Assembly: GCA_029860075.1 (NCBI GenBank)
Contig: JAOUBX010000001.1
Location: forward strand, 89,965 to 153,964
Direction: 5' to 3'
DNA length: 64,000 nucleotides
From: Deltaproteobacteria bacterium
GTDB lineage: Bacteria > Desulfobacterota > JADFVX01
The translations under genes were made by a program, and so were the position numbers. Shown one piece after another: positions 1 through 64,000 of the stretch. The notes below the pieces were generated by a model. The model searched no databases and was not told the origin of the DNA. It saw nothing but the letters and a program-made list of their open reading frames with translations. The number at the start of each line of letters is the position of its first letter. The first letter of the stretch is position 1.

Positions 1-3000
1 CCCCGAATTAAGGGGAGACAAGCCTGGAAAGTTATACGAACCTGTTGATGCTTTCATGTCTGCTGATGGAACCATCTATGTTGTTGATTCAGATGCAGAC
101 AGGATTATTACCTTTGATGAAAGTGGTGCCTACAAAGGGGCCTTTGGCAGCAAGGGAAGTGAACCGGGAAAGTTTAATGAACCGACAGCAATAACACAGT
201 CAAAAGATGGAAGACTGTTTGTTGTTGATAGTGGTAATAATCGTATCCAGGTTTTTAATACGCATGGCCAATTTCTTTATTCCTTTGGAAAGGGGGGGGA
301 TGAGAGGGGGGAGGTGGATGAACCCGGTGGAATTGCTATCGATAGTCAGGAAAGAGTTATGATTACTGATAGAGATAATTACTCTATCGTTTCTTTTACG
401 CTCGATGGGATCTACCTGGGAAGATTCGGTAAAAAGGGAGATAAAAAAGGGGCCTTTCTTTCGCCGGCGGATATAGCTGTAGATTCACTCGATAATATCT
501 ATGTTTCTGATGACAAAAACGAAAATATCCAGGTTTTTGATTATGACCTGAATTTCAAAAGACTTATAAAGAAAAAATCGCGCAAAGATAAAAGCTTTGG
601 ATTACCTCTGGGCCTTGCTCTTGACAAGTGGGGGGCTCTTTTGTACACAGATGTTGAAAACAGCAAAATACATCGGCTGGATCGAAAGGGGGAGGAAGTT
701 TTTCTCTTTGGCAGTGAGGGAAGTGGACGTGGACAATTCAGCGGTCTTGCTCGAATAAGGTATAATCGCCGTAAGAACCTGATTCTTGTTACCGGGGCCG
801 GGAACTCACGGGTACAGGTTTTCAGGATTACACCTGAAAAAGATGAAAAAGTTATTGCTGCGGCAAAGGCGAGACGAAGGCTCTCCTTCGAGCGGATTAT
901 CCCTCATGTTGCAAATGATATGGCAATGAATGATAAGGGAGAATTCTACCTTGTGCAGTCTGATAAAAGGAAAATTCTTGTTCTTGATAAAGAGGGCAAG
1001 GTTGTATCCCGGTTTGGCAAGGCAGGGAAGGGTAAAAGCCTCTTTGATTTGCCTCATTCCATTATGTTGACACCACTGGAGAGACTCTATATTTCCGATG
1101 TGGATAACCATAAAATCCACGTTTTTGATACAAAGGGTAAAAAGCTTTTCCACTTTGGCGGCAAGGGGAGAAAAGAAGGAAATTTAAGGGAACCCAGGGG
1201 CCTTGCATTTTATAAAGACAATCTATACGTTGCCGATAGTGATAATCACAGGGTCCAGATTTTTAATAAAGATGGAATTTTTCTAAAAAGTATAGGAAAA
1301 GAAGGTGATGGGGCCGGCCGTTTTGATACGCCCTATGATATTGCTGTCAATTCGAGAGGTGAAATCTGGGTTGCCGACTATAATAACTCCAGGATTCAGG
1401 TTTTTGACAAGAATGGTAAATTTCTCAAAAAAATGGGAAAAAAAGGGATGAAAGCCGGGCAATTTTACCGGCCCAGATCTATCTCTATCGATGCCGATAA
1501 CCTGGTTTATGTTCTTGACGGTGAAGAGGGCGCCCGCATCCAGGTTTTTAATGACAAGGGAAAGTATCTTTATTCATTGGGAAGTCCGGGAAAAGGGAAT
1601 CCCCAATTGATGGATGCCCGGAATATTTATGTCCATTCCAATGAAGGGAGCAGGATATTGGTTGCTGATAAGGGAAATAAAGTATTGAAGGTCCTTTTTG
1701 TAAAACAGGTTCCTTCTGTCCCTTCCCCTATCTCCCTTGCCGGTAATGAAGCTTTTAGCCGCTTAACATGGGAGGCGGCCGGGGAGTCCTTTGTTGCAGG
1801 CTATAAAGTTTATGCCAGAGGGCTGAAGGAAGAGGAGTACTCACTGCTTGGTGCTTCCGGATCAGCGGAATTTGAAGTTAAGCATGATAAGGGAAAAGAA
1901 AAACCGCTTTATGTTGTATCGGCCTATTCTTTCGGCGGGCTGGAAAGTGAATTTTCGAAAGAACTGAAAGATGATTTCAGGTTGGGTTATGCTGCTTTTG
2001 AAGGGGGTGATTTTAAGGGAGCCATTATCTTTTTCGAAAAAGTTCTTTCCACTGTGCCTGAAGACCCCAAAGCCCTTCTCTATGCAGGGCATGCCTTTAG
2101 CCGCGAAAAAGAGTATATTAAAGCAAGTGAAAAGTATAAAGCCCTTTCCAGGGTAAAGGGCCATGAAAAGGAAGGCGCGCTGCAACTGGGCCTGCTCTAC
2201 ATGAATCTCGGTGAGCATATTGATGCGGAAAAAATATTTTCCGCCCTCTTAAAGAAAGACCCCGCATTCCTTCAGGCAAAACGTTATATGGGAGAAATAC
2301 TTTTTGAAAAGGGGCTTTATTCACCGGCTCTGGAAATGCTTAATGAGGTTGCTGAAAAAGGCCTTAAAGATGCCCGGATTTACAATATTATGGGCAAAAT
2401 TTACCTCAAGTCCAGTGTGCTTAACAAGGCTGAAAAGGCTTTTAACGACGCAATTAAACTTAATCCCCATTCTGCCGAACTTTACCGGAACCTTGCCGCA
2501 GTTTCCAAAAGGAAAGGGAAGGTAAAGGGGGCCATTGAAAAGCTTAATAAGGCTATCAGTCTTGATTCCAAAGATATTGAATCCTACCTTAATCTGGCGG
2601 AACTTTATATTGAAGCGGGAAAGCTTGAACATTCGGAAAAAGTTATTAATTCAGCTCTTCAAATTTCACCGGACAGCGCCGATGTTAACTATATTAAAGG
2701 GCGCTTGATGACTATGCAGAAGCGCTATGAAGATGCTGTTTTATCTTACGGGAAGGCGCTGACTATTGATAAGGAACATGAAAAATCCCTTTTTTACATG
2801 GCAATGGCCTATATGGAGATGGGGCGAAGAGATGAAGCTGTCAGCCATTTTAAAAAAGCCATTTCCTTTAAAAGTTCCAACCCTCTCGTTTATCTGGCCA
2901 TAAGCCGTCTCTATGAGGAAGAGAACAAACTTGATGAGGCTATTCGCCGCCTGAAACAGTGTGTTGATAAAATACCTGATGATTCGCAATGCCATGAATT

Positions 3001-4909
3001 GCTGGCTCAACTCTATCTTAAAAAGAATAAACCGGAAAAGTCGGAAAAACACCTGGCTAAAGTCGTTCAAATTTCTCCACAAAAGGCAAGCGCTCGAATT
3101 AAACTGGCCTCTGTTTTGAAAGGGCTTGGAAAAACCGGAGAAGCCCTTGTTCAGCTTGAGGCGGCCATCAGTCTGGATGATGCCGGTTCTGAGGCGAGAC
3201 ATCTCCTGGGCACCATTTACCTTGAAAGCAAACAGTTGACAAAAGCGCTCAGGGAGCTTGAAATGGCTGTAAAGCTGGAGGCAGGGAATGCTGCTTATCA
3301 TAACAGCCTTGGACTGGCATACCTGGAACTTTCCAGACCTGACGAAGCCATTGAAGCTTTTAAAAGAGCTTATAATATTAGCGCTCATGAAGTGTACAAG
3401 GCAAACCTCAATGCGGCCTTTGAAAAGAAAACACAACTTGCCGCTTCCAGTGACGGGCCACCTGTTGAAATCGTGCATATCTCTTTTAGTGAGGTTTTTG
3501 CCTCTGCCTATAAATCCTATGAAGAAGAGCCTCTCGGGACAATTTCTCTTAGAAACAACAGTGATGAGGTTTTGAAAAATATCAAGGTTTCTCTTAATAT
3601 CAAGAAATATATGGACTTTCCTTCAGAGCAGCTTGTTAAAAGTATAAATCCCCATGAAACGGTCAAACTTGATATAAAATCGACATTTAATAATGCGCTT
3701 CTCCAGTTAACGGAAGATACGTCGGTGCAGGCTGAAATTTCTGTCCAGTACTTTAAAAACGAGAAAACCCTTTCTTTTGAGCGGAGAGAGTCTCTAACCA
3801 TTTACAATAGAAATGCCATGACCTGGTCCAGAAAGGAGATGGCGGCGGCCTTTGTCACTCCAAAAGATGCGCCTGTCGTTACCTTTGCCCGGGGCGTTAT
3901 CCAGATGGTTCATGGCGAAAGTCCCGACATCGATATGAACATGGGAAAGGCCATTCAGCTCTTTGACGCCCTTGGTGTAAGCGGTGTCGTTTATGTGGTC
4001 GATCCCAATAATCCCTATGCTTCCGTTTCCACCAATAACGGCAAAGTCGATTCCATACAGTATCCAAGGCATACGTTGAAGCACAAGACAGGTGATTGTG
4101 ATGACCTTGTCGTTCTTTATTCGGCCCTTCTTGAAAACCTGGGGGTGGAAACGGTTATGCTTGATATTCCGGGCCACCTTTTTATGGCCTTTAAAACTGG
4201 TATTAAAAGTAAAGACGCCAAAAAGCTTGCAGGCAAGGAAAATCTTTATATCATTCGTGATGAATATGTCTGGATCCCTGTTGAGGTAACCATGGTAGGC
4301 AAGAGTTTTACCGAGGCATGGCGTGAGGGGGCGAAGGAAATGGTTTTAAGAAAGACAAAAGGTGAACTTAATATTATTGATACCCACGGGGCATGGGGGC
4401 AGTTTAAACCTGTTTCCATCGAGGATAAACAGGAAGTGTCTCTTCCCGGTAAAAATAAATTACTGGCCGCAATCAGGGAAGATATTTTCCTTCAGCAGAG
4501 CAAGGGCATAGAGAAGCTGATAAAGCCTTACGTGGAAGCATTGAAGAAGGATCCGGAAAATTACAAAGCCAGGCTTAACCTGGGTATTATTTATGGCAAG
4601 AAGGGTTATTACGAAAATGCGCTCAGGGAATTTGAAGGCATTTTGAAAAAGAGGACAGATGATCCTCATACGCTTAACAATATAGGAAATGTTTATTTTG
4701 AAGAAAAAAAGTATGAAGAGGCCGTAAAATACTATCAAAAAGCGGAGTCATCCGGTGAACCCGACTCTGCCCTCAAATTAAATCTGTCACTTGCCTATTA
4801 CAAGATGGGTAAGCTTGAAAAAGCGAAAGCAAAGTTCAGGGAAGGGGAGAGACTATCTCCGGAAATTGCCGAACGCTTTTCCATCTTCAGATCCATTCTT
4901 TTTGATTGA
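1..4909 (+). CDS. Giant multidomain protein, 5'-partial. N-terminal NHL repeats, central TPR array, C-terminal transglutaminase-like core.
   Basis: The reading frame is open from position 2 (PELRGDKPGKLYEPVDAF precedes the first Met), so the gene starts upstream of the window. Recurrent YVxDxxNxRIQVF NHL-type blades fill the first ~550 aa. Many 34-aa TPR-like units (AxxxYxxA...P) follow. A GDCDDLVVLYSALLENLGVETVMLDIPGHLF motif is typical of the transglutaminase-like Cys-His-Asp core. Confidence 0.8.
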   Translation, partial: PELRGDKPGKLYEPVDAFMSADGTIYVVDSDADRIITFDESGAYKGAFGSKGSEPGKFNEPTAITQSKDGRLFVVDSGNNRIQVFNTHGQFLYSFGKGGDERGEVDEPGGIAIDSQERVMITDRDNYSIVSFTLDGIYLGRFGKKGDKKGAFLSPADIAVDSLDNIYVSDDKNENIQVFDYDLNFKRLIKKKSRKDKSFGLPLGLALDKWGALLYTDVENSKIHRLDRKGEEVFLFGSEGSGRGQFSGLARIRYNRRKNLILVTGAGNSRVQVFRITPEKDEKVIAAAKARRRLSFERIIPHVANDMAMNDKGEFYLVQSDKRKILVLDKEGKVVSRFGKAGKGKSLFDLPHSIMLTPLERLYISDVDNHKIHVFDTKGKKLFHFGGKGRKEGNLREPRGLAFYKDNLYVADSDNHRVQIFNKDGIFLKSIGKEGDGAGRFDTPYDIAVNSRGEIWVADYNNSRIQVFDKNGKFLKKMGKKGMKAGQFYRPRSISIDADNLVYVLDGEEGARIQVFNDKGKYLYSLGSPGKGNPQLMDARNIYVHSNEGSRILVADKGNKVLKVLFVKQVPSVPSPISLAGNEAFSRLTWEAAGESFVAGYKVYARGLKEEEYSLLGASGSAEFEVKHDKGKEKPLYVVSAYSFGGLESEFSKELKDDFRLGYAAFEGGDFKGAIIFFEKVLSTVPEDPKALLYAGHAFSREKEYIKASEKYKALSRVKGHEKEGALQLGLLYMNLGEHIDAEKIFSALLKKDPAFLQAKRYMGEILFEKGLYSPALEMLNEVAEKGLKDARIYNIMGKIYLKSSVLNKAEKAFNDAIKLNPHSAELYRNLAAVSKRKGKVKGAIEKLNKAISLDSKDIESYLNLAELYIEAGKLEHSEKVINSALQISPDSADVNYIKGRLMTMQKRYEDAVLSYGKALTIDKEHEKSLFYMAMAYMEMGRRDEAVSHFKKAISFKSSNPLVYLAISRLYEEENKLDEAIRRLKQCVDKIPDDSQCHELLAQLYLKKNKPEKSEKHLAKVVQISPQKASARIKLASVLKGLGKTGEALVQLEAAISLDDAGSEARHLLGTIYLESKQLTKALRELEMAVKLEAGNAAYHNSLGLAYLELSRPDEAIEAFKRAYNISAHEVYKANLNAAFEKKTQLAASSDGPPVEIVHISFSEVFASAYKSYEEEPLGTISLRNNSDEVLKNIKVSLNIKKYMDFPSEQLVKSINPHETVKLDIKSTFNNALLQLTEDTSVQAEISVQYFKNEKTLSFERRESLTIYNRNAMTWSRKEMAAAFVTPKDAPVVTFARGVIQMVHGESPDIDMNMGKAIQLFDALGVSGVVYVVDPNNPYASVSTNNGKVDSIQYPRHTLKHKTGDCDDLVVLYSALLENLGVETVMLDIPGHLFMAFKTGIKSKDAKKLAGKENLYIIRDEYVWIPVEVTMVGKSFTEAWREGAKEMVLRKTKGELNIIDTHGAWGQFKPVSIEDKQEVSLPGKNKLLAAIREDIFLQQSKGIEKLIKPYVEALKKDPENYKARLNLGIIYGKKGYYENALREFEGILKKRTDDPHTLNNIGNVYFEEKKYEEAVKYYQKAESSGEPDSALKLNLSLAYYKMGKLEKAKAKFREGERLSPEIAERFSIFRSILFD

Positions 4910-5008
4910 TTGGAGTCCCTTGAAATTACTTGAAAGAATTCTTTGACCGGACGGCTATGCGGTAATGAATATTTCATGTGGTGGTCATGTTTCCTGCCAG
5001 TCTGTGTC

Positions 5009-5029
5009 ATTCCCGGCTTGGTCGGGAAT
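5009..5029. terminator. Possible hairpin between the convergent giant-protein gene and intI (ATTCCCG-N7-CGGGAAT).
   Basis: Perfect 7-bp inverted repeat in the 140-bp gap between two convergent genes. No clear U-run follows, so it is weak as an intrinsic terminator. Confidence 0.25.
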
Positions 5030-5048
5030 CCATGAGCTTTACTTATCA

Positions 5049-5960
5049 TTAAAAATCGAGCGGGCTTCCGGTTTTCTTGATGGTTGTCGTCTTGATTGTA
5101 TGGGTGTAAATCATGGTCGTTCGTATGTCACTATGCCCCAGTAGCTGCCGGATTGTCCTGATATCGTAATTAGCCTGGAGCAGATGACTGGCAAAACTGT
5201 GCCGGAAGGTATGAGCACTTACCCTTTTTATAATGCCTGCCTGCTTAACGGCTCTTTTCACTGCTTTATTGACGTGGCTTTCGTGCAGGTGATATTGTCG
5301 CAGTTCTTCTGTCTCGGGTACTTTTGTCAGATTAATTGCGGGGAAAAACCACTGCCGGGGCAATTCTTTAGCACAGTTTTTGTATTTTTTCTCAATGGCA
5401 TTGAACATAAAAGCACCATCATAGGCAGCCTTTTCGTCTTCCTGGAGTACCTTCTTTACGTTTTCAATCTAACCCGTTAGTTGAGGATAAATACTTTCCG
5501 GTAAAGGTACCGTCCTGTCCTTTTGTCCTTTCCCGTCATGGATTGTAAGAATCGCTGTATCAAAATTAAAATTGTTGATGCCTAATTTAAGACATTCAAA
5601 AAGGCGTAAGCCGCAACCACAGAGTAGCTTGACTACCAGATCATAAGGGTGTTCAAGAGAATCGAGTACAAGGTTGACTTCTTCTTTTGATAAAACGACT
5701 GGAATATAAGGTTTTTTTTTGCTCTTACATTGTCTTTATGCTGGCCAAAGTCTTTTTTGATAATATGCTTATAAAAAAAGAGCAATGCATTAAAAGGCTG
5801 GTTTTGTATTGATGAACTACGGAAGATTGCATTAATAATGGGGCAAAAGTGAATTATAAGAACTTGTTTATCAAAAAAAGAGGCTTTGTTTTTTTTAAAT
5901 TGAGAAATCAGGCAATATATTCTTGAAAAAAGGTAATGATTGCGATAAAGATAAGTTATT
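5049..5960 (-). pseudogene. intI: Integron integrase (IntI-family tyrosine recombinase), disrupted.
   Basis: Minus-strand translation aligns with IntI. It gives NALLFFY...PYIPVVLSKEEV...LLCGCGLRLFECLKL...DGKGQKDRTVPLPESIYPQLTG(TAG)IENVKK...WFFPA...HTFRHSFASHLLQANYDIRTIRQLLGHSDIRTTMIYTH. The IntI-specific extra segment (WFWVFA-like WFFPA plus the following helix) is present. The gene is interrupted by an in-frame TAG near 5475 and by a frameshift in a 9-T homopolymer near 5711-5719. No canonical start codon precedes the N-terminus, which is degraded. Confidence 0.75.
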
Positions 5961-6040
5961 AAATTTAATTATTGGTTGCGGTAAGGGGAATTCTACTAAT
6001 AGGGTTTTTCTACAGCCTCGTTAGCTGATAAAACAATTAA
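5960..6040. other. Putative attI region between intI and the first cassette.
   Basis: The sequence tttttctacagcctcGTTAGCT near 5990-6020 resembles the 3' half of the downstream attC site (ttttcctacagactcGTTATATT at 10185-10206). It lies where attI is expected, immediately 5' of intI on the opposite strand. Confidence 0.35.
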
Positions 6041-6051
6041 GTGAGTAAGAT

Positions 6052-6699
6052 ATGAAAACAAATGGTTGGGTAGAAATAATTAAGTCCATTAAAACTCCAA
6101 TTAGCTTACTTGCTCTAATCACCTTGATCGTCGGGTCGTTACTACATTTCAATCCAGATCCAGTAAGTAGATGGGCGGCAATATTTTTGCTTTTTATAAT
6201 CACTATATTTACTATCGCATACGCCATCAAGTATAAGTCGCTATTCCCAACTGAAATAAGATCGATCTGGAGTAAAAATGATCTTCCATTAGAAGAGAGC
6301 GAAAGAGACTCATGGTTAGGTAAATGGAACTGTCGTTGGACATTTAGAGAAAAAGACAATCAGCTTAAGCCATATGTGGATGATATTATTGAAATCAATG
6401 AAATTGGTTGTAACAGTGGTGAATTGACTGGTATGGGCTTTTCTTCCTATATTGAAGGGTCAAAATATTTTCTCAAAGGCCGAGTGTCAAATAAAAGAAT
6501 TGCACACATATTTTATACTAGTTCTGCGGAAACAGCCGGATTGTCAGGCATGGTTATTTTAAGTCGTCCCCCTATTGGTGATATCACAGGATGGTGGCTT
6601 GGTGCAGGGCGTAAAGGTGGAGATATTGGTGGAGGGGTAACTATGGAACGGCATGAGAACAACCTTGATTTCAAGATTAAAAAGTACGAAATCAGCTAA
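6052..6699 (+). CDS. Cassette ORF: hypothetical membrane protein with two N-terminal TM helices and a Gly-rich C-terminal domain.
   Basis: 215-aa ORF starting 30 bp after the putative attI, followed directly by an attC-like hairpin. AT-rich codon usage is typical of integron cassettes. Confidence 0.55.
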   Translation: MKTNGWVEIIKSIKTPISLLALITLIVGSLLHFNPDPVSRWAAIFLLFIITIFTIAYAIKYKSLFPTEIRSIWSKNDLPLEESERDSWLGKWNCRWTFREKDNQLKPYVDDIIEINEIGCNSGELTGMGFSSYIEGSKYFLKGRVSNKRIAHIFYTSSAETAGLSGMVILSRPPIGDITGWWLGAGRKGGDIGGGVTMERHENNLDFKIKKYEIS

Positions 6700-6707
6700 G
6701 TCTTTTT

Positions 6708-6777
6708 AAATAACAGCAGCTATCCAATGGGTCAAGTTGACGCCTAAAAGCGGCGCAACTTACCCATAACGTTATGT
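6708..6777 (+). repeat. attC-like recombination site (ATAAC ... ATAAC|GTTAT).
   Basis: Imperfect hairpin: AAGTTGACGCC pairs with GGCGCAACTT with one extrahelical base. It is flanked by ATAAC (6710-6714) and GTTAT (6771-6775) and sits between two same-strand ORFs. Confidence 0.5.
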
Positions 6778-6794
6778 GTAAATAAGGAGCAATC

Positions 6795-7211
6795 ATGTCG
6801 AAAATGCAAAGCCATTTGGAAATGATTCAGGGGATAATAAATCGATTGTCTCACAATTCTTTCCTACTAAAAGGATGGACTGTAGTGCTAGTTTCAGCCC
6901 TCTTTGCTCTCGCAGCAAAAGACAAGAATGCACTATTCATCTACCTGTCATACTTTCCTTCTATTGCATTTTGGTGTCTTGATGGATACTTCCTGTGGCA
7001 AGAAAGACTTTTTAGAGCTTTATACGATAATGTACGTGTAATGAAAGAAGAAAATATCGATTATTCAATGAATGTCAAAAATGCTGACATTTCGGAGATT
7101 ACTTGGTCAAGTGCTTTTCTTTCAAAAACACTCATTATGTTTCATGGTGTAATTCTCGGTTCTATAATCATTGTAATGCTTCTAACCTTAAAAGGAGGGT
7201 GTAATGGCTAG
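6795..7211 (+). CDS. Small 2-TM protein, SLATT-like (DUF4231-like) putative membrane effector.
   Basis: 138 aa with two predicted TM helices (GWTVVLVSALFALAA and LIMFHGVILGSIIIVMLL) and a conserved soluble segment between them. The stop overlaps the start of the downstream TIR-like gene (ATGGCTAG). Similarity to SLATT is my inference from architecture, not a verified alignment. Confidence 0.5.
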   Translation: MSKMQSHLEMIQGIINRLSHNSFLLKGWTVVLVSALFALAAKDKNALFIYLSYFPSIAFWCLDGYFLWQERLFRALYDNVRVMKEENIDYSMNVKNADISEITWSSAFLSKTLIMFHGVILGSIIIVMLLTLKGGCNG

Positions 7212-7614
7212 AAAAGTTTTTTTTAGTTTTCATTATGCAGATATAATGAATGCAAACATTGTTAGAAATTCTGGACAATTTAAACCAACAGCTGAAACTG
7301 GATTTTATGATAAGTCCCTTTGGGAGGATGCAGAGACTAAAGGAAAGACCGCTATTCAAAAATTAATAGACGATGGTCTTCATAACACTAGCGTTACATG
7401 CTTTCTTCTCGGAGAAAAAACATATGCCCGTCCTTACTGCAAGTATGAGCTTGAAAAAAGTCTCGATGAGAAAAAAGGTATTCTTGGGATATTATTACCA
7501 AATCAAGAAAAACATGGCCCAAAATGGATTAGTAAATATGGAAGAGTATACAGTTGGGACCATAGTAAATTTGCTGATTGGGTTGAGAAAGCTGCAAGGG
7601 ATGCTGGGAGATAA
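7204..7614 (+). CDS. TIR-like domain protein (DUF1863/MTH538-type TIR fold).
   Basis: The N-terminus MARKVFFSFHYAD matches the kVFISYshxD beta-A strand signature of TIR-like domains. The later VTCFLLGEKTYARPYCKYELEKS segment matches the VivliSxnxxxSxWvxxEl helix region. Start overlaps the upstream 2-TM ORF by 8 nt. Confidence 0.6.
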   Translation: MARKVFFSFHYADIMNANIVRNSGQFKPTAETGFYDKSLWEDAETKGKTAIQKLIDDGLHNTSVTCFLLGEKTYARPYCKYELEKSLDEKKGILGILLPNQEKHGPKWISKYGRVYSWDHSKFADWVEKAARDAGR

Positions 7615-8482
7615 CAGTAATAAAAACACTACAGGGGTTGATGGGGTCGGACAGGACTTTAACCTGCTAGATATGTTGCCGGTAACGGCGTACGGTCCGA
7701 CCCCATTGCAGCATGCGTTGATAACAAAAGAAAAGGGGGCACTCAAATTGAAGATTCTATATGCCGAAGATGAGGAAAGACTCCAAAAGTCTACTGCGAT
7801 GCTAATGAGTTGTTGGGGGTATGATTTTGACTTGGCTTCTAATGGTCAAGATGTGGTTGAATATGCCAAAGCAAATGAAGGAGGATATGACCTTTGCCTG
7901 ATGGATGTTGATATGCCCATCATGAATGGTTGCGAAGCAACGGAAATGATACGTCAAAAGTTTCAATATTTTCCTATTATGGGGCTATCAGGAAATCCGC
8001 AATATAAAGATAAATGTCTTGAAATCGGTATGGATGATTTTTTGTCAAAACCCTGTTCTCCAGACGAACTTCTTGCTAAAATCAATGAGCTAACAGTCAA
8101 GTTTGAAAAACTATGCTTTAAAGATGAAACTATTTTTTTGAAAAAGGAGATGCCCATGGACCAGCAACATGCACAAGAATTGAGAGAATTAAAAAAGCAA
8201 GATTTGATTAAAGTTAAATTTGATGATGTAAGCGGTTCAGAGGTTGTTGTTCATAAAAACATTATCAACAAAATTGTTCAGGATTTTAACATCAAAAAAC
8301 AGTTTGTTTCGACATTCATAAACCGCAACCCCGAGAAACCAACCAAGTGTATCCTCTTTGGCAATAATTGCCGTATGCCACAAATGTATCTTGATGGTGA
8401 GGATTATGAAGGCGAGTTGCAAGCAGAAAACGAAGAAGTAAAAAAGTACCCATCCATGATTTTGAAAGCCGAAGAAAAGTAA
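7601..8482 (+). CDS. Response-regulator receiver (REC/CheY-like) domain protein with an uncharacterised ~170-aa C-terminal domain.
   Basis: LKILYAEDEE...DLCLMDVDMPIMNGCEATEMIRQ...IMGLSGNP...GMDDFLSKP is a canonical REC domain (acidic pocket, phospho-acceptor Asp in LMDVDMP, conserved Lys in SKP). Start is uncertain: 7601 overlaps the TIR gene end by 14 nt; 7673 is the alternative. The six-frame ORF's 7373 start lies inside the TIR gene and is unlikely. Confidence 0.6.
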   Translation: MLGDNSNKNTTGVDGVGQDFNLLDMLPVTAYGPTPLQHALITKEKGALKLKILYAEDEERLQKSTAMLMSCWGYDFDLASNGQDVVEYAKANEGGYDLCLMDVDMPIMNGCEATEMIRQKFQYFPIMGLSGNPQYKDKCLEIGMDDFLSKPCSPDELLAKINELTVKFEKLCFKDETIFLKKEMPMDQQHAQELRELKKQDLIKVKFDDVSGSEVVVHKNIINKIVQDFNIKKQFVSTFINRNPEKPTKCILFGNNCRMPQMYLDGEDYEGELQAENEEVKKYPSMILKAEEK

Positions 8483-8647
8483 AATACAAAGCTAATCTTC
8501 GGCGGAACTTTCAGGCCTCTGAAAATCCAACAGAACTTCGAGCGACTTCAAACTGGAGCAGCTCAAAATGTCCAGCCAATGCTAAAAGCTCGTGGCTGAA
8601 AAGTGAGGGCAAACAAAAGTAGGTTGCCCTCAAGAAACGTGGAATTT

Positions 8648-8768
8648 CTAACAAATCAATAAAGAGGGAGCACCAAACATGCGTACTTGATTTTAGTATC
8701 TTACTCCGCTTAAACATTGTCGGTGGTTTTGGGCTGGTTGCCCCGCATGTTTGGCACCCCCTTATTGT
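8648..8768 (+). repeat. VCR-like attC site, copy A of a repeated ~110-bp element.
   Basis: CTAACaaatcaATAAAGAGGGAgcaccAAACATGCGTACTTGATTTT ... GCCCCGCATGTTTGGcaccCCCTTATTGT. The terminal arms are inverse complements with bulges and the centre is variable. It lies between the REC-gene stop and the next cassette ORF and is nearly identical at its ends to copy B at 11613-11721. Confidence 0.55.
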
Positions 8769-8787
8769 GTCGTAATGCTTTTAAAAC

Positions 8788-9243
8788 ATGAAAGAATGCC
8801 CAACATTTGAAAATGCAATCCAGTCCTTTGAAGGATTTTTGAAATCAGAGAATAAATCCCAGGCGATTCAATGGTTATTTCGTGAAGATATCACAACTTA
8901 CAAATTAAAAATGTGGATCAAAATCCCTTATTTTGAAAATCACTGGGAGGTAGCAAAGAAAATTTACCAATTGGGGTTAGATCGTGGGTTCGGTATCAGA
9001 ATCATCCAGATTGGTTCTATTAATAATGATTCTTTATGCTACATCTGGTTGCCACAAGATGAATTAGATATGGACCAATCAATGATGGACCATAATCTGA
9101 AATTAAGTATTTCTCAAACAAACCGGGGGATTACTCCGATTAAAAATAGCGGTTTCTGGAATTTAATAAAATGGGTAAACTCCAAGAGGGGCTACAATTA
9201 TTTAGAAAGTGATATGCCAAGTAGAAAATCATTGATGGTATAA
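8788..9243 (+). CDS. Cassette ORF: hypothetical soluble protein (151 aa).
   Basis: ORF begins 20 bp after the attC-like repeat, on the same strand as all other cassettes. No recognisable domain. Confidence 0.5.
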   Translation: MKECPTFENAIQSFEGFLKSENKSQAIQWLFREDITTYKLKMWIKIPYFENHWEVAKKIYQLGLDRGFGIRIIQIGSINNDSLCYIWLPQDELDMDQSMMDHNLKLSISQTNRGITPIKNSGFWNLIKWVNSKRGYNYLESDMPSRKSLMV

Positions 9244-9392
9244 CAATGAAATACACACCAACCTGGAACCCTGCACTTTTTTGTATGCTTTTGGTAGATT
9301 TGGAGTGCATCATTTTTTCCGCACTGGCTGGAAGGTCCCAGGCGGGTGATTTAGATGCTAGCCTTACGAAATTAAAGAATGGAGAATAATAG

Positions 9393-10001
9393 ATGAGAAC
9401 GACCCTAATAGTCTTATTTTTAATAGCTATGCTCATTTCTTCGACTCAAACATTTCGGCACTTTTATGTGAAGTTTATTCATCCAACTGGCTCGGTTTTG
9501 GACCAATTTAAAACAGAAACTGAATCAGATATCGAAAAAGCAAAAAGTATAGATGATCTTGTTACACTTTATCGTAAGGCAAAAGATGAAATTAAAAAAT
9601 ATGAATCAGACTCCAGCAATCCGAAAATTGAACACAAACGTCGAAAAAATATTGAACCGTATAAATCTGAAATTCAAATTAAAGGGGAAATACGATCAAG
9701 AGAATACGATCAAAATCAACTGTTCAAATTATGCTTTTATTGGCTTTGTGGATTGCTTAGCACACTTATAGGCATCTTTGCTTTCAAGAAAATTAATAAT
9801 TGGTTGGGACTTTCAGGAATAATTGTAGGGTTTTCCGAAATGCTATGTTGGACAAGTCCACTATTTCACAATCGTCTACTTAGTCAACAATATGAATACT
9901 TGTTGAATTATAAATTATTGTTCTCGTTTGTAACTATGGTTTTCCTGGCATCACTTTGGCTAATAGTTGAAAAGAGGGACTTTTTAGCAGAAAAAGGCTA
10001 A
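9393..10001 (+). CDS. Cassette ORF: hypothetical membrane protein with an N-terminal TM, a charged coiled middle and three C-terminal TM helices.
   Basis: 202-aa ORF with RBS-like gaatggagaat upstream, followed by an attC-like hairpin. Confidence 0.5.
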   Translation: MRTTLIVLFLIAMLISSTQTFRHFYVKFIHPTGSVLDQFKTETESDIEKAKSIDDLVTLYRKAKDEIKKYESDSSNPKIEHKRRKNIEPYKSEIQIKGEIRSREYDQNQLFKLCFYWLCGLLSTLIGIFAFKKINNWLGLSGIIVGFSEMLCWTSPLFHNRLLSQQYEYLLNYKLLFSFVTMVFLASLWLIVEKRDFLAEKG

Positions 10002-10044
10002 AAAGGTGCTTGAAAACGATGCAGAAACCAGCACGTTTCAGCTC

Positions 10045-10206
10045 AAACGTTGAAGCTGTAGGAAAACCCCTTTTGAAGTTTTTTTTTGGAAAAACCACAA
10101 AAATGACAAATATTTAATTCAATAAAATCAGCATGTTAGGAAATCGAAAAAATTATATTTTCGTAAATTTTTATTAAATTTGAGTTTTCCTACAGACTCG
10201 TTATAT
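10045..10206 (+). repeat. attC-like site with a long AT-rich loop.
   Basis: AACGTTGAAGCTGTAGGAAAAC (10046-10067) pairs with GTTTTCCTACAGACTCGTTAT (10185-10204). The 3' arm ends in GTTAT as in the other sites. A smaller hairpin (GCTTGAAAACG/CGTTTCAGC) lies just upstream at 10009-10044. Confidence 0.4.
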
Positions 10207-10255
10207 TGTTTTTATAAGATACTTAAGTTTCTCGCTTTGAGTGGAGGTATAACAT

Positions 10256-10468
10256 ATGGAAACATTTATTAATATTTTTGTCAGTTGGTTCCCAATGATC
10301 CTTTTAATTGCGGTCTGGGTACTTATGGTGAAAAAAATCAGGCCAACACAAAAAGAGTCTGTTTCTTTAATGAGGAAGCAAGCTGAACTCTTAGAACAGC
10401 ATCTTCAACAGGCCGAGCGAATAGCAAGTGCTCTCGAAAAAATCTCTCAAAAATTGAATTCAGAATGA
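10256..10468 (+). CDS. Cassette ORF: small single-TM protein with a C-terminal coiled coil (70 aa).
   Basis: Strong RBS (gagtggaggtataacatATG), a hydrophobic helix (FPMILLIAVWVLMV) and an amphipathic tail. No family assignment. Confidence 0.45.
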   Translation: METFINIFVSWFPMILLIAVWVLMVKKIRPTQKESVSLMRKQAELLEQHLQQAERIASALEKISQKLNSE

Positions 10469-10575
10469 GTATATACAAAGAAACAATATGACCAGTCACT
10501 AAACCGGACCGTACACCCACGTTGGCTCTTGCCAATGGCTCCGGCTTGGTCGATTGGCTTTACGTTAGAGCTCAA

Positions 10576-10965
10576 ATGAAAAAAACAATTAGCATAGTTT
10601 CAATTTTTCTTTTGGTAATTTTTATCGGATATGCAGTTATTAAAATTATTGGGTCAGCTGGTAATATTAATAACCCCGATGCTCAACTAGAAGCAATGCT
10701 ACCAGAGGAAAGAGAATTCTGTAAAAAAGTCCTATGGCAGATTAAACCTGAATCTAGTGTAAAAGATGTAATAACATTACTTGGTAAGCCATCTCGTGAT
10801 TTAAAACTTAAAAAGAATTGGTGGATGAAATTAAACGGAAAAAAGGACAGAGTGGGCGTTTATTTTACCTTGTCAGGCTTTGCAGAAGAGGTTGTTTTAG
10901 ATGGAGGGCCAGGCAGATTCTACTATAGAAGAAAAGTATCAGATCATGTGAGTAAAAACTTCTAA
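10576..10965 (+). CDS. Cassette ORF: small secreted or membrane-anchored protein (130 aa from MKKTISIV).
   Basis: Signal-peptide-like N-terminus MKKTISIVSIFLLVIFIGYAV. The six-frame ORF extends to 10522, but that Met has no RBS and the 10576 Met gives a typical signal peptide. The stop TAA sits inside the CTAAC inverse core of the next attC. Confidence 0.5.
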   Translation: MKKTISIVSIFLLVIFIGYAVIKIIGSAGNINNPDAQLEAMLPEEREFCKKVLWQIKPESSVKDVITLLGKPSRDLKLKKNWWMKLNGKKDRVGVYFTLSGFAEEVVLDGGPGRFYYRRKVSDHVSKNF

Positions 10966-11038
10966 CATTCTCATTCACCAGATCGTCACCTTCGCCTTTT
11001 CGGGCTCCGGTGCTAACTGGTGATGAAGGGTGTTAGGA
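10961..11038 (+). repeat. Canonical attC site (inverse core TCTAAC ... core GTTAGG).
   Basis: 78-bp imperfect palindrome with TTCACCAG/CTGGTGA(tg)AA arms and an inner ATCGTCACC/GGTGCTAA pair with bulged bases. It begins with CTAAC overlapping the ORF stop codon and ends with GTTAGG, as in classical integron attC sites. Confidence 0.65.
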
Positions 11039-11054
11039 ATACAAAGTAAAAGAG

Positions 11055-11549
11055 TTGGAACAATTCAAATATAGCCATACACTAGAACTGTCGGAGTCTG
11101 AATATGCCGATATATACGGCATTTACTCAAGGCGTTCACGTCCTTGGCGACGGTCTTTGGTCGTCATTGGTGGTGTCGCTTGTTTGTTTTGGACTTACAC
11201 GCTTCTTTTAGGAATCGTACTACTCGGTTTGGCATGCTTGGCTGTTTTCGAACCACGCATGGTACCCTTTGGTGCGTCATCGATATTCAAGGGTCACGCT
11301 CATTTGCATCAGCCACTCACTTTTGGAGTTTCCGATGTGAAACTATCGGTTTCGGGATCCAATTTGAATTTATATTGTGATTGGTCAAATCTCGCAGTGT
11401 GGTATGAACGCGACGGCTGGTTACGTGTTTCACCGCATGGTATGCAAGATTTGTATTTTCGTGTTTCAGATTTACAGGAGAAAGCGGTGTATAATAGCGT
11501 CTTAGAATTGTGCCGGAAACACGGGAAAGAGTTTAATAGTAAGGATTAA
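11055..11549 (+). CDS. Cassette ORF: membrane-associated hypothetical protein (YcxB-like or bacterial PH-like, tentative).
   Basis: 164 aa with two TM helices after a basic RSRPWRRS stretch and a C-terminal beta-rich domain. The stop is followed by CTAAC. Confidence 0.45.
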   Translation: MEQFKYSHTLELSESEYADIYGIYSRRSRPWRRSLVVIGGVACLFWTYTLLLGIVLLGLACLAVFEPRMVPFGASSIFKGHAHLHQPLTFGVSDVKLSVSGSNLNLYCDWSNLAVWYERDGWLRVSPHGMQDLYFRVSDLQEKAVYNSVLELCRKHGKEFNSKD

Positions 11550-11553
11550 TTTC

Positions 11554-11721
11554 CTAACAAATTGACCGTTAAAACGCGGTTGTGTTTTAACGTCGGCTTA
11601 CTTGAACCAGCAAATAAAGAGGGACCGCCAAACACGCGTACTTGATTTTCAGCGTGTCGTCCCGCAGTAACATTGCGGTAATTTAAAGGCCTCGGCCCGC
11701 ACGTTTGGCGGCCCCTTATTG
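11554..11721 (+). repeat. VCR-like attC site, copy B, carrying a ~47-bp mini-hairpin insertion.
   Basis: Same terminal arms as copy A (AAATAAAGAGGGAccgcCAAACAcGCGTACTTGATTTT ... GCCCGCACGTTTGGcggcCCCTTATTGT). Between the CTAACaaat motif and the repeat body sits the insertion tgaccgTTAAAACgcggttgtGTTTTAAcgtcggcttacttgaaccag, a perfect 9-bp stem-loop that is absent from copy A. Confidence 0.55.
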
Positions 11722-11757
11722 TTGTTGTTATATTTTTGTTACCCATAAGGTAAGTAA

Positions 11758-12402
11758 ATGAATTTGGAACTCCATCACTTTTTCATTCTTGTTAAGCCTG
11801 AGGCAGAAGTCGCGGAAAAATTGATATCAATTGGGATGTGCGAGGGAACAAGAAACAAGCATGAAGGGCAAGGAACTTCAAACAGGCGTTTTAACTTCTC
11901 AAACGGGACTCTAGAGCTGTTATGGGTTCATGATGAAGAGGAGGCAGTTAACGGTCCAGGGAAGGGTATGTGTTTAGCAGAGCGGACTAAAAATACAAGC
12001 GCTTCACCATTTGGGGTTATTTTTAATAGAAAGGATAATTGTAGTCAAGAAATGCCATTTGAAGGATGGAAGTACGAACCTGTCTATTTTCAAGCGCCGT
12101 GGGCTTTTCATATTGGGGCTAACTCGAAGAGCATAGTTGAACCACTCTGTGTATATATGCCATTTATTGAGCCTGGAATGTCAAAAGGACTTGATGAGAA
12201 CGAAACATTTAAGTCTATAACTCAAGTAAAGGTACATACTCCATCGGAACCAATGTCGAATGTTCTGGATATTGTGAAAAACGCTGAAAGGTTAACCATT
12301 GTAAATGGTAAAGAACATTTAATAGAAGTTACTTTCAATGAGAATCATATGGGTTGTTCACAGGATTTCAGGCCAGATCTTCCGCTGGTGGTTAATTGGT
12401 AA
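11758..12402 (+). CDS. Cassette ORF: glyoxalase/VOC-like (Glyoxalase_3-like) domain protein.
   Basis: LHHFFILVKPEAEVAEKL...HEGQGTSNRRFNFSNGTLELLWV resembles the glyoxalase-like domain family. This is the last same-strand small ORF before the convergent giant gene. Confidence 0.45.
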   Translation: MNLELHHFFILVKPEAEVAEKLISIGMCEGTRNKHEGQGTSNRRFNFSNGTLELLWVHDEEEAVNGPGKGMCLAERTKNTSASPFGVIFNRKDNCSQEMPFEGWKYEPVYFQAPWAFHIGANSKSIVEPLCVYMPFIEPGMSKGLDENETFKSITQVKVHTPSEPMSNVLDIVKNAERLTIVNGKEHLIEVTFNENHMGCSQDFRPDLPLVVNW

Positions 12403-12659
12403 GGGATTGAGTGAATAAAAATATAACGATTAGCTACACCGGGTAGTGTTCCACGGCACTTTTTTGTGCTTGAGTAGCACAAAAGAATCACCACTCCAAA
12501 ATGCAGGTTAGCACAGTGTTATAATTGTGCTTCCGGCGGAGGTATATCCGAATCCTTCTTACCTGATACTCTCTCAAAGAGGACGGGGCTTTCGTGCAGT
12601 TGCCATAATGAAAGTAGTCCAGCCACCCTCGGCCATTAATGTCACCTCAGAGCGCTTAT

Positions 12660-15600
12660 TCACTCAACCTTTAATGATGTAGGTGCGCTGAGTGGATTGT
12701 CGTCTAGATCATAAAACTCTAAATCATCTTCATTAGCAAACATCAATTCACCCAAGTACGGTATTTTAATAAGTTTGACAAATTGTTTAGTTCCATCCTC
12801 AAATGTTTTAAAAATAGATTTATTCACTGTAGTTCCTGCCATATGTGAATAAGTATCATAATCAGCACCACCAACTACAACATCACCTTTATAGCGCTGT
12901 TCTGAAACTGAGTTGTTTGGAAATACATAAAATTTCGCAGCTGCACTAAAACCATGCCATCGGTGATGTGTATCAGGCATGTAAAGCAAACGCTCCTGTA
13001 GTTCTTTTTTAAATCTAGCCATTTTAATAGCCCTGGGTTTACCCTCGAATATTTTTCTGGGTGTGTAATATGGAACACTGACAGATTCCAATGGCATTAT
13101 TACCGGTCCCTTACGAACTTGTGCTATCTGTGCTTCCGTGCGATCAATCATATCCCGCTCAATACCTTTCAAAATAGTCGTTAAACGATCATTAGGTACC
13201 CACTTTACTTTAATTTCATGACCGAATGTTGTCATATTTATATCACCAGCTTTATACGCATATTTCGAACCATCCCACTTAACCGCGACATTACTACTGA
13301 TATAAAAGTGCCAATCTCTATAATTACGTATGTTCAAATCTGCCCAAATTTGAAAAGCATCCCAATTATCAACAAAACCTTCTTCATCATTTTTCTTACT
13401 TCTTGGAATTTCAGTAATAGTTACATAATCCAAATTATTATCATCAAAAAGTTCTTGCACTCGTTTAAAGCTGTGTGTGTATTCTATTAAGCTCCCTATT
13501 GCAGAATCATCAACCCCGAAAACTTTGGGTTCAATGCCGGTACGCGCCCACCAGTCAATAGCATTTAAGAATGGAGTTGTATCCTCGTCTTCCGTTTCAG
13601 TGGATTTCAGCCTTTGATATTGTTGAGCAAATTCTGCTGCTATCGTCAATGCCAGTAGTGCCCCTGCTTTAGCTCTGGCTATCTTTGCCTGAGGTTTAGA
13701 TTGTGGTATACGCCTTAATATCCTCTGTTTTTCCTTTCTAGATAAATGACTGCCATTGACCAATTTATGTGCTAAATTTGGATCAATTCGCCATAACATG
13801 GAGACAGCTACATCTCGGTGTTTAGGTGTGATGCGCCCTGTTTCTCGTGCAACTTTCATTAATTTATGAAATCTTTTTATATTGTTAGAATAACTGTGCC
13901 TTTCACGAATGTTCCTCATATAGGGAACTGTTAAAGACTCAACAATTTCTGGTATCGGAATATCTTTCACCAATTTTTTGATTTTCTTTTTAAGGGTTTC
14001 TGGTGTTGCACCCTTAGCAACTATTTCTGTTGTTTTCTTTTCTAAAGCGGTAAGAGATCTCTTAACACTTCGGTAGGCTTCTCTCAATTTGGACTCATTC
14101 AAGCGTTCGTCAAGGTGTCTCCCACTTTGCTCGTGGATGGATAACGCTTCACGCAGCCGAGCCAAACGTCGATAAGCACTCTGAATTTCATTATTTGAAG
14201 AAATAGCGCTTTGTACCACCCCTTTGCCACGCCTAACAATTTCACCATCTGAAAATACTGTTAATGTAGCAACCTTATTGCCGGGACCAGGTTCCTTGGC
14301 AATATGAACATTAAAACCTAATTCAACCAAAGCTCGGTACGTGCTTTGGTTAAGTCTGAAGGTGCTGGCTCTATCTTTCGATTGAATAATAATATCGATA
14401 TCACCTCCGTTGTGATGGAGGTGATGCACTAGTCTTGCCGCACCGCGTGCATCACTGGTTTTCGCCAATTTACCCATATGATGCTGAAAGCCTAATAAAA
14501 TACGTACATTTCGAACGTTTTCCCGATATTCCTTTCCCATCGCACGCTCAAACTCCAATAACGTCTCACTTCTTACATCACCCACATCTAAGAATCGTAT
14601 GCCGCTGGGTTTATGGGTAACAAACATCAATAGACTCGCAGCATCCCCTATCCCATTAGGCGGTTTTTCTCCTTTTAACCGGACTTCTCTTAACTTTGCG
14701 AAGACTCGATTAAGGCCATACAAATCAATTCGTAAAACGTCATTTTCCAAATGTAGATGATGGTATCCTTTTTTATTTTCAGGTTGGGGTATGGCATTAA
14801 AATTAGTAGCTAATCCACTCTTCTTTAATTCAGTTTCAAGGGCTGTTATTCTTTTTGCAAACCCAGATCCTGGTGCATCAGGATTGGTAGCAAAAACAGC
14901 GGGGTAATATATATTATGTGCAAGTATACCTTCTTCCAAAACAATACGCTTGATTTGCCGGATATGATCTTCATGAAGGTGCTTTATAACTACTCCACTG
15001 ATTTCGTTAATTTTTAGAGCTTCTTTGACAGCTGCAATTGCATGAGGATAAACAGCATCAGTAGTGCCAGTATCATTAGCAAGCCCTTTGCCCCTGCCCA
15101 TATGAAACACACGTAGTGATTCTTTGCCACCTGTTGGGACAGCCAAAAGCGGATGTGCCGGGCTGTGCCCTAAACCCGGAGCAGGAACATGAGTAGCATA
15201 TCCGTAGGCAGGCAATATCGCCAGCCTATGACCTTGCCGGATCAGTAGCAGATCATCATCGTCAGGTTCAATAGATTTAGGCGGATTGGATGAGCTTAAA
15301 TTTAGTTTGAACGCAGATTTGGCATTACTGCTTGCTGGTTTATTTACCATGTTATAAACGAATTCTCGGGTTTGCCAACCGGCATCTTTAACTTTATATT
15401 TTAGAAGGGCGATTATTTTGCTGCCGTCTAATGGCAAATGACGCACTACAGCGCTATTATCTTTTGCGAAATTATTTATGTCTGCAGGTTGCAGACGGCT
15501 ACCTGATGGATGATCGGATTTAATAATCAAATCCCATTCTTCAACATCAATGTCATTCCTTTTCCATTTGAACGTCACAACATCCTCTGTAATTGCAGTT

Positions 15601-16841
15601 CCCGGTACAGGCCAGACAAGTTCTGGAGCTCGCATGACAATAGGTCGTAGAAGAAAACGGCTTGCGCTGGATCCAGCCTTGGAACTATGAACAATAAGGT
15701 CTCCACTATTATTCATGGCTACTATTTTATGGATTTTCAACTTCTCTCCGATAGGCAAAAGTTTATCCAATGGAGACATAATATTGTTATGCATAATAAA
15801 ATGTACAGGTTCAGATTCAGTATAGGCACCCTTAAATTCAACAACATAGCCAGCTATCATATTAGAATCATTAATCAAAACAGGTGTAAATTCTTGATAG
15901 TAGTCTGGCCTGGCAGGGGAAAGCATTCCCTCAAAAATATGGATATTTCCATCCTCTATTGTAAATATCTTCGTCGATCTGGGGTCTCCCTCTTCTATAT
16001 ATATGGGGCAGTCTGCTGGCTTAGCATAAATTATTTCTGGAGGATTTGTGGCGAATGCACCAACGAGTGTTCCTATGGAATTATTTGCCGAAACACCCCC
16101 TGGGCCTGGTAACTTTGTCGACAATAATAATGACTCGGATTGTAAATCGTATTGATAAATTATTGATTGTCGATTCGAGGTGTTTAAGCATGCAATTGGT
16201 GTCTGAAGATCGTATGGAGTATAATTCCAGTCATTTAGAACATGACCCTCCATTGGGGCTGGTACATAAGGTTTTCCTCCACCAACAAGTCTGTCCTGGT
16301 CGGTTAATAAAGGCATATAAAGAAATTCGAAATCACCAAAACGGGTATAGGATTTCAATTTATTATTTCGAAAAGTAAAATGTTTCCTTGCATAATGTTC
16401 ACTTGCTAATATAGTTCCTTTATTATTTAATGACGCGCTTTCCAGAGATGGATCAAGACTTTCTTTCTCGCTTATATTATATTCGAAAACTTTATGATCT
16501 TTTATATTAAAAAGCGACATTGCAGTTATTTCCTGATAGGTCATATTTCCCGTTTTCTTAGTAATGTATTTATTAGCTAGGACTTCTCCACGATCGTTGA
16601 GGCTAGTATACCTATAACCAGGTCTTGGTGTGATTTGACGAACAATTTTATTATCCTTCCAGATGCCATACATTTCTTTTCCATAGTTAATAAGTACTTC
16701 AGACTCGTTGTTGATGTCAATTGGAGTAGCATCTTTTATGCCCAGGTCAACAATTTCATATAAAGGCGGATTTGCAAATATTACAGGAGGGTGTGCTAAT
16801 AGGTTGGCTGCAATACAAAAATATAGACACGTATATTTCAT
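12660..16841 (-). CDS. Giant secreted protein (1393 aa) with a signal peptide, a beta-rich N-terminal region, an internal metallo-beta-lactamase-fold domain and a long coiled C-terminal region.
   Basis: N-terminal MKYTCLYFCIAANLLAHPPVIFA signal peptide. HLHEDH (HxHxDH) and downstream FVTHKP..DVGD and FQHHMG motifs define an MBL fold. Codon usage is AT-rich like the cassette array. Confidence 0.7.
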   Translation of the reverse strand: MKYTCLYFCIAANLLAHPPVIFANPPLYEIVDLGIKDATPIDINNESEVLINYGKEMYGIWKDNKIVRQITPRPGYRYTSLNDRGEVLANKYITKKTGNMTYQEITAMSLFNIKDHKVFEYNISEKESLDPSLESASLNNKGTILASEHYARKHFTFRNNKLKSYTRFGDFEFLYMPLLTDQDRLVGGGKPYVPAPMEGHVLNDWNYTPYDLQTPIACLNTSNRQSIIYQYDLQSESLLLSTKLPGPGGVSANNSIGTLVGAFATNPPEIIYAKPADCPIYIEEGDPRSTKIFTIEDGNIHIFEGMLSPARPDYYQEFTPVLINDSNMIAGYVVEFKGAYTESEPVHFIMHNNIMSPLDKLLPIGEKLKIHKIVAMNNSGDLIVHSSKAGSSASRFLLRPIVMRAPELVWPVPGTAITEDVVTFKWKRNDIDVEEWDLIIKSDHPSGSRLQPADINNFAKDNSAVVRHLPLDGSKIIALLKYKVKDAGWQTREFVYNMVNKPASSNAKSAFKLNLSSSNPPKSIEPDDDDLLLIRQGHRLAILPAYGYATHVPAPGLGHSPAHPLLAVPTGGKESLRVFHMGRGKGLANDTGTTDAVYPHAIAAVKEALKINEISGVVIKHLHEDHIRQIKRIVLEEGILAHNIYYPAVFATNPDAPGSGFAKRITALETELKKSGLATNFNAIPQPENKKGYHHLHLENDVLRIDLYGLNRVFAKLREVRLKGEKPPNGIGDAASLLMFVTHKPSGIRFLDVGDVRSETLLEFERAMGKEYRENVRNVRILLGFQHHMGKLAKTSDARGAARLVHHLHHNGGDIDIIIQSKDRASTFRLNQSTYRALVELGFNVHIAKEPGPGNKVATLTVFSDGEIVRRGKGVVQSAISSNNEIQSAYRRLARLREALSIHEQSGRHLDERLNESKLREAYRSVKRSLTALEKKTTEIVAKGATPETLKKKIKKLVKDIPIPEIVESLTVPYMRNIRERHSYSNNIKRFHKLMKVARETGRITPKHRDVAVSMLWRIDPNLAHKLVNGSHLSRKEKQRILRRIPQSKPQAKIARAKAGALLALTIAAEFAQQYQRLKSTETEDEDTTPFLNAIDWWARTGIEPKVFGVDDSAIGSLIEYTHSFKRVQELFDDNNLDYVTITEIPRSKKNDEEGFVDNWDAFQIWADLNIRNYRDWHFYISSNVAVKWDGSKYAYKAGDINMTTFGHEIKVKWVPNDRLTTILKGIERDMIDRTEAQIAQVRKGPVIMPLESVSVPYYTPRKIFEGKPRAIKMARFKKELQERLLYMPDTHHRWHGFSAAAKFYVFPNNSVSEQRYKGDVVVGGADYDTYSHMAGTTVNKSIFKTFEDGTKQFVKLIKIPYLGELMFANEDDLEFYDLDDNPLSAPTSLKVE

Positions 16842-17249
16842 AATACCCTCATAGTCAAATGGCTAGGTTCCTTTACTATACATTTAGAGATTCACGACAA
16901 ATCAACTCAACCAGTAAATAAGCGCTTTGGGTTAAACGAATGCTATAAAGACACATAATGTACATATTAAGTCAAAACAATTCCTTCTATCTTCGTAAAA
17001 GTAGACCAATTACTGAATTAGTTTCTAAAAAATTATAGTAATTTAAGCATTTTTGGAACTGAATTACAAATTACAGCTTATAATCTACTTGTTTACAGGT
17101 AAAGGTATTTTTTAATTAGTACGGTAAGTACTTCACCCCATATTGTTAGTGTAGCATTGTTTCTGTAAATTCAATTTAAAGGTTGAAAGAGGTGGATCAA
17201 ATTAGTACTCCTAAATAGTTCAGCAAAACTAATAAAAGGAGGAAGAGAA

Positions 17250-17402
17250 ATGATCCACCAAGAAAAAGGTAGCATATTTAATGAGTTAATAGAAACGATA
17301 TCGGAGAAAGGACTGGAAGGCCTGGGTGAAGCCGTAAAAAAATCCAATTACCTCCATAAATACAATGAATGTTCCCCTTTTCTCTATTTGAAGTCACTTT
17401 AA
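17250..17402 (+). CDS. Possible small ORF (50 aa) with a strong Shine-Dalgarno.
   Basis: aaaaggaggaagagaaATG, then MIHQEKGSIFNELIETISEKGLEGLGEAVKKS... It falls below the ORF-track size cut-off. No homology inferable. Confidence 0.25.
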   Translation: MIHQEKGSIFNELIETISEKGLEGLGEAVKKSNYLHKYNECSPFLYLKSL

Positions 17403-17438
17403 AAAGCTGATATCATCTTGATAAAATTTAGTGACTAA
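17391..17438. promoter_or_regulatory. Two related palindromes (AAGTCACTT and TTAGTGACTAA) upstream of the dnaJ-like/MerR operon. Candidate operator for the HspR/MerR-like regulator.
   Basis: Two perfect short dyads sharing AGTSACT, 20-70 bp upstream of the 17460 start. MerR/HspR regulators typically autoregulate through dyad operators. Not a match to the CIRCE or HAIR consensus. Confidence 0.3.
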
Positions 17439-17459
17439 AAAGGACCCAGAGAGATCTCG

Positions 17460-18539
17460 ATGCCGAAAAAAGATTATTATAAAATGCTGGAAGTAGATAA
17501 GAAGGCAAGTGATGCCGACATAAAGAAGGCCTTTAGAAAGCTTGCAAGAAAATACCATCCCGATGTTAATCCCAACAACGAAGAGGCGGAAGCAAAGTTT
17601 AAGGAGATCAACGAAGCCTATGAGGTGCTCGGTGATACTGAAAAAAGGAAGCAGTACGATACGATGGGTGACAGCTTTTTTGAAGGTTTCAGGCCGAGCG
17701 GCAGCGGCTTTGAAGGATTCAGTTCTCAGGATTTTGAAAACCTCTTTAGGGGAACAGGCGGATTTGAAGATATTTTCGGGGGGATTTTCGGTCGTGGCGG
17801 AGCCCGGCGTGCTGCGCCTCAAAAAGGTGAAGACCTTAAGTACAGGATGGAAATTGACCTGGAAGAGGTTGTGACCGGCAAAAAGGTGGATATCTCCTTT
17901 TATCATTCGACGAGTTGCACAAGCTGTGGTGGCAGTGGCGAGAAGCCGGGAGGCAAGAGTGATACCTGCTCCCGCTGCGGAGGAAGTGGTAATGCAGCCC
18001 TTTCACGAGGCTTTATGAGGGTGCAGCAGACCTGCCCTGCCTGTAACGGCGCCGGCAGAGTCAATGTGGAGGCCTGTTCTTCCTGTGGAGGGAAGGGGGA
18101 GATTGCAAAGCATGAAAAGCTGAGTGTCAAAATACCGGCCGGGGCAGATAACGGTTCCATGATAAGGCTGGCAGGAAAGGGGAATGCCGGGAGGCATGGC
18201 GGGCCATCGGGAGATCTCTATATTGAAACGAAGATAAGGGATAAGGCGGGCTTTAAAAGGGATGGCCGGGATATTACCGTTGAAGCCCTTATCTCTGTGC
18301 CGCAGGCTATTTTAGGTGACACCATAGAAGTGTCTACTATTGATGGCAAGGCAAGTATGAAAATACCTAAAGGGACACAAAATGGCCAGAAATTCAGGCT
18401 GAAAGGGAAGGGTCTTCCTCCTATGGGCGGTGGAAAGCGGGGAGAACAGTATGTTCTTGTTACCGTTAATATTCCGAAGAACCTTGACGGGGAGGCGGAG
18501 GACCTTGTCAGGGCTCTCGGCAGAAAGTTAAGGAGTTAG
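17460..18539 (+). CDS. dnaJ: DnaJ-family chaperone (J domain, G/F region, four CxxCxGxG zinc-finger repeats, C-terminal substrate-binding domains).
   Basis: J domain DYYKMLEVDKKASDADIKKAFRKLARKYHPD with the HPD motif. Zinc-finger repeats CTSCGGSG, CSRCGGSG, CPACNGAG and CSSCGGKG. Confidence 0.9.
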   Translation: MPKKDYYKMLEVDKKASDADIKKAFRKLARKYHPDVNPNNEEAEAKFKEINEAYEVLGDTEKRKQYDTMGDSFFEGFRPSGSGFEGFSSQDFENLFRGTGGFEDIFGGIFGRGGARRAAPQKGEDLKYRMEIDLEEVVTGKKVDISFYHSTSCTSCGGSGEKPGGKSDTCSRCGGSGNAALSRGFMRVQQTCPACNGAGRVNVEACSSCGGKGEIAKHEKLSVKIPAGADNGSMIRLAGKGNAGRHGGPSGDLYIETKIRDKAGFKRDGRDITVEALISVPQAILGDTIEVSTIDGKASMKIPKGTQNGQKFRLKGKGLPPMGGGKRGEQYVLVTVNIPKNLDGEAEDLVRALGRKLRS

Positions 18540-18543
18540 AAAG

Positions 18544-18921
18544 ATGAAGAGGAAAGGTTATATAATCAGCCAGGCTGTTGAAATGACGGGAACCGATGAA
18601 GTAACCCTTCTTTCCTATGAAAGGGAGGGACTTATTGAGCCCCTTATTGAAGAGGGGGAGCGGTTCTATACTGATGAGCATATTGAGAAGGTCATGATGA
18701 TAAAAAGACTTACCGATGATCTCGGTGTCAATATGGCCGGTGTGGAAGTCATTTTAAACATGCGTGAGCAGATGCTCAATATGCAAAGCGAGTTTGAAAA
18801 GATTATCGATGAGATGAAGCTCGGCATTTTGAAAGAACTGAATGATTATGAGTCGAGGCTTAGAAGGCCGAGGATTGAAAGTAAGGCGGGAAAATGCTTA
18901 AAGGTTAAGATTGAAGATTAA
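18544..18921 (+). CDS. MerR-family transcriptional regulator (HspR/CbpM-like).
   Basis: N-terminal helix-turn-helix YIISQAVEMTGTDEVTLLSYEREGLIEP is typical of MerR/HspR. It sits immediately downstream of the dnaJ-like gene, as in hspR and cbpA-cbpM arrangements. Confidence 0.75.
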   Translation: MKRKGYIISQAVEMTGTDEVTLLSYEREGLIEPLIEEGERFYTDEHIEKVMMIKRLTDDLGVNMAGVEVILNMREQMLNMQSEFEKIIDEMKLGILKELNDYESRLRRPRIESKAGKCLKVKIED

Positions 18922-21337
18922 TCCCCTTCCCCGCATCATCCTTTCCCGGCCCCTTATAAGCATAACTTTTCTCTACATTGCCGGACTTTTTGCAGGGAAA
19001 ACTTTTGAGCCTGAATATATTTTCTCTCTTCAGCTTTTGTCTCTCCTTTCGCTTCTGCTTCTTATTTCTTTCTTCTATTTTAAAGATATATTTCCTTACG
19101 CCCTTTTTCTTCTCTTTTTCCCTCTCGGTTTATTTCTCTCACAAGGTTTTGGTTTTATTTATGCCGGAAAAGAAAATGTAAGCCAATATGCGGGCCGGGG
19201 GAGGATAATCGTTGAAGGAACCGTCCTGGAAAGAAATGACCTGGGGCCTGAAAAAAAACTCTTAATAGAGACGGCAAAGGTTTTTGAGAAGGAAAGTGCA
19301 GCCGTCGTCAGGGGGCGCATACTGCTTACGCTTAAATGGGGTGGTGAAAGTATCGTGCCCGGCCAGAGGGTCAGGTTCAGGGGGAAACTTAAGGAACCAC
19401 GCAATTTCGGTAATCCCGGTCACTTTGATTATGAAAAATATCTGCATGAACGGGGAATCTATGGGACATCCTATTTGAAAGATGATGATTCGCTGGCTGT
19501 TATCGGCGGCGGCAGTCCTCTTTGGGAAAGGGTTTATTCATACAGGCGGAAGGTAAGCGCCGCCATTGAGGAAAGCAGTTTAAAAGAGTCGAGGGGGATT
19601 ATTGCCGCCATCAGCATCGGTGACCGCGGCTATATTGAAGAAGATCTCATGAGGGCATTCAGAAAGTCGGGGGTAGCGCACCTCCTGGCTATTTCAGGCC
19701 TCCATATGGGGATTGTGGCCTTTTTCTTTTTCAGGCTTTTCAGGTGGTTGCTTTCAAGGTCCGAGAGTATTCTTCTTTACAACCTGGCAGGCAAGGGGGC
19801 TGCCATGGCGACACTTATTCCGCTTACAATATACCTCCTTGCCTCGGGCATGGCAACTTCTGCCGTGCGGGCATATATTATGGTTGTTATTTTCCTCTTT
19901 TCCCTTATCATGGAAAGAGAGGCGCATATTTATAACACGATCGCCTTTGCAGCCCTTGTGATCCTCTTTATATGGCCGCCGGCTCTTTTTGAGGTTGGCT
20001 TTCAGCTCTCATTTATTGCTGTCTTGTCAATTGTTTACCTTGTTCCCAAACTGGAGCGATTCCCCGGGACAGGAAGGAAGAGTCAAAAAAAAGACTGGAA
20101 AAGCAAAATGGCAACCTTTGTCATTGTCTCTATTGCAGCATCACTGGGAACGGCTCCCCTGACTGCTTACTATTTTACGGAGGTCTCTTTTTCTGCCGTC
20201 ATATCAAATCTCCTCATTATTCCACCGGGAGCTTTTATTGCAGTCCCTCTTTCAAGTCTCGCTCTTTTTCTCTCAATATTTTCAATGGAAGCGGCAAAGG
20301 TCATGTTTTTCGCGGCCTCTGCTGTTATGAAACTTCCCATTCTGCTCGCTCAGCATATCTCATCCATACCTTATTCATCATCCATTGTTGTCCCGCCATC
20401 AGGGTATGAGATCGTTTTTTATTATCTTCTTCTCATTTTAATCTTCAGTTCCTATAGAAAAGTCGCTTTTTCAGCAATGCTTATCCTTCCCCTTGCTTTT
20501 ATGTTTTTTAAATTTTCGGATAATGGGCACGATGAATGGTCAGGGAAGCTAAGTGTGACCTTTATCAGCGTCGGCCAGGGAGAATCGGCTTTTATACGCT
20601 TTCCCCGGGGGAAAACAATGCTTATCGACGGGGGAGGGTTTTATGATAATTCCTTTGATGTGGGCCGCATGGTTTTGAGGCCTTTTCTTCTTTCCCGGGG
20701 TGTAAAAAGGCTGGATTACGTTGTCATTACCCATCCCCATCCCGATCATATGTATGGCCTTTTGCATATTGTTTCGGAATTTTCAGTCCGTCAACTCTGG
20801 ACCAACGGCATGCCGCCCTTCGATGATATATATGGTGAAATCCTGGATGTTTCAGAAAAAAAAGGGACCCTGAAAAAGGTGATAAACGCTTCATCCCCTC
20901 CTGTTGAAATTGAAGGGGTAAGGATAGAATTTTTACACCCGCCGCCGGGAGTGATGAGATTCAGATCAGGGACGGATATCAATAACGGATCGATTGTCAT
21001 GAAAGTGACTTTCGGTAATAAAAGTTTCCTTTTTACGGGAGATCTTGAAAAAGAAGGCGAAAGGAGACTATTAAGCAGCGACTATGATCTGAAGGCGGAT
21101 GTCATAAAAGTTGGTCATCACGGCAGTCTTACATCGAGCGCGAAGGCTTTTGTCAGGGCTGTTTCTCCCGATTATGCGCTTTTTTCGGTGGGTCATAATA
21201 ATCGTTTTCATTTTCCGAAGAAAGCAATTGTCAAACGCTACATGGATGTGGGAAGTTCTCTTTTAAGGACCGATGAATCGGGCGCCGTCACTTTTTTTAC
21301 TGATGGCAGGGAATTGAAAGTCAGCACATTCAGGTGA
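18911..21337 (+). CDS. comEC: DNA internalization competence protein ComEC/Rec2 (N-terminal TM region, competence domain, C-terminal MBL domain).
   Basis: LAISGLHMGIV competence-domain motif, more than 10 TM segments, and C-terminal VITHPHPDHMYGL ... VGHHGS metallo-beta-lactamase motifs. Confidence 0.9.
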   Translation: MKINPLPRIILSRPLISITFLYIAGLFAGKTFEPEYIFSLQLLSLLSLLLLISFFYFKDIFPYALFLLFFPLGLFLSQGFGFIYAGKENVSQYAGRGRIIVEGTVLERNDLGPEKKLLIETAKVFEKESAAVVRGRILLTLKWGGESIVPGQRVRFRGKLKEPRNFGNPGHFDYEKYLHERGIYGTSYLKDDDSLAVIGGGSPLWERVYSYRRKVSAAIEESSLKESRGIIAAISIGDRGYIEEDLMRAFRKSGVAHLLAISGLHMGIVAFFFFRLFRWLLSRSESILLYNLAGKGAAMATLIPLTIYLLASGMATSAVRAYIMVVIFLFSLIMEREAHIYNTIAFAALVILFIWPPALFEVGFQLSFIAVLSIVYLVPKLERFPGTGRKSQKKDWKSKMATFVIVSIAASLGTAPLTAYYFTEVSFSAVISNLLIIPPGAFIAVPLSSLALFLSIFSMEAAKVMFFAASAVMKLPILLAQHISSIPYSSSIVVPPSGYEIVFYYLLLILIFSSYRKVAFSAMLILPLAFMFFKFSDNGHDEWSGKLSVTFISVGQGESAFIRFPRGKTMLIDGGGFYDNSFDVGRMVLRPFLLSRGVKRLDYVVITHPHPDHMYGLLHIVSEFSVRQLWTNGMPPFDDIYGEILDVSEKKGTLKKVINASSPPVEIEGVRIEFLHPPPGVMRFRSGTDINNGSIVMKVTFGNKSFLFTGDLEKEGERRLLSSDYDLKADVIKVGHHGSLTSSAKAFVRAVSPDYALFSVGHNNRFHFPKKAIVKRYMDVGSSLLRTDESGAVTFFTDGRELKVSTFR

Positions 21338-21675
21338 CGGCTCTTTTGACTCGATATTGTAGTATAATGAAATTAAGGGAACCTCTAAAAAATCATGCCT
21401 TTTCTCCGCCGGAATGATGAGCGCTTCCCTGACGGTTCATATTGACTGGGAATATAAATGAAAGGTATGGCGTGATTGACAGGCACAATTCAGTGGTAAA
21501 GGGCTATTGTGAAAGGTTGAATATTTTGTGCTATACTTTATTTCTTCTCATACTCCAGTCCTGTCACAGGTCGGCCGTGATCCAATAATAAATAGTAAAA
21601 ATGTTTTTTTTGAAGGAAATTTGTTGATATACTATGATAGGATAGTTAATCTGTTCAACTTAGAGGAGAAAACTA

Positions 21676-22311
21676 TTGTCTATAAGTGTCGTTATTTCTT
21701 TCAGTAATAAACTCTTTTCCGAGGGGATAAAAAAGCTGCTCGAAAATGATCCCCGAATAAAGGTGGAAAGCGTTTCGTCCCCCGGAAAAAAGGAAGCAAA
21801 AAGATCTTTAGCCCTTAAACCGGATATTCTTTTACTCGATTTTACTGCCCTTTATAATGATTTTTCCTTCCTCGATGAGTCAAGTCTTATCAAAATGATA
21901 CTTTTTGATACGGGATGCGGGGAAAATAATATTACTCATGCCATTGTGACAAGAGGTGTCAAGGGTGTTGTGCTCAGTAATTCTTCCATTGATTTGCTTG
22001 TAAAGGCAGTTAAGGCAGTCGCTGAAGGTGACGTCTGGTTTGATAAGGCGACGGTGAAGAACCTTCTCACAGGCATGAACTCAATAAAGAGTGAAGATAA
22101 AGAGGTCCTTACGAAAAGAGAAAAGGAGGTGGTTACCCTCGTTGGCAAGGGTTATAAAAATAAAGAAATTGCAAAAAAACTTTATATCAGTGAGCCTACC
22201 GTTAAAACACATCTGCACAGAATTTTTCAGAAGCTGGAAGTTAGCAACAGACCCCAATTGATTACCTACGCCCTAAAGAATCCGGAAATTTCAGGTTTAT
22301 CTCTCGATTAG
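21676..22311 (+). CDS. LuxR/FixJ-family transcriptional regulator, possibly the EpsA-type regulator of the exosortase locus. TTG start.
   Basis: C-terminal LTKREKEVVTLVGKGYKNKEIAKKLYISEPTVKTHLHRIFQKL is a LuxR-type HTH. The receiver-like N-terminus is degenerate. RBS gaggag lies 7 nt before the TTG. Confidence 0.75.
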   Translation: MSISVVISFSNKLFSEGIKKLLENDPRIKVESVSSPGKKEAKRSLALKPDILLLDFTALYNDFSFLDESSLIKMILFDTGCGENNITHAIVTRGVKGVVLSNSSIDLLVKAVKAVAEGDVWFDKATVKNLLTGMNSIKSEDKEVLTKREKEVVTLVGKGYKNKEIAKKLYISEPTVKTHLHRIFQKLEVSNRPQLITYALKNPEISGLSLD

Positions 22312-22505
22312 CAACTAATTTTTTTATACATTTTGCCGGTGGTTTAGCTTGAAATATAGAGCTAAGTCATTGAATTCACAGGTTAATTTGGTTTGGTGTA
22401 GACCTAAAGGTTTACAACGCCGTTTACTATTTTTATCCGGTAGTATAATTGACTTGAGTGCTCATAAAAGTGAAAATGAAATCATAATAGTTTAGGAATG
22501 AGTTA

Positions 22506-22856
22506 ATGATTGAGTTAAGAATTTGTCCCCAATGCAACAAGGTTTTTTATTCTAACAGCAAAGAGTCTTCTCCTCCTTGCGTGTATTGTGGCTATGTACT
22601 CATAGAGAGATGTGAAGAGAGAAAGGAAGTATCACAGGATATGACACTTACCATTAACGGTCGAAAAAAGGGCGTAACACTAAAAGATTATTCTCCCAAT
22701 GGCGCTATGGTCGTTTATGTAGGCAGCGAAATTCCTGTTAACACTTCTTTCTTATTTGAAATAAGGGAATTGAATATTAAAAAAGCCGCTAAAATCGTTT
22801 GGTCAAAAAAAATAAACAAGTCCATATCGGCAACAGGGATTCGTTTTTGCCGGTAA
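22506..22856 (+). CDS. Zinc-ribbon plus PilZ domain protein (putative c-di-GMP receptor).
   Basis: CPQCN...CVYCGY zinc ribbon followed by RCEERKEV ... DYSPNGAMV, which fits the PilZ RxxxR...DxSxxG pattern. Confidence 0.6.
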   Translation: MIELRICPQCNKVFYSNSKESSPPCVYCGYVLIERCEERKEVSQDMTLTINGRKKGVTLKDYSPNGAMVVYVGSEIPVNTSFLFEIRELNIKKAAKIVWSKKINKSISATGIRFCR

Positions 22857-22876
22857 TGGGGAGCAGGGAGGAAAAA

Positions 22877-23497
22877 ATGAGAAAATATAAAATTAAAGGA
22901 CCCCAAATAGCTGCTTATGCTTTTTTTGCAATCCTTTTAATCTTTGCGGCGCCTAATGCGCTTGCTGAAGAAGCAGATGAGAGCAAGGCTAATAATCCTT
23001 CCGCTTACCTTATCGGTCCTGAAGATATTCTCGAAATCTCTGTCTGGAAGAATGAAGACTTGTCAAAAGTGGTAAGAGTAAGGCCTGACGGGGTGATTTC
23101 TCTCCCCCTCATTGGAGATGTGATTGCCGCCGGCCTCAGTCCGGCAGAATTGCAAAATATAATAATTGAAAAATTGAAAAAGTATCAGAATGCCGCTGTT
23201 GTTTCCGTCATTGTCGGCGAGGTTAACAGCTATAGAGTCTTTGTTGTCGGTGAAGTGGTAAGGCCTGATACGTATATATTGAGAAGAAAGACTTCGGTTA
23301 TTCAGGCCGTCGCCATGGCAGGCGGCTTTACGCCTTTTGCCAAAAAGAACAGGATTGTCTTGATCAGGGAAAAAGGGAATAACAACGGTAATGTTAAAAA
23401 GAAAATTCGCATTTACTTTGATGACATTGTAGATGCCGGTGAAAAATATGATAACAATTTAACCTTAATTCCGGGAGATACCCTCTTTGTCCCGTAG
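22877..23497 (+). CDS. Polysaccharide export protein (Wza/EpsE family; Poly_export plus SLBB domains).
   Basis: Signal peptide, then PSAYLIGPEDILEISVW...RPDGVISLPLIGDV...GLSPAELQ, which is characteristic of Wza-like exporters. The ATG at 22877 has a ggagg RBS; the six-frame ORF's earlier start lacks one. Confidence 0.85.
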   Translation: MRKYKIKGPQIAAYAFFAILLIFAAPNALAEEADESKANNPSAYLIGPEDILEISVWKNEDLSKVVRVRPDGVISLPLIGDVIAAGLSPAELQNIIIEKLKKYQNAAVVSVIVGEVNSYRVFVVGEVVRPDTYILRRKTSVIQAVAMAGGFTPFAKKNRIVLIREKGNNNGNVKKKIRIYFDDIVDAGEKYDNNLTLIPGDTLFVP

Positions 23498-24638
23498 ACC
23501 AGGCTTATTACTAATAATGATTATTTTAATGCAATCAAATTTAATGAGTAAGAGCGCCTTTGGAATGATGACGTTGAGCCCCTCTCTTGCCGTTAGTGAG
23601 CGATACCATAGTAATGTTGAGGCGAGCAGTACTGATGAAGAGGCTTCCGAAGATTACGAAACATCGATTAATCCGCAGATTGCTCTCCTTAATGAATGGG
23701 AGGGCCTCTCAATTACCGGTAACTACAGCCTCAATTCGAGGCTCTATGCGAAAGATGCCGATCGTAACTATGTAGGCCACACCTTTAGCCTGGCCATGGA
23801 TAAAGAGCTTACAAGGAATATATCCATGTTTTTTTCCGATTCTTATATTTATACAAAGGATTCCCGTGAAGCCCTTGAAAATCAGATGGAGCTGGGCCGG
23901 GGCACGGTCATTACAAACAGCGCGGCTTTGTCTTTGGCCTATACTATTAGTGAGAGGGCCTCATCAGGCATCGGCATATCACAAAGTACGACACTTTATG
24001 ATAATGAGGAGCTTTTTGACGATAGAACGGATGGCTTATCCCTGACTTATTCAAACAGGATGAGCCGCTATTTAACGTTGGATTTCAGTTATGCTTACAC
24101 GGTTTTCAACTATGAAAATGATTCTCATGTTGATGACCGGGAGATTCATAATATGAGCCTTGGCATAACAAGAATGTTAACGAGATCACTCACTTTTACC
24201 CTCACTGCCGGCGTGAATTATATGCCCGACATGGAATCCGATTATGACTGGACCGGCAATGGGGGACTTTCCAAATCATGGAGACGGACTTCTCTTGACC
24301 TTGCCTATACAAGAGCCGTAACAAACAGCGGCGGTTTGGTGGCGGAGGTTGTCATTAATGATCGCGGTTCTCTTCTTTGGCATATTAACAGGGCAAGGAC
24401 AGTCACATGGTCGCTTGAGGGGAGTTATTCAAAAAGCAGGAGTAAAGACACTGACGTGATAGACAACTATTCTTACAGTTATGGTCTTAATTGCAGCTGG
24501 CAAAGGGGCGAATGGACTATGCTCAATCTTGGTGTTACAAGGTTTGAACAAAAGACGGATGATCTGCTCACGAGAGAAGTGGAAAGTAATGCCCTTTTTT
24601 TGAGTATTGCATTCACTCCCGAAGGATGGAGATTATAA
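23487..24638 (+). CDS. Putative outer-membrane beta-barrel protein of the EPS locus (EpsL-like). TTG start.
   Basis: Signal peptide MSRRPGLLLIMIILMQSNLMSKSAFG, alternating amphipathic beta-strand composition rich in Y/S/T/N, and a terminal aromatic residue pattern. Position between the exporter and Wzz matches PEP-CTERM loci. Confidence 0.6.
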   Translation: MSRRPGLLLIMIILMQSNLMSKSAFGMMTLSPSLAVSERYHSNVEASSTDEEASEDYETSINPQIALLNEWEGLSITGNYSLNSRLYAKDADRNYVGHTFSLAMDKELTRNISMFFSDSYIYTKDSREALENQMELGRGTVITNSAALSLAYTISERASSGIGISQSTTLYDNEELFDDRTDGLSLTYSNRMSRYLTLDFSYAYTVFNYENDSHVDDREIHNMSLGITRMLTRSLTFTLTAGVNYMPDMESDYDWTGNGGLSKSWRRTSLDLAYTRAVTNSGGLVAEVVINDRGSLLWHINRARTVTWSLEGSYSKSRSKDTDVIDNYSYSYGLNCSWQRGEWTMLNLGVTRFEQKTDDLLTREVESNALFLSIAFTPEGWRL

Positions 24639-24639
24639 G

Positions 24640-26160
24640 ATGATAGCAGATACGAATAAAAATTTGATAGATCAGGTAGAGCCTTTTATCCGGAGAAAGT
24701 GGATAATCGTCATATCTTTCCTGCTGGTTTTTCCTCTGTCTGCCGCTTATGCCTTGATGATGCCCAAGTCATATCGTTCGACGACCTTAATACTCGTCGA
24801 ACAGCAGAAGGTTTCCGAACAATATGTGACACCCACAGACGCTACTCCCATTACGCAGCGTTTAAATACGATAAGTCAGCAAATAATGAGCAGGACCAAC
24901 CTGGAAAGTATCATCATGGATTTTAACCTTAATGCCCCCAGGGAGCCCGGGTTAAAGGAAAAAATATTAAATAAACTCGGTCTTTCAATGGATCGCACTC
25001 CTGTAATGGAAGTTCTCATTGAAGAGATGAAAGCCAATATTGAAGTGAATGTGCATGGCAGACGGCGAGGTTCGGGAGATGCATTCAGCATAAGCTTTGC
25101 GGGGAAGGACCCGGAAGTAACGAGGCAGGTAACCAATGCGCTGGCCACAATGTTTATTAATGCAAACCTTAAGATAAGAGAGCAGTATGCCGAGGGAACG
25201 ACGGATTTTATTTTAGGGGAATTGAAAAAAGCCAAGCTTGAACTTGAGGCCCAGGAAAAAGCGCTGTCGGATTTTAAAACGGAGCATATGGGGGCATTGC
25301 CTGAACAGCTGAATGCCAACTTAAGAACGCTTGACCGTTTGCAGTTGGAGTTGCAATCCGTGAGGGATAGCATTAAAAGCACGAAAGACAGGAAATTATT
25401 GCTTGAAGCTCAATATGCAGCGGGCAGGTTGGCGCCGACGGCAGGAACGGGAGATATATTGTTTCGCCTCAATGAAGAACTGGCCGGCTTGATAAATGAA
25501 GAAAGATCATTGCTGTCCCTGTATAAAGAAAACTATCCCGATGTCATTCTTGTTCGGGAACAAATCAGGAATTTGGAAACCCGGATAGCGGAAGAAAAGA
25601 AGAAGAAAGGCAAAAAAGGCAGAACCGCCGGAAATGGAGTGTCTTCCGGATCAAATAGTGAGCTAATGATGTTGGAAGGGCAGATACGATTATATATGAA
25701 CCGGGAATGGGAAATTAATAAACAGACGAGGCATTATGAAAAACGTGTGGAAGAAACGCCCTCTAATGAGCAAAGGCTGGCAGATTTGACAAGAGATTAT
25801 AATATTTCCTTTCAAAATTACCAGCAGTTGCTTGAAAAAAAGCTGAGCGCCCGATTGGCCGAGAATTTGGAAAAAAGGCAGAAAGGGGAAAAATTCAGGG
25901 TCCTCGACCCTGCCAATTTACCGGAAAAGCCTTTTAAGCCGAATGTAAAATTGATTGCCGCCATGGGTGGGGCTCTTGGTATCGGCCTCGGTATGGCCCT
26001 TGTTTTTCTTATTGAATTAATGAATCCGGCCTTCAGGAAAGCAGAGGATTTTGACGGTGTTTTTTCATTGCCTGTTTTAGGGCAAATCCCCCTGTTTGAA
26101 GATAAGCCTGAAAAAAATATTAAAAGCAGGTTGAAGGTAGTTAACGGTGGAAAGGCTTAG
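24640..26160 (+). CDS. Polysaccharide chain-length determinant protein (Wzz/GumC/EpsF family).
   Basis: N-terminal TM (WIIVISFLLVFPLSAAYALMMP), a long coiled periplasmic domain, and a C-terminal TM with a Gly-rich AAMGGALGIGLGMALVF segment. Confidence 0.85.
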   Translation: MIADTNKNLIDQVEPFIRRKWIIVISFLLVFPLSAAYALMMPKSYRSTTLILVEQQKVSEQYVTPTDATPITQRLNTISQQIMSRTNLESIIMDFNLNAPREPGLKEKILNKLGLSMDRTPVMEVLIEEMKANIEVNVHGRRRGSGDAFSISFAGKDPEVTRQVTNALATMFINANLKIREQYAEGTTDFILGELKKAKLELEAQEKALSDFKTEHMGALPEQLNANLRTLDRLQLELQSVRDSIKSTKDRKLLLEAQYAAGRLAPTAGTGDILFRLNEELAGLINEERSLLSLYKENYPDVILVREQIRNLETRIAEEKKKKGKKGRTAGNGVSSGSNSELMMLEGQIRLYMNREWEINKQTRHYEKRVEETPSNEQRLADLTRDYNISFQNYQQLLEKKLSARLAENLEKRQKGEKFRVLDPANLPEKPFKPNVKLIAAMGGALGIGLGMALVFLIELMNPAFRKAEDFDGVFSLPVLGQIPLFEDKPEKNIKSRLKVVNGGKA

Positions 26161-26164
26161 TTTA

Positions 26165-27184
26165 ATGAAGAAAAATGTGCTCAATTTAAATATCAATTCT
26201 TTGCAAATGGAAAATACCGGCGCCGCCGGCATGGAGAATTTTAATAAAAAGATGACTGAAAGTGACAAAAAACGGAATGTGAATGCTTCCAGTATATGGT
26301 GTATTGGCGGAGGGAAGGGGGGCATTGGAAAAAGCTTCATATCGTCTAACCTGGGCACCCTGCTGTCAATGCAATCGAAAAGAGTGCTGCTTGTCGATGC
26401 AGACTTTGGCGCCGCAAATCTGCATACCTTTATTGAATGCAGGCAAAGAATGTATTCTTTCTCAAAGTTTTTGAAAAGGGAGGGCTCAAATATCAGGGAC
26501 GTTATTTGTAAAACGTCATTTGATAATGTGGACCTTCTTAGCGGGGCCAATGATGTTCTCGATGTGGCGGATATCAAGGAGGGCGCCATGAGGCGTCTCA
26601 TAAGAGAATTAAGAAATCTTGACTATGATTATATTTTGATCGATGTGGGGCCGGGCACTTCATCTCATATGCTGGACCTGTTTCTTATGTCCGATCAGGC
26701 CCTTTTAATATCGACGCCGGAGCCCACATCCATTGAAAATACCTATCGTTTTTTAAAGGCCCTCTGTTTAAGGCAGATAAAGCAGCTTGTCAGCAGCGGG
26801 AAAGACGATGAATTGAAAGGGGCCCTTTGCGCGGCCCTGGGAATGACGGGTAACAGCAAGGCAAAGACCATCATTGAAATTTTTGAAAGGTTAACAACGC
26901 TTGATAACGGCCGGGGGAAATACCTTGATGCCGTCATAGGAGAAATGGATTTTTCACTCATCATTAATCAAACGAAAAATAAAGCCGATGAAAATATCGG
27001 TTTACAAATGAAACAGGCATGCTGTGACTATTTTAGTATAGAAATGAATTACCTTGGCCATATCAAATACAATGAAACCGTCGGGGATTCGCTTCGTAAA
27101 CGCATGTCTCTCGTAAAAGACTTCAGTAAAAGTGAGCCGGCTCTGTTGATGAAAGCCTGCCTGAAGAAGATGCATGATAAATGA
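26165..27184 (+). CDS. MinD/ParA-family P-loop ATPase associated with the EPS locus.
   Basis: Deviant Walker A GGGKGGIGKS, VDADFGAANL and the downstream Walker B ILIDVGPG. Confidence 0.75.
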   Translation: MKKNVLNLNINSLQMENTGAAGMENFNKKMTESDKKRNVNASSIWCIGGGKGGIGKSFISSNLGTLLSMQSKRVLLVDADFGAANLHTFIECRQRMYSFSKFLKREGSNIRDVICKTSFDNVDLLSGANDVLDVADIKEGAMRRLIRELRNLDYDYILIDVGPGTSSHMLDLFLMSDQALLISTPEPTSIENTYRFLKALCLRQIKQLVSSGKDDELKGALCAALGMTGNSKAKTIIEIFERLTTLDNGRGKYLDAVIGEMDFSLIINQTKNKADENIGLQMKQACCDYFSIEMNYLGHIKYNETVGDSLRKRMSLVKDFSKSEPALLMKACLKKMHDK

Positions 27185-27243
27185 GCCTTTTTTCAAGACC
27201 AAGTTTAATAACGTGAATAGTAAATGAAAACAATGGGTCTGCT

Positions 27244-28218
27244 TTGAAAAATGAACTGAAAAATTATTATGAGATTCTTGACCTCTCGCTGGATGCCGAT
27301 ATGAAAGCGCTTGAAAAAGCCTATAAAAAAGCGATGTCGATATATGGGCAGGATTCAGCCGCAATATATTCTCTTTATACGGAAAAAGAGAAGGAAATGA
27401 AGGTATCTAATATTAAAGAGGCATATCATACGCTTAAGGATCCCGAAGCACGGCGGCTTTATGATAGAAAACTTGATAACATGAGCGCAGCCCTTTCAGA
27501 GGATAGCAATTTGAAATCAGAACTTGCTGTAAGCGATGAGGTCGGTTTGCAGGATTGCCTTGTTTTGAAAAAGCCCCTTGCCGTTATGGAAGCCGGTGAT
27601 CCCCTGGCCGCAGAGCACTACCGCATTCTTTATACAAAGCTCGAGCAAATTCATATGAATAATAATGACAATGTCTTTGCCCTGACCAGCGCAATAAAGG
27701 GAGAAGGAAAGACAACGACATCGTTAAACCTCGCCTACATTATTAGTGAGGAATTCAGGAAAAAGGTAATTCTTCTGGAGACGGATTTAAGGAAGAATTC
27801 TATTGCTGAAAATTATCTTCAGCCTTTTAGGGGCAGCGGATTGGTTGATGTTCTCAGCGGGAGGGCCGATCTTGATGAGGCAATCTACCCTTTGAGTGAT
27901 AGTAACCTTTATGTTCTTCCTTCGGGAATGAGTGTAAGAAATTCAACGGAACTTCTGGCCTCTCCCAAAATGCCTCAAATCATTGAAATACTAAAGTCTG
28001 AATTCGATTATGTCATTATTGATTGCCCACCGGTGCTGCCTTTGGCTGATATGAATGTTTTATCAAAAATGGTAGATGATGTTTTGCTTGTTGTTCAGGC
28101 GGGGAAGACCCACAAAGATCTCGTTGCGCAGGCAATTAAAGCGCTTTCACGGGGGAAAGTAGCAGGATTTATTTTAAATGGAACAGAGAAGTCGGCTAAA
28201 AATTATTATTACTATTAA
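27244..28218 (+). CDS. BY-kinase-like (CpsD/EpsG-type) P-loop ATPase with an N-terminal degenerate J-like domain. TTG start.
   Basis: C-terminal FALTSAIKGEGKTTTSLNLAYII ... IIDCPPVLPLADMNV matches the tyrosine autokinase ATPase fold. The N-terminus NYYEILDLSLDADMKALEKAYKKAMSIYGQD...RRLYDRKLD mirrors a J domain but has YGQD in place of HPD. Confidence 0.7.
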   Translation: MKNELKNYYEILDLSLDADMKALEKAYKKAMSIYGQDSAAIYSLYTEKEKEMKVSNIKEAYHTLKDPEARRLYDRKLDNMSAALSEDSNLKSELAVSDEVGLQDCLVLKKPLAVMEAGDPLAAEHYRILYTKLEQIHMNNNDNVFALTSAIKGEGKTTTSLNLAYIISEEFRKKVILLETDLRKNSIAENYLQPFRGSGLVDVLSGRADLDEAIYPLSDSNLYVLPSGMSVRNSTELLASPKMPQIIEILKSEFDYVIIDCPPVLPLADMNVLSKMVDDVLLVVQAGKTHKDLVAQAIKALSRGKVAGFILNGTEKSAKNYYYY

Positions 28219-28249
28219 GTATTTAATGTGGCTGCGGAGGTAAGGTGAT

Positions 28250-29644
28250 ATGTATTTCTTTTTTAATCGATATTTTCCGATAAAGCAACTTTACCTGTGG
28301 ATTTCAGAACTGATCATTATTTTTATGGCGCTGATCGCACTTGGCCATATTATCTCATTTGTTGTCGGATCGGCTATTCTTCATTATGATCCTTTTGTCA
28401 TAAAAATAATTCTTATGGTCGTTGTTTATATGGTTTCACTCTACTATTTTGATATTTATTCACCCGAGTTATACCGTCCGAGCCAGCAAATGCTTGTCAA
28501 GTTAGCCCAGGCCCTTGGCGTGGCAACGCTTGTGCTGATGGGCATTTATTATGTTTCGCCTCAAATCAGTGTGTGGAAGGGGATGCTGATTGTTAATGCG
28601 CTTGTGCTGCCCCTTCTTATCACGTCATGGCGTTCTCTTTTCACTCATGTAACCCACTTTCAGATGCCCAGAGAAAAAGTTCTCCTTATCGGCACAGGCG
28701 ACCTTGCCCAAAAGATTGGAAGCAAAATATACACCGAACCTCATCATGGACTGCATTTAGCGGGATTTATCGATGATAATCCCCATCAGGCAGACCAGGG
28801 AAATGTGAATCCCGGAATCGTCGGTGGTTATGGTGATATCGCCAGGGTTGTCAGGGAGAAAGAGGTGAGGCGGATAATCGTCGCCTTGGCCGACCGGCGG
28901 GCGAAACTTCCCATGTCGGCCCTCCTCGATTGTAAGCTAAAGGGCGTAACCATCGAGGAAGGTGAGACATTTAACGAACGGCTGGAGGGAAAAGTTCCTC
29001 TCGATCAGCTGAAACCGAGCTGGATGGTTTTTTCTGACGGCTTTAAATCGTTGAGGTCAAGGAAAATTCTGAAGCGTATCCTCGATATTTTTCTTTCAGC
29101 GCTTTTGCTGATTCCTGCGGCCCCCTTATTATTGATTACACCCCTCTTGATAAAACTCGAATCAAAGGGGCCTGCTATATTTAAACAAAAACGTGTCGGT
29201 GAAAACGGCAGGGAATTCGACATTTATAAATTTCGTTCCATGCGAACCGATGCAGAAGACAGTACGGGGCCTGTCTGGGCAAGGGAGAAAGATAACAGGA
29301 TAACCAAAATAGGCGCTTTTATAAGGAAGGTCAGAATTGATGAACTTCCTCAAATATTTAACGTCATCAAAGGAGATATGAGCTTTGTCGGGCCAAGGCC
29401 GGAACGGCAGTTTTTTGTCGATCAGCTGAAAAGAGAGATTCCCTATTTTGAAATGAGAACGGTCGTCAAACCGGGACTTACGGGCTGGACCCAGGTTAAA
29501 TACCCTTATGGCGCAACCATTGATGACGCCAGGGAAAAGCTTCAGTATGACATTTATTATATAAAAAATATGTCTCCTGTCCTTGATTTCATCATTTTCT
29601 TTATGACCATCAAGGTCGTTCTTTTCGGCAAAGGGGCCAGGTAG
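28250..29644 (+). CDS. Undecaprenyl-phosphate sugar phosphotransferase (EpsB/WbaP-type priming glycosyltransferase).
   Basis: Five TM helices, then ILDIFLSALLLIPAAPLL...KQKRVGENGREFDIYKFRSM...ITKIGAFIRKVRIDELPQIFNVIKGDMSFVGPRP, the hallmark of the bacterial sugar transferase family. Confidence 0.9.
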   Translation: MYFFFNRYFPIKQLYLWISELIIIFMALIALGHIISFVVGSAILHYDPFVIKIILMVVVYMVSLYYFDIYSPELYRPSQQMLVKLAQALGVATLVLMGIYYVSPQISVWKGMLIVNALVLPLLITSWRSLFTHVTHFQMPREKVLLIGTGDLAQKIGSKIYTEPHHGLHLAGFIDDNPHQADQGNVNPGIVGGYGDIARVVREKEVRRIIVALADRRAKLPMSALLDCKLKGVTIEEGETFNERLEGKVPLDQLKPSWMVFSDGFKSLRSRKILKRILDIFLSALLLIPAAPLLLITPLLIKLESKGPAIFKQKRVGENGREFDIYKFRSMRTDAEDSTGPVWAREKDNRITKIGAFIRKVRIDELPQIFNVIKGDMSFVGPRPERQFFVDQLKREIPYFEMRTVVKPGLTGWTQVKYPYGATIDDAREKLQYDIYYIKNMSPVLDFIIFFMTIKVVLFGKGAR

Positions 29645-29721
29645 GAAGAAGAGCAAATCCGGGGATAATTCATAGCGCTTCATCATTGAAAGAACACTTC
29701 AGCAGGGATTCAAATTAAATT

Positions 29722-31683
29722 ATGTGTGGTATTGCGGGAATCATAAATTTAGCCGATCATCAAAAAATTGATGAGGCGGAAATAGAGCGCATGATCGCTG
29801 TGCAGAAGCACAGGGGGCCTGACGAGTTCGGCATGCTCATCGATGGAAACGCCGGTTTTGGCCATGCGCGGCTCAGCATTATCGATCTTTCATCGGGGAG
29901 CCAGCCTATGTCCAATGAAGAGGGTTCTCTCTGGATCGTATTTAATGGGGAAATCTTTAATTATATAGAACTGAAAGAAGAGCTGGTAAAGAAGGGACAT
30001 CAATTCAGGACCACTTCCGATACGGAAGTCATTATCCACCTTTTTGAAGAGCATGGTCTTGATTGCCTTCAATATTTAAACGGTCAGTTTGCCTTTGCTA
30101 TCTGGGATAATAAAAAGAAGGAACTCCTTCTTGCCAGAGACAGGGTGGGAATTTCACCGCTTTATTATGCCGGGAAGAATAAGCGCTTTTATTTTGCCTC
30201 GGAAATAAAATCTATCTTCGCCACAGGCGCCGTTGAAAGAGAAATTGATCCCCTTGCCCTGGATGAGCTCTTTACCCTCTGGCATACGGTAGCGCCGAGG
30301 ACGGCATTCAAAGGGATTTTTGAGCTTCAGCCGGGCCACTTTATGACTGTTAAAGGAGGGGAAATTTCAGTCAAAAAATACTGGGACCTCTCCTTTTCTG
30401 AAAAAGATACCGTCATTTCCGAAGAAGAAGCTTCCCGGGAATTAAAAAGACTGCTTGTCGATGCTACCCGGTTAAGACTGAGAGCTGATGTTCCCGTTGG
30501 CGCTTATCTTAGCGGCGGCCTTGATTCATCGGTAACGACGGCCTTGATACGTCATTATACGAATTCCCCGCTGGAAACTTTTTCCGTTGCCTTTGAAGAC
30601 AAGGCCTTCGATGAAAGCCGTTATCAGCAGGAAATGGCAAAGGCGCTGGCGACGACGCACCATGAAATCAAGTGCTCATATAAAGATATTGGCGATAATT
30701 TTCCCGATCTTGTCTGGCATACGGAAAAGCCTCTTTTCAGGACGGCGCCGACGCCGCTTTTTTTGCTTTCAAAACTGGTCCGGTCCAATCATTTCAAAGT
30801 CGTTTTAACGGGTGAAGGCGCCGATGAAGTGCTTGGCGGATACGATATATTTAAAGAAGTAAAGATCAGGGAGTTTTGCGCAAAAAACAGGAACTCAAAC
30901 TTCAGGCCATCGCTTCTGAAAAAACTATATCCCTATCTCCCTGCTTTTCAGAGCCAGTCTCATGCCTATATGAATGCTTTTTTTAATGACAAACTGCTCG
31001 ATGTGAATGACAGTCTTTTTTCGCACAGGCCGCGCTGGCAGACGACTTCAAAAATAAAAACTTTTTATTCACAGAATTTTAAGAATGAAATCGGCCTTTC
31101 TTCCCCGGAAATTACCTTCGGCGATACGCTTGATCCCTCTTTTTCCCGATGGAAACCTTTTGAAAGGGCCCAGTATCTTGAAAGCAAGGGCCTGCTGCCG
31201 GGCTACCTCCTTTCATCGCAGGGAGACCGGGTTCTCATGGCCCATTCCATTGAGGGGCGATTTCCATTTCTTGATCACCGTGTAATGGAATTTGCTTCCA
31301 AACTGCCCTATACTTATAAAATGAAAGTGTTAAATGAAAAATACCTTTTGAAAAAAGCGATGAAAAAGTATTTGCCCAAAGAAATTACAAAAAGAACGAA
31401 ACAGCCTTATATGGCGCCTGACAGCAAAAGTTTTTTCAGTAAGGGCGCCCCCGATTATGTTTCATCGCTTTTATCGGAAGAATCCATAGACAAGTATGGG
31501 TATTTCAATTCAAAACCTGTGAACTTGCTCGTCAGGAAATGTAAAAAAGGGGCTGTCACGGGATTCAGGGATAATATGGCCCTTGTGGGCATTTTATCGA
31601 CCCAGCTTCTTCATGAACGTTTTATTGAAAATTTCAGAATCGATTGGGAACCCCTTGCCAATGTCCGGAAAATTACTATTTAA
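29722..31683 (+). CDS. Asparagine synthetase (glutamine-hydrolysing) family amidotransferase, exosortase-associated type.
   Basis: N-terminal MCGIAGI Ntn-hydrolase start and the SGGLDSS PP-loop motif. About 650 aa. Confidence 0.9.
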   Translation: MCGIAGIINLADHQKIDEAEIERMIAVQKHRGPDEFGMLIDGNAGFGHARLSIIDLSSGSQPMSNEEGSLWIVFNGEIFNYIELKEELVKKGHQFRTTSDTEVIIHLFEEHGLDCLQYLNGQFAFAIWDNKKKELLLARDRVGISPLYYAGKNKRFYFASEIKSIFATGAVEREIDPLALDELFTLWHTVAPRTAFKGIFELQPGHFMTVKGGEISVKKYWDLSFSEKDTVISEEEASRELKRLLVDATRLRLRADVPVGAYLSGGLDSSVTTALIRHYTNSPLETFSVAFEDKAFDESRYQQEMAKALATTHHEIKCSYKDIGDNFPDLVWHTEKPLFRTAPTPLFLLSKLVRSNHFKVVLTGEGADEVLGGYDIFKEVKIREFCAKNRNSNFRPSLLKKLYPYLPAFQSQSHAYMNAFFNDKLLDVNDSLFSHRPRWQTTSKIKTFYSQNFKNEIGLSSPEITFGDTLDPSFSRWKPFERAQYLESKGLLPGYLLSSQGDRVLMAHSIEGRFPFLDHRVMEFASKLPYTYKMKVLNEKYLLKKAMKKYLPKEITKRTKQPYMAPDSKSFFSKGAPDYVSSLLSEESIDKYGYFNSKPVNLLVRKCKKGAVTGFRDNMALVGILSTQLLHERFIENFRIDWEPLANVRKITI

Positions 31684-31724
31684 AAATGACATTGCATTGA
31701 AAGTTGAAAAATATGGGAGGAAAT

Positions 31725-31970
31725 ATGCTGCACAATCAAATCAGAGCATTTATTTTTGAAAATTTTATCTTCGAGGAAGACAGTGAAGATATGTTGAAAA
31801 ACGATGACTCCTTTCTCGAAAAAGGAATCATCGATTCGACGGGAATTTTGGAAGTTGTCATGTGGATGGAAGATACCTTTGGTGTTCACACCGATGATAC
31901 GGAACTGATTCCGGAAAACCTGGATAGTGTAAATAACCTGGCCGGCTTTATTGAAAGGAAAAAATCCTGA
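31725..31970 (+). CDS. Acyl carrier protein-like.
   Basis: GIIDSTGILEVVMWMEDTFGV contains the DSxG phosphopantetheine attachment motif. Small acidic protein immediately upstream of an AMP-ligase. Confidence 0.65.
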   Translation: MLHNQIRAFIFENFIFEEDSEDMLKNDDSFLEKGIIDSTGILEVVMWMEDTFGVHTDDTELIPENLDSVNNLAGFIERKKS

Positions 31971-32050
31971 TTGAGTCTTTACGCTTAAATTGCCCGGTTT
32001 TTGATGAAAAGGGACCGATAAAAAGCTTAAAGCTAACTATCTAATGGGTG

Positions 32051-33592
32051 ATGCTTATGTTAATCCAGGACTATTTAATAAAGGCCGTTTCAAACTATCC
32101 TGAAAAGGAAGTGATCATTGCCGGTAAAAAACGGCTCACCTATAATGAGCTGTTAAGGGATTCAGGAAAGATTGCAGCCTGGCTTATGAGGCGGGGACTG
32201 AAAGCCGGAGACCGGGCAGGCATATTGATGGATGAACCCATGGAATATGTTAAATCCTACTTTGGAATTTTGCTTGCCGGTGGCGTCGTTGTTGCCATGA
32301 ATTCTCAAACAACGGTGAGAAGTCTCACCTATCAGGCCAATAACTGCGAAATATCCTTTCTTCTCAGCCAGCTAAAGTTTGTTAAATACGTAAAAGAACT
32401 GTCAGGGCAGGTTGATTCTCTAAAAAATGTTCTTATCAGCAGTTCAGGCGATGAAGAAGTGCCTGAAAAGCTGTCCTTTGATCTGGAAAACCTGGAAGAC
32501 CTGTTGCAACGTTTTTTCCCGGAGCCGCCTTCCTTTCCCGCTGTCGACGCTGATGGCCTTGCCCAGATTATCTATACGTCAGGCACGACGGGAGAACCTA
32601 ACGGTGTCATGCTGAGGCACAGAAATCTCATTGCCAATACGAATTCCATTGTTAAGTACCTTGAGCTGACGGAAGCAGACAGGGTAATGGCTGTTTTGCC
32701 TTTCTTTTATTCCTATGGCAATTCGCTTTTGCTGACTCACATTGCAGTGGGCGGGTCTATTGTCGTTAACCAGCACTTTTTATATCCCAATGTCATTCTC
32801 GATGAAATGGCGGCAGAAAAGGTAACGGGATTTTCCGGCGTTCCCTCTACCTTCGCCATCTTGCTTAACCGTTCCTCTATCAGGGAGTATCAATTTCCTT
32901 CACTCAGGTATGTTACCCAGGCAGGGGGCGCCATGTCGCCAAAGCTTGCAAGGGAAATCAGCAACATATTGCCTGAAACCGATGTTTATATCATGTACGG
33001 CCAGACAGAAGCTTCGGCCCGCCTGTCCTACCTTGAGCCTGAAAAGCTTATTTCAAAGGCAGGCTCCATAGGCAAGGCTATTCCCGGCGTTACACTGAAC
33101 CTGCTCGATGCTGAAGGTAATCCTGTTCCTGCCGGGGAGGTCGGTGAAATTGTTGCAGAGGGCGAAAATATTATGGCCGGATACTGGGAAAACCCTGAAA
33201 GGACAGCCCGGGTTCTTAAAAAAGAAGGCCTCTGGACGGGAGATCTGGCTAAAAAAGATGAAGAGGGTTACTTTTACATTGTCAGCAGAAAAAGCGAGAT
33301 GATCAAAAGCGGCGCCCATCGGATCAGTCCGAAAGAGATTGAAGAGGTCATTCATGAGCATGCTTCCGTACATGAAGTTGCCGTTATCGGCATTAAAGAT
33401 GAAACGCTCGGTGAAAAAATCAAGGCTTGCATCGTGCTTAAAGAAGGCTTTGATTTAAAGAAAATGGAGATAATGAGGCACTGCAAGCAGTCGCTTCCAC
33501 CCTTCAAAATCCCGCATGACGTTGAATTCATGGCGGAACTGCCAAAAACAACGAGCGGGAAGATAAGAAAAAAAGAGCTTCTTTCCGCTTGA
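32051..33592 (+). CDS. AMP-dependent synthetase/ligase (acyl-CoA or acyl-ACP ligase, exosortase-associated type).
   Basis: YTSGTTGEPNGVML AMP-binding motif, GYGQTE-like YGQTEAS motif, and a C-terminal TSGKIRKKEL lysine motif. Confidence 0.9.
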   Translation: MLMLIQDYLIKAVSNYPEKEVIIAGKKRLTYNELLRDSGKIAAWLMRRGLKAGDRAGILMDEPMEYVKSYFGILLAGGVVVAMNSQTTVRSLTYQANNCEISFLLSQLKFVKYVKELSGQVDSLKNVLISSSGDEEVPEKLSFDLENLEDLLQRFFPEPPSFPAVDADGLAQIIYTSGTTGEPNGVMLRHRNLIANTNSIVKYLELTEADRVMAVLPFFYSYGNSLLLTHIAVGGSIVVNQHFLYPNVILDEMAAEKVTGFSGVPSTFAILLNRSSIREYQFPSLRYVTQAGGAMSPKLAREISNILPETDVYIMYGQTEASARLSYLEPEKLISKAGSIGKAIPGVTLNLLDAEGNPVPAGEVGEIVAEGENIMAGYWENPERTARVLKKEGLWTGDLAKKDEEGYFYIVSRKSEMIKSGAHRISPKEIEEVIHEHASVHEVAVIGIKDETLGEKIKACIVLKEGFDLKKMEIMRHCKQSLPPFKIPHDVEFMAELPKTTSGKIRKKELLSA

Positions 33593-33668
33593 AAAAGCAG
33601 AACGGCAGTTACTGATTTTTTAACATTTTTTACCTTAATTCCAAGGCCAGAGATAAAGGAGTCTATTC

Positions 33669-34661
33669 ATGAAACGCTGCACAAATTGTGTTCTTCCTTC
33701 CACATTCCCCGGAATATCATTTAATGATGAGGGTCTTTGCAATCATTGCCGGAATTATCGCGGCCATGCGGCAAACGATGCAATGAAGCTTAAGTATGAA
33801 AATAAATTTCTCGATCTTTTGAAAGAAAAAAGCAAAGAATCCCATTATGACCTGCTCATGGCTTACAGCGGCGGCAAGGACAGTACTTATACGCTGGAAG
33901 TTTTTGTTAATCGCTATAAGCTGAAGGTCCTTGCCCTTACTTTCGACAATACCTTTATTTCGGACCAGGCCTTTATCAATATGCGGAAAGTCTGCGGCAA
34001 TCTCGGCGTCGATCACATGGTCATAAGACCCAGCCGGAAGATGCTGAGAAATATATTCGGCAGAGCTGCCAGAGAGGAGCTTTACCCGGCAAAAACGCTT
34101 GAACGGGCGAGCACCATATGCACTAGCTGTATAGGGCTTGTAAAAGCGGTCATACTAAGAACGGCCATTGAAAAGGAAATCCCTTTTGTCGGTTACGGGT
34201 GGTCGCCCGGCCAGGCGCCTGTTCAGTCATCGGTTATGAAAGCGAATCCCGGTTTAATGAAAATAACGCAAAAGGCCATCTATGAACCGCTTCTAAAGAT
34301 AGCCGGTGAGGGAATTAATCCCTATTTCCTGACGGAAGCGCATTATTCTCAGCCCGAAAAGTTTCCCCATAATATTCACCCCCTTGCATTTTTAGAATAT
34401 AAGGAAGAAAAAATATTCAGGAGACTGGGGGAGCTTGGTTGGGAAAAACCTTCCGATACGGACGCAAACTCAAGTAACTGTACGGTAAATGCCCTTGCCA
34501 ACGAGATCCACAAGGACCGTTACGGATTTCACCCCTACGTTTGGGAAATCGCCAATATGGTCAGGTCGGGCGCAATGACGAGAGACGAGGGGCTTGAAAA
34601 AATTGAAACCCCGGAAGATAAAGATATGGTTCGGTTTGCCGAAAAAGAACTTGAACTTTAA
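33669..34661 (+). CDS. N-acetyl sugar amidotransferase (PP-loop ATPase, WbuX/LPS-associated family).
   Basis: N-terminal Cys cluster CTNCVLPSTFPGISFNDEGLCNHC and the PP-loop SGGKDS. Fits the PP-loop sugar amidotransferase family. Confidence 0.8.
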   Translation: MKRCTNCVLPSTFPGISFNDEGLCNHCRNYRGHAANDAMKLKYENKFLDLLKEKSKESHYDLLMAYSGGKDSTYTLEVFVNRYKLKVLALTFDNTFISDQAFINMRKVCGNLGVDHMVIRPSRKMLRNIFGRAAREELYPAKTLERASTICTSCIGLVKAVILRTAIEKEIPFVGYGWSPGQAPVQSSVMKANPGLMKITQKAIYEPLLKIAGEGINPYFLTEAHYSQPEKFPHNIHPLAFLEYKEEKIFRRLGELGWEKPSDTDANSSNCTVNALANEIHKDRYGFHPYVWEIANMVRSGAMTRDEGLEKIETPEDKDMVRFAEKELEL

Positions 34662-34672
34662 GGGGTAACTTT

Positions 34673-35530
34673 TTGAGCGCTCAAGGAGAAGAAAAAAAAA
34701 TATTTATTACCGTCGATCTTGAAGACTGGTTTCAGGTTGAAAATTTTAAGGCTTATATTCATCACCATGAATGGGACAATTGTGAAAAACGATATGAAAA
34801 AAGCACCTCCCTGCTTTTGGAGCTTTTTGATAAATTTAAAATAAAGGCTACTTTTTTCATCCTGGGCTGGAATGCCGAAAGAAGTCCCCATCTTGTCAGA
34901 GAAATCAGTAAGAGGGGTCATGAGATCGCTTCTCACGGCTATGGTCATGAACTCTGTTCTTCTCTCGATGAAGAGGCGCTTTACGATGATTTGAAGAGAA
35001 GTAAGGAAATGCTTCAGGATATTACAGGTGTTGAGGTGCTTGGTTACCGGGCGCCCAGCTTTTCAGTTGATGACAGAGTGATAAGCCTGTTAAAAAAACT
35101 GGGCTATCGCTATGATTCGAGCTTAAATAGTCTGGGCCTTAACTCAAGGCACGGAAAAATCGATTTACAGTCCTATAAAAAACGGGGTCTTGCATACCTT
35201 GATGAAGAGGGTTTTGCTGAACTGCCTGTGAGCAACTGGCCTTTTATGGGGATGAATCTTCCCTGGGGAGGGGGAGGGTATTTCAGGTTCTGGCCTTCAT
35301 TTTTATTTTATGAGGGAGTAAAGCGCATTTTGAGGAAGGAAGAGGGATACAACTTTTATTTGCATCCCTGGGAAGTCGATCCCGGCCAGCCCAGAGTGAA
35401 TGACGCGGATCTCTTGTTTAAGTTCCGCCATTACCTGAACCTGGACGCCTGCTTCAATAAGCTGGAGCGATTTATTAAAAAGTTCAGGAATCATCACTTT
35501 ATTAGCTGTGCCGATTATTTAGAGAAATAA
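34673..35530 (+). CDS. Polysaccharide deacetylase family protein, XrtA/PEP-CTERM-locus subtype. TTG start.
   Basis: IFITVDLEDWFQVENF N-terminus and HGYGHE motifs are characteristic of the exosortase-associated deacetylase subfamily. Confidence 0.8.
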   Translation: MSAQGEEKKIFITVDLEDWFQVENFKAYIHHHEWDNCEKRYEKSTSLLLELFDKFKIKATFFILGWNAERSPHLVREISKRGHEIASHGYGHELCSSLDEEALYDDLKRSKEMLQDITGVEVLGYRAPSFSVDDRVISLLKKLGYRYDSSLNSLGLNSRHGKIDLQSYKKRGLAYLDEEGFAELPVSNWPFMGMNLPWGGGGYFRFWPSFLFYEGVKRILRKEEGYNFYLHPWEVDPGQPRVNDADLLFKFRHYLNLDACFNKLERFIKKFRNHHFISCADYLEK

Positions 35531-35552
35531 TTTTTTTAAAGAAAATTAATTA

Positions 35553-36467
35553 ATGACTGCACGCGGTAATGGTGGAAAAAAGGAGGTCCGGGAGAAGCTC
35601 GAGGCCTCAATAAGTGAATTAAATGATAAGCCTGGACATATTGAAGGGTCTTTACTTTTCGAAAATGTCATGAGGGACTACCTTCAGTGTATTCACGGTT
35701 TCATTGCTACCGACAGGGACGGGCTTATAAATCTTGAAAAAAAAATCGATCAATCTGCGGGAATTGAGACAAGATTGATTTACCATCAGGCTTTGGTTTA
35801 TCAACTTTATCTCCGAAATATCGGGAATATAGGTAAACAGGCTTTGCCTGAAGGTGTTGCCGCCTATCTGGGCCAGGACTTTGACCGCATAGTTGAATTG
35901 GCGGACAAAGGGAATGCGGCCAGGCTCTCTTTCACAGATTACCCCTTTTTAAGTTATATAGAAAAACTCTGTTTTAAGAGTCTGCCCTTCGGCAATCACG
36001 ATGTTACCCTAAGCGGTGTGCCGAGAAAATTAATGTTCAAACAGTCCTTGAAAAATATGCTGAAAATGTCCTTTTCGCTTCTCTCTATGGGAGGGAATGA
36101 ACCCCTCTTTGAGCTTCACTACAATCCTCACCGGCTAAGGTTGTTTAATCCTGATGGATGGAAGGAGGTCTTTGCCCTGGCTGCTCAGACCTTAAAAACA
36201 CGAAAGGAAGTAAAGGGGCTTTTTGGCGCAACCTGGTTTTATGACCCTGCAATGAAAGAGGTTTCGCCGGAATTGTCTTATATACGCGAATTAATTGAGA
36301 AAATAGGGGGAGCGTTTTATTTGGCCGGTTCCAGTGAAGATGACAGGAAAAATGCTTTTTTTGCTTCCAAAGCCCGAAAAGAGGCTTATGAAGAGGGACG
36401 CTATATGCCGACCAGCTATATGATGATTATTAAAAGAGAGGCCTTGCTGCAATATTATGCCTCCTAA
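35553..36467 (+). CDS. Hypothetical protein of the EPS locus (304 aa).
   Basis: ORF with good coding bias. No recognisable motifs. Confidence 0.5.
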   Translation: MTARGNGGKKEVREKLEASISELNDKPGHIEGSLLFENVMRDYLQCIHGFIATDRDGLINLEKKIDQSAGIETRLIYHQALVYQLYLRNIGNIGKQALPEGVAAYLGQDFDRIVELADKGNAARLSFTDYPFLSYIEKLCFKSLPFGNHDVTLSGVPRKLMFKQSLKNMLKMSFSLLSMGGNEPLFELHYNPHRLRLFNPDGWKEVFALAAQTLKTRKEVKGLFGATWFYDPAMKEVSPELSYIRELIEKIGGAFYLAGSSEDDRKNAFFASKARKEAYEEGRYMPTSYMMIIKREALLQYYAS

Positions 36468-36683
36468 TTAGTGTCCATCCAGAAACTATAATAAATGAAA
36501 CTTTGTTTTCAATCCGGAAAGGAGGGGTTTTTTGCAAGGTCAAGGAAATCAAGGGTTTCGCCGAGTTGTACTACTGTACATCGCACAAGTAAAGCCGAAG
36601 ATTGACGCAGAGATTGCGAAAAAGCACCCTTTCCGGATGAAAACTGATTATTTTCGCCATTTACCGGAATCATGGATTGAATT

Positions 36684-37703
36684 ATGAATCTGCCCTTAAA
36701 AAGATTGCTTTATAAAATGATATCCGCTCTTGGATCTTCTTATATTCAAAAAAAAATCAGGAGTGATCTCACTATTGTCATGTATCACAGTGTTGTTGAA
36801 AAACTGCCTCAACTCTATGACTGGTGCTACGTCGATGCAGAATCTTTTCGCCGCCAGGTAAGCTATTTAAAAAATAATTTTGAAGTCATACCGCTTTCCC
36901 GGGTCCCCGGCAGATTAAGGTCAGGCAGAACCGGGCGCCCTCTTGCCGTGATAACCTTTGATGACGGTTACCAGAATAATTTTGATGTTGCCTTTCCCAT
37001 TCTCAGGGAAGAAGGCCTGCCTGCCACCATTTTTTTAACGACGGGCCTCATCAATACGGACGATACGCTCTGGGTATGCCGCCTCCATGAGGCCTTCAGC
37101 AATACGGAGGCAAGGGAAGTAAGATGGGAGGGAAAGATATTCCCCATAGGAGGGCAGGATGAAAAGGTTGAGCTCATTGCGCAAATGAAGAATAAATTCA
37201 AGACAATGCCTATTGCTGAAATACGCCCCCTGTTGAAGGCAGTTGTCCATCAATTAGGCTATGATTTAAGTCAACCCGTAGCGCATGACTCTCTCTACGG
37301 CATGCTTGATTTCCAATCGATAAATGTAATGCGCCGGTCAGGTCTCATTGATTTTGGCGCGCATACGATGGCCCATGAAATTCTGAGTTGCCTGCCGCCT
37401 GAAGAACAGGAAAAGGAAATAAAAGGCTCCCTTAACACCGTATCGGAAATTACAGGGAAAAAATGCACTCTCTTTGCCTACCCCAATGGCGCCGGAGAAG
37501 ATTATAACGACGAAACAATAGAGATTCTCCGTCAGTGCGGGATTGAAGTTTCCCTGACGACTATTGAAGAGATGATCGATGGTGATACGCCTTTGCTGGA
37601 GTTAAGAAGATATAGTATTGGCCCCGGTATGGATATGGGATATTTCAAGCTGCTCGTTATACATTTTATAACCTGGTTTAAAGGCTTGAAATTATCTCAT
37701 TAG
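36684..37703 (+). CDS. Polysaccharide deacetylase (CE4/NodB family).
   Basis: ITFDDGYQNNFDVAFPILREEGLPATIFLTTG and the downstream HTMAHE motifs are canonical CE4 motifs. Confidence 0.85.
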   Translation: MNLPLKRLLYKMISALGSSYIQKKIRSDLTIVMYHSVVEKLPQLYDWCYVDAESFRRQVSYLKNNFEVIPLSRVPGRLRSGRTGRPLAVITFDDGYQNNFDVAFPILREEGLPATIFLTTGLINTDDTLWVCRLHEAFSNTEAREVRWEGKIFPIGGQDEKVELIAQMKNKFKTMPIAEIRPLLKAVVHQLGYDLSQPVAHDSLYGMLDFQSINVMRRSGLIDFGAHTMAHEILSCLPPEEQEKEIKGSLNTVSEITGKKCTLFAYPNGAGEDYNDETIEILRQCGIEVSLTTIEEMIDGDTPLLELRRYSIGPGMDMGYFKLLVIHFITWFKGLKLSH

Positions 37704-37727
37704 AACAGGGCAGGGATTTCAAGGGAT

Positions 37728-38777
37728 ATGAATATTAGAATTGCCTCACTTGAGGACAGACATGAATGGGATGCTTATATAGGGAATTATGAGGGCTCAT
37801 CGCCTTATCACCTTTTTGGCTGGGGGCTTGCCGTAAAAGAGGCTTACAGGCATGAACTTTATTATCTCATGGCAGAGGAGGACGGGCATATTGTCGGCCT
37901 TTTACCTTTAGTCTATATGAAGCCTCCTCTCTTAAAAGGGGAACTTGTGTCTCTTCCTTTTTGTGACCAGGCGGGTATTTTGGCGGAAGACGAAGCTGTT
38001 AGGGCGGCGCTGACGGCGGAGGCCTTTGCGCTGGCCAAAAAAATGTCCCTTAAACATGTCGAGTTGAGAGAGTACGCTTCCCATGATGAGGACAAGGGCA
38101 GTCAATACAGGGTGACTTGCCGCAGAGATAAAGTACAGATGATTCTGGCCCTTCCCGGTTCTTCGGAAGGTCTTCTGGCAGGCTTTAAATCAAAATTAAG
38201 AAGCCAGATTAAAAAAGCGGAAAGAAACGGTTTGACCTTTAGCTGGTTGGATATCAGTGATTTTGAAAAATTCTACACCGTTTTCAGCGCCAATATGAAG
38301 GATTTAGGCTCCCCCGTTCATTCAAAAAAATGGTTTCTCGCGCTCATAAAGGCATTGGGGGAGGCTGCAAGAGTGGGTGTTGTTTATTATGGTGATATTC
38401 CTGTCGGCACGGGATTTATCTTATGCCACGGAAAAAGGGTATCAATTCCCTGGGCCTCTACAAGGCGGCAATATAACTATTTGTCTACCAACATGCTTTT
38501 GTACTGGAATATGTTAAAGTTTGCCGCCGACAATGGTTATGGAGAATTCGATTTCGGAAGATCGACTCCCGGAGAAGGAACCTATAAATTCAAGGCCCAA
38601 TGGGGCGCCGAGCCTTGTCGGCTAAGCTGGAAATATATCCACCTTGAAGAAAAAGAGCGTCATGAAGGTTCCGCTTCGAAGGGTTATAGAGAAATCGTTG
38701 AGAAGATCTGGCAAAAGATGCCCCTTTCACTGGCAAATACCATCGGCCCTGTTGTAAGGAAATATATCAGCTTGTAA
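37728..38777 (+). CDS. FemAB-family protein (PEP-CTERM-system-associated acyl/aminoacyl transferase fold).
   Basis: HEWDAYIGNYEGSSPYHLFGWGLAVKEAYRHELYYLMA matches FemAB/GNAT-like family starts. Genomic context agrees with the pepcterm_femAB family. Confidence 0.7.
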   Translation: MNIRIASLEDRHEWDAYIGNYEGSSPYHLFGWGLAVKEAYRHELYYLMAEEDGHIVGLLPLVYMKPPLLKGELVSLPFCDQAGILAEDEAVRAALTAEAFALAKKMSLKHVELREYASHDEDKGSQYRVTCRRDKVQMILALPGSSEGLLAGFKSKLRSQIKKAERNGLTFSWLDISDFEKFYTVFSANMKDLGSPVHSKKWFLALIKALGEAARVGVVYYGDIPVGTGFILCHGKRVSIPWASTRRQYNYLSTNMLLYWNMLKFAADNGYGEFDFGRSTPGEGTYKFKAQWGAEPCRLSWKYIHLEEKERHEGSASKGYREIVEKIWQKMPLSLANTIGPVVRKYISL

Positions 38778-38792
38778 TAAGCTTCCCTTTTT

Positions 38793-39608
38793 ATGGTAAG
38801 AATGACGAAAAATAATACTCAACTATCGCTGATCATTTTATCCTGGAATTCAAGGCATCATATTGAGAGATGTTTGCCCTCTCTTTTAAGCGCTCTTGAT
38901 AAGCCGGAAGTGAAGGCTGAAATCTTTATTGTCGATAACGGTTCTACAGACGGCTCGGTAGAACTTCTGAAAAACTATGAAAAAGACCATGAAGGAATCA
39001 TTAAGCCAATATACCTGGACAGCAACAGGGGAACGACCTATTCCCGCAACCTGGCCCTTAAAGAGGCTGCAGGCAAATATATTGTCATTATGGATTCGGA
39101 CGTCGAACTGCGTGCTAATATCATGGAGCGTTTGATCCATGTCCTGGAAAGTGAGAAAAATGCCGGGCTGGTTGTGCCCCGCCTGGTTTACGGGAATGGC
39201 TCGCTTCAAAAATCGACAGATACTTTCCCCACGCTCTGGAGAAAGATATTCCGTTATTTTTTTCTAAAAAAGATTGAAAACAGGGAAGATAAAAAGCCCG
39301 AAGAGGAAAATATTAGAAAAGTGGATTATGCAATATCTGCTTTCTGGCTTTTTCGAAAAGAGGTTTTAAGGGACGTCGGGTTTTTGGATGAAAAAATATT
39401 TTATGCGCCTGAAGATGTTGATTATTGTCTCAGACTATGGAAAAAAGGGTATGAGATTTTGTATGTGCCCCATCTTTATGCCGTCCATCATGCCCAGGAA
39501 ATTTCAAGAGGTTTTAAATTCAACAAAGCCATGAGAGAACATATTAAAGGGCTTATTTATTATTTTGTAAAACACAGGTATTTTTTCCAAAGACCAAAGT
39601 TTTATTAA
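38793..39608 (+). CDS. Glycosyltransferase family 2.
   Basis: LSLIILSWNSRHHIERCL ... IVDNGSTDGS ... DSD motifs of the GT-A fold. Confidence 0.85.
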   Translation: MVRMTKNNTQLSLIILSWNSRHHIERCLPSLLSALDKPEVKAEIFIVDNGSTDGSVELLKNYEKDHEGIIKPIYLDSNRGTTYSRNLALKEAAGKYIVIMDSDVELRANIMERLIHVLESEKNAGLVVPRLVYGNGSLQKSTDTFPTLWRKIFRYFFLKKIENREDKKPEEENIRKVDYAISAFWLFRKEVLRDVGFLDEKIFYAPEDVDYCLRLWKKGYEILYVPHLYAVHHAQEISRGFKFNKAMREHIKGLIYYFVKHRYFFQRPKFY

Positions 39609-39632
39609 TTGCAGATCAGGTAACTATATTAA

Positions 39633-40757
39633 ATGCAACGGAAAGTAAATGTGCTGCAACTGGGCAGCCCCTCCGGTCTTTATGGCGCAGAAATGTGGAT
39701 AATCGCGCTCATTAAGCACCTTGATCCTGAAAAAATACGTTCTTATGTCGCTTCAATAAGGGATGAAGCCGGAAGTGATGTTCCGCTTTGCGTCAAAACG
39801 GAAAAACTCGGTTTTTCAAGCTGCATTATTGAATCTTACGGGAGGGTCAACTTTTCAGGCGTAAATAAACTCCGGGCCTTTATTAAAGAGAATGCAATAG
39901 ATATTTTGCATACCCATGGCTACAAAACGGACCTGACAGGACTTTTCGCTGTCAGGGGGACTTCATGTAAAATTGTAACGACCCCCCACGGCTGGACAAA
40001 GGACCCTGATCTTAAATTATTAGTATATGAAATGATTGATCGTCTTGCTTTCCCCCTTTTTGACGCCGTTGTTCCCCTTTCTCATGATCTTTTCTCTTCA
40101 TTAAGGCGCATTCCGGGTTTGAAGGGTAAACTGCATCTGGTAAATAACAGTGTTGATACGAGCGAGATTAATGAAGTATCCTCCGTAGCTTCAGAGATAT
40201 CCTCTCTGAAAGAAGGAGGGGCATTTGTCATCGGTTATATCGGCCGCCTGACTCCCGGAAAGGGTCTCGACGTATTGATTAAATCTGTTGCTCACCATGG
40301 CGAACCGAACTGGCATGTGGCAATTATTGGAGAGGGTGAACAGGAAAAGGAACTGAAATCAATGGTCATGGAATTAAACTTGACTGATAAAGTGACTTTT
40401 TTCGGTTTCAGGCCCGACCGGCTTGCTTTTCTGAAAGGTTTTGACCTCTTTGTTTTACCTTCCCGTTCGGAAGGTATTCCACGGTGTATTATGGAGGCAA
40501 TGGGGGCCGGTGTCGCTGTTGTCGCTTCCGATATTCCCGGTTGCCGTTATCTTGTGGAAAATGAAAAGACGGGGCTTTTGTTCGAAACAGATAATCCTGC
40601 AAGCCTGGCCTCTGAAATTAAAAAAATACAATCTCATCATGGCTTGAAGCAGGCCTTCAGTGATGAGGGAAAGAAAAAAATTAATGCGAAATTTTCTGCG
40701 GCCCGAATGGCGCGGGAATATGAAGAACTTTTCCTTGAGCTGGCTGAAAGAAGGTAA
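39633..40757 (+). CDS. Glycosyltransferase family 4 (GT-B; exosortase-locus sugar transferase).
   Basis: C-terminal FVLPSRSEGIPRCIMEAMGAGVAVVASDIPG, the EX7E-like GT4 motif. Confidence 0.85.
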   Translation: MQRKVNVLQLGSPSGLYGAEMWIIALIKHLDPEKIRSYVASIRDEAGSDVPLCVKTEKLGFSSCIIESYGRVNFSGVNKLRAFIKENAIDILHTHGYKTDLTGLFAVRGTSCKIVTTPHGWTKDPDLKLLVYEMIDRLAFPLFDAVVPLSHDLFSSLRRIPGLKGKLHLVNNSVDTSEINEVSSVASEISSLKEGGAFVIGYIGRLTPGKGLDVLIKSVAHHGEPNWHVAIIGEGEQEKELKSMVMELNLTDKVTFFGFRPDRLAFLKGFDLFVLPSRSEGIPRCIMEAMGAGVAVVASDIPGCRYLVENEKTGLLFETDNPASLASEIKKIQSHHGLKQAFSDEGKKKINAKFSAARMAREYEELFLELAERR

Positions 40758-40799
40758 TTCTATTTGATGATATTTGAAAATAAAAACAGGGATTGACAA

Positions 40800-41609
40800 A
40801 TGATTATTTTAACAGGGGCAAATAGTGATAAGGCTAAAGATGATGCCGGTAATATTTACAGGAATTTCAGCTTTAGAGGCGTTATCGGTGAAACCGTTGA
40901 AAAGGCGGAAAGCCTGGGTTACAAGCCCGTCGTATACGACCTTGGAAACCTCGGCAGGGGAGAACCTTTTTCGGTGCACGATGAGTCCTTTGCAGAAAAA
41001 GGTTACTATGAGAGGGATGTTCAGGGATCTTATAAGTCCAAGTCACTTTTTAAACCTGAAATGGTTAAATATTGTATGAAGCAGTATGACGATTTGGTGG
41101 TCTATCTCGATGGCGATGCGCAGCTGCTCGATAATATTGATGAGGTAAAGAGTGATGATTACGATATTGGAGTGACACTGCGCGATGCCTCGGAACTGGA
41201 AAATGAATGGCACCAGGAACATTTTGAAATTGTAAAATATGTTAATGCCGGTGTTATTTTTTTTAATAACACAAAAGGCACAAAAGATTTTCTCGACTTA
41301 TGGACCAAAGCGACGGATGACGTCGGTAATGACCAGAAAGCATTGAATAAATTGACTTGTCCCGATGATTATCCGGAACCTTACAGCGTTCATGTCGTTA
41401 ATGGCTTTCGGATCAAGTTTTTTCCCTGCAAAGCCTATAATTATTATTACTTTGAAGAGGGATGGTTCCCAAATGTAAAAATATTGCACTTTAAAGGACC
41501 GGTGCGTCATTTTTATCCCTTTAACCGGAAGAAAAGGCTCTATTGCGCATCTGTTATTCCTGTAAGAAATAAACTGAGGGACTTCATAAAAAAAATCCTT
41601 CCTTCATAA
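40800..41609 (+). CDS. Putative nucleotide-diphospho-sugar transferase (GT-A-like, DxD).
   Basis: VVYLDGDAQLL DxD-like motif and the overall pattern resemble GT8/mannosyltransferase-like enzymes. Weak. Confidence 0.45.
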   Translation: MIILTGANSDKAKDDAGNIYRNFSFRGVIGETVEKAESLGYKPVVYDLGNLGRGEPFSVHDESFAEKGYYERDVQGSYKSKSLFKPEMVKYCMKQYDDLVVYLDGDAQLLDNIDEVKSDDYDIGVTLRDASELENEWHQEHFEIVKYVNAGVIFFNNTKGTKDFLDLWTKATDDVGNDQKALNKLTCPDDYPEPYSVHVVNGFRIKFFPCKAYNYYYFEEGWFPNVKILHFKGPVRHFYPFNRKKRLYCASVIPVRNKLRDFIKKILPS

Positions 41610-41684
41610 GAATGTTTACTGTGGTCATTATATTTCCCCGTATTTTATATACAGAAACCCTTATAGTTTAGCCGGAATTCTAAA

Positions 41685-43124
41685 ATGGAACCATTAGCCC
41701 TCTGCAAATCTTTTTTTGAGGCCCTAAACAGTGAAAACGTCAGGTATTGCCACTGGAAAAGTAACGGTCACCTTTTGAAAGCCCTTTGCGGCAAGACCGA
41801 CCTCGATATCCTTGTTCACAGGGATGATAAAAAGGACTTTGAGGAAATTCTCAAGGCACATCCTTTTAAAAAGATTATTTCCCCTCCTGAAAAACAGTTT
41901 GAGGGGATGGAAGATTACCTGGGCTTCGATGAAGCGACGGGAAGCTTTATTCACCTGCATGTTCATTATCAATTGATACTGGGCCAGAAATATATCAAGA
42001 ATCATCATTTGCCCCTGGAAGACCTGTTTTTCGGCAATCTTGTAAAGGCCCATAACCTGTATATTCCCTGCCCTGAAATTGAACTGATTATGCTTGTCAT
42101 CAGGGCGCACATGAAAACAGACCTTTTGTCGCTGGCCAAACATGCCCTGAAAGATTTGATTTCCACAGGGTACACGGCTTTCCCCGCTGATATTGAAGAT
42201 GAATTCAGAGCACTCATATCAAAAAGTGACAGGGCTAAAGTGATAAAGCTTTTACATGAAAGCAAGCTTCCCCTGAGGGAAAGCCTTGTCAGCGAATTTA
42301 TCAAAAGATTTTCGGAAAAAAAATTAACCTTTTATCAAATCTTTTTTACCCAGGTGGAAATACTGAAGAGCCTCAGGGATTTCAGACGGCGAAAGAGTCT
42401 CCTCGTCTATTTAAGCTATTTCTCTTTTTACCTGTCTGAGCTTCCGCTTTCAGGTAAAGTCAAGGCGCATAAAAAAAAGACACTCGAAGGGGAGGGGAAG
42501 ATCATTTCACTTGTCGGCGCAGACGGATCGGGCAAGTCCACCTTAATTAAAGACCTGGAAAAATGGCTGTCCTGGAAACTCTCTGTTAAACGCTATTATT
42601 ACGGTATCCCCAAAAATAAGGTAAGCAAATTAAATTCTTTCCTTGTGAGGGGATTTAATAAGCTGGGCCTCTCTTTTATTGCCTCTTTTATTGAAAAGCT
42701 TTTCTGGATTTACGTGGCGAGAAAAAGGTATTTAATTGCCATAAAATCCCGAAAAGACGTGAGGCGCGGACAGCTTGTTATTACCGACCGTTTTCCTTTA
42801 AAAGATTTTCATGACATGCCCGAGCCGATGGATGGCCCCAGGGTTCATCTTTCCCCTTCCCATTCGCTTGCAGGAAAGCCTTTAACAGCTCTTGAAGCCC
42901 GTTATTATAAAAAGATTGACTATCCTCATCTGATTTTTGTGATCCAGGTTGAACTGGAAGAATTAAGAAGACGAAAGTCCGATCTGCCTATAGAGGTTCA
43001 CAGGGTTAAGGCCGATGCCGTTAACCGTTTAAAAGAGAGTGCCCCTGTTTTTCCGGTAAACGGGAACCGGCCATATGATGAAGTGCAATTGGCCGTTAAA
43101 CGAAAAATATGGGAACTTATTTAG
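41685..43124 (+). CDS. Hypothetical protein with a C-terminal P-loop kinase-like domain.
   Basis: Walker A LVGADGSGKSTLI, then a DRFP segment reminiscent of thymidylate- or nucleoside-kinase-like folds. The N-terminal 260 aa are unassigned. Confidence 0.5.
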   Translation: MEPLALCKSFFEALNSENVRYCHWKSNGHLLKALCGKTDLDILVHRDDKKDFEEILKAHPFKKIISPPEKQFEGMEDYLGFDEATGSFIHLHVHYQLILGQKYIKNHHLPLEDLFFGNLVKAHNLYIPCPEIELIMLVIRAHMKTDLLSLAKHALKDLISTGYTAFPADIEDEFRALISKSDRAKVIKLLHESKLPLRESLVSEFIKRFSEKKLTFYQIFFTQVEILKSLRDFRRRKSLLVYLSYFSFYLSELPLSGKVKAHKKKTLEGEGKIISLVGADGSGKSTLIKDLEKWLSWKLSVKRYYYGIPKNKVSKLNSFLVRGFNKLGLSFIASFIEKLFWIYVARKRYLIAIKSRKDVRRGQLVITDRFPLKDFHDMPEPMDGPRVHLSPSHSLAGKPLTALEARYYKKIDYPHLIFVIQVELEELRRRKSDLPIEVHRVKADAVNRLKESAPVFPVNGNRPYDEVQLAVKRKIWELI

Positions 43125-43170
43125 TAACTGCCCCTTTGATTGCAGATGGGCTGAAAGTTAGAGAATATAA

Positions 43171-44520
43171 ATGTTTTATGCTTTAGGCTTCCTTTTAATA
43201 AATTTCGCCAGTTACTTTCTCGCCATTTCGAGAGGACCTTTCTGGGGATTATTCGCCTATATGAATATCTATTTCAATTCCCCTCAGGAAATTATAAACT
43301 GGTGGACTCTCTACCTGCCCTTTCACCGCTGGAGCCTGCTCACATCGCTTGTCCTTTTTGTTTCATTGGCCATTCACTGGGGCAAGACCTCGGACCATAA
43401 GTTTAGAAATGCCAGGTGGGTCTATGTATTTTTAGCGCTAAGTGCTGTGGTATGTTTTACAAATGCCTTTAACCCCAAAGATGCAAACCAGTATTTATAT
43501 TCTCTTTTAACCTATTCGATTATTGTTTTCATCCTCATAAAAAGCATTACCTCTGTCGATCAATTCCGTTTATTCTGCCTGAGCGCTATCGTTTTTGCCG
43601 CCGGCCTTTCAGTTAAGGCCTACCTGACAGGCAAGCGCGTGCATGCCAGGCTGGAGTACGGCGGTTCTGCCGACGCCTACGGATCGAATGAATTTTCATT
43701 GCTTCTGGCAGGAATTATTCCATTGATGCTGCCTTTTTTTAAAAGTGGAAAACCCTATGAGAAGATTATCTGCATATTGTCTCTCCCTTTTTTATTAAAT
43801 GCCTTGGTCCTTTGCAACAGCCGGGGTTCTTTTATTGCCTTTGCAGGGGCCATCGTCATCGCCACAATCATCTCTTTTGACAAGGAAATTACCAGATATT
43901 TCCTGGTTTTACTTATGCTGGGCCTTCCTTTGCTGCTTTATTTATCGGATGAATATTTTATAGACAGGCTCTCTTCTCTCGTCGGTGCAGACGAGGCCAT
44001 AGAGAGTGTCGAGGGAGCAAGAGAACTTTCCAGCGGAAGAACGGAGATATGGTCTTACGGGATCGACATGGCCGGGGACAACCTTTTTGGCGCCGGACCT
44101 AATGCATTTAAAGAGTTGGCCCGCTTCTACATGCCGGAAGAGGTGTTGACATTTCATCCCGGTGCAAAGTATGGCGTCCGTTCAGCGCACAACACTTATT
44201 TGCAGGTCCTCGTTGAGCAGGGGGTTTTGGGGTTCATTGTATGGATCGCCATGTGTCTGCATAGCTACCTGTTGATCGTTAAGTCTTTTAACCGGGTGAA
44301 AAGGGTGGACCTGGATTCGCAGTTCTGGAAGTTTTCGCTTTTTGCTTTAAACATTTCCTTTGCTTCCATAATGATCGGCGGCCTGGTTAATTCGAGAGTG
44401 TATTATGAGTTTTTCTGGTGGCAAGTTGCCCTTATTGCCGTGGTAACGTCACTTGTTAGCAGGGAAATTGAAGATAAGGTTAATCCTGTTGATGAGAATG
44501 ATGAAAAGAGGATTTACTGA
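43171..44520 (+). CDS. O-antigen ligase/polymerase family membrane protein (Wzy_C; exosortase-associated O-glycosylation ligase type).
   Basis: About 10 TM helices and an SRGSFIAFAGAIV segment typical of the Wzy_C domain. Periplasmic loop before the last helices. Confidence 0.8.
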   Translation: MFYALGFLLINFASYFLAISRGPFWGLFAYMNIYFNSPQEIINWWTLYLPFHRWSLLTSLVLFVSLAIHWGKTSDHKFRNARWVYVFLALSAVVCFTNAFNPKDANQYLYSLLTYSIIVFILIKSITSVDQFRLFCLSAIVFAAGLSVKAYLTGKRVHARLEYGGSADAYGSNEFSLLLAGIIPLMLPFFKSGKPYEKIICILSLPFLLNALVLCNSRGSFIAFAGAIVIATIISFDKEITRYFLVLLMLGLPLLLYLSDEYFIDRLSSLVGADEAIESVEGARELSSGRTEIWSYGIDMAGDNLFGAGPNAFKELARFYMPEEVLTFHPGAKYGVRSAHNTYLQVLVEQGVLGFIVWIAMCLHSYLLIVKSFNRVKRVDLDSQFWKFSLFALNISFASIMIGGLVNSRVYYEFFWWQVALIAVVTSLVSREIEDKVNPVDENDEKRIY

Positions 44521-44523
44521 TCC

Positions 44524-45852
44524 ATGCTGAATATAAAGGCTCAATATCATAACTTGAAGAATAAGCTTGAAGATAAATTACTGAAAAGAATCGTAAAAAA
44601 TTCGGGCGTTATTTTATTCGGCAACTCGACGGCCGCAGGCCTGGGCATTATATCTTTTACCATACTGGCCGGCCAGGTAGGGCCCGAATCTCTGGCTATT
44701 TTAGTGCTTGCCCAGACATACGCCCTCATTATTAATGATATTTTTAATATACAGACATGGGAGTCAATGGTTAAGTTCGGCGCTTCTGAATTAAAATCAG
44801 AGCGAATCAAAAATGTGATTAAAACGAATTTGATACTGGATTTTGCCAGCGCAATTATTGCATTTGGCTTTGCCCTGATGCTTGTAAAAACGGTGGGCCG
44901 CCTTTTGGGCTGGCAAAGCTCTTTTTTCCCTTTTTTGTCTCTATACAGCGCTAGCATTCTTTTTAATATAACGACCCTTACCATAGGAATTCCCAGGCTT
45001 TTTAACAAGTTTGCTTCCATTGCAAAAATTCAGGTCGTCATGGCAGTTATTAAGCTTTGTGCCGTATTATATGCAATGGCAAGTTCGTCAACTTTTACGG
45101 TCTATATCTATATCTATTTAGTCGTCGATATTCTGACAAATTTATCCCTCAATATTTACAGCATAAGATTGCTAACGCAAAAATACGGCAGAACATGGAT
45201 AAGGGAGAAAATAGCTTTTGATAAAAACCAGCTGAAATTTATCTGGTGGACCAATCTTCGCACCATTATAAGGATTCCCGTGCGTCACCTGGATATGATT
45301 GTTATCAGTTCTGTTTTATCCGTCAAAATGGTTGGTATCTATAAAGTTTACAAAGAGATAGCAGGACTGATAAACAGGGTTGGAGAACCGATCAATCAGT
45401 CCATGTTCCCTGAATTTACAAAACTGATCGGCAGTAATAATCTCGGTGATGCTGCCGGTATAACCAAAAAAACCATGCTCATATTGCTGGGCGTCGGTTC
45501 TGCCGTTACTCTGGGTCTGCTCCTTACATCCAGATTTCTTGTGGGAACCTTTTTCGGAGAAGAATATCTTCAGGAAATATATGCCTTGTACCTGATGCTC
45601 TTCTTTTTTTCAATGAGCTTTATTACCGTTCCCATTAATTCCCTTTTCATTGCTGCCGGCTTTGCAAAGTATAGTTTTATGGTCCTGTTATTTACGAACA
45701 CTATTTATTTAATGACTCTTTTCAGCCTTGGTAAGTTAATAGGCATCTATGGTATTATTGCGGCATTTGCCCTTCAGCTGGTATTAAATAAGGGATTAAA
45801 GGTCTTTCTGCTGAAAAGATATTACCATGAATGGGGCACGGTTATCCGGTAG
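44524..45852 (+). CDS. Polysaccharide flippase (Wzx/MOP superfamily).
   Basis: 12-14 predicted TM helices. N-terminal KNSGVILFGNSTAAGLGIISFTILAG is typical of Wzx-like proteins. Confidence 0.8.
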   Translation: MLNIKAQYHNLKNKLEDKLLKRIVKNSGVILFGNSTAAGLGIISFTILAGQVGPESLAILVLAQTYALIINDIFNIQTWESMVKFGASELKSERIKNVIKTNLILDFASAIIAFGFALMLVKTVGRLLGWQSSFFPFLSLYSASILFNITTLTIGIPRLFNKFASIAKIQVVMAVIKLCAVLYAMASSSTFTVYIYIYLVVDILTNLSLNIYSIRLLTQKYGRTWIREKIAFDKNQLKFIWWTNLRTIIRIPVRHLDMIVISSVLSVKMVGIYKVYKEIAGLINRVGEPINQSMFPEFTKLIGSNNLGDAAGITKKTMLILLGVGSAVTLGLLLTSRFLVGTFFGEEYLQEIYALYLMLFFFSMSFITVPINSLFIAAGFAKYSFMVLLFTNTIYLMTLFSLGKLIGIYGIIAAFALQLVLNKGLKVFLLKRYYHEWGTVIR

Positions 45853-45880
45853 AGAGCATTTTTGCAGGTGAAAGGATATT

Positions 45881-46672
45881 TTGTACAGAGTTGAATTTAT
45901 AGGGCTTCCCGGCGCAGGCAAGAGTACCGTCAGAAAAGCCTTGATCGACAGGTTGAGGGCTGCTTCCGGCGACGGCAGGTATTTCACTGTGGAAGAAGCT
46001 TATCTTCATGGGGCAAGGTTAAATATGGATAAGGTTTTCAGATATTTTTTGAAGCTTCTGCCCGGTTCTGCGGCAATTAAGCTTTCAAATAAACTGGTTA
46101 ACCGGTCGCTTATGCATTTTGAGGCGCAAAACCGCTTTCTCGCAAATTATGGCAAGGCTTTAGGCGCTTTTTTTTCCTCACATGTTTTCAATGAAATGTC
46201 AATTGATGACAGGCAATCGGTGATTTCGGCTTTTCTTGAAGTGGGGGCATTTTACGAATCTGTTAATGCATTATCATTTAAAAACCCGGTCGTCTTTTTT
46301 GAAGAGGGCCTGGTCCAGAAATCTTTAATGTTCGTCTCCCCTTCAGGCAGCTACGGAAAAGACATGGTTAATCTGGAAACTTATCTCGATGAGATTCCCC
46401 TTCCTGAAATATTGATTTATGTCAAAAGCGATATTGAAACATGCTCCCGGAGAATGTTGAGCCGTCCTGAAGGTTTGACGAGACGGTTAAAAAATGCCGA
46501 TGCCGCTTTGATTTGTGAATTTTTGAAAAAAACGGACAGGCACTTGCAGGAAGTTGCCTCCCGGGCGAGCGGGAACACTTCCTGCGCTGTGATAGAAATT
46601 AATAATAATGGAAAGCTCGAAGATAATATTGATTGTCTTGAAAGAAGGATGAGAGAAATTACGAAAGCGTAA
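45881..46672 (+). CDS. P-loop NTPase of unknown function (possible sulfotransferase or kinase-like). TTG start.
   Basis: Walker A FIGLPGAGKSTV at the extreme N-terminus. No further family signal. Confidence 0.5.
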   Translation: MYRVEFIGLPGAGKSTVRKALIDRLRAASGDGRYFTVEEAYLHGARLNMDKVFRYFLKLLPGSAAIKLSNKLVNRSLMHFEAQNRFLANYGKALGAFFSSHVFNEMSIDDRQSVISAFLEVGAFYESVNALSFKNPVVFFEEGLVQKSLMFVSPSGSYGKDMVNLETYLDEIPLPEILIYVKSDIETCSRRMLSRPEGLTRRLKNADAALICEFLKKTDRHLQEVASRASGNTSCAVIEINNNGKLEDNIDCLERRMREITKA

Positions 46673-46686
46673 TTTGATAAAGGTCT

Positions 46687-47739
46687 ATGGGTAAGACAGT
46701 CAAAGAATATAACAATAATTATTCAATCCTTTTTGGTCTTTTATGTTTCGGCGTCGTCTATTTGCATTCAGACTGGGCCGGTGGTTTTGATATCTATACT
46801 TTTGGTGTTAAGAGCAGTCTTTTAAAAAAGTTATCTGCACTTCTTCTCATGTCCATTGTTCCTTCTTTTTTCATTTTATGGGGATATTTATCCTGTAAAT
46901 ATTTTTATTCTCATGAGAGGCCCCTGCAATTTTTAAAGAAAAAAATCATCCAGTTTTACCCGCTTTATTTTTTTTCTTTCACCATCAATATGGTGACCCG
47001 GTCAGATTATATGTTTGACCTTCCCCGGTGGAAGCTTGTTCTTGCTCTCATGGGCATGTATTACGAATCCGGCCTCTGGGGAGGGGGACATATTTTCCTT
47101 GTCGTGCTGGCTGTCATTATAACGATAAGCATTTTTAAGCTCTTTAATTTAAGGCGCAGGGGAATCTTTCTGTGCGGCATAATGGTTTTGATAGCGGCAA
47201 AAGCGCTGCCTCATGAATCGGACCTTTGTTATATAAAGTATTTCGGCTATTATGCCGCTTTTTTTCTTGGTGCCCTGTTAAAACATTATTCCGCATTTGA
47301 CGGCCCTCTCTATTTAAAAAATACTTTCGAAAGAGCGTTAATGCTGGCAATTATGGGTGTGGGCATGATGACGCCGCTTCTTAATTTCTTTAAAATCTAT
47401 GCTCTTGAAATTGAGTATAATCCCAATTCACCGGAGCAGCTCTTTTTCAGTGTTCTTCTTATCTATCTATTGTCAAGAATGCTGGACCGGCTGCCTTATC
47501 TGCGGGATCGCTTCTTTTTAGGCAAAGTTATTCACAAAATCGGAAATAATGCCTATGGCCACTTTATTTTGCAATCACATATTATTCGTCTCATTATCTA
47601 TTTAAATTCATTCCTCCTGGTAAACAAATTTGTTTTACAATTATTTATTATTATTTTTACCTCATCTATTGTCGTTTATCTGCTGCTGCCCATTTACAGG
47701 AGCACGGAAACACTTGTTTTCAAGGTATTGCCTTCATGA
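46687..47739 (+). CDS. Acyltransferase family 3 (membrane-bound O-acyltransferase).
   Basis: About 10 TM helices, a conserved His in the first helix region (VVYLHS), and the overall pattern of OatA/acyltransferase_3. Confidence 0.65.
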   Translation: MGKTVKEYNNNYSILFGLLCFGVVYLHSDWAGGFDIYTFGVKSSLLKKLSALLLMSIVPSFFILWGYLSCKYFYSHERPLQFLKKKIIQFYPLYFFSFTINMVTRSDYMFDLPRWKLVLALMGMYYESGLWGGGHIFLVVLAVIITISIFKLFNLRRRGIFLCGIMVLIAAKALPHESDLCYIKYFGYYAAFFLGALLKHYSAFDGPLYLKNTFERALMLAIMGVGMMTPLLNFFKIYALEIEYNPNSPEQLFFSVLLIYLLSRMLDRLPYLRDRFFLGKVIHKIGNNAYGHFILQSHIIRLIIYLNSFLLVNKFVLQLFIIIFTSSIVVYLLLPIYRSTETLVFKVLPS

Positions 47740-47960
47740 TTTGTGAGGAGTGCGCCAGGGAGCGTATCATTTAAGGGGTATGGACAGCTTCATGTTATAT
47801 TTAGTAAACTTAAAGGTATCTCTAAAAAATATTTTCCTGCTTCATTAAGGGGCAAAGTATTCAGGGCTTGACTTAAAGAGAGGGGGGGGGGGCATGTTTT
47901 CAGGTTTATCTTGCAGCGCCCTGTTATAGCGTTTTAATTTAAAATAAGAAGGACAACAAG

Positions 47961-49322
47961 GTGATCAAAAAGGTATCAAGGCGGCTGTTTCTCAAAATGA
48001 CGGCTCTCTTTGCATTTTTCTTATCTATTGGCAAAGTGGATTATTCCTATGCTTCCGGCGCTGATGCAACAGGCAGCATGCCGGGAGGGGAGGGAGGGGA
48101 AAAAATGAATCCGGGCGTTGATGAAGACGGCCTGTCAAGGGTCTATATTGCATCAGGGCATTCACCTGAAGAAAATATAAAAGAAGCCGTCCGTCTTATG
48201 GGTGGAATTGAAAAAATGATTGGAACCGATGATATTGTTGTGCTAAAACCCAATGCCCAGTGGTGGAACCAGGGCACGACGAACACAAACAATATGAAAG
48301 GTTTCATTGAAGGGGTACTTGCAATAAAAGATTTTAGGGGGGAAATAATTATTGCAGAGAATCACCACTATAAGGAACTGGATTCCCGCGGATGGACGAC
48401 TGAAGAGAGAAACGGCGATTATAATCTTAATGAACTGGTTCAATATTTTAATGATGCCGGTTTTGCCAATGTGAGCAAATATCACTGGGTCGATGGAGGG
48501 CCTAATCCGCAGCCGCAGGAGGGCACCGGCGGCGGCGGCCAAAGGGTCCCGTCTGTTTCAGAGGGTGATGGGTATGTATGGCTGAAAGATGAAATCTATG
48601 TCAGTCCGGAAAATAGAAAGTGCATGATGACCTGTCCCGTCTTTACCTCTCCCTACAGCGGCGCAAAAATTGATCTTAAAAAAGGTGTTTTGGAGGGCGG
48701 CGAGTATATTGATAAGGTCAAGCTGGTAAACTTTTCATGCCTCAACCATCACGGACAATCATTCGGGGTTACCGCTTCCATAAAAAACCTTATGGGTGTT
48801 GTCGATCTTACCTGCGGTTATCACGGAACAGAGCCCGAAGGATTTTATAATGTTCACTTTGTTGGAGAAATGTCTCTTCTTTATAAATCAGGCATTGGTC
48901 TCAAATACTATGGGAAACGTTTCGGTTTTGGTTCTGCTTTCGGAAAAAAAATGCAGGAAATGGGTTCATGGAGCACTCAATATACGGGAGGGGCGCTCGG
49001 CCACTGGATGAAAAGGGTCAAAATGCCGGATATTAATATTCTGGCTGCTGAATATGTCGGTTGGGGAGGCAGAGGCCGGAAAGGCCCTGAAAAGAGAGAA
49101 AGAGCGAATACCGTCGCTATTTCTCACGACCCTGTTGCTCTCGATTATGTGGGGGCCATGCATATTTTATTGCCCGCAACGCCTGAAAAAGAAACTTTTT
49201 ATAGAAATCTGAACAATCCCCATAAGAAACCCTTCCGTTCATTTTTGGAGGAATGTCATCGTCAGGGGATTGGTAATCTTGATGCGCAAAAAATTAAAAT
49301 CATAAGAAGTACCTCACAGTAA
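47961..49322 (+). CDS. Exported hypothetical protein with a twin-arginine (Tat) signal peptide. GTG start.
   Basis: MIKKVSRRLFLKMTALFAFFLSIG is a Tat-type signal. 453 aa with no clear catalytic motif. Possibly DUF362-like. Confidence 0.55.
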   Translation: MIKKVSRRLFLKMTALFAFFLSIGKVDYSYASGADATGSMPGGEGGEKMNPGVDEDGLSRVYIASGHSPEENIKEAVRLMGGIEKMIGTDDIVVLKPNAQWWNQGTTNTNNMKGFIEGVLAIKDFRGEIIIAENHHYKELDSRGWTTEERNGDYNLNELVQYFNDAGFANVSKYHWVDGGPNPQPQEGTGGGGQRVPSVSEGDGYVWLKDEIYVSPENRKCMMTCPVFTSPYSGAKIDLKKGVLEGGEYIDKVKLVNFSCLNHHGQSFGVTASIKNLMGVVDLTCGYHGTEPEGFYNVHFVGEMSLLYKSGIGLKYYGKRFGFGSAFGKKMQEMGSWSTQYTGGALGHWMKRVKMPDINILAAEYVGWGGRGRKGPEKRERANTVAISHDPVALDYVGAMHILLPATPEKETFYRNLNNPHKKPFRSFLEECHRQGIGNLDAQKIKIIRSTSQ

Positions 49323-49374
49323 AGGGCCGGCTTCTTACGGCAGGTATTTTTTTTAAGAAAAGAAACCAACCATA

Positions 49375-50523
49375 ATGTCTGATAAGTGTTTTCTTGTTTT
49401 TTCTGATGATTTTGGAGAGCACCCCTCCAGTTGTCAGCATATTTTCCGCTCTATTCCAACCGAGCATCCCGTTTTATGGGTCAATACCATCGGCATGCGC
49501 TCTCCCCGTTTGACATGGAGGGATTTAAATAAAGCCTTTCTTAAGGCAGGAAGAATGCTTTCCGGTTTATTTAAGGGAGGAAGTAAAAAAGTCTCAACGG
49601 GCCATATCAAAGTCTGCCAGCCGCCAATGCTGCCTTTTTTAAATATTCCTTTTGTAAGAACCTTTAATAAAAGAAGCGTTACGGGGCATGTAAAGAGGAA
49701 ACTGGAAGGGCTCGATATGAAATCGCCCATTTGTGTCATTACTGCGCCCAATGCCTGTGATTATATCGGCCAATTTAATGAGAGCCGGATTGTTTATTAT
49801 TGTGTCGATGATTTTGCCGAGTGGCCCGGCCTGGATAAGTCACTTGTGCAATCCATGGAAAGTGATCTCATCGATAAGTCCGACCGGTTTGTGGCCACCT
49901 CTCAAGACCTTGCTGATAAACTGGAGCAAAAAGGCAAGAAGGCCCATCTTTTAACGCATGGCGTCGATTATACGTTTTTTCAGAAGGCCTCTCAAAAGGA
50001 ACACCCGCTTCTGGCCCATATTCCGAAACCGAGAGTTGGATATTTTGGTTTGTTTGACGGCAGGAGTGACTTGGATTTAATTAAAGCCGTTGCAGCCGGA
50101 ATGCCGGACATATCTTTTGTTGTTACGGGAAATACAGAGGTCGATATTTCGGACATGAGGAAGATAAAGAATATCTATTTTACAGGAAGTATACCCTACA
50201 GTGAATTACCTCAAATGGCTAAAGGCTGGGACATCTGTATGCTTCCCTACCTTGTGAATGTATTAACCAATGCCATTCAGCCCTTAAAAATTAAAGAGTA
50301 CCTCGCTACGGGCAAGCCGATTATCAGCACGCCCATTAAAGAAGCATGTAATTTGAGCGATTATGTAAACATTGCTGCAACAGCGGATGAGTGGGAAAAT
50401 AGCATTCGCAGTAATTTAGGGCCTCTTTCCCATGATTTAATTAAAAAAAGAACAGACTTTTTGAAGAATGAGTCCTGGGCATGCAAGGCTGAAAAGTTCT
50501 TTAAGCTATGCCTCGAAGATTAA
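49375..50523 (+). CDS. Glycosyltransferase-like protein (GT-B fold, tentative).
   Basis: Size and C-terminal pattern are consistent with GT1/GT4-like enzymes found in EPS loci. Weak motif support. Confidence 0.5.
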   Translation: MSDKCFLVFSDDFGEHPSSCQHIFRSIPTEHPVLWVNTIGMRSPRLTWRDLNKAFLKAGRMLSGLFKGGSKKVSTGHIKVCQPPMLPFLNIPFVRTFNKRSVTGHVKRKLEGLDMKSPICVITAPNACDYIGQFNESRIVYYCVDDFAEWPGLDKSLVQSMESDLIDKSDRFVATSQDLADKLEQKGKKAHLLTHGVDYTFFQKASQKEHPLLAHIPKPRVGYFGLFDGRSDLDLIKAVAAGMPDISFVVTGNTEVDISDMRKIKNIYFTGSIPYSELPQMAKGWDICMLPYLVNVLTNAIQPLKIKEYLATGKPIISTPIKEACNLSDYVNIAATADEWENSIRSNLGPLSHDLIKKRTDFLKNESWACKAEKFFKLCLED

Positions 50524-50567
50524 GCCTTCTCTTTCATCAAAAAAGAGACTGAAAAGTGGGGTTAAAA

Positions 50568-52016
50568 TTATTTGACTGACTTTATTTTTATATGGGCCAC
50601 CGGCATAGGCATGCAATCCCCATCAAAGGTATAGCTGCTTACAGACAAATGGTGAAGGTATTCTTCTATGTTGGTATAGCCGTCATTATTTCTGTCCATG
50701 GCCGAATCGTTAGCCTTTGTATTCAGGCCTTTCAAGACTTCCCAGCTATCGGCCATGCCGTCGTTGTCCGTATCTGCCGGAGGGGCGGGGGTGGTAAAAG
50801 TCGGGAAGTCACCGGGGTAGGTCACAGTATCGATTATGGCCCCTGTTCCTGCTGAAAAGTCGGCAATGATCCTGCTGTCGACACTGTCTCTCACAGGCGC
50901 TGTGGCGCCGACAGCCGATAAAAGGCAGTTGGCAATAGCCGGAGACATGATGTCAGTTGTTATGGCCGCTGCCGGCCAGGCGTCGATTTTTCTGAATCCT
51001 TCATTTAACAGCTGGTTTTGCCATTCAAAACCGACGGACCACTCGGGCGCGCTCTGGTCCATTCTTCTTATCCCTATATTCCCTTTAACATATATGAGCG
51101 GATGAGGAGCCAGCCCCTGGGGATAGTGAATGGCTTCAAAGGCTGTAGCATTTGACCGGGGTCCTCTCTTGACGTAGTTATGGACCCAGTTGACCCTGCC
51201 GTGTTCATAGGTCATCATGGACAGGTTGCCTTTAAAGTTATATACCACATTATTGACGACGTCCGCCAGAGGCGCCGATACTCCTCCGCCGATCATGGGG
51301 TTTCTGTCCTGGTTATGGGCAAGGTAGTTGTGATGAATTGAAACTTCGGCATTATTGTTTTTCCCGGAAATGAGCAGCCCTTTACTGTGATCTGCTTTAG
51401 GGTGGCCTATCGGTTTGGCATTATTCAAGCCTTCCGAAACAATTGACCATTGAAGCGTAATATTCGTCGCATTCCATGAACTGCTGAAGGTTTCATCGAT
51501 GCCCCAACTGAATGAAGAGTGATCTATGATGATATTGTAGGCTTTATTAGGGTAATAACCGCCATAGTCACCATATATTGCAATGGTATCAAAGGTTTCG
51601 GCGTCATTTTGATCTATCACGCCGTGAGAACCTAACCTGAAGCGCATATGCTGCATGATTAAATCATGCGTATTGATGATCGTCGGTCTTCCTGTGACAA
51701 GGATGCCGCCCGGTGATGTTTGTCCGGCAATGGTTATGTAAGGATTAGATATGTAAAGGTTAGAAGTCAGATTAATAATGCCGGAAACTTCAAAGACGAC
51801 GATTCGCTTTCCAGGGGCTTCAACGGCTGCTCTGAAGCTCCCGGGGCCGCTGTTATTAAGATTGGTGACCTTAATAATCGCGCCTCCTCTTCCGCCGGCG
51901 CTGTTTGCCCCAAAACCTTCAGCTCCGGGGAATGCCGCAACAGCATAAGCAATTCCCGGCAAGAAAACCAGGAGCATAAAAATAATAGGTAGAAAGAAAT
52001 GCTTCATAAATTTCAT
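50568..52016 (-). CDS. Secreted right-handed beta-helix polysaccharide lyase/hydrolase (pectate-lyase-like) with a C-terminal Ca-binding dockerin/thrombospondin-type-3-like repeat.
   Basis: Signal peptide MKFMKHFFLPIIFMLLVFLPGIAYA. VTNLNNSGPGSFRAAVEAPGKRIVVFEVSGIINL is typical of pectate-lyase-like beta-helix starts. The C-terminus carries DTDNDGMADSWE...DRNNDGYTN Asp-rich calcium-binding repeats. Confidence 0.7.
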   Translation of the reverse strand: MKFMKHFFLPIIFMLLVFLPGIAYAVAAFPGAEGFGANSAGGRGGAIIKVTNLNNSGPGSFRAAVEAPGKRIVVFEVSGIINLTSNLYISNPYITIAGQTSPGGILVTGRPTIINTHDLIMQHMRFRLGSHGVIDQNDAETFDTIAIYGDYGGYYPNKAYNIIIDHSSFSWGIDETFSSSWNATNITLQWSIVSEGLNNAKPIGHPKADHSKGLLISGKNNNAEVSIHHNYLAHNQDRNPMIGGGVSAPLADVVNNVVYNFKGNLSMMTYEHGRVNWVHNYVKRGPRSNATAFEAIHYPQGLAPHPLIYVKGNIGIRRMDQSAPEWSVGFEWQNQLLNEGFRKIDAWPAAAITTDIMSPAIANCLLSAVGATAPVRDSVDSRIIADFSAGTGAIIDTVTYPGDFPTFTTPAPPADTDNDGMADSWEVLKGLNTKANDSAMDRNNDGYTNIEEYLHHLSVSSYTFDGDCMPMPVAHIKIKSVK

Positions 52017-52236
52017 TACTTTTCTCCTTTAGCCTGATTAAGGTCTCATAAGTACACTATTTAGTTTTCATTCAGAAAGGGCGCTTTTTCGCAATCTCTG
52101 CGTCAATCTTCAGATTTGCTTGTGCGACGTACAGCAGTATGCCTCGGCGAAACCCTTGATTTCCCTGACCTTGCAAAAAATCCCTCCTTTCCGAATTGAA
52201 AGTATAGTTTCATTTATTATAGTTTCCCGATGGATA

Positions 52237-52851
52237 CTATTTAGTTATTGATAGTAACTCAGGAGCTGATGGCGGGTCAATATCGTATATTCCACTTATT
52301 TCTATCTCCATTGCGCTTTGCCTTGCAAGCAGTACAAGAGGACCCTCTGTCAGTGGGGAAAGGTTAACGGTTATACTCCAGTTTCCACTGGCATCAGAGG
52401 TGGTGCTGCCAAGCAAAGTCATGGAATTCTTGTCGAATGTTTCTATTAAGGTAGATGCAACTCCCGTACCTGTAAGCGTAAAAGAGGTATAGTTGCTTAA
52501 GTTTGCCTTAAAATTATCTCCCGGGATTTGTATGTTAAATGTGCTGATTTCATTTGAAAACTCACTTTCGTTCCCTTTGGCGTCGAATGATTTCATAACA
52601 AAAAAATAAACCTCGCCGTTAGGCAGGCCCGTTATTGTGTGGCTCGTCTGGTTCCCCATGACAGGAGGCGTATTGTTTGTGTAAACACCGCTCCTATTGC
52701 CCCAGTAGATGACGAAATGGTCAATATACAGCCCTTCATCCCAGGTTGACCAGCCAAGGGTTACGTCCAGGGCAAGCGCCGGTGTCGATATGAACAGTGA
52801 AACAAGGAGGTTGATAATAAATATTTTTATTTTCTTCTTAAAAGATCTCAT
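52237..52851 (-). CDS. Secreted fibronectin-type-III-like domain protein.
   Basis: Signal peptide, then TLGWSTW...YFFVMKSFDAKGNESEFSNEIS, an FN3-like pattern. Confidence 0.6.
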   Translation of the reverse strand: MRSFKKKIKIFIINLLVSLFISTPALALDVTLGWSTWDEGLYIDHFVIYWGNRSGVYTNNTPPVMGNQTSHTITGLPNGEVYFFVMKSFDAKGNESEFSNEISTFNIQIPGDNFKANLSNYTSFTLTGTGVASTLIETFDKNSMTLLGSTTSDASGNWSITVNLSPLTEGPLVLLARQSAMEIEISGIYDIDPPSAPELLSITK

Positions 52852-52921
52852 AGTCAGTTGTGGTTATGTCCCCTCTTAATTGTGTAATATCCTTTTCCTT
52901 ACAAAATGTTCTGCAAAGGTT

Positions 52922-53317
52922 TTAGGGCATAAAAATGCTTAACTCATTGGAGAAACTGCTTTCGTTGCCTGCCGCATCAACAACTTTAAGTGAAAAAAAC
53001 CATTCATTTGGAGAAAGGCCCGACAGGGTGTAGCTGCAATTATTGATATTGCCGCAGCCCGATGGTGCGCCGACACCGGTATCGGTACAGCTGATTTCAA
53101 TAAGGTTGACCGGTATTTGAGCCGTATAGGTTCGCGGGGCAATTCCGTAATGAATGACGTAACCATCGAGGTCTGAAGCACATGATCCGCTTTGACTGGT
53201 TGAAGGGGCCGTCCAGGTAAGGGTAATATTGGTCCCATTGGCAGTTCCATTGAGAGCATATTCCTTAACTGTTGTTGTGCCCACGTCACCGCAGGCGGTA
53301 TGTATTGATGCCGCCAT
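52922..53317 (-). CDS. Small secreted FN3-like protein. Start uncertain; the six-frame ORF extends to 53593.
   Basis: ITLTWTAPSTSQSG...YTLSGLSPNEWFFSLKVVDAAGNESSFSNELSIF FN3-like pattern. The ORF segment upstream of Met-93 (MIFSKVKTYFPVPGQCCRPGRREKNCHFDEAEGE...) looks non-native. Confidence 0.45.
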   Translation of the reverse strand: MAASIHTACGDVGTTTVKEYALNGTANGTNITLTWTAPSTSQSGSCASDLDGYVIHYGIAPRTYTAQIPVNLIEISCTDTGVGAPSGCGNINNCSYTLSGLSPNEWFFSLKVVDAAGNESSFSNELSIFMP

Positions 53318-53659
53318 TAATGTGAGGATGACATAACGTGAAAAGAGGCGGGGCCTTTTATCTCTTAAATAAAAAAACTTTTTGACGGGAAAAAACAAAC
53401 TGCTGAGAAGAAGCAATGTCCGCTCAGCAAATTGCGCTGACCTGTCATTTCGGGTGAAGGGAGAAATCTTTTCCTCCCTGACTTCCAGTATTTCTCCTTC
53501 TGCCTCGTCGAAATGACAATTTTTTTCCCTTCTTCCAGGCCGGCAACACTGGCCTGGAACAGGAAAATAAGTTTTAACCTTTGAAAAAATCATGGATTTT
53601 ACTTAGCCGGTATTTTACAGTTCATCCGATAAAATATCGGCTCCCCTTTCCCCTGGACT

Positions 53660-53691
53660 AAAAAAGCCGCCAGAAGTTTATCTCTGGCGGC
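53660..53691 (-). terminator. Rho-independent terminator-like hairpin on the minus strand (GCCGCCAGA-N8-TCTGGCGGC followed by T6 in minus-strand sense).
   Basis: Perfect 9-bp GC-rich stem immediately followed by a run of six U in the minus-strand transcript. No annotated minus-strand gene lies upstream of it. Confidence 0.5.
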
Positions 53692-54121
53692 CCGGCTGAC
53701 AGTATATCCTTTTTTCCGTGATCATTCCGGATATCTAAGTCCCGAAGCTCTGCGTCCCGGGGTTTCCCCCAGTTTGCTCTGAGCAGAGTGCGATTTATAA
53801 ATCAGGATTATAACAATTGTACTGATCTACAGTTAAAATGATATCTTTTTAATAGAAAAAAATCAAGATGAATTTGCCTGGAAAGGGTAGACGGCTGTGG
53901 GTTTATAGCATAAGCTCCTGGTTTCAAAGGGTTTTTAAAAAAATGGCTTCAACTTATGCTTAGTCGGGTATTTATAAAATGTTTTGCTTGCCTTCGCCCG
54001 CTGGCATTTTAAGGCCGCCATGACAGGAAAATTCATGTCCCATTGGAAATATGGTCTTTATAAGTTGCATGTTAAAGAGTACAATTTTAAAATATGAGTA
54101 ATTTTACAAGAGGTTGATTCT

Positions 54122-54976
54122 TTGAATATAGATTTTTTATCTCATAAAGGCTTGATAATCAGAGCTTTCCTGCTGCTTGCTTCTTTTCTCCTGTTGTATT
54201 ACCCCATTATTGTTTCCCTTGTGCATGACTGGTCCATAGATGACAATTATTCCCACGGCTATATTGTTCCTTTCATGAGTTTATATCTTGTCTGGGAAAG
54301 GCGCAGTGAGCTTCTGTCTTTAAAGATTAAACCGAATTCATCGGGTTTGCTCTTATTGATAGTGGGTTTGTTTGTCATGATTCTGGGGCATGTAGGGGCC
54401 GAGCTTTTTCTCGGCAGGCTTTCCATTCTCATTGTTCTTTCAGGGATAGCGCTTTTTTTATTAGGGAAAGAGTATTTGAAGATATTGGCCTTTCCCATCG
54501 GTTTTCTTATCTTTATGATTCCTTTGCCCTCAGTCATCTTTAATTCTCTTGCCTTTCCTCTTCAGCTTTTAGCTGCCAGGGTTGCCGCCGGCATAATTTA
54601 CACCTGTGGTATCCCTGTTTTAAGGGACGGCAATATTATTCATCTGGCCAATACCACTCTGGAGGTTGCCGAAGCATGCAGTGGCATAAGATCACTTGTT
54701 ACGATAATGACACTGGCGACAATTTATGCCTATTTTATGGAAAGTAAGCGCTGGAAACAGGTGGTCCTTTTCCTCTCCTCTATTCCCATTGCCATTATCA
54801 CCAACAGCGCCCGCGTAACTTTTACGGGATTCCTGTCTCACTACTATGGTGATGAAGCGGCAAAAGGTTTTTACCATACCTTTGAGGGATGGTTTATGTT
54901 TGTTGTCGCTTTTTCGCTGTTGCTCCTTTTTGGGCTTCTTTTGAGAAAAATAACCTTTGGCCGCAAAGTACATTGA
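54122..54976 (+). CDS. xrtA: Exosortase (XrtA/EpsH family, 8-TM transpeptidase). TTG start.
   Basis: Hallmark DDNYSHG motif (HDWSIDDNYSHGYIVP), 8 TM helices, and conserved Arg and Cys in GIPVLRDGNII...ACSGIRSL. Confidence 0.9.
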   Translation: MNIDFLSHKGLIIRAFLLLASFLLLYYPIIVSLVHDWSIDDNYSHGYIVPFMSLYLVWERRSELLSLKIKPNSSGLLLLIVGLFVMILGHVGAELFLGRLSILIVLSGIALFLLGKEYLKILAFPIGFLIFMIPLPSVIFNSLAFPLQLLAARVAAGIIYTCGIPVLRDGNIIHLANTTLEVAEACSGIRSLVTIMTLATIYAYFMESKRWKQVVLFLSSIPIAIITNSARVTFTGFLSHYYGDEAAKGFYHTFEGWFMFVVAFSLLLLFGLLLRKITFGRKVH

Positions 54977-55362
54977 AAAGCAGGAAATTTCCGTCACTGC
55001 GCCACAAAGAGAGCAGTATAAAATCTTTTGTCAAAGAATTTTACACTGCCTCAAAACCTCATAAATAAACATCATACCTCATATCATCTTCTCCAGGCAG
55101 CCCTTGAGTCATCAGTCATGAGGCTCGTGTCTTATGTGTCATACTAAAAAGCAGGCTATCTGTAAAAAGTAATGTCAGGAAATTTTACATTTCTTTGAGG
55201 CTGTAAAGGGGTAAATGAATTTACTTATTAAAAACAATAGCTTATGCTTCGGCAAGGTAATTGCACTATCTGTTCCTAATGAGACTTTTGCTGGAAAGTT
55301 ATGCCCTGGCGCTATTGCCGGGCTAAGCGTAATCAATAGTGAACAAACCGGGGAGGAAGAGA

Positions 55363-58300
55363 ATGAAGTTGTCAGGGAGTTTTTTTTCAATAAGAAATAT
55401 AAGTATGCCTTTGGGAATGTTGCTGGCTTTCTATCTCTTCTCTCTGGCCAAACCTGTTGAGCTTAATGCGGCCCCGGCTCCGGCGTCGCTGATCCAGACC
55501 ATTGATACATCCCGGTTAACCCCGCCCAGTCCGGATCCGGCAGGTCTTTGCTATCTCAATTTTTCCGATACTTTCTTGATCAGTGATTCAGAAGTCAATG
55601 AGATGCCCATCTTTACCGGTGATAACCTCTTTGAAATATCTCCATCAGGCATCCTGACGAGTACCATGACTACCTTGCCTTTTTCTTTTGAGCCTACCGG
55701 CGTCACGCTTAATACGAATAATAACCATCTTTTTTTTACAGATGATAATGAAGGATTTATTATTGAAGTAAATCCCGGGCCTGACGGGAGCTATTTCACA
55801 GGAGACGATAGCGTTACTTATTCCGACACCTTTTTATTCAATTGTACTGATCCTGAAGGCATTACTTTTGACAGCCTGCAGGGAGATCTTTATGTTGCCT
55901 GTGGATTAGATGCTCTCGTTTCCCGCGTCTCTCCCGGAGTCAACGGTTTTTTTGACGGCGCGCCGCCTGTCGGTGATGACGAGGTGACCAATTTCGATAC
56001 GGCAAGCCTCGGTGTCATTGATCTTGAAGGGATTACCTATGATTCCGATAACGGTCTTTTGTATATCGTCGGTGAACCTGGTGATTTATTAGCGCATATC
56101 ACAACTGACGGCAAGCTTGTGCGGATGATCGATATTTCAGTGATAAATGCCATAGACCCGGCTGGTCTGGCTTATGCGCCGAGCAGTATTGATCCTTCCG
56201 TTATGAGCATCTATCTTTCCGACAGGGGTATTGATAATAATGATGATCCATCAGAAAATGACGGTAAGTTCCATGAACTGTCCATACCGCTCATTTCGGA
56301 AGGCAATTTAATGCCTTATGTCTTTGCAGGACCGGACCAGGCCATCATTTTTCCCGATGACGCTCTCCTCGATGCTATCGCCTCTGATGACGGCCTTCCC
56401 TATCCACCGCAGCTGATTATCACCTGGAGCGTTATGAGCGGACCGGGAACAGTCACCTTTAGTGATGCCGGTGCCCTGAAGACGACTGTCGGCTTTTCGG
56501 AACCGGGGGCATATGTGCTGCGTTTGACAGCGGCAGACGGCGAGTTTGAGAGCACAGATGAGTTGAACATTTTTGTGTCCCATTTGGCCTATACGCCCGC
56601 TGCGGATACTTTTGTTGATAAGGCTAATCCCGGTACCAATTTTGGGAGCGCGCCGGACCTTGAGATAAGCGCCCTTGGTGATGGATCGCCACAAGAGACT
56701 GCTTACCTTCAATTTGACGTCGTTGGACTTGCCGGTCCCGTACAGTCGGCCAAAGTGAGGTTAGAAGTAAGCAATGCCGGCGTATTTGGAGGCAGTATTC
56801 ATTCCGTGCCGGATAATAGCTGGGGAGAATATACCCTTGACTTTAACAGTAAACCGCCCCATGAAAGTCAAAGTCTGGATGCCCTGGGAAAGGTGAATGC
56901 CGGTGATACGGTATTGTTCGATGTGACAGAGGCCATTAGCGGAGAGGGCACTTATAGCTTTGCCATTTCGGGAGTCAACCCTGCCTGCACAGGCGGCAGT
57001 GATGGATCGATGGGGGAAAGCGGGGACCTGGGGACTTACGCATCGAATTTGACGGGAGAAAAAGTTTATTTCAGTCCTTTTATCCCTGCAAATAGCGGCA
57101 TGGTATCCTATATTCATTTTGAAGAATTCTCCGCTGACGGCCCGCTGCGGGCGGGGGTCTATGATCAACTGGGGAACCTGCTTGCTTCCTCTGTGGAGCT
57201 TAGGGGAAATAATTCCAACCCCGGTATGGAGATGCACGCGGCCCTTGATCAAGCTATCTGTTTAACCTCAGGGCAAACCTATTATCTGGCCCTTTGGGTG
57301 GGTAAGGACGGATGGGCCGGTACCGCTTATGGCGGACCGGGCGGGGGAACCTATTATGTCAGTGATGTGCCGTCTTTTCCCGCATCATTGTCATTGCCGG
57401 GAAATACTCAGAGCGGTTCCACCTCAATGAGGATCACAGTCAATAACAGCCCTGATTCCTTTGCCGGCGGCACTGCGGCAGTTGCAGCTTACCGTTCTCG
57501 CGAGTATCTGAATAATCCGCCAATGTTAATTATCAATCCTGTTCCCATCGGTATTCCATCAGCCGTAAATGATGCATTTAGCATGGATGAAAATACGACA
57601 CTAAGCGGCAGCGTTATAACTAACGACAGTCCGGGCGATGTTCCCATCACAGTGAGCGAGCTTGTCGGTGTAAATAACGGTCTGCTGACTTTGAATGACG
57701 ACGGCATTTTTTCCTATACGCCGAATGCCGACTTTAACGGCACAGACAGTTTTATCTACCGGCTGACCGATGCCGATAATGAAAGCTCCGACGGCACAGT
57801 GACCATAACGGTGACAGCCGTCAATAGCGGGGTGCCGGTAGCCGTCGATGATCCGGCAGCAGCCGTAACGCCGGAGGATACGCCGGTGACTACTATCAAC
57901 GTGCTTTTAAATGACACGTTGGCAGATAACGCCGTCATCAGCGCCTTTGACGCTATTAGTGTGAATGGCGGGGTGGTGGTTTATAATGGTGACGGCACAT
58001 TTACCTATACGCCGGCTTTGGGTTTCAATGGCACGGACAGCTTTACCTACCTGTTGATTGATGATGACGGTGAATCCGGTACGGCTGCTGTGGCCGTCAC
58101 GGTGACAGCCGTTAATAGCGGGGTACCGGTGGCTGTCGATGACCCGGCGGCTGCGACAACGGCCGATGGCATAGCGGTGACTACCATTGACGTGCTCTTA
58201 AATGATACGCTCGTGGACAATGCCGTCATAAGCGCCTTTGACGCTATTAGTGTGAATGGCGGAGCGGTGGTTAATAATGGCGACGGCACATTTACCTATA

Positions 58301-60525
58301 CGCCCACATCGGGTTTTACCGGCACGGACAGCTTTACCTATACACTGACCGATGATGATGGTGAATCCGGTACGGCCACGGTGACCGTTACCGTGACATC
58401 CGTCAATAGCGGGGCGCCGGTGGCTGTCGATGATCCGGCGGCGGGGACAACGCTTGAGGGTACACCGCTGACTACCATTGACGTGCTCTTAAATGATACG
58501 CTCGTGGACAACGCCGTCATAAGCGCCTTTGACGCTATTAGTGTGAATGGCGGAGCGGTGGTTAATAATGGAGACGGCACATTTACCTATATGCCGGTAT
58601 CGGGTTTTACCGGTACGGACAGCTTCACTTATACGCTCACCGACGACGATGGTGAATCCGCCACAGCCACGGTAACCGTCACAGTGACTCTGCCCGTCCT
58701 TTGTGATGGCGGCAGCAATGGATCGATGGGGGACAGCAGGGATCCGGAAACTTATGCGGCGAACCGCAGAGGAGAAAAAGTTTATTTCAGTCCTTACACA
58801 CCTGATGTGAGTGGAAGGGTATCCTATATTCACTTCGAAGAATTTTCCGCCGGAAGTCCCATAAGGGCGGGAATTTATGACCACCTGGGGAATTTACTGG
58901 CTTCTTCTGCGGAGCTAATGGGAAACAATTCCAAACCCGGTATGGAGGTTCATGCAGCGCTTGATCAAACTGTCTGTTTAGCCTCGGGGCAAACTTATTA
59001 TCTGGCCCTTTGGGTGGGCAAGGACGCATGGGCAGGCACTGCTTATGGCGGACCGGGCGGAGGAACATTTTATAACAGTGATGTCTTGTCTTTCCCTTCA
59101 TCCCTCCTATTGCCGGGAAATCAGCAGAGCGGCTATACTTCGATCAGGATTACAGTGAATAATAAACCGAACGCCTTTGATCCGGGTATTCCCGTTGCGG
59201 TAAATGATGCATTCACCATTAGTGAAAATACGACACTTAGTGGCAGCGTTATAACTAATGACAGTCCGGGCGATGTTCCCATTACAGTGAGCGAGCTTGT
59301 CGGTGTAAATAACGGTCTGCTGACTTTGAATGGCGACGGCGCTTTTTCCTATACGCCGAATGCCGGTTTTAACGGCACAGACAGTTTTATCTACCGGCTG
59401 ACCGATGCCGATAATGAAAGCTCCGACGCCACAGTGACTATTACGGTAACAGCCGTCAATAGCGGAACGCCGGTAGCCGTCGATGATCCGGCGGCAGGGA
59501 CGACAACGGAGGACACGCCGGTGACTACCATTAATGTGCTTTTAAATGACACGCTCATAGACAATGCAGTAATCAGCGCCTTTGAAGACGTTAGCGCAAG
59601 TGGCGGAACGGTGGTTAATAATGGCGACGGCACATTCACCTACACACCGGCATCAGGTTTCAATGGTACGGACAGTTTTATCTACGTGCTGACCGACGAT
59701 GATGGAGAATCCAGTATGGCCGCAGTAGCTGTTACAGTGATATCGGTCAATAGCGGGGCACCGGTGGCGGTCGATGATCCGGCGGCAGGGACAACGCCGG
59801 AAGGCACGCCGCTGACTACCATCAATGTGTTCTTAAATGATACGCTTGTGGACAATGCCGTCATAAGCGCCTTTGACGCTATTAGTGTGAATGGCGGGAC
59901 GGTAGTTAATAATGGTGACGGCACATTTACTTACACACCGGCATCGGGTTTTAGCGGCACGGACAGCTTTACCTATACACTGACCGACGATGATGGTGAA
60001 TCCGGTACGGCAACAGTAACCGTTACGGTGACTTTACCCGTCTCCTGTGTTGGCGGCAGTAACGGATCCATGGGGGACAGTACGGATCCGGGAACTTATG
60101 CGGCTAATTCTACAGGAGAGAAAGTGTATTTCAGTCAATTTATACCTGTCAATGGTGGAAGGGTTACCTATATTCATTTTGAAGAATTCTCTGCCGGTGG
60201 TCCGGTGCGGGCGGGGATCTATGATCACCTTGGGAATTTGCTGGCTTCCTCTGCCGAACTTGCGGGAAATAACTCAAACCCCGGCATGGAGATGCATGCG
60301 GCACTTGACCAGGATGTTTGTTTAGTCTCAGGGGAAACCTATTATCTGGCCCTCTGGGTGGGCAATGACGCATGGGCCGGCGCCGCTTATGGCGGACCGG
60401 GCGGGGGAACCTATTATAACAGCGATGTGCCGGCTTTCCCCTCTTCTTTAGCATTACCGGGAAATAAACAGAGTGGTTCTACCTCGGTGAGGATGACCGT
60501 AAACAACAGCGCCGACGCTTTTTAA
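55363..60525 (+). CDS. Giant secreted repeat protein (~1720 aa): N-terminal SdiA-regulated/phytase-like beta-propeller, a DNRLRE/CBM96-like domain, then three copies of a ~165-aa Cys-containing domain interleaved with cadherin/VCBS-like ~97-aa tandem repeats.
   Basis: Signal peptide MKLSGSFFSIRNISMPLGMLLAFYLFSLA with a ggagga RBS. DNRLRE-like segment LAYTPAADTFVDKANPGTNFGS...AYLQFDV. Repeats of VNSG.PVAVDDPAA.T...T.I.VLLNDTL.DNAVISAF...NGDGTFTYTP..GF.GTDSFTY.LTDDDGES. No PEP-CTERM tail. Confidence 0.85.
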   Translation: MKLSGSFFSIRNISMPLGMLLAFYLFSLAKPVELNAAPAPASLIQTIDTSRLTPPSPDPAGLCYLNFSDTFLISDSEVNEMPIFTGDNLFEISPSGILTSTMTTLPFSFEPTGVTLNTNNNHLFFTDDNEGFIIEVNPGPDGSYFTGDDSVTYSDTFLFNCTDPEGITFDSLQGDLYVACGLDALVSRVSPGVNGFFDGAPPVGDDEVTNFDTASLGVIDLEGITYDSDNGLLYIVGEPGDLLAHITTDGKLVRMIDISVINAIDPAGLAYAPSSIDPSVMSIYLSDRGIDNNDDPSENDGKFHELSIPLISEGNLMPYVFAGPDQAIIFPDDALLDAIASDDGLPYPPQLIITWSVMSGPGTVTFSDAGALKTTVGFSEPGAYVLRLTAADGEFESTDELNIFVSHLAYTPAADTFVDKANPGTNFGSAPDLEISALGDGSPQETAYLQFDVVGLAGPVQSAKVRLEVSNAGVFGGSIHSVPDNSWGEYTLDFNSKPPHESQSLDALGKVNAGDTVLFDVTEAISGEGTYSFAISGVNPACTGGSDGSMGESGDLGTYASNLTGEKVYFSPFIPANSGMVSYIHFEEFSADGPLRAGVYDQLGNLLASSVELRGNNSNPGMEMHAALDQAICLTSGQTYYLALWVGKDGWAGTAYGGPGGGTYYVSDVPSFPASLSLPGNTQSGSTSMRITVNNSPDSFAGGTAAVAAYRSREYLNNPPMLIINPVPIGIPSAVNDAFSMDENTTLSGSVITNDSPGDVPITVSELVGVNNGLLTLNDDGIFSYTPNADFNGTDSFIYRLTDADNESSDGTVTITVTAVNSGVPVAVDDPAAAVTPEDTPVTTINVLLNDTLADNAVISAFDAISVNGGVVVYNGDGTFTYTPALGFNGTDSFTYLLIDDDGESGTAAVAVTVTAVNSGVPVAVDDPAAATTADGIAVTTIDVLLNDTLVDNAVISAFDAISVNGGAVVNNGDGTFTYTPTSGFTGTDSFTYTLTDDDGESGTATVTVTVTSVNSGAPVAVDDPAAGTTLEGTPLTTIDVLLNDTLVDNAVISAFDAISVNGGAVVNNGDGTFTYMPVSGFTGTDSFTYTLTDDDGESATATVTVTVTLPVLCDGGSNGSMGDSRDPETYAANRRGEKVYFSPYTPDVSGRVSYIHFEEFSAGSPIRAGIYDHLGNLLASSAELMGNNSKPGMEVHAALDQTVCLASGQTYYLALWVGKDAWAGTAYGGPGGGTFYNSDVLSFPSSLLLPGNQQSGYTSIRITVNNKPNAFDPGIPVAVNDAFTISENTTLSGSVITNDSPGDVPITVSELVGVNNGLLTLNGDGAFSYTPNAGFNGTDSFIYRLTDADNESSDATVTITVTAVNSGTPVAVDDPAAGTTTEDTPVTTINVLLNDTLIDNAVISAFEDVSASGGTVVNNGDGTFTYTPASGFNGTDSFIYVLTDDDGESSMAAVAVTVISVNSGAPVAVDDPAAGTTPEGTPLTTINVFLNDTLVDNAVISAFDAISVNGGTVVNNGDGTFTYTPASGFSGTDSFTYTLTDDDGESGTATVTVTVTLPVSCVGGSNGSMGDSTDPGTYAANSTGEKVYFSQFIPVNGGRVTYIHFEEFSAGGPVRAGIYDHLGNLLASSAELAGNNSNPGMEMHAALDQDVCLVSGETYYLALWVGNDAWAGAAYGGPGGGTYYNSDVPAFPSSLALPGNKQSGSTSVRMTVNNSADAF
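56980..60522 (+). repeat. Intragenic segmental triplication plus tandem ~290-bp repeats inside the giant secreted-protein gene.
   Basis: Near-identical nucleotide blocks: the ~500-bp domain at about 56980-57480, 58700-59190 and 60045-60520; ~290-bp units at about 57540-58700 (four units) and 59190-60040 (three units). Confidence 0.8.
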
Positions 60526-60744
60526 TTAATCGTTGAAGTCCCCGTCCTTTGGGCGGGGATTTTTACCTAAGACAAGATTGGAATTCAGGTCATCTTATTG
60601 TCCTTTCTGTTGAATCTCCGGCAAGTCTATTTCCTCTTACTCTCAGATTAAAACCTCATAAAGCCTGGCTGCTTGTCAAATAGTGAACTTTATCATAAAA
60701 TTAACTGATAGCAGGATAAATTCTCCCGCAGGGAGCTTTGGGGT

Positions 60745-62136
60745 ATGAAAAAGATGGAATTTGAAAAAGATATTCTTTGTATCGGTGCCGGTTACGTGGG
60801 TGGCCCCACAATGGCTATGATAGCGGCCAAATGTCCGCAATATAAGGTGACAGTCGTAGATATTAATGCAGAAAGAATCGCCGCCTGGCAAAGTGATGAT
60901 TTGCCCATTTATGAGCCGGGATTGCTTGATGTCGTGAAAGAAGCGAGGGGCAGGAACCTGTTTTTCTCAACAGATATCGACTCGAATATAAAGCGTGCAG
61001 ATATAATTTTTGTTTCAGTGAACACGCCCACTAAAACTTTTGGTGAAGGGGCGGGAAAGGCGGCAGATCTTCAATATTGGGAAAAGACGGCAAGAGACAT
61101 ATTGCGGCTTTCTGACTCGGATAAAATTATCATTGAAAAAAGCACGCTTCCTGTCAGAACGGCAGAGGCCATGGAACGCATACTTAACTCAAATGGCAAA
61201 GGCATTCATTTTGAGGTTTTATCAAACCCCGAGTTTCTCGCTGAAGGGACGGCTGTTGCCGATCTTGAATGTCCCGACCGGGTTCTTATCGGTTCCCGTG
61301 AAAAGGAGAGTGGCAGAAAAGCAAGGCAGGAAATCGTTGATATTTATGCTAACTGGGTTTCACGGGATAAAATAGTTACAAGTAATGTGTGGAGTTCTGA
61401 ATTATCCAAACTTGTTGCAAATGCATTTCTTGCCCAGCGGATTTCTTCGATCAACAGCATTTCGGCTTTATGTGAAAAAACAGATGCTCATGTGAGTGAA
61501 GTTGCTTATGCCGTCGGCATGGATAGCCGTATCGGCAGCAAGTTTCTTAAGGCAAGTGTCGGATTTGGCGGCTCATGTTTTAAAAAAGATATTCTCAACC
61601 TCGTATACATTTGTGAAACCTATGGCCTTCATGACGTTGCGCAGTACTGGGAAAATGTGATCAAGATAAATGAATACCAGGAGAGGCGCTTTGTTCAGAA
61701 TATGCGTTGCGCTCTTTTTAACAGTATTGCCAATAAGCGGATTGCCATTTTTGGGTTTGCCTTTAAGGCGGATACGGGCGATACGAGGGAATCTCCCGCT
61801 TTGTATGTTGTCCGCCAACTGCTTGAAGAACGGGCAAAGGTTGTTGTCACCGACCCTCAGGCGCTGGAAAATGCAAGGCTGGACCTTGATGAATTCGGTG
61901 ACGCTATCCAGTTTACTGATGATCCCTATGAAGCGGCTAAAGGCGCACATGCCGTGGCCATTGTTACCGAATGGGAAGAATATAAGAGACTGGATTATGA
62001 AAGGATCTATAATGATCTGGAAAAACCGGCTTTTATTTTTGACGGAAGGAATATTCTTGATCACCGGAGAATGCATGATCTGGGTTTTAACGTTTACGCC
62101 ATCGGTAAACCGCCACTCACGCATTTCAAGGAATAA
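60745..62136 (+). CDS. ugd: UDP-glucose 6-dehydrogenase (long, eukaryote-like form).
   Basis: N-terminal Rossmann ILCIGAGYVGGPT, catalytic GFGGSCFKKD with the active-site Cys, length 463 aa. Confidence 0.9.
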   Translation: MKKMEFEKDILCIGAGYVGGPTMAMIAAKCPQYKVTVVDINAERIAAWQSDDLPIYEPGLLDVVKEARGRNLFFSTDIDSNIKRADIIFVSVNTPTKTFGEGAGKAADLQYWEKTARDILRLSDSDKIIIEKSTLPVRTAEAMERILNSNGKGIHFEVLSNPEFLAEGTAVADLECPDRVLIGSREKESGRKARQEIVDIYANWVSRDKIVTSNVWSSELSKLVANAFLAQRISSINSISALCEKTDAHVSEVAYAVGMDSRIGSKFLKASVGFGGSCFKKDILNLVYICETYGLHDVAQYWENVIKINEYQERRFVQNMRCALFNSIANKRIAIFGFAFKADTGDTRESPALYVVRQLLEERAKVVVTDPQALENARLDLDEFGDAIQFTDDPYEAAKGAHAVAIVTEWEEYKRLDYERIYNDLEKPAFIFDGRNILDHRRMHDLGFNVYAIGKPPLTHFKE

Positions 62137-62247
62137 ATAAGACCTGATCATTGCCTGGATGATGCAAGTGAATGTTGAAATAAAAGAACCTGTTAATACC
62201 TTTTTGCCGGTTTTTAAAAGGATAATTTTTAGAAAGGCGCAAGGTAA

Positions 62248-62913
62248 ATGAGTAATAAGGTATTTTACAATTTACGTTTCTTTACAGTCCTTTTTCTGCT
62301 CATTTCTGCTTTCATCTTCCGGCTTTACTGGTCGCCCGGCACAGGTGTTCCTTTAAAAAAGAACTTTGTCGATTTTCCTCTTGAAATTTCAGGATGGAAA
62401 GGCCGTTCAGCGACACTCGATAAAGAGGTTCTCCATGTTTTAGGCTTAACGGATTACATGATGAGAGATTATGTTCCTCTTAATTCTTTATCTCGGCTTA
62501 GGGCCACATTGCCCATAAATTTATATGTAGGTTATTATGCGTCCCAGGCAAAGGGGAAAACCTATCATTCCCCAAAGAACTGCCTGCCCGGGAGTGGTTG
62601 GGAGTTGACGGGAATTGATACTGTGCCTGTTGATTTTAACGGGACCACCTATAAAATCAACAAGGTATTAATTCAAAAAGGGCTTGAAAAGCAGCTCGTT
62701 CTTTACTGGTTTCAGGACCGGGGGAGAGTCATTGCAAGCGAATACTGGGCAAAAATTTACCTGGTTTTCGATTCTGTAATGAAAAAAAGAACGGACGGCA
62801 CCTTTATAAGGATAATGGCGCCTGTAAAAAGTTCACTTGATGATACACTTAAAGAAGAAATTCTTTTTGCCAAATCAATGTTTCCCTTTCTGAAAGAACA
62901 TTTGCCGGACTGA
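62248..62913 (+). CDS. epsI: EpsI-family protein (exosortase-associated periplasmic partner, transmembrane-anchored).
   Basis: N-terminal TM, then FPLEISGWKGRSATLDKEVLHVLGLTDYMMRDY, typical of the EpsI family that is either fused to or encoded next to exosortases. Confidence 0.75.
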   Translation: MSNKVFYNLRFFTVLFLLISAFIFRLYWSPGTGVPLKKNFVDFPLEISGWKGRSATLDKEVLHVLGLTDYMMRDYVPLNSLSRLRATLPINLYVGYYASQAKGKTYHSPKNCLPGSGWELTGIDTVPVDFNGTTYKINKVLIQKGLEKQLVLYWFQDRGRVIASEYWAKIYLVFDSVMKKRTDGTFIRIMAPVKSSLDDTLKEEILFAKSMFPFLKEHLPD

Positions 62914-62928
62914 TTTTTTTCCTGCTTC

Positions 62929-63747
62929 TTACCAGAACGCCCATAAGCCCGTTTTAATAACGTAAATACCCAGCAGGAGATTTGTCATGCCATGGGCCAT
63001 AATGCAAAGGTAAAGGTTTTTGGTCCGGTAGAGAAGCATATTGTAAAGGACGCCTGCAACAATGCCGGCGAGCCATAGGTTATGCTCTAATCCGAAGAGG
63101 ACGGAAGCGATGATAAAGGAAGGCCATGTAAAGGCGCCGATCCTGATGGATGTGAAGTCGGGATTAATAATGTATCTTAAAATAAAGGACCGCCAGAACA
63201 GTTCTTCAAATAAGGGTACAATCAGTGATGCGCCGGTTAACCTGATAATGATAAAAATATAATAGAAAACATCAGGAAGAAGGTTTGGATCAAAGGATTT
63301 ATTTTCTCCCTGTTTTGCAAAGTCCTGATCAAGGTTTATCCATAAAATGAAAACCATCGCTCCAATAAATAGGGATAATATAAGGCCCTGACGATTAATA
63401 CCTTCCCATTTAAGCTCATCATATGCGTTCCGGAAATAAATGAGAGCAATGATGACAAGGAGAATCCTGACGGTATAAAAGAAAGGCGTCAAATAGAGGG
63501 CGGCAGTATTATTTGCCAAAATAAATTCAAAGGCTGATTCGAGGGGAATAAAAAGTATGTAAAGGGCAAAAGGAAAAACCCTGGGAATCCACGGTTTGGA
63601 TAAAACGCTTATGGTCAAAGGAATCTCCCGGAGAATTATTGGGTGCAGATACGTATGTCTTCGCAGCGGCTTCTGCACCATGAACCAGTACCGGTAATGA
63701 TTAAATGCCGGAACGAATATGAAAAGATATACCTGTCTTTCAGGCAT
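62929..63747 (-). CDS. CPBP-family intramembrane metalloprotease (CAAX protease/Abi-like; PEP-CTERM-locus CAAX-protease-related type).
   Basis: Conserved EELFWRSFILRY (EExxxR) and FGLEHN (FxxxH) motifs. Six to seven TM helices. Confidence 0.8.
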   Translation of the reverse strand: MPERQVYLFIFVPAFNHYRYWFMVQKPLRRHTYLHPIILREIPLTISVLSKPWIPRVFPFALYILFIPLESAFEFILANNTAALYLTPFFYTVRILLVIIALIYFRNAYDELKWEGINRQGLILSLFIGAMVFILWINLDQDFAKQGENKSFDPNLLPDVFYYIFIIIRLTGASLIVPLFEELFWRSFILRYIINPDFTSIRIGAFTWPSFIIASVLFGLEHNLWLAGIVAGVLYNMLLYRTKNLYLCIMAHGMTNLLLGIYVIKTGLWAFW

Positions 63748-64000
63748 TTGTAAACAGGTTTTTAAGGTTTTTCAGGTATGTGATGTGACAGAACCAAAGG
63801 ACTTGTCTTATCTTTTTTCAGTCATATGGCGGATGAATGTGCCTGATAAAGCTTTTTTTTGATCCTTGTTCTTTTGATTTTACGTTTTTATTGATTTTAT
63901 TCACCAGGTTTGTTGAGTTTTTCTGTGGAATCGCTAAGCCTCTTCATTTCACCTGATCAGTGGTAAGAGGAACCCGCTTGCCGGTAAAAAAGTGCAGAAG

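Follow-up and report, generated by a model that had tools for sequence, protein, structure and literature searches.

An HPD-less J-like domain on an exopolysaccharide tyrosine kinase: a candidate adaptor for a neighbouring MinD-like ATPase

INTRODUCTION

Capsule and exopolysaccharide (EPS) production have bacterial tyrosine kinases (BY-kinases) among their central switches, and the positioning and regulation of these kinases beyond the activator supplied by the polysaccharide co-polymerase (PCP) are poorly understood. J domains belong to a different field, that of the Hsp70 chaperones, whose ATPase they stimulate by means of a His-Pro-Asp (HPD) motif that is required for this activity. There are J-like proteins that lack HPD, among them mitochondrial Pam16/Tim16 and the 'pseudo DnaJ' 2CUG, in which the J fold is kept as a protein-interaction module; those of the Pam16/Tim16 type remain part of Hsp70 systems, where they may for instance pair with a true J protein. 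No J domain is known to us that has any ATPase but Hsp70 as its partner. ATPases of the ParA/MinD family can be linked to a cargo by a partner protein, and BcsQ and TadZ are earlier examples of MinD-like ATPases by which polysaccharide or secretion machines are positioned (PMC11407121).

Here we describe a gene in which these subjects meet. It lies in a 64,000-nucleotide stretch of the 'Deltaproteobacteria' assembly GCA_029860075.1 (contig JAOUBX010000001.1), referred to below as the window; coordinates are those of the window and all features given are on its + strand. The gene codes for an HPD-less J-like domain, a linker and a BY-kinase, and it directly follows a gene for a MinD-like ATPase, for which the J-like domain may be an adaptor.

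RESULTS AND DISCUSSION

A predicted J fold without HPD

The gene (27244..28218, TTG start, stop codon included) encodes 324 aa. The open reading frame is as an earlier sequence-only reading of the window had described it, and an NCBI protein (P0001) from a 'Deltaproteobacteria' MAG is identical, with the same length of 324 aa and the same start. That reading had assigned a J-domain pattern to the N-terminus, and profile searches bear this out: the Pfam DnaJ model PF00226 matches residues 7-74 (27262..27465) over its full length (profile positions 1-63 of 63), scoring 35.5 bits with the full protein and 39.5 bits with residues 1-80, against a gathering cutoff of 27.8. A profile built from 50 N-domains of the family likewise matches solved J domains in the PDB (E = 3.7e-15). 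Residues 1-88 were modelled with AF2 (mean pLDDT 83); the model places helices at 8-11, 20-34, 47-65 and 67-86, which is the J-domain pattern, and predicts a J fold of four helices in which II and III form a hairpin. When this model was compared with the PDB by Foldseek, the best 50 matches were all J domains (target-normalised TM up to 0.85), with a J-PKAc chimera as the top match and 2CUG among the others. Neither of the outcomes that would have refuted the sequence-only reading, no significant J-domain profile match and a predicted structure other than the four-helix J fold, was observed.

At residues 35-37 (27346..27354) the tripeptide GQD aligns under the HPD of E. coli DnaJ (1BQZ). This replacement had been read from the sequence alone, and column counts extend it to the family, since neither His nor Pro is found at positions 35/36 in 72 homologues, while Asp occupies the third position in 46/72. 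A five-residue insertion follows, the IYSLY loop (residues 41-45; 27364..27378), which is common to kinase-fused and HTH-fused J-like proteins and is absent from E. coli DnaJ and from the DnaJ encoded in the window. Conservation in the loop exceeds that in most of the scaffold: A40, Y42, S43, L44 and Y45 are each at least 90% conserved (13 positions of the domain reach that level), A-x-YSLY is nearly invariant across the family, and the consensus of the loop region is D-S-x-A-x-Y-S-L-Y/F. In helix II, positions 28/29, equivalent to DnaJ K26/R27, are still basic, and where DnaJ has R22 most family members have Glu. To judge from these alignments, the ancestor of the domain was a J domain, from which HPD has been lost and to which a conserved loop has been added, and this makes activation of Hsp70 very unlikely.

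The J-like/BY-kinase fusion is common to about 80 homologue clusters, across which the J-like domain is kept at 36-74% identity and HPD is found in none. They span MAGs labelled Deltaproteobacteria/Thermodesulfobacteriota, Nitrospinota and Methylomirabilis, all compared sequences being from MAGs or metagenomes, and the survey of homologues showed that homologous BY-kinases of exosortase loci have this same N-terminus, a point which the sequence-only reading had raised. The two domains are joined by residues 87-101 (27502..27546), which have pLDDT <50 in the full-length AF2 model and are probably disordered; because of this low-confidence linker, and because the model comes with no PAE, it carries no usable information on the inter-domain arrangement.

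The kinase and its exopolysaccharide locus

The C-terminal part (residues 105-324; 27556..28215) was correctly recognised from the sequence as a P-loop domain of the CpsD/Etk type. It scores 132.3 bits with TIGR01007 (BY-kinase, eps_fam; cutoff 108.05), and its PDB relatives are VpsO (1.7e-29), BceF, Etk, Wzc and CapB. Walker A (GxxxxGK[ST]; KGEGKTT, residues 152-158, 27697-27717) and Walker B (hhhhDxxP; YVIIDCPP, residues 256-263, 28009-28032) are both present, with G155, K156, D260, P262 and P263 invariant in 72 sequences. The protein ends in a YYYY cluster (residues 321-324; 28204-28215). Of these tyrosines, Y321 and Y323 reach at least 90% conservation, and KKYYY closes the consensus of the family. 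Two motifs depart from the consensus at one position each. Walker A' (ILLETDLRK, 27769-27795; consensus hhhhDxDxR) keeps the Arg and an invariant second Asp (D181), and its first Asp is replaced by E179, which is at least 90% conserved. The EX2RX2R motif, defined at the ring interface in the CapAB/Wzc literature, reads E124-HY-R127-IL-Y130, with Tyr for the second Arg. Both variants are also found in the closest kinases that have no J-like domain (P0066, P0082 and P0084), and the Tyr in EX2RX2R is characteristic of the whole clade. Given the TIGR01007 score, the two Walker motifs, the tyrosine tail and the closest solved relatives, the kinase is probably competent. Its best-scoring NCBIfam model is TIGR03018 (XrtA-associated tyrosine autokinase), at 148.7 bits against a cutoff of 230.65.

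The surrounding genes point to an XrtA/PEP-CTERM exosortase EPS locus, an assignment based on the exosortase gene that defines this locus type (54122..54976; PF09721, 270.5 bits), on the priming glycosyl-phosphotransferase of the XrtA/PEP-CTERM system encoded next after the kinase (28250..29644; TIGR03013, 476 bits vs 393), and on above-cutoff matches to TIGR03006 (290 vs 276) and TIGR03019 (295 vs 260). A Wza-like polysaccharide export protein (22799..23497) scores 138 bits with TIGR03027, under the cutoff, and Poly_export is found at the same place in related loci. Conservation of the EPS cassette extends to Methylomirabilis and other MAGs. The 517-aa chain-length determinant of the PCP/Wzz type (24607..26160; TIGR03007, 253.6 bits, under the cutoff of 278.85) has a second transmembrane helix at 25951-26022 and then a CapA-like cytoplasmic tail, RKAEDFDGVFSLPVLGQIP (26035-26091). 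We regard this Wzz/GNVR-type protein as the cognate PCP, with a tail predicted to be activating. As a docking site for the PCP the J-like domain is an unlikely candidate, because the PCP carries its own CapA-like tail and the J-less relatives of the kinase pair with equivalent PCPs.

The window also encodes a canonical DnaJ (17460..18539; TIGR02349, 410 bits vs 377) with HPD at residues 33-35 (17556-17564), which serves here as a comparison point outside the system. The sequence-only reading had placed a genuine DnaJ some 10 kb upstream, and the distance is 9.7 kb. It is one half of a DnaJ/HspR-like heat-shock pair that stands apart from the EPS locus, with ComEC in between.

A MinD-like ATPase encoded next door

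Between the PCP and kinase genes lies a gene for a 345-aa MinD/FlhG-like ATPase (26147..27184), the start of which is overlapped by the end of the PCP gene by 14 nt. The sequence-only reading did not flag this neighbour, which the J-like domain tracks. Among solved structures, FleN/FlhG and MinD are its nearest relatives. It has a deviant Walker A (KGGxGK[ST]; GGGKGGIGKS, 26306-26335) and a Walker B (26633-26656), and the catalytic residues K57, K62, D84, D86 and D166 do not vary among 20 orthologues; there is no obvious membrane-targeting helix at the C-terminus. No curated NCBIfam model reaches its cutoff for this protein, or for the J-HTH and J-SH3 proteins described below.

Kinase and MinD-like loci were collected by pattern-limited scans, and the counts that follow hold among the matches listed. 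The MinD-like gene is directly upstream in 21/23 determinable loci for J-bearing kinases and in 0/63 loci for the nearest J-less kinases (61 plus those of the two closest J-less kinases); these co-occurrence counts are phylogenetically non-independent, as the kinase-fused clade appears monophyletic. The two exceptions (L004 and L023) are sister sequences, and the YSLY loop is missing from both. Compared with YSLY-type proteins, they have a kinase identity of 0.47 (0.47 within the YSLY type), a J-scaffold identity of 0.38 (0.43 within the type) and a loop identity of only 0.08 (0.58 within the type). Loss of the loop motif is thus specific in the subclade that has no MinD-like gene, the co-loss of gene and loop being a single event. 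The J scaffold is otherwise conserved in this subclade, so the domain may have a second role that is independent of the ATPase.

The association also holds where the kinase is absent. Among the matches listed from metagenomes, MinD-like relatives scoring at least 250 bits have the same J-like domain encoded directly after them or fused to them in 22/24 cases, and as the score falls a J-like neighbour is found in 2/4, 3/26 and 1/14; no such neighbour was detected for two close relatives (L093 and L099). The HPD-less YSL-loop domain occurs after these relatives, or fused to them, in loci that have no kinase at all. There the partner proteins combine the J-like domain with HTH_25 (10/10 tested) or, in others, with SH3_3, and they conserve the Y-S-L-Y/F loop, with the second Tyr usually Phe. 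The genes for ATPase and J-like partner can overlap by 4 bp, and single-ORF fusions of MinD-like, J-like and HTH parts were found (L104/L137 and L146); a further apparent fusion (L158) was set aside for its ambiguous residues and a probable frameshift in the ORF. The HTH-type partner alone forms >1,100 clusters, many from Bdellovibrionota. Collectively, these comparisons suggest that a family of HPD-less J-like domains accompanies one MinD/FlhG-like subfamily with interchangeable C-terminal outputs (HTH_25, SH3 or BY-kinase), and on the family alignments the IYSLY loop is its signature.

What the J-like domain may do

We consider it somewhat better than an even chance that the J-like domain is an adaptor for the MinD-like ATPase, tethering the tyrosine autokinase of the XrtA/PEP-CTERM EPS system to it. 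The proposal is that a cytoplasmic autokinase of the CapB/CpsD type gained a J-fold domain at its N-terminus, joined to it by a flexible linker. This domain would dock the kinase, and through the kinase the PCP/polymerase/export machine, onto the ATPase encoded directly upstream, whose nucleotide-dependent dimer cycle would control where or when the kinase assembles and autophosphorylates; the PCP tail would probably activate the kinase in the conventional way. Both the physical binding of J-like domain to ATPase and its functional consequence are what we infer from the gene adjacency, the fusions and the co-loss. On a wider proposal, to which we give slightly less than an even chance, the J fold was re-targeted in evolution from Hsp70 to a MinD/ParA-family ATPase. 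The HPD-less YSL-loop domain would then be a dedicated adaptor that binds, and possibly stimulates, the ATPases of a MinD-like subfamily which is widespread but uncharacterised, the output domain (HTH_25, SH3 or BY-kinase) would set the cargo, and in XrtA/PEP-CTERM loci the kinase that gates EPS polymerisation and export would come under the spatial or temporal control of a positioning ATPase.

An alternative that needs no ATPase is that the J-like domain steers ring assembly of the kinase to which it is attached, or that the tyrosines of YSLY are a phospho-acceptor switch. Two conserved loop tyrosines within a tyrosine kinase, a flexible linker that could bring the loop to an active site and a J scaffold that persists in the subclade without the MinD-like gene all speak for such self-regulation, and with a non-canonical EX2RX2R (E-x2-R-x2-Y) a substitute aid to oligomerisation is conceivable. 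However, the Y-S-L-Y/F loop is equally conserved in the HTH_25 and SH3 proteins, which have neither a kinase domain nor a kinase in the locus, so that phosphorylation by a BY-kinase cannot explain its conservation; YSLY as a phospho-acceptor was rejected as the main explanation on this ground. In those proteins, moreover, the second Tyr usually gives way to Phe, and the EX2RX2R and Walker A' variants are shared with the closest J-less kinases. Self-regulation independent of the MinD-like protein is thus unlikely, although of the alternatives it is the one to which we give most weight.

The sequence-only reading had suggested a possible protein-interaction module that recruits or mimics chaperone contacts. 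An interaction role remains plausible, whereas nothing ties the domain to DnaK or to the upstream DnaJ. A functional Hsp70 co-chaperone was rejected for the lack of HPD in all members and for the loop insertion. In another version of the idea, a degenerate J domain would either bind DnaK/Hsp70 but leave it unstimulated or be a competitor of DnaJ, and in this way draw the chaperone to the machine of EPS assembly or keep it there. The fact that the domain is a true homologue of J domains, the basic residues at 28/29, the Asp so often retained from HPD and a DnaJ gene in the same window are compatible with this, but His and Pro are gone in 72/72 homologues, the R22 equivalent is mostly Glu, and, among the matches listed, the domain tracks the MinD-like ATPase and no chaperone gene, the nearby DnaJ belonging to its own heat-shock pair beyond ComEC. 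We consider a chaperone contact improbable, rather more so than self-regulation. It is harder still to regard the domain as a functionless leftover from an accident in which the kinase gene was fused to a J-HTH gene beside it. Gene order makes such an origin plausible and the canonical motif has been lost, yet a relic would hardly be maintained in some 80 clusters under several taxon labels, with a loop conserved above most of its scaffold, and we give this reading very little credence.

If the adaptor role is correct, a MinD-like ATPase, coupled to its target by a J-fold domain, would be added to the regulators of BY-kinases, and this would broaden both the concept of the J domain and the range of known ParA/MinD adaptors. 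The loop motif offers a simple mutable handle for experiments. The finding also points to a large unstudied two-gene module, MinD-like ATPase plus J-like partner; Bdellovibrio, for instance, has five ParA/MinD ATPases of which only one has been studied (PMC11407121). Literature searches on J domains with BY-kinases, PEP-CTERM loci, MinD/ParA or Bdellovibrio ParA returned nothing relevant, and the J/BY-kinase/MinD-like architecture is not mentioned in the main text of a 2023 survey of J-domain proteins (PMC10410713).

Comparison with known systems

J domain and kinase also share a polypeptide in the eukaryotic DNAJB1-PRKACA chimera and in GAK/auxilin-2. There the kinase fold is unrelated and the J domains retain HPD and act on Hsp70, and the likeness is an architectural coincidence only. 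The split BY-kinases CapB/CpsD of the Firmicutes type, with a separate CapA/CpsC PCP, are much nearer: the kinase is likewise a cytoplasmic P-loop protein with Walker A, A' and B and a C-terminal tyrosine cluster, its gene follows that of a two-TM PCP, and the C-terminal tail of the PCP (…LPVLGxIP…) resembles the CapA activator peptide. The present system differs in the N-terminal 86-aa J-fold domain and linker, in the MinD-like gene placed between PCP and kinase, and in the Glu for the first Walker A' Asp and the E-x2-R-x2-Y for EX2RX2R. It shares with the TIGR03018 autokinases the XrtA/PEP-CTERM locus and the slot between chain-length determinant and TIGR03013 glycosyltransferase, but falls under the cutoff of that model, which spans the kinase domain only; neither the J-like domain nor the MinD-like neighbour enters into the definition of that family.

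With canonical J-domain proteins (DnaJ, CbpA, DjlA, HscB) the J-like domain has in common a homologous four-helix fold and the scaffold motifs YYE-L, I-x-x-AY, AY-x-L and R-x-x-YD. It differs from them in having no HPD, G/F region, Zn-finger or client-binding domain, in the five-residue insertion with its new motif and in its genomic partner, which is a P-loop MinD-like ATPase, not Hsp70. From the HPD-less proteins of the Pam16/Tim16 type it would differ in a partner outside the Hsp70 system and in a loop that has gained a conserved motif of its own. For the pairing of ATPase and adaptor the closest parallels are ParA-ParB, MinD-MinE and McdA-McdB, where a deviant-Walker-A ATPase is encoded beside a small cargo-linking partner, often with translational coupling, and BcsQ and TadZ/CpaE, whose ATPases serve polysaccharide or secretion machines (PMC11407121). 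A J-fold partner is undescribed for such systems, the main text of the 2024 ParA/MinD review mentioning neither DnaJ nor a J-domain nor this architecture (PMC11407121). Set beside them, the present ATPase has no evident membrane-targeting helix, and its cargo would be a BY-kinase.

A J-like domain fused to a tyrosine kinase

The open reading frame at 27244..28218 (+) encodes a 324-residue protein, with a TTG start, in which an N-terminal J-like domain is fused to a BY-kinase. The same protein, start included, has already been deposited from a 'Deltaproteobacteria' metagenome-assembled genome (MAG), where automatic annotation names it 'polysaccharide biosynthesis tyrosine autokinase'. A reading of the sequence alone had proposed a pseudo-J domain here, and neither of the findings that would speak against it, no profile match and no J fold, was obtained. 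Residues 7-74 match the entire Pfam DnaJ model (PF00226; 35.5 bits for the full protein and 39.5 bits for the N-terminal domain alone, gathering score 27.8 bits), and a profile of 50 family N-domains matches solved J domains at E = 3.7e-15. An AlphaFold2 model of residues 1-88 (alignment of 50 family N-domains; mean pLDDT 83) places helices at 8-11, 20-34, 47-65 and 67-86, and the best 50 Foldseek matches of this predicted structure in the PDB are all J domains (50/50). In the full-length model (mean pLDDT 87.6), residues 87-101 form a low-confidence linker between the two domains that is probably disordered. A phmmer alignment to PDB sequences puts GQD exactly beneath the HPD of E. coli DnaJ (1BQZ), with a 5-residue gap in DnaJ directly after this site. 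The domain thus resembles J domains in profile and predicted fold but lacks their defining tripeptide, and despite its homology it should not be classed among the J-domain co-chaperones.

A genuine DnaJ does lie about 10 kb upstream (17460-18539 (+); TIGR02349, 410 bits vs 377; HPD at residues 33-35). Its gene is paired with one for a 125-residue HspR-like (MerR-type) repressor, the pair spanning 17460-18921 (+), and ComEC (18911-21337) stands between this pair and the EPS locus. No dnaK or grpE was identified among the window ORFs examined.

The C-terminal two-thirds of the fusion aligns with VpsO, BceF, Etk, Wzc and CapB and scores above the NCBIfam TIGR01007 cutoff (132 vs 108 bits). It has a Walker A (KGEGKTT) and a Walker B motif (YVIIDCPP) and ends in YYYY. 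The EX2RX2R motif (27613-27633) reads E-HY-R-IL-Y, with Tyr for the second Arg, and Walker A' (27769-27795) has Glu (E179) for the first Asp. Both deviations are clade-wide; because the closest J-less relatives share them, they have nothing to do with the J-like domain.

The EPS locus

The kinase gene lies within an XrtA/PEP-CTERM-type EPS cluster which opens with a LuxR/GerE-type regulator (21676), followed by a Wza-like exporter (22799), an outer-membrane protein (23487), a Wzz/GNVR-type chain-length determinant (PCP; 24607-26160) and, between PCP and kinase, a MinD-like ATPase (26147-27184 (+)). Next after the kinase are a TIGR03013 priming glycosyltransferase (28250), an AsnB-like amidotransferase and an acyl-CoA ligase; the locus also holds a TIGR03006 deacetylase and TIGR03019 FemAB-like genes (both models above cutoff), glycosyltransferases, an exosortase (54122-54976; PF09721, 270 bits) and a UDP-glucose/GDP-mannose dehydrogenase (60745-62136 (+)). 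The Ugd enzymes of E. coli and Bacillus subtilis are well-known substrates of BY-kinases, which makes the dehydrogenase a candidate substrate here. The PCP ends in TM2 and a cytoplasmic tail, RKAEDFDGVFSLPVLGQIP, which we take to resemble the CapA/CapB activator peptide of split BY-kinases. By this analogy the kinase is probably activated by the conventional route, with the J-like domain as an extra.

Upstream of the Wza-like gene, a small PilZ-like ORF (22506-22856 (+), 116 aa) encodes an N-terminal CxxC…CxxC, zinc-ribbon-like segment; ORFs at the same position in two related loci (L003, L004) have weak PilZ matches, which hint at c-di-GMP input to the cluster. Two very large ORFs flank the region, at 12660-16841 (-) (1393 aa) and 55339-60525 (+) (1728 aa), and the product of the latter, just past the exosortase gene, may be a secreted substrate, of PEP-CTERM type or another. 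Related cassettes carry a NusG-like paralogue (PF02357; L001:10439-10927, L002:9402-9887, L004:10336-10827, L165:2766-3284) that is apparently missing at the matching site in the window: there the amidotransferase directly follows the glycosyltransferase.

A conserved loop and a MinD-like neighbour

The family and locus data all come from MAGs and metagenomes, and the structures are predictions. The fusion recurs in homologous kinases: one search returned about 80 clusters (90% identity) that combine PF00226 and PF13614 in the same way (320-348 aa), from MAGs labelled Deltaproteobacteria/Thermodesulfobacteriota, Nitrospinota and Methylomirabilis, and the same cassette recurs in Methylomirabilis and other MAGs. 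In an alignment of 72 members, neither His nor Pro occurs at the first two HPD positions (0/72), and the Asp of the third is kept in 46. The stretch that follows, S38-x-A40-x-Y42-S43-L44-Y45-[S/T] (the YSLY loop), is nearly invariant and exceeds most of the J scaffold in conservation.

What proved decisive was the product of 26147-27184, which the sequence-only reading had not mentioned. This MinD/FlhG-like ATPase has a deviant Walker A, a variable N-terminal extension of about 50 aa and, relative to FleN, a ~50-aa insertion between two aligned blocks; it has no obvious C-terminal amphipathic membrane-targeting helix. A ~345-aa ParA/MinD-like ATPase is encoded between PCP and kinase in the Methylomirabilis and other MAG cassettes, and its gene and the kinase gene often share 4 bp. 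At least 80 loci from species-representative genomes were scanned with HMMs for the J-like domain, MinD-like protein, kinase and PCP. Among the loci listed, the MinD-like gene lies immediately upstream in 21 of 23 determinable J-bearing kinase loci and in none of the 61 that carry the nearest J-less kinases (Nitrospirota, Acidobacteriota), counts that are not independent events because the kinase-fused clade is probably monophyletic. It is missing too beside the two closest J-less kinases (~50% kinase-domain identity). The J-bearing exceptions, L004 and L023, are sister sequences and so represent one loss event, and neither retains the loop motif. Their identity to YSLY-type proteins, against that among YSLY-type proteins themselves, is 0.47 vs 0.47 in the kinase domain, 0.38 vs 0.43 in the J scaffold and 0.08 vs 0.58 in the loop. 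P0072, the one family member without the YSLY loop, also lacks the MinD-like gene. Retention of the J scaffold in the MinD-less subclade hints at an additional role.

J-less acidobacterial loci (L030, L034-L037 and others) have a gap of about 1 kb between PCP and kinase (about 5750-6700), whose gene matches none of the four HMMs.

J-like partners beyond the kinase

In the reverse direction, metagenome contigs were scanned with an alignment of 20 MinD-like orthologues and the same HMMs. Among the loci listed, a J-like domain is adjacent or fused at 22/24 with MinD-like scores of at least 250 bits, 2/4 at 215-250 bits, 3/26 at 170-215 bits and 1/14 below 170 bits; two close relatives have no J-like neighbour. 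A separate MinD-like subfamily of about 380 aa (178-212 bits; L105, L109, L113, L119, L121-L132, L136, L139, L140) has no J-like neighbour at those loci. In a rough neighbour-joining tree, whose rooting is unreliable, the 20 EPS-locus proteins form one clade beside HTH-partnered lineages, and those relatives that have no J-like partner beside them lie further away.

The J-like partners of these metagenomic relatives lack a kinase domain and instead combine the J-like domain with HTH_25 (PF13413; 10/10 tested). Their loop likewise lacks HPD and has the 5-residue insertion of the kinase fusions (D-S-x-A-x-Y-S-[L/V]-[F/Y]), an insertion that neither E. coli DnaJ nor the window's own DnaJ has. The standalone pairs (for example L091:4019-5653, L110:4025-5732 and L103:3995-5585, from L085-L126) occupy housekeeping neighbourhoods (RluD, PgeF-like, TsaB, RseP) rather than EPS loci; an rluD-type pseudouridine synthase gene follows in these three, then a PgeF-like (Cu-oxidase_4) gene in L091 and L110. 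This two-gene module is widespread and apparently undescribed: clusters of the HTH-type partner exceed 1,100, including many of Halobacteriovorax, Bacteriovoracaceae and Bdellovibrio, the module is abundant in Bdellovibrionota, and the names are all generic ('RodZ family HTH', 'J domain-containing', 'CbpA', 'hypothetical').

Among the contigs listed, MinD-like, J-like and HTH domains are joined in a single ORF in the related L104:3953-5477 and L137:3-1766 and in L146:395-2290. These are high-GC metagenomic contigs with an HTH_25-like end, and the loop is degenerate (SGLY) or, in L146, absent; a fourth candidate, L158, was ruled out because of ambiguous bases.

The J-like profile was also searched exhaustively against 1.84 billion representatives, and the best 150 matches include 70 J-like + HTH proteins, 26 J-like + kinase proteins and 25 fragments. 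A third architecture joins a YSLF-type J-like domain to a C-terminal bacterial SH3_3 (P0331, P0374, P0347). On two short contigs (L167, L168) the C-terminal end of a MinD-like protein (E = 5e-17 and 7e-14) is encoded directly upstream of the J-SH3 gene, with a 4-bp overlap.

What the domain may do

The HPD-less J-like domain with this loop is an N-terminal module that goes with one subfamily of MinD/FlhG-like ATPases, and its outputs are interchangeable: HTH_25, SH3 or BY-kinase. Taken together, gene adjacency, translational coupling, fusions, an association that rises with ATPase similarity in a dose-response manner, and a relaxation specific to the loop where the ATPase gene has been lost indicate a direct functional partnership, which on this genomic evidence is probably physical. 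The sequence-only reading suggested that the domain might recruit or mimic chaperone contacts, and it may be a non-stimulating DnaK binder; however, no association supports this, and several contact residues are lost. That the loop serves as a Tyr phospho-acceptor or in kinase oligomerisation is contradicted by its equal conservation in kinase-less partners, as is a functionless relic by the strong conservation of the domain.

MinD-like ATPases have precedents on polysaccharide or secretion machines in BcsQ and TadZ (PMC11407121). Taken with the logic of ParA/MinD systems, the evidence for partnership suggests a tethering model, in which the J-like domain would bind the ATPase encoded at 26147-27184, possibly stimulating it, and so tether the BY-kinase to that ATPase, together with the PCP/Wzy/Wza-type machine. 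The ATP-dependent dimer cycle would then set where or when the kinase assembles and autophosphorylates, and we infer an effect on EPS.

The sequences are already public, under automatic names only, and in the literature and curated models we found no description of a BY-kinase with a J domain, or of a J-like partner of a ParA/MinD ATPase. Compared with BY-kinases generally, the window kinase shows the TIGR01007 match, both Walker A and B, the Tyr cluster and a cognate PCP, but departs in Walker A' and EX2RX2R and falls short of the TIGR03018 cutoff (148.7 vs 230.65). Compared with ParA/MinD systems, the module has the expected form of an ATPase with an adjacent adaptor linking it to cargo. The system fits two known kinds, the BY-kinase system and the ParA/MinD-plus-adaptor system, and is a variant of each.
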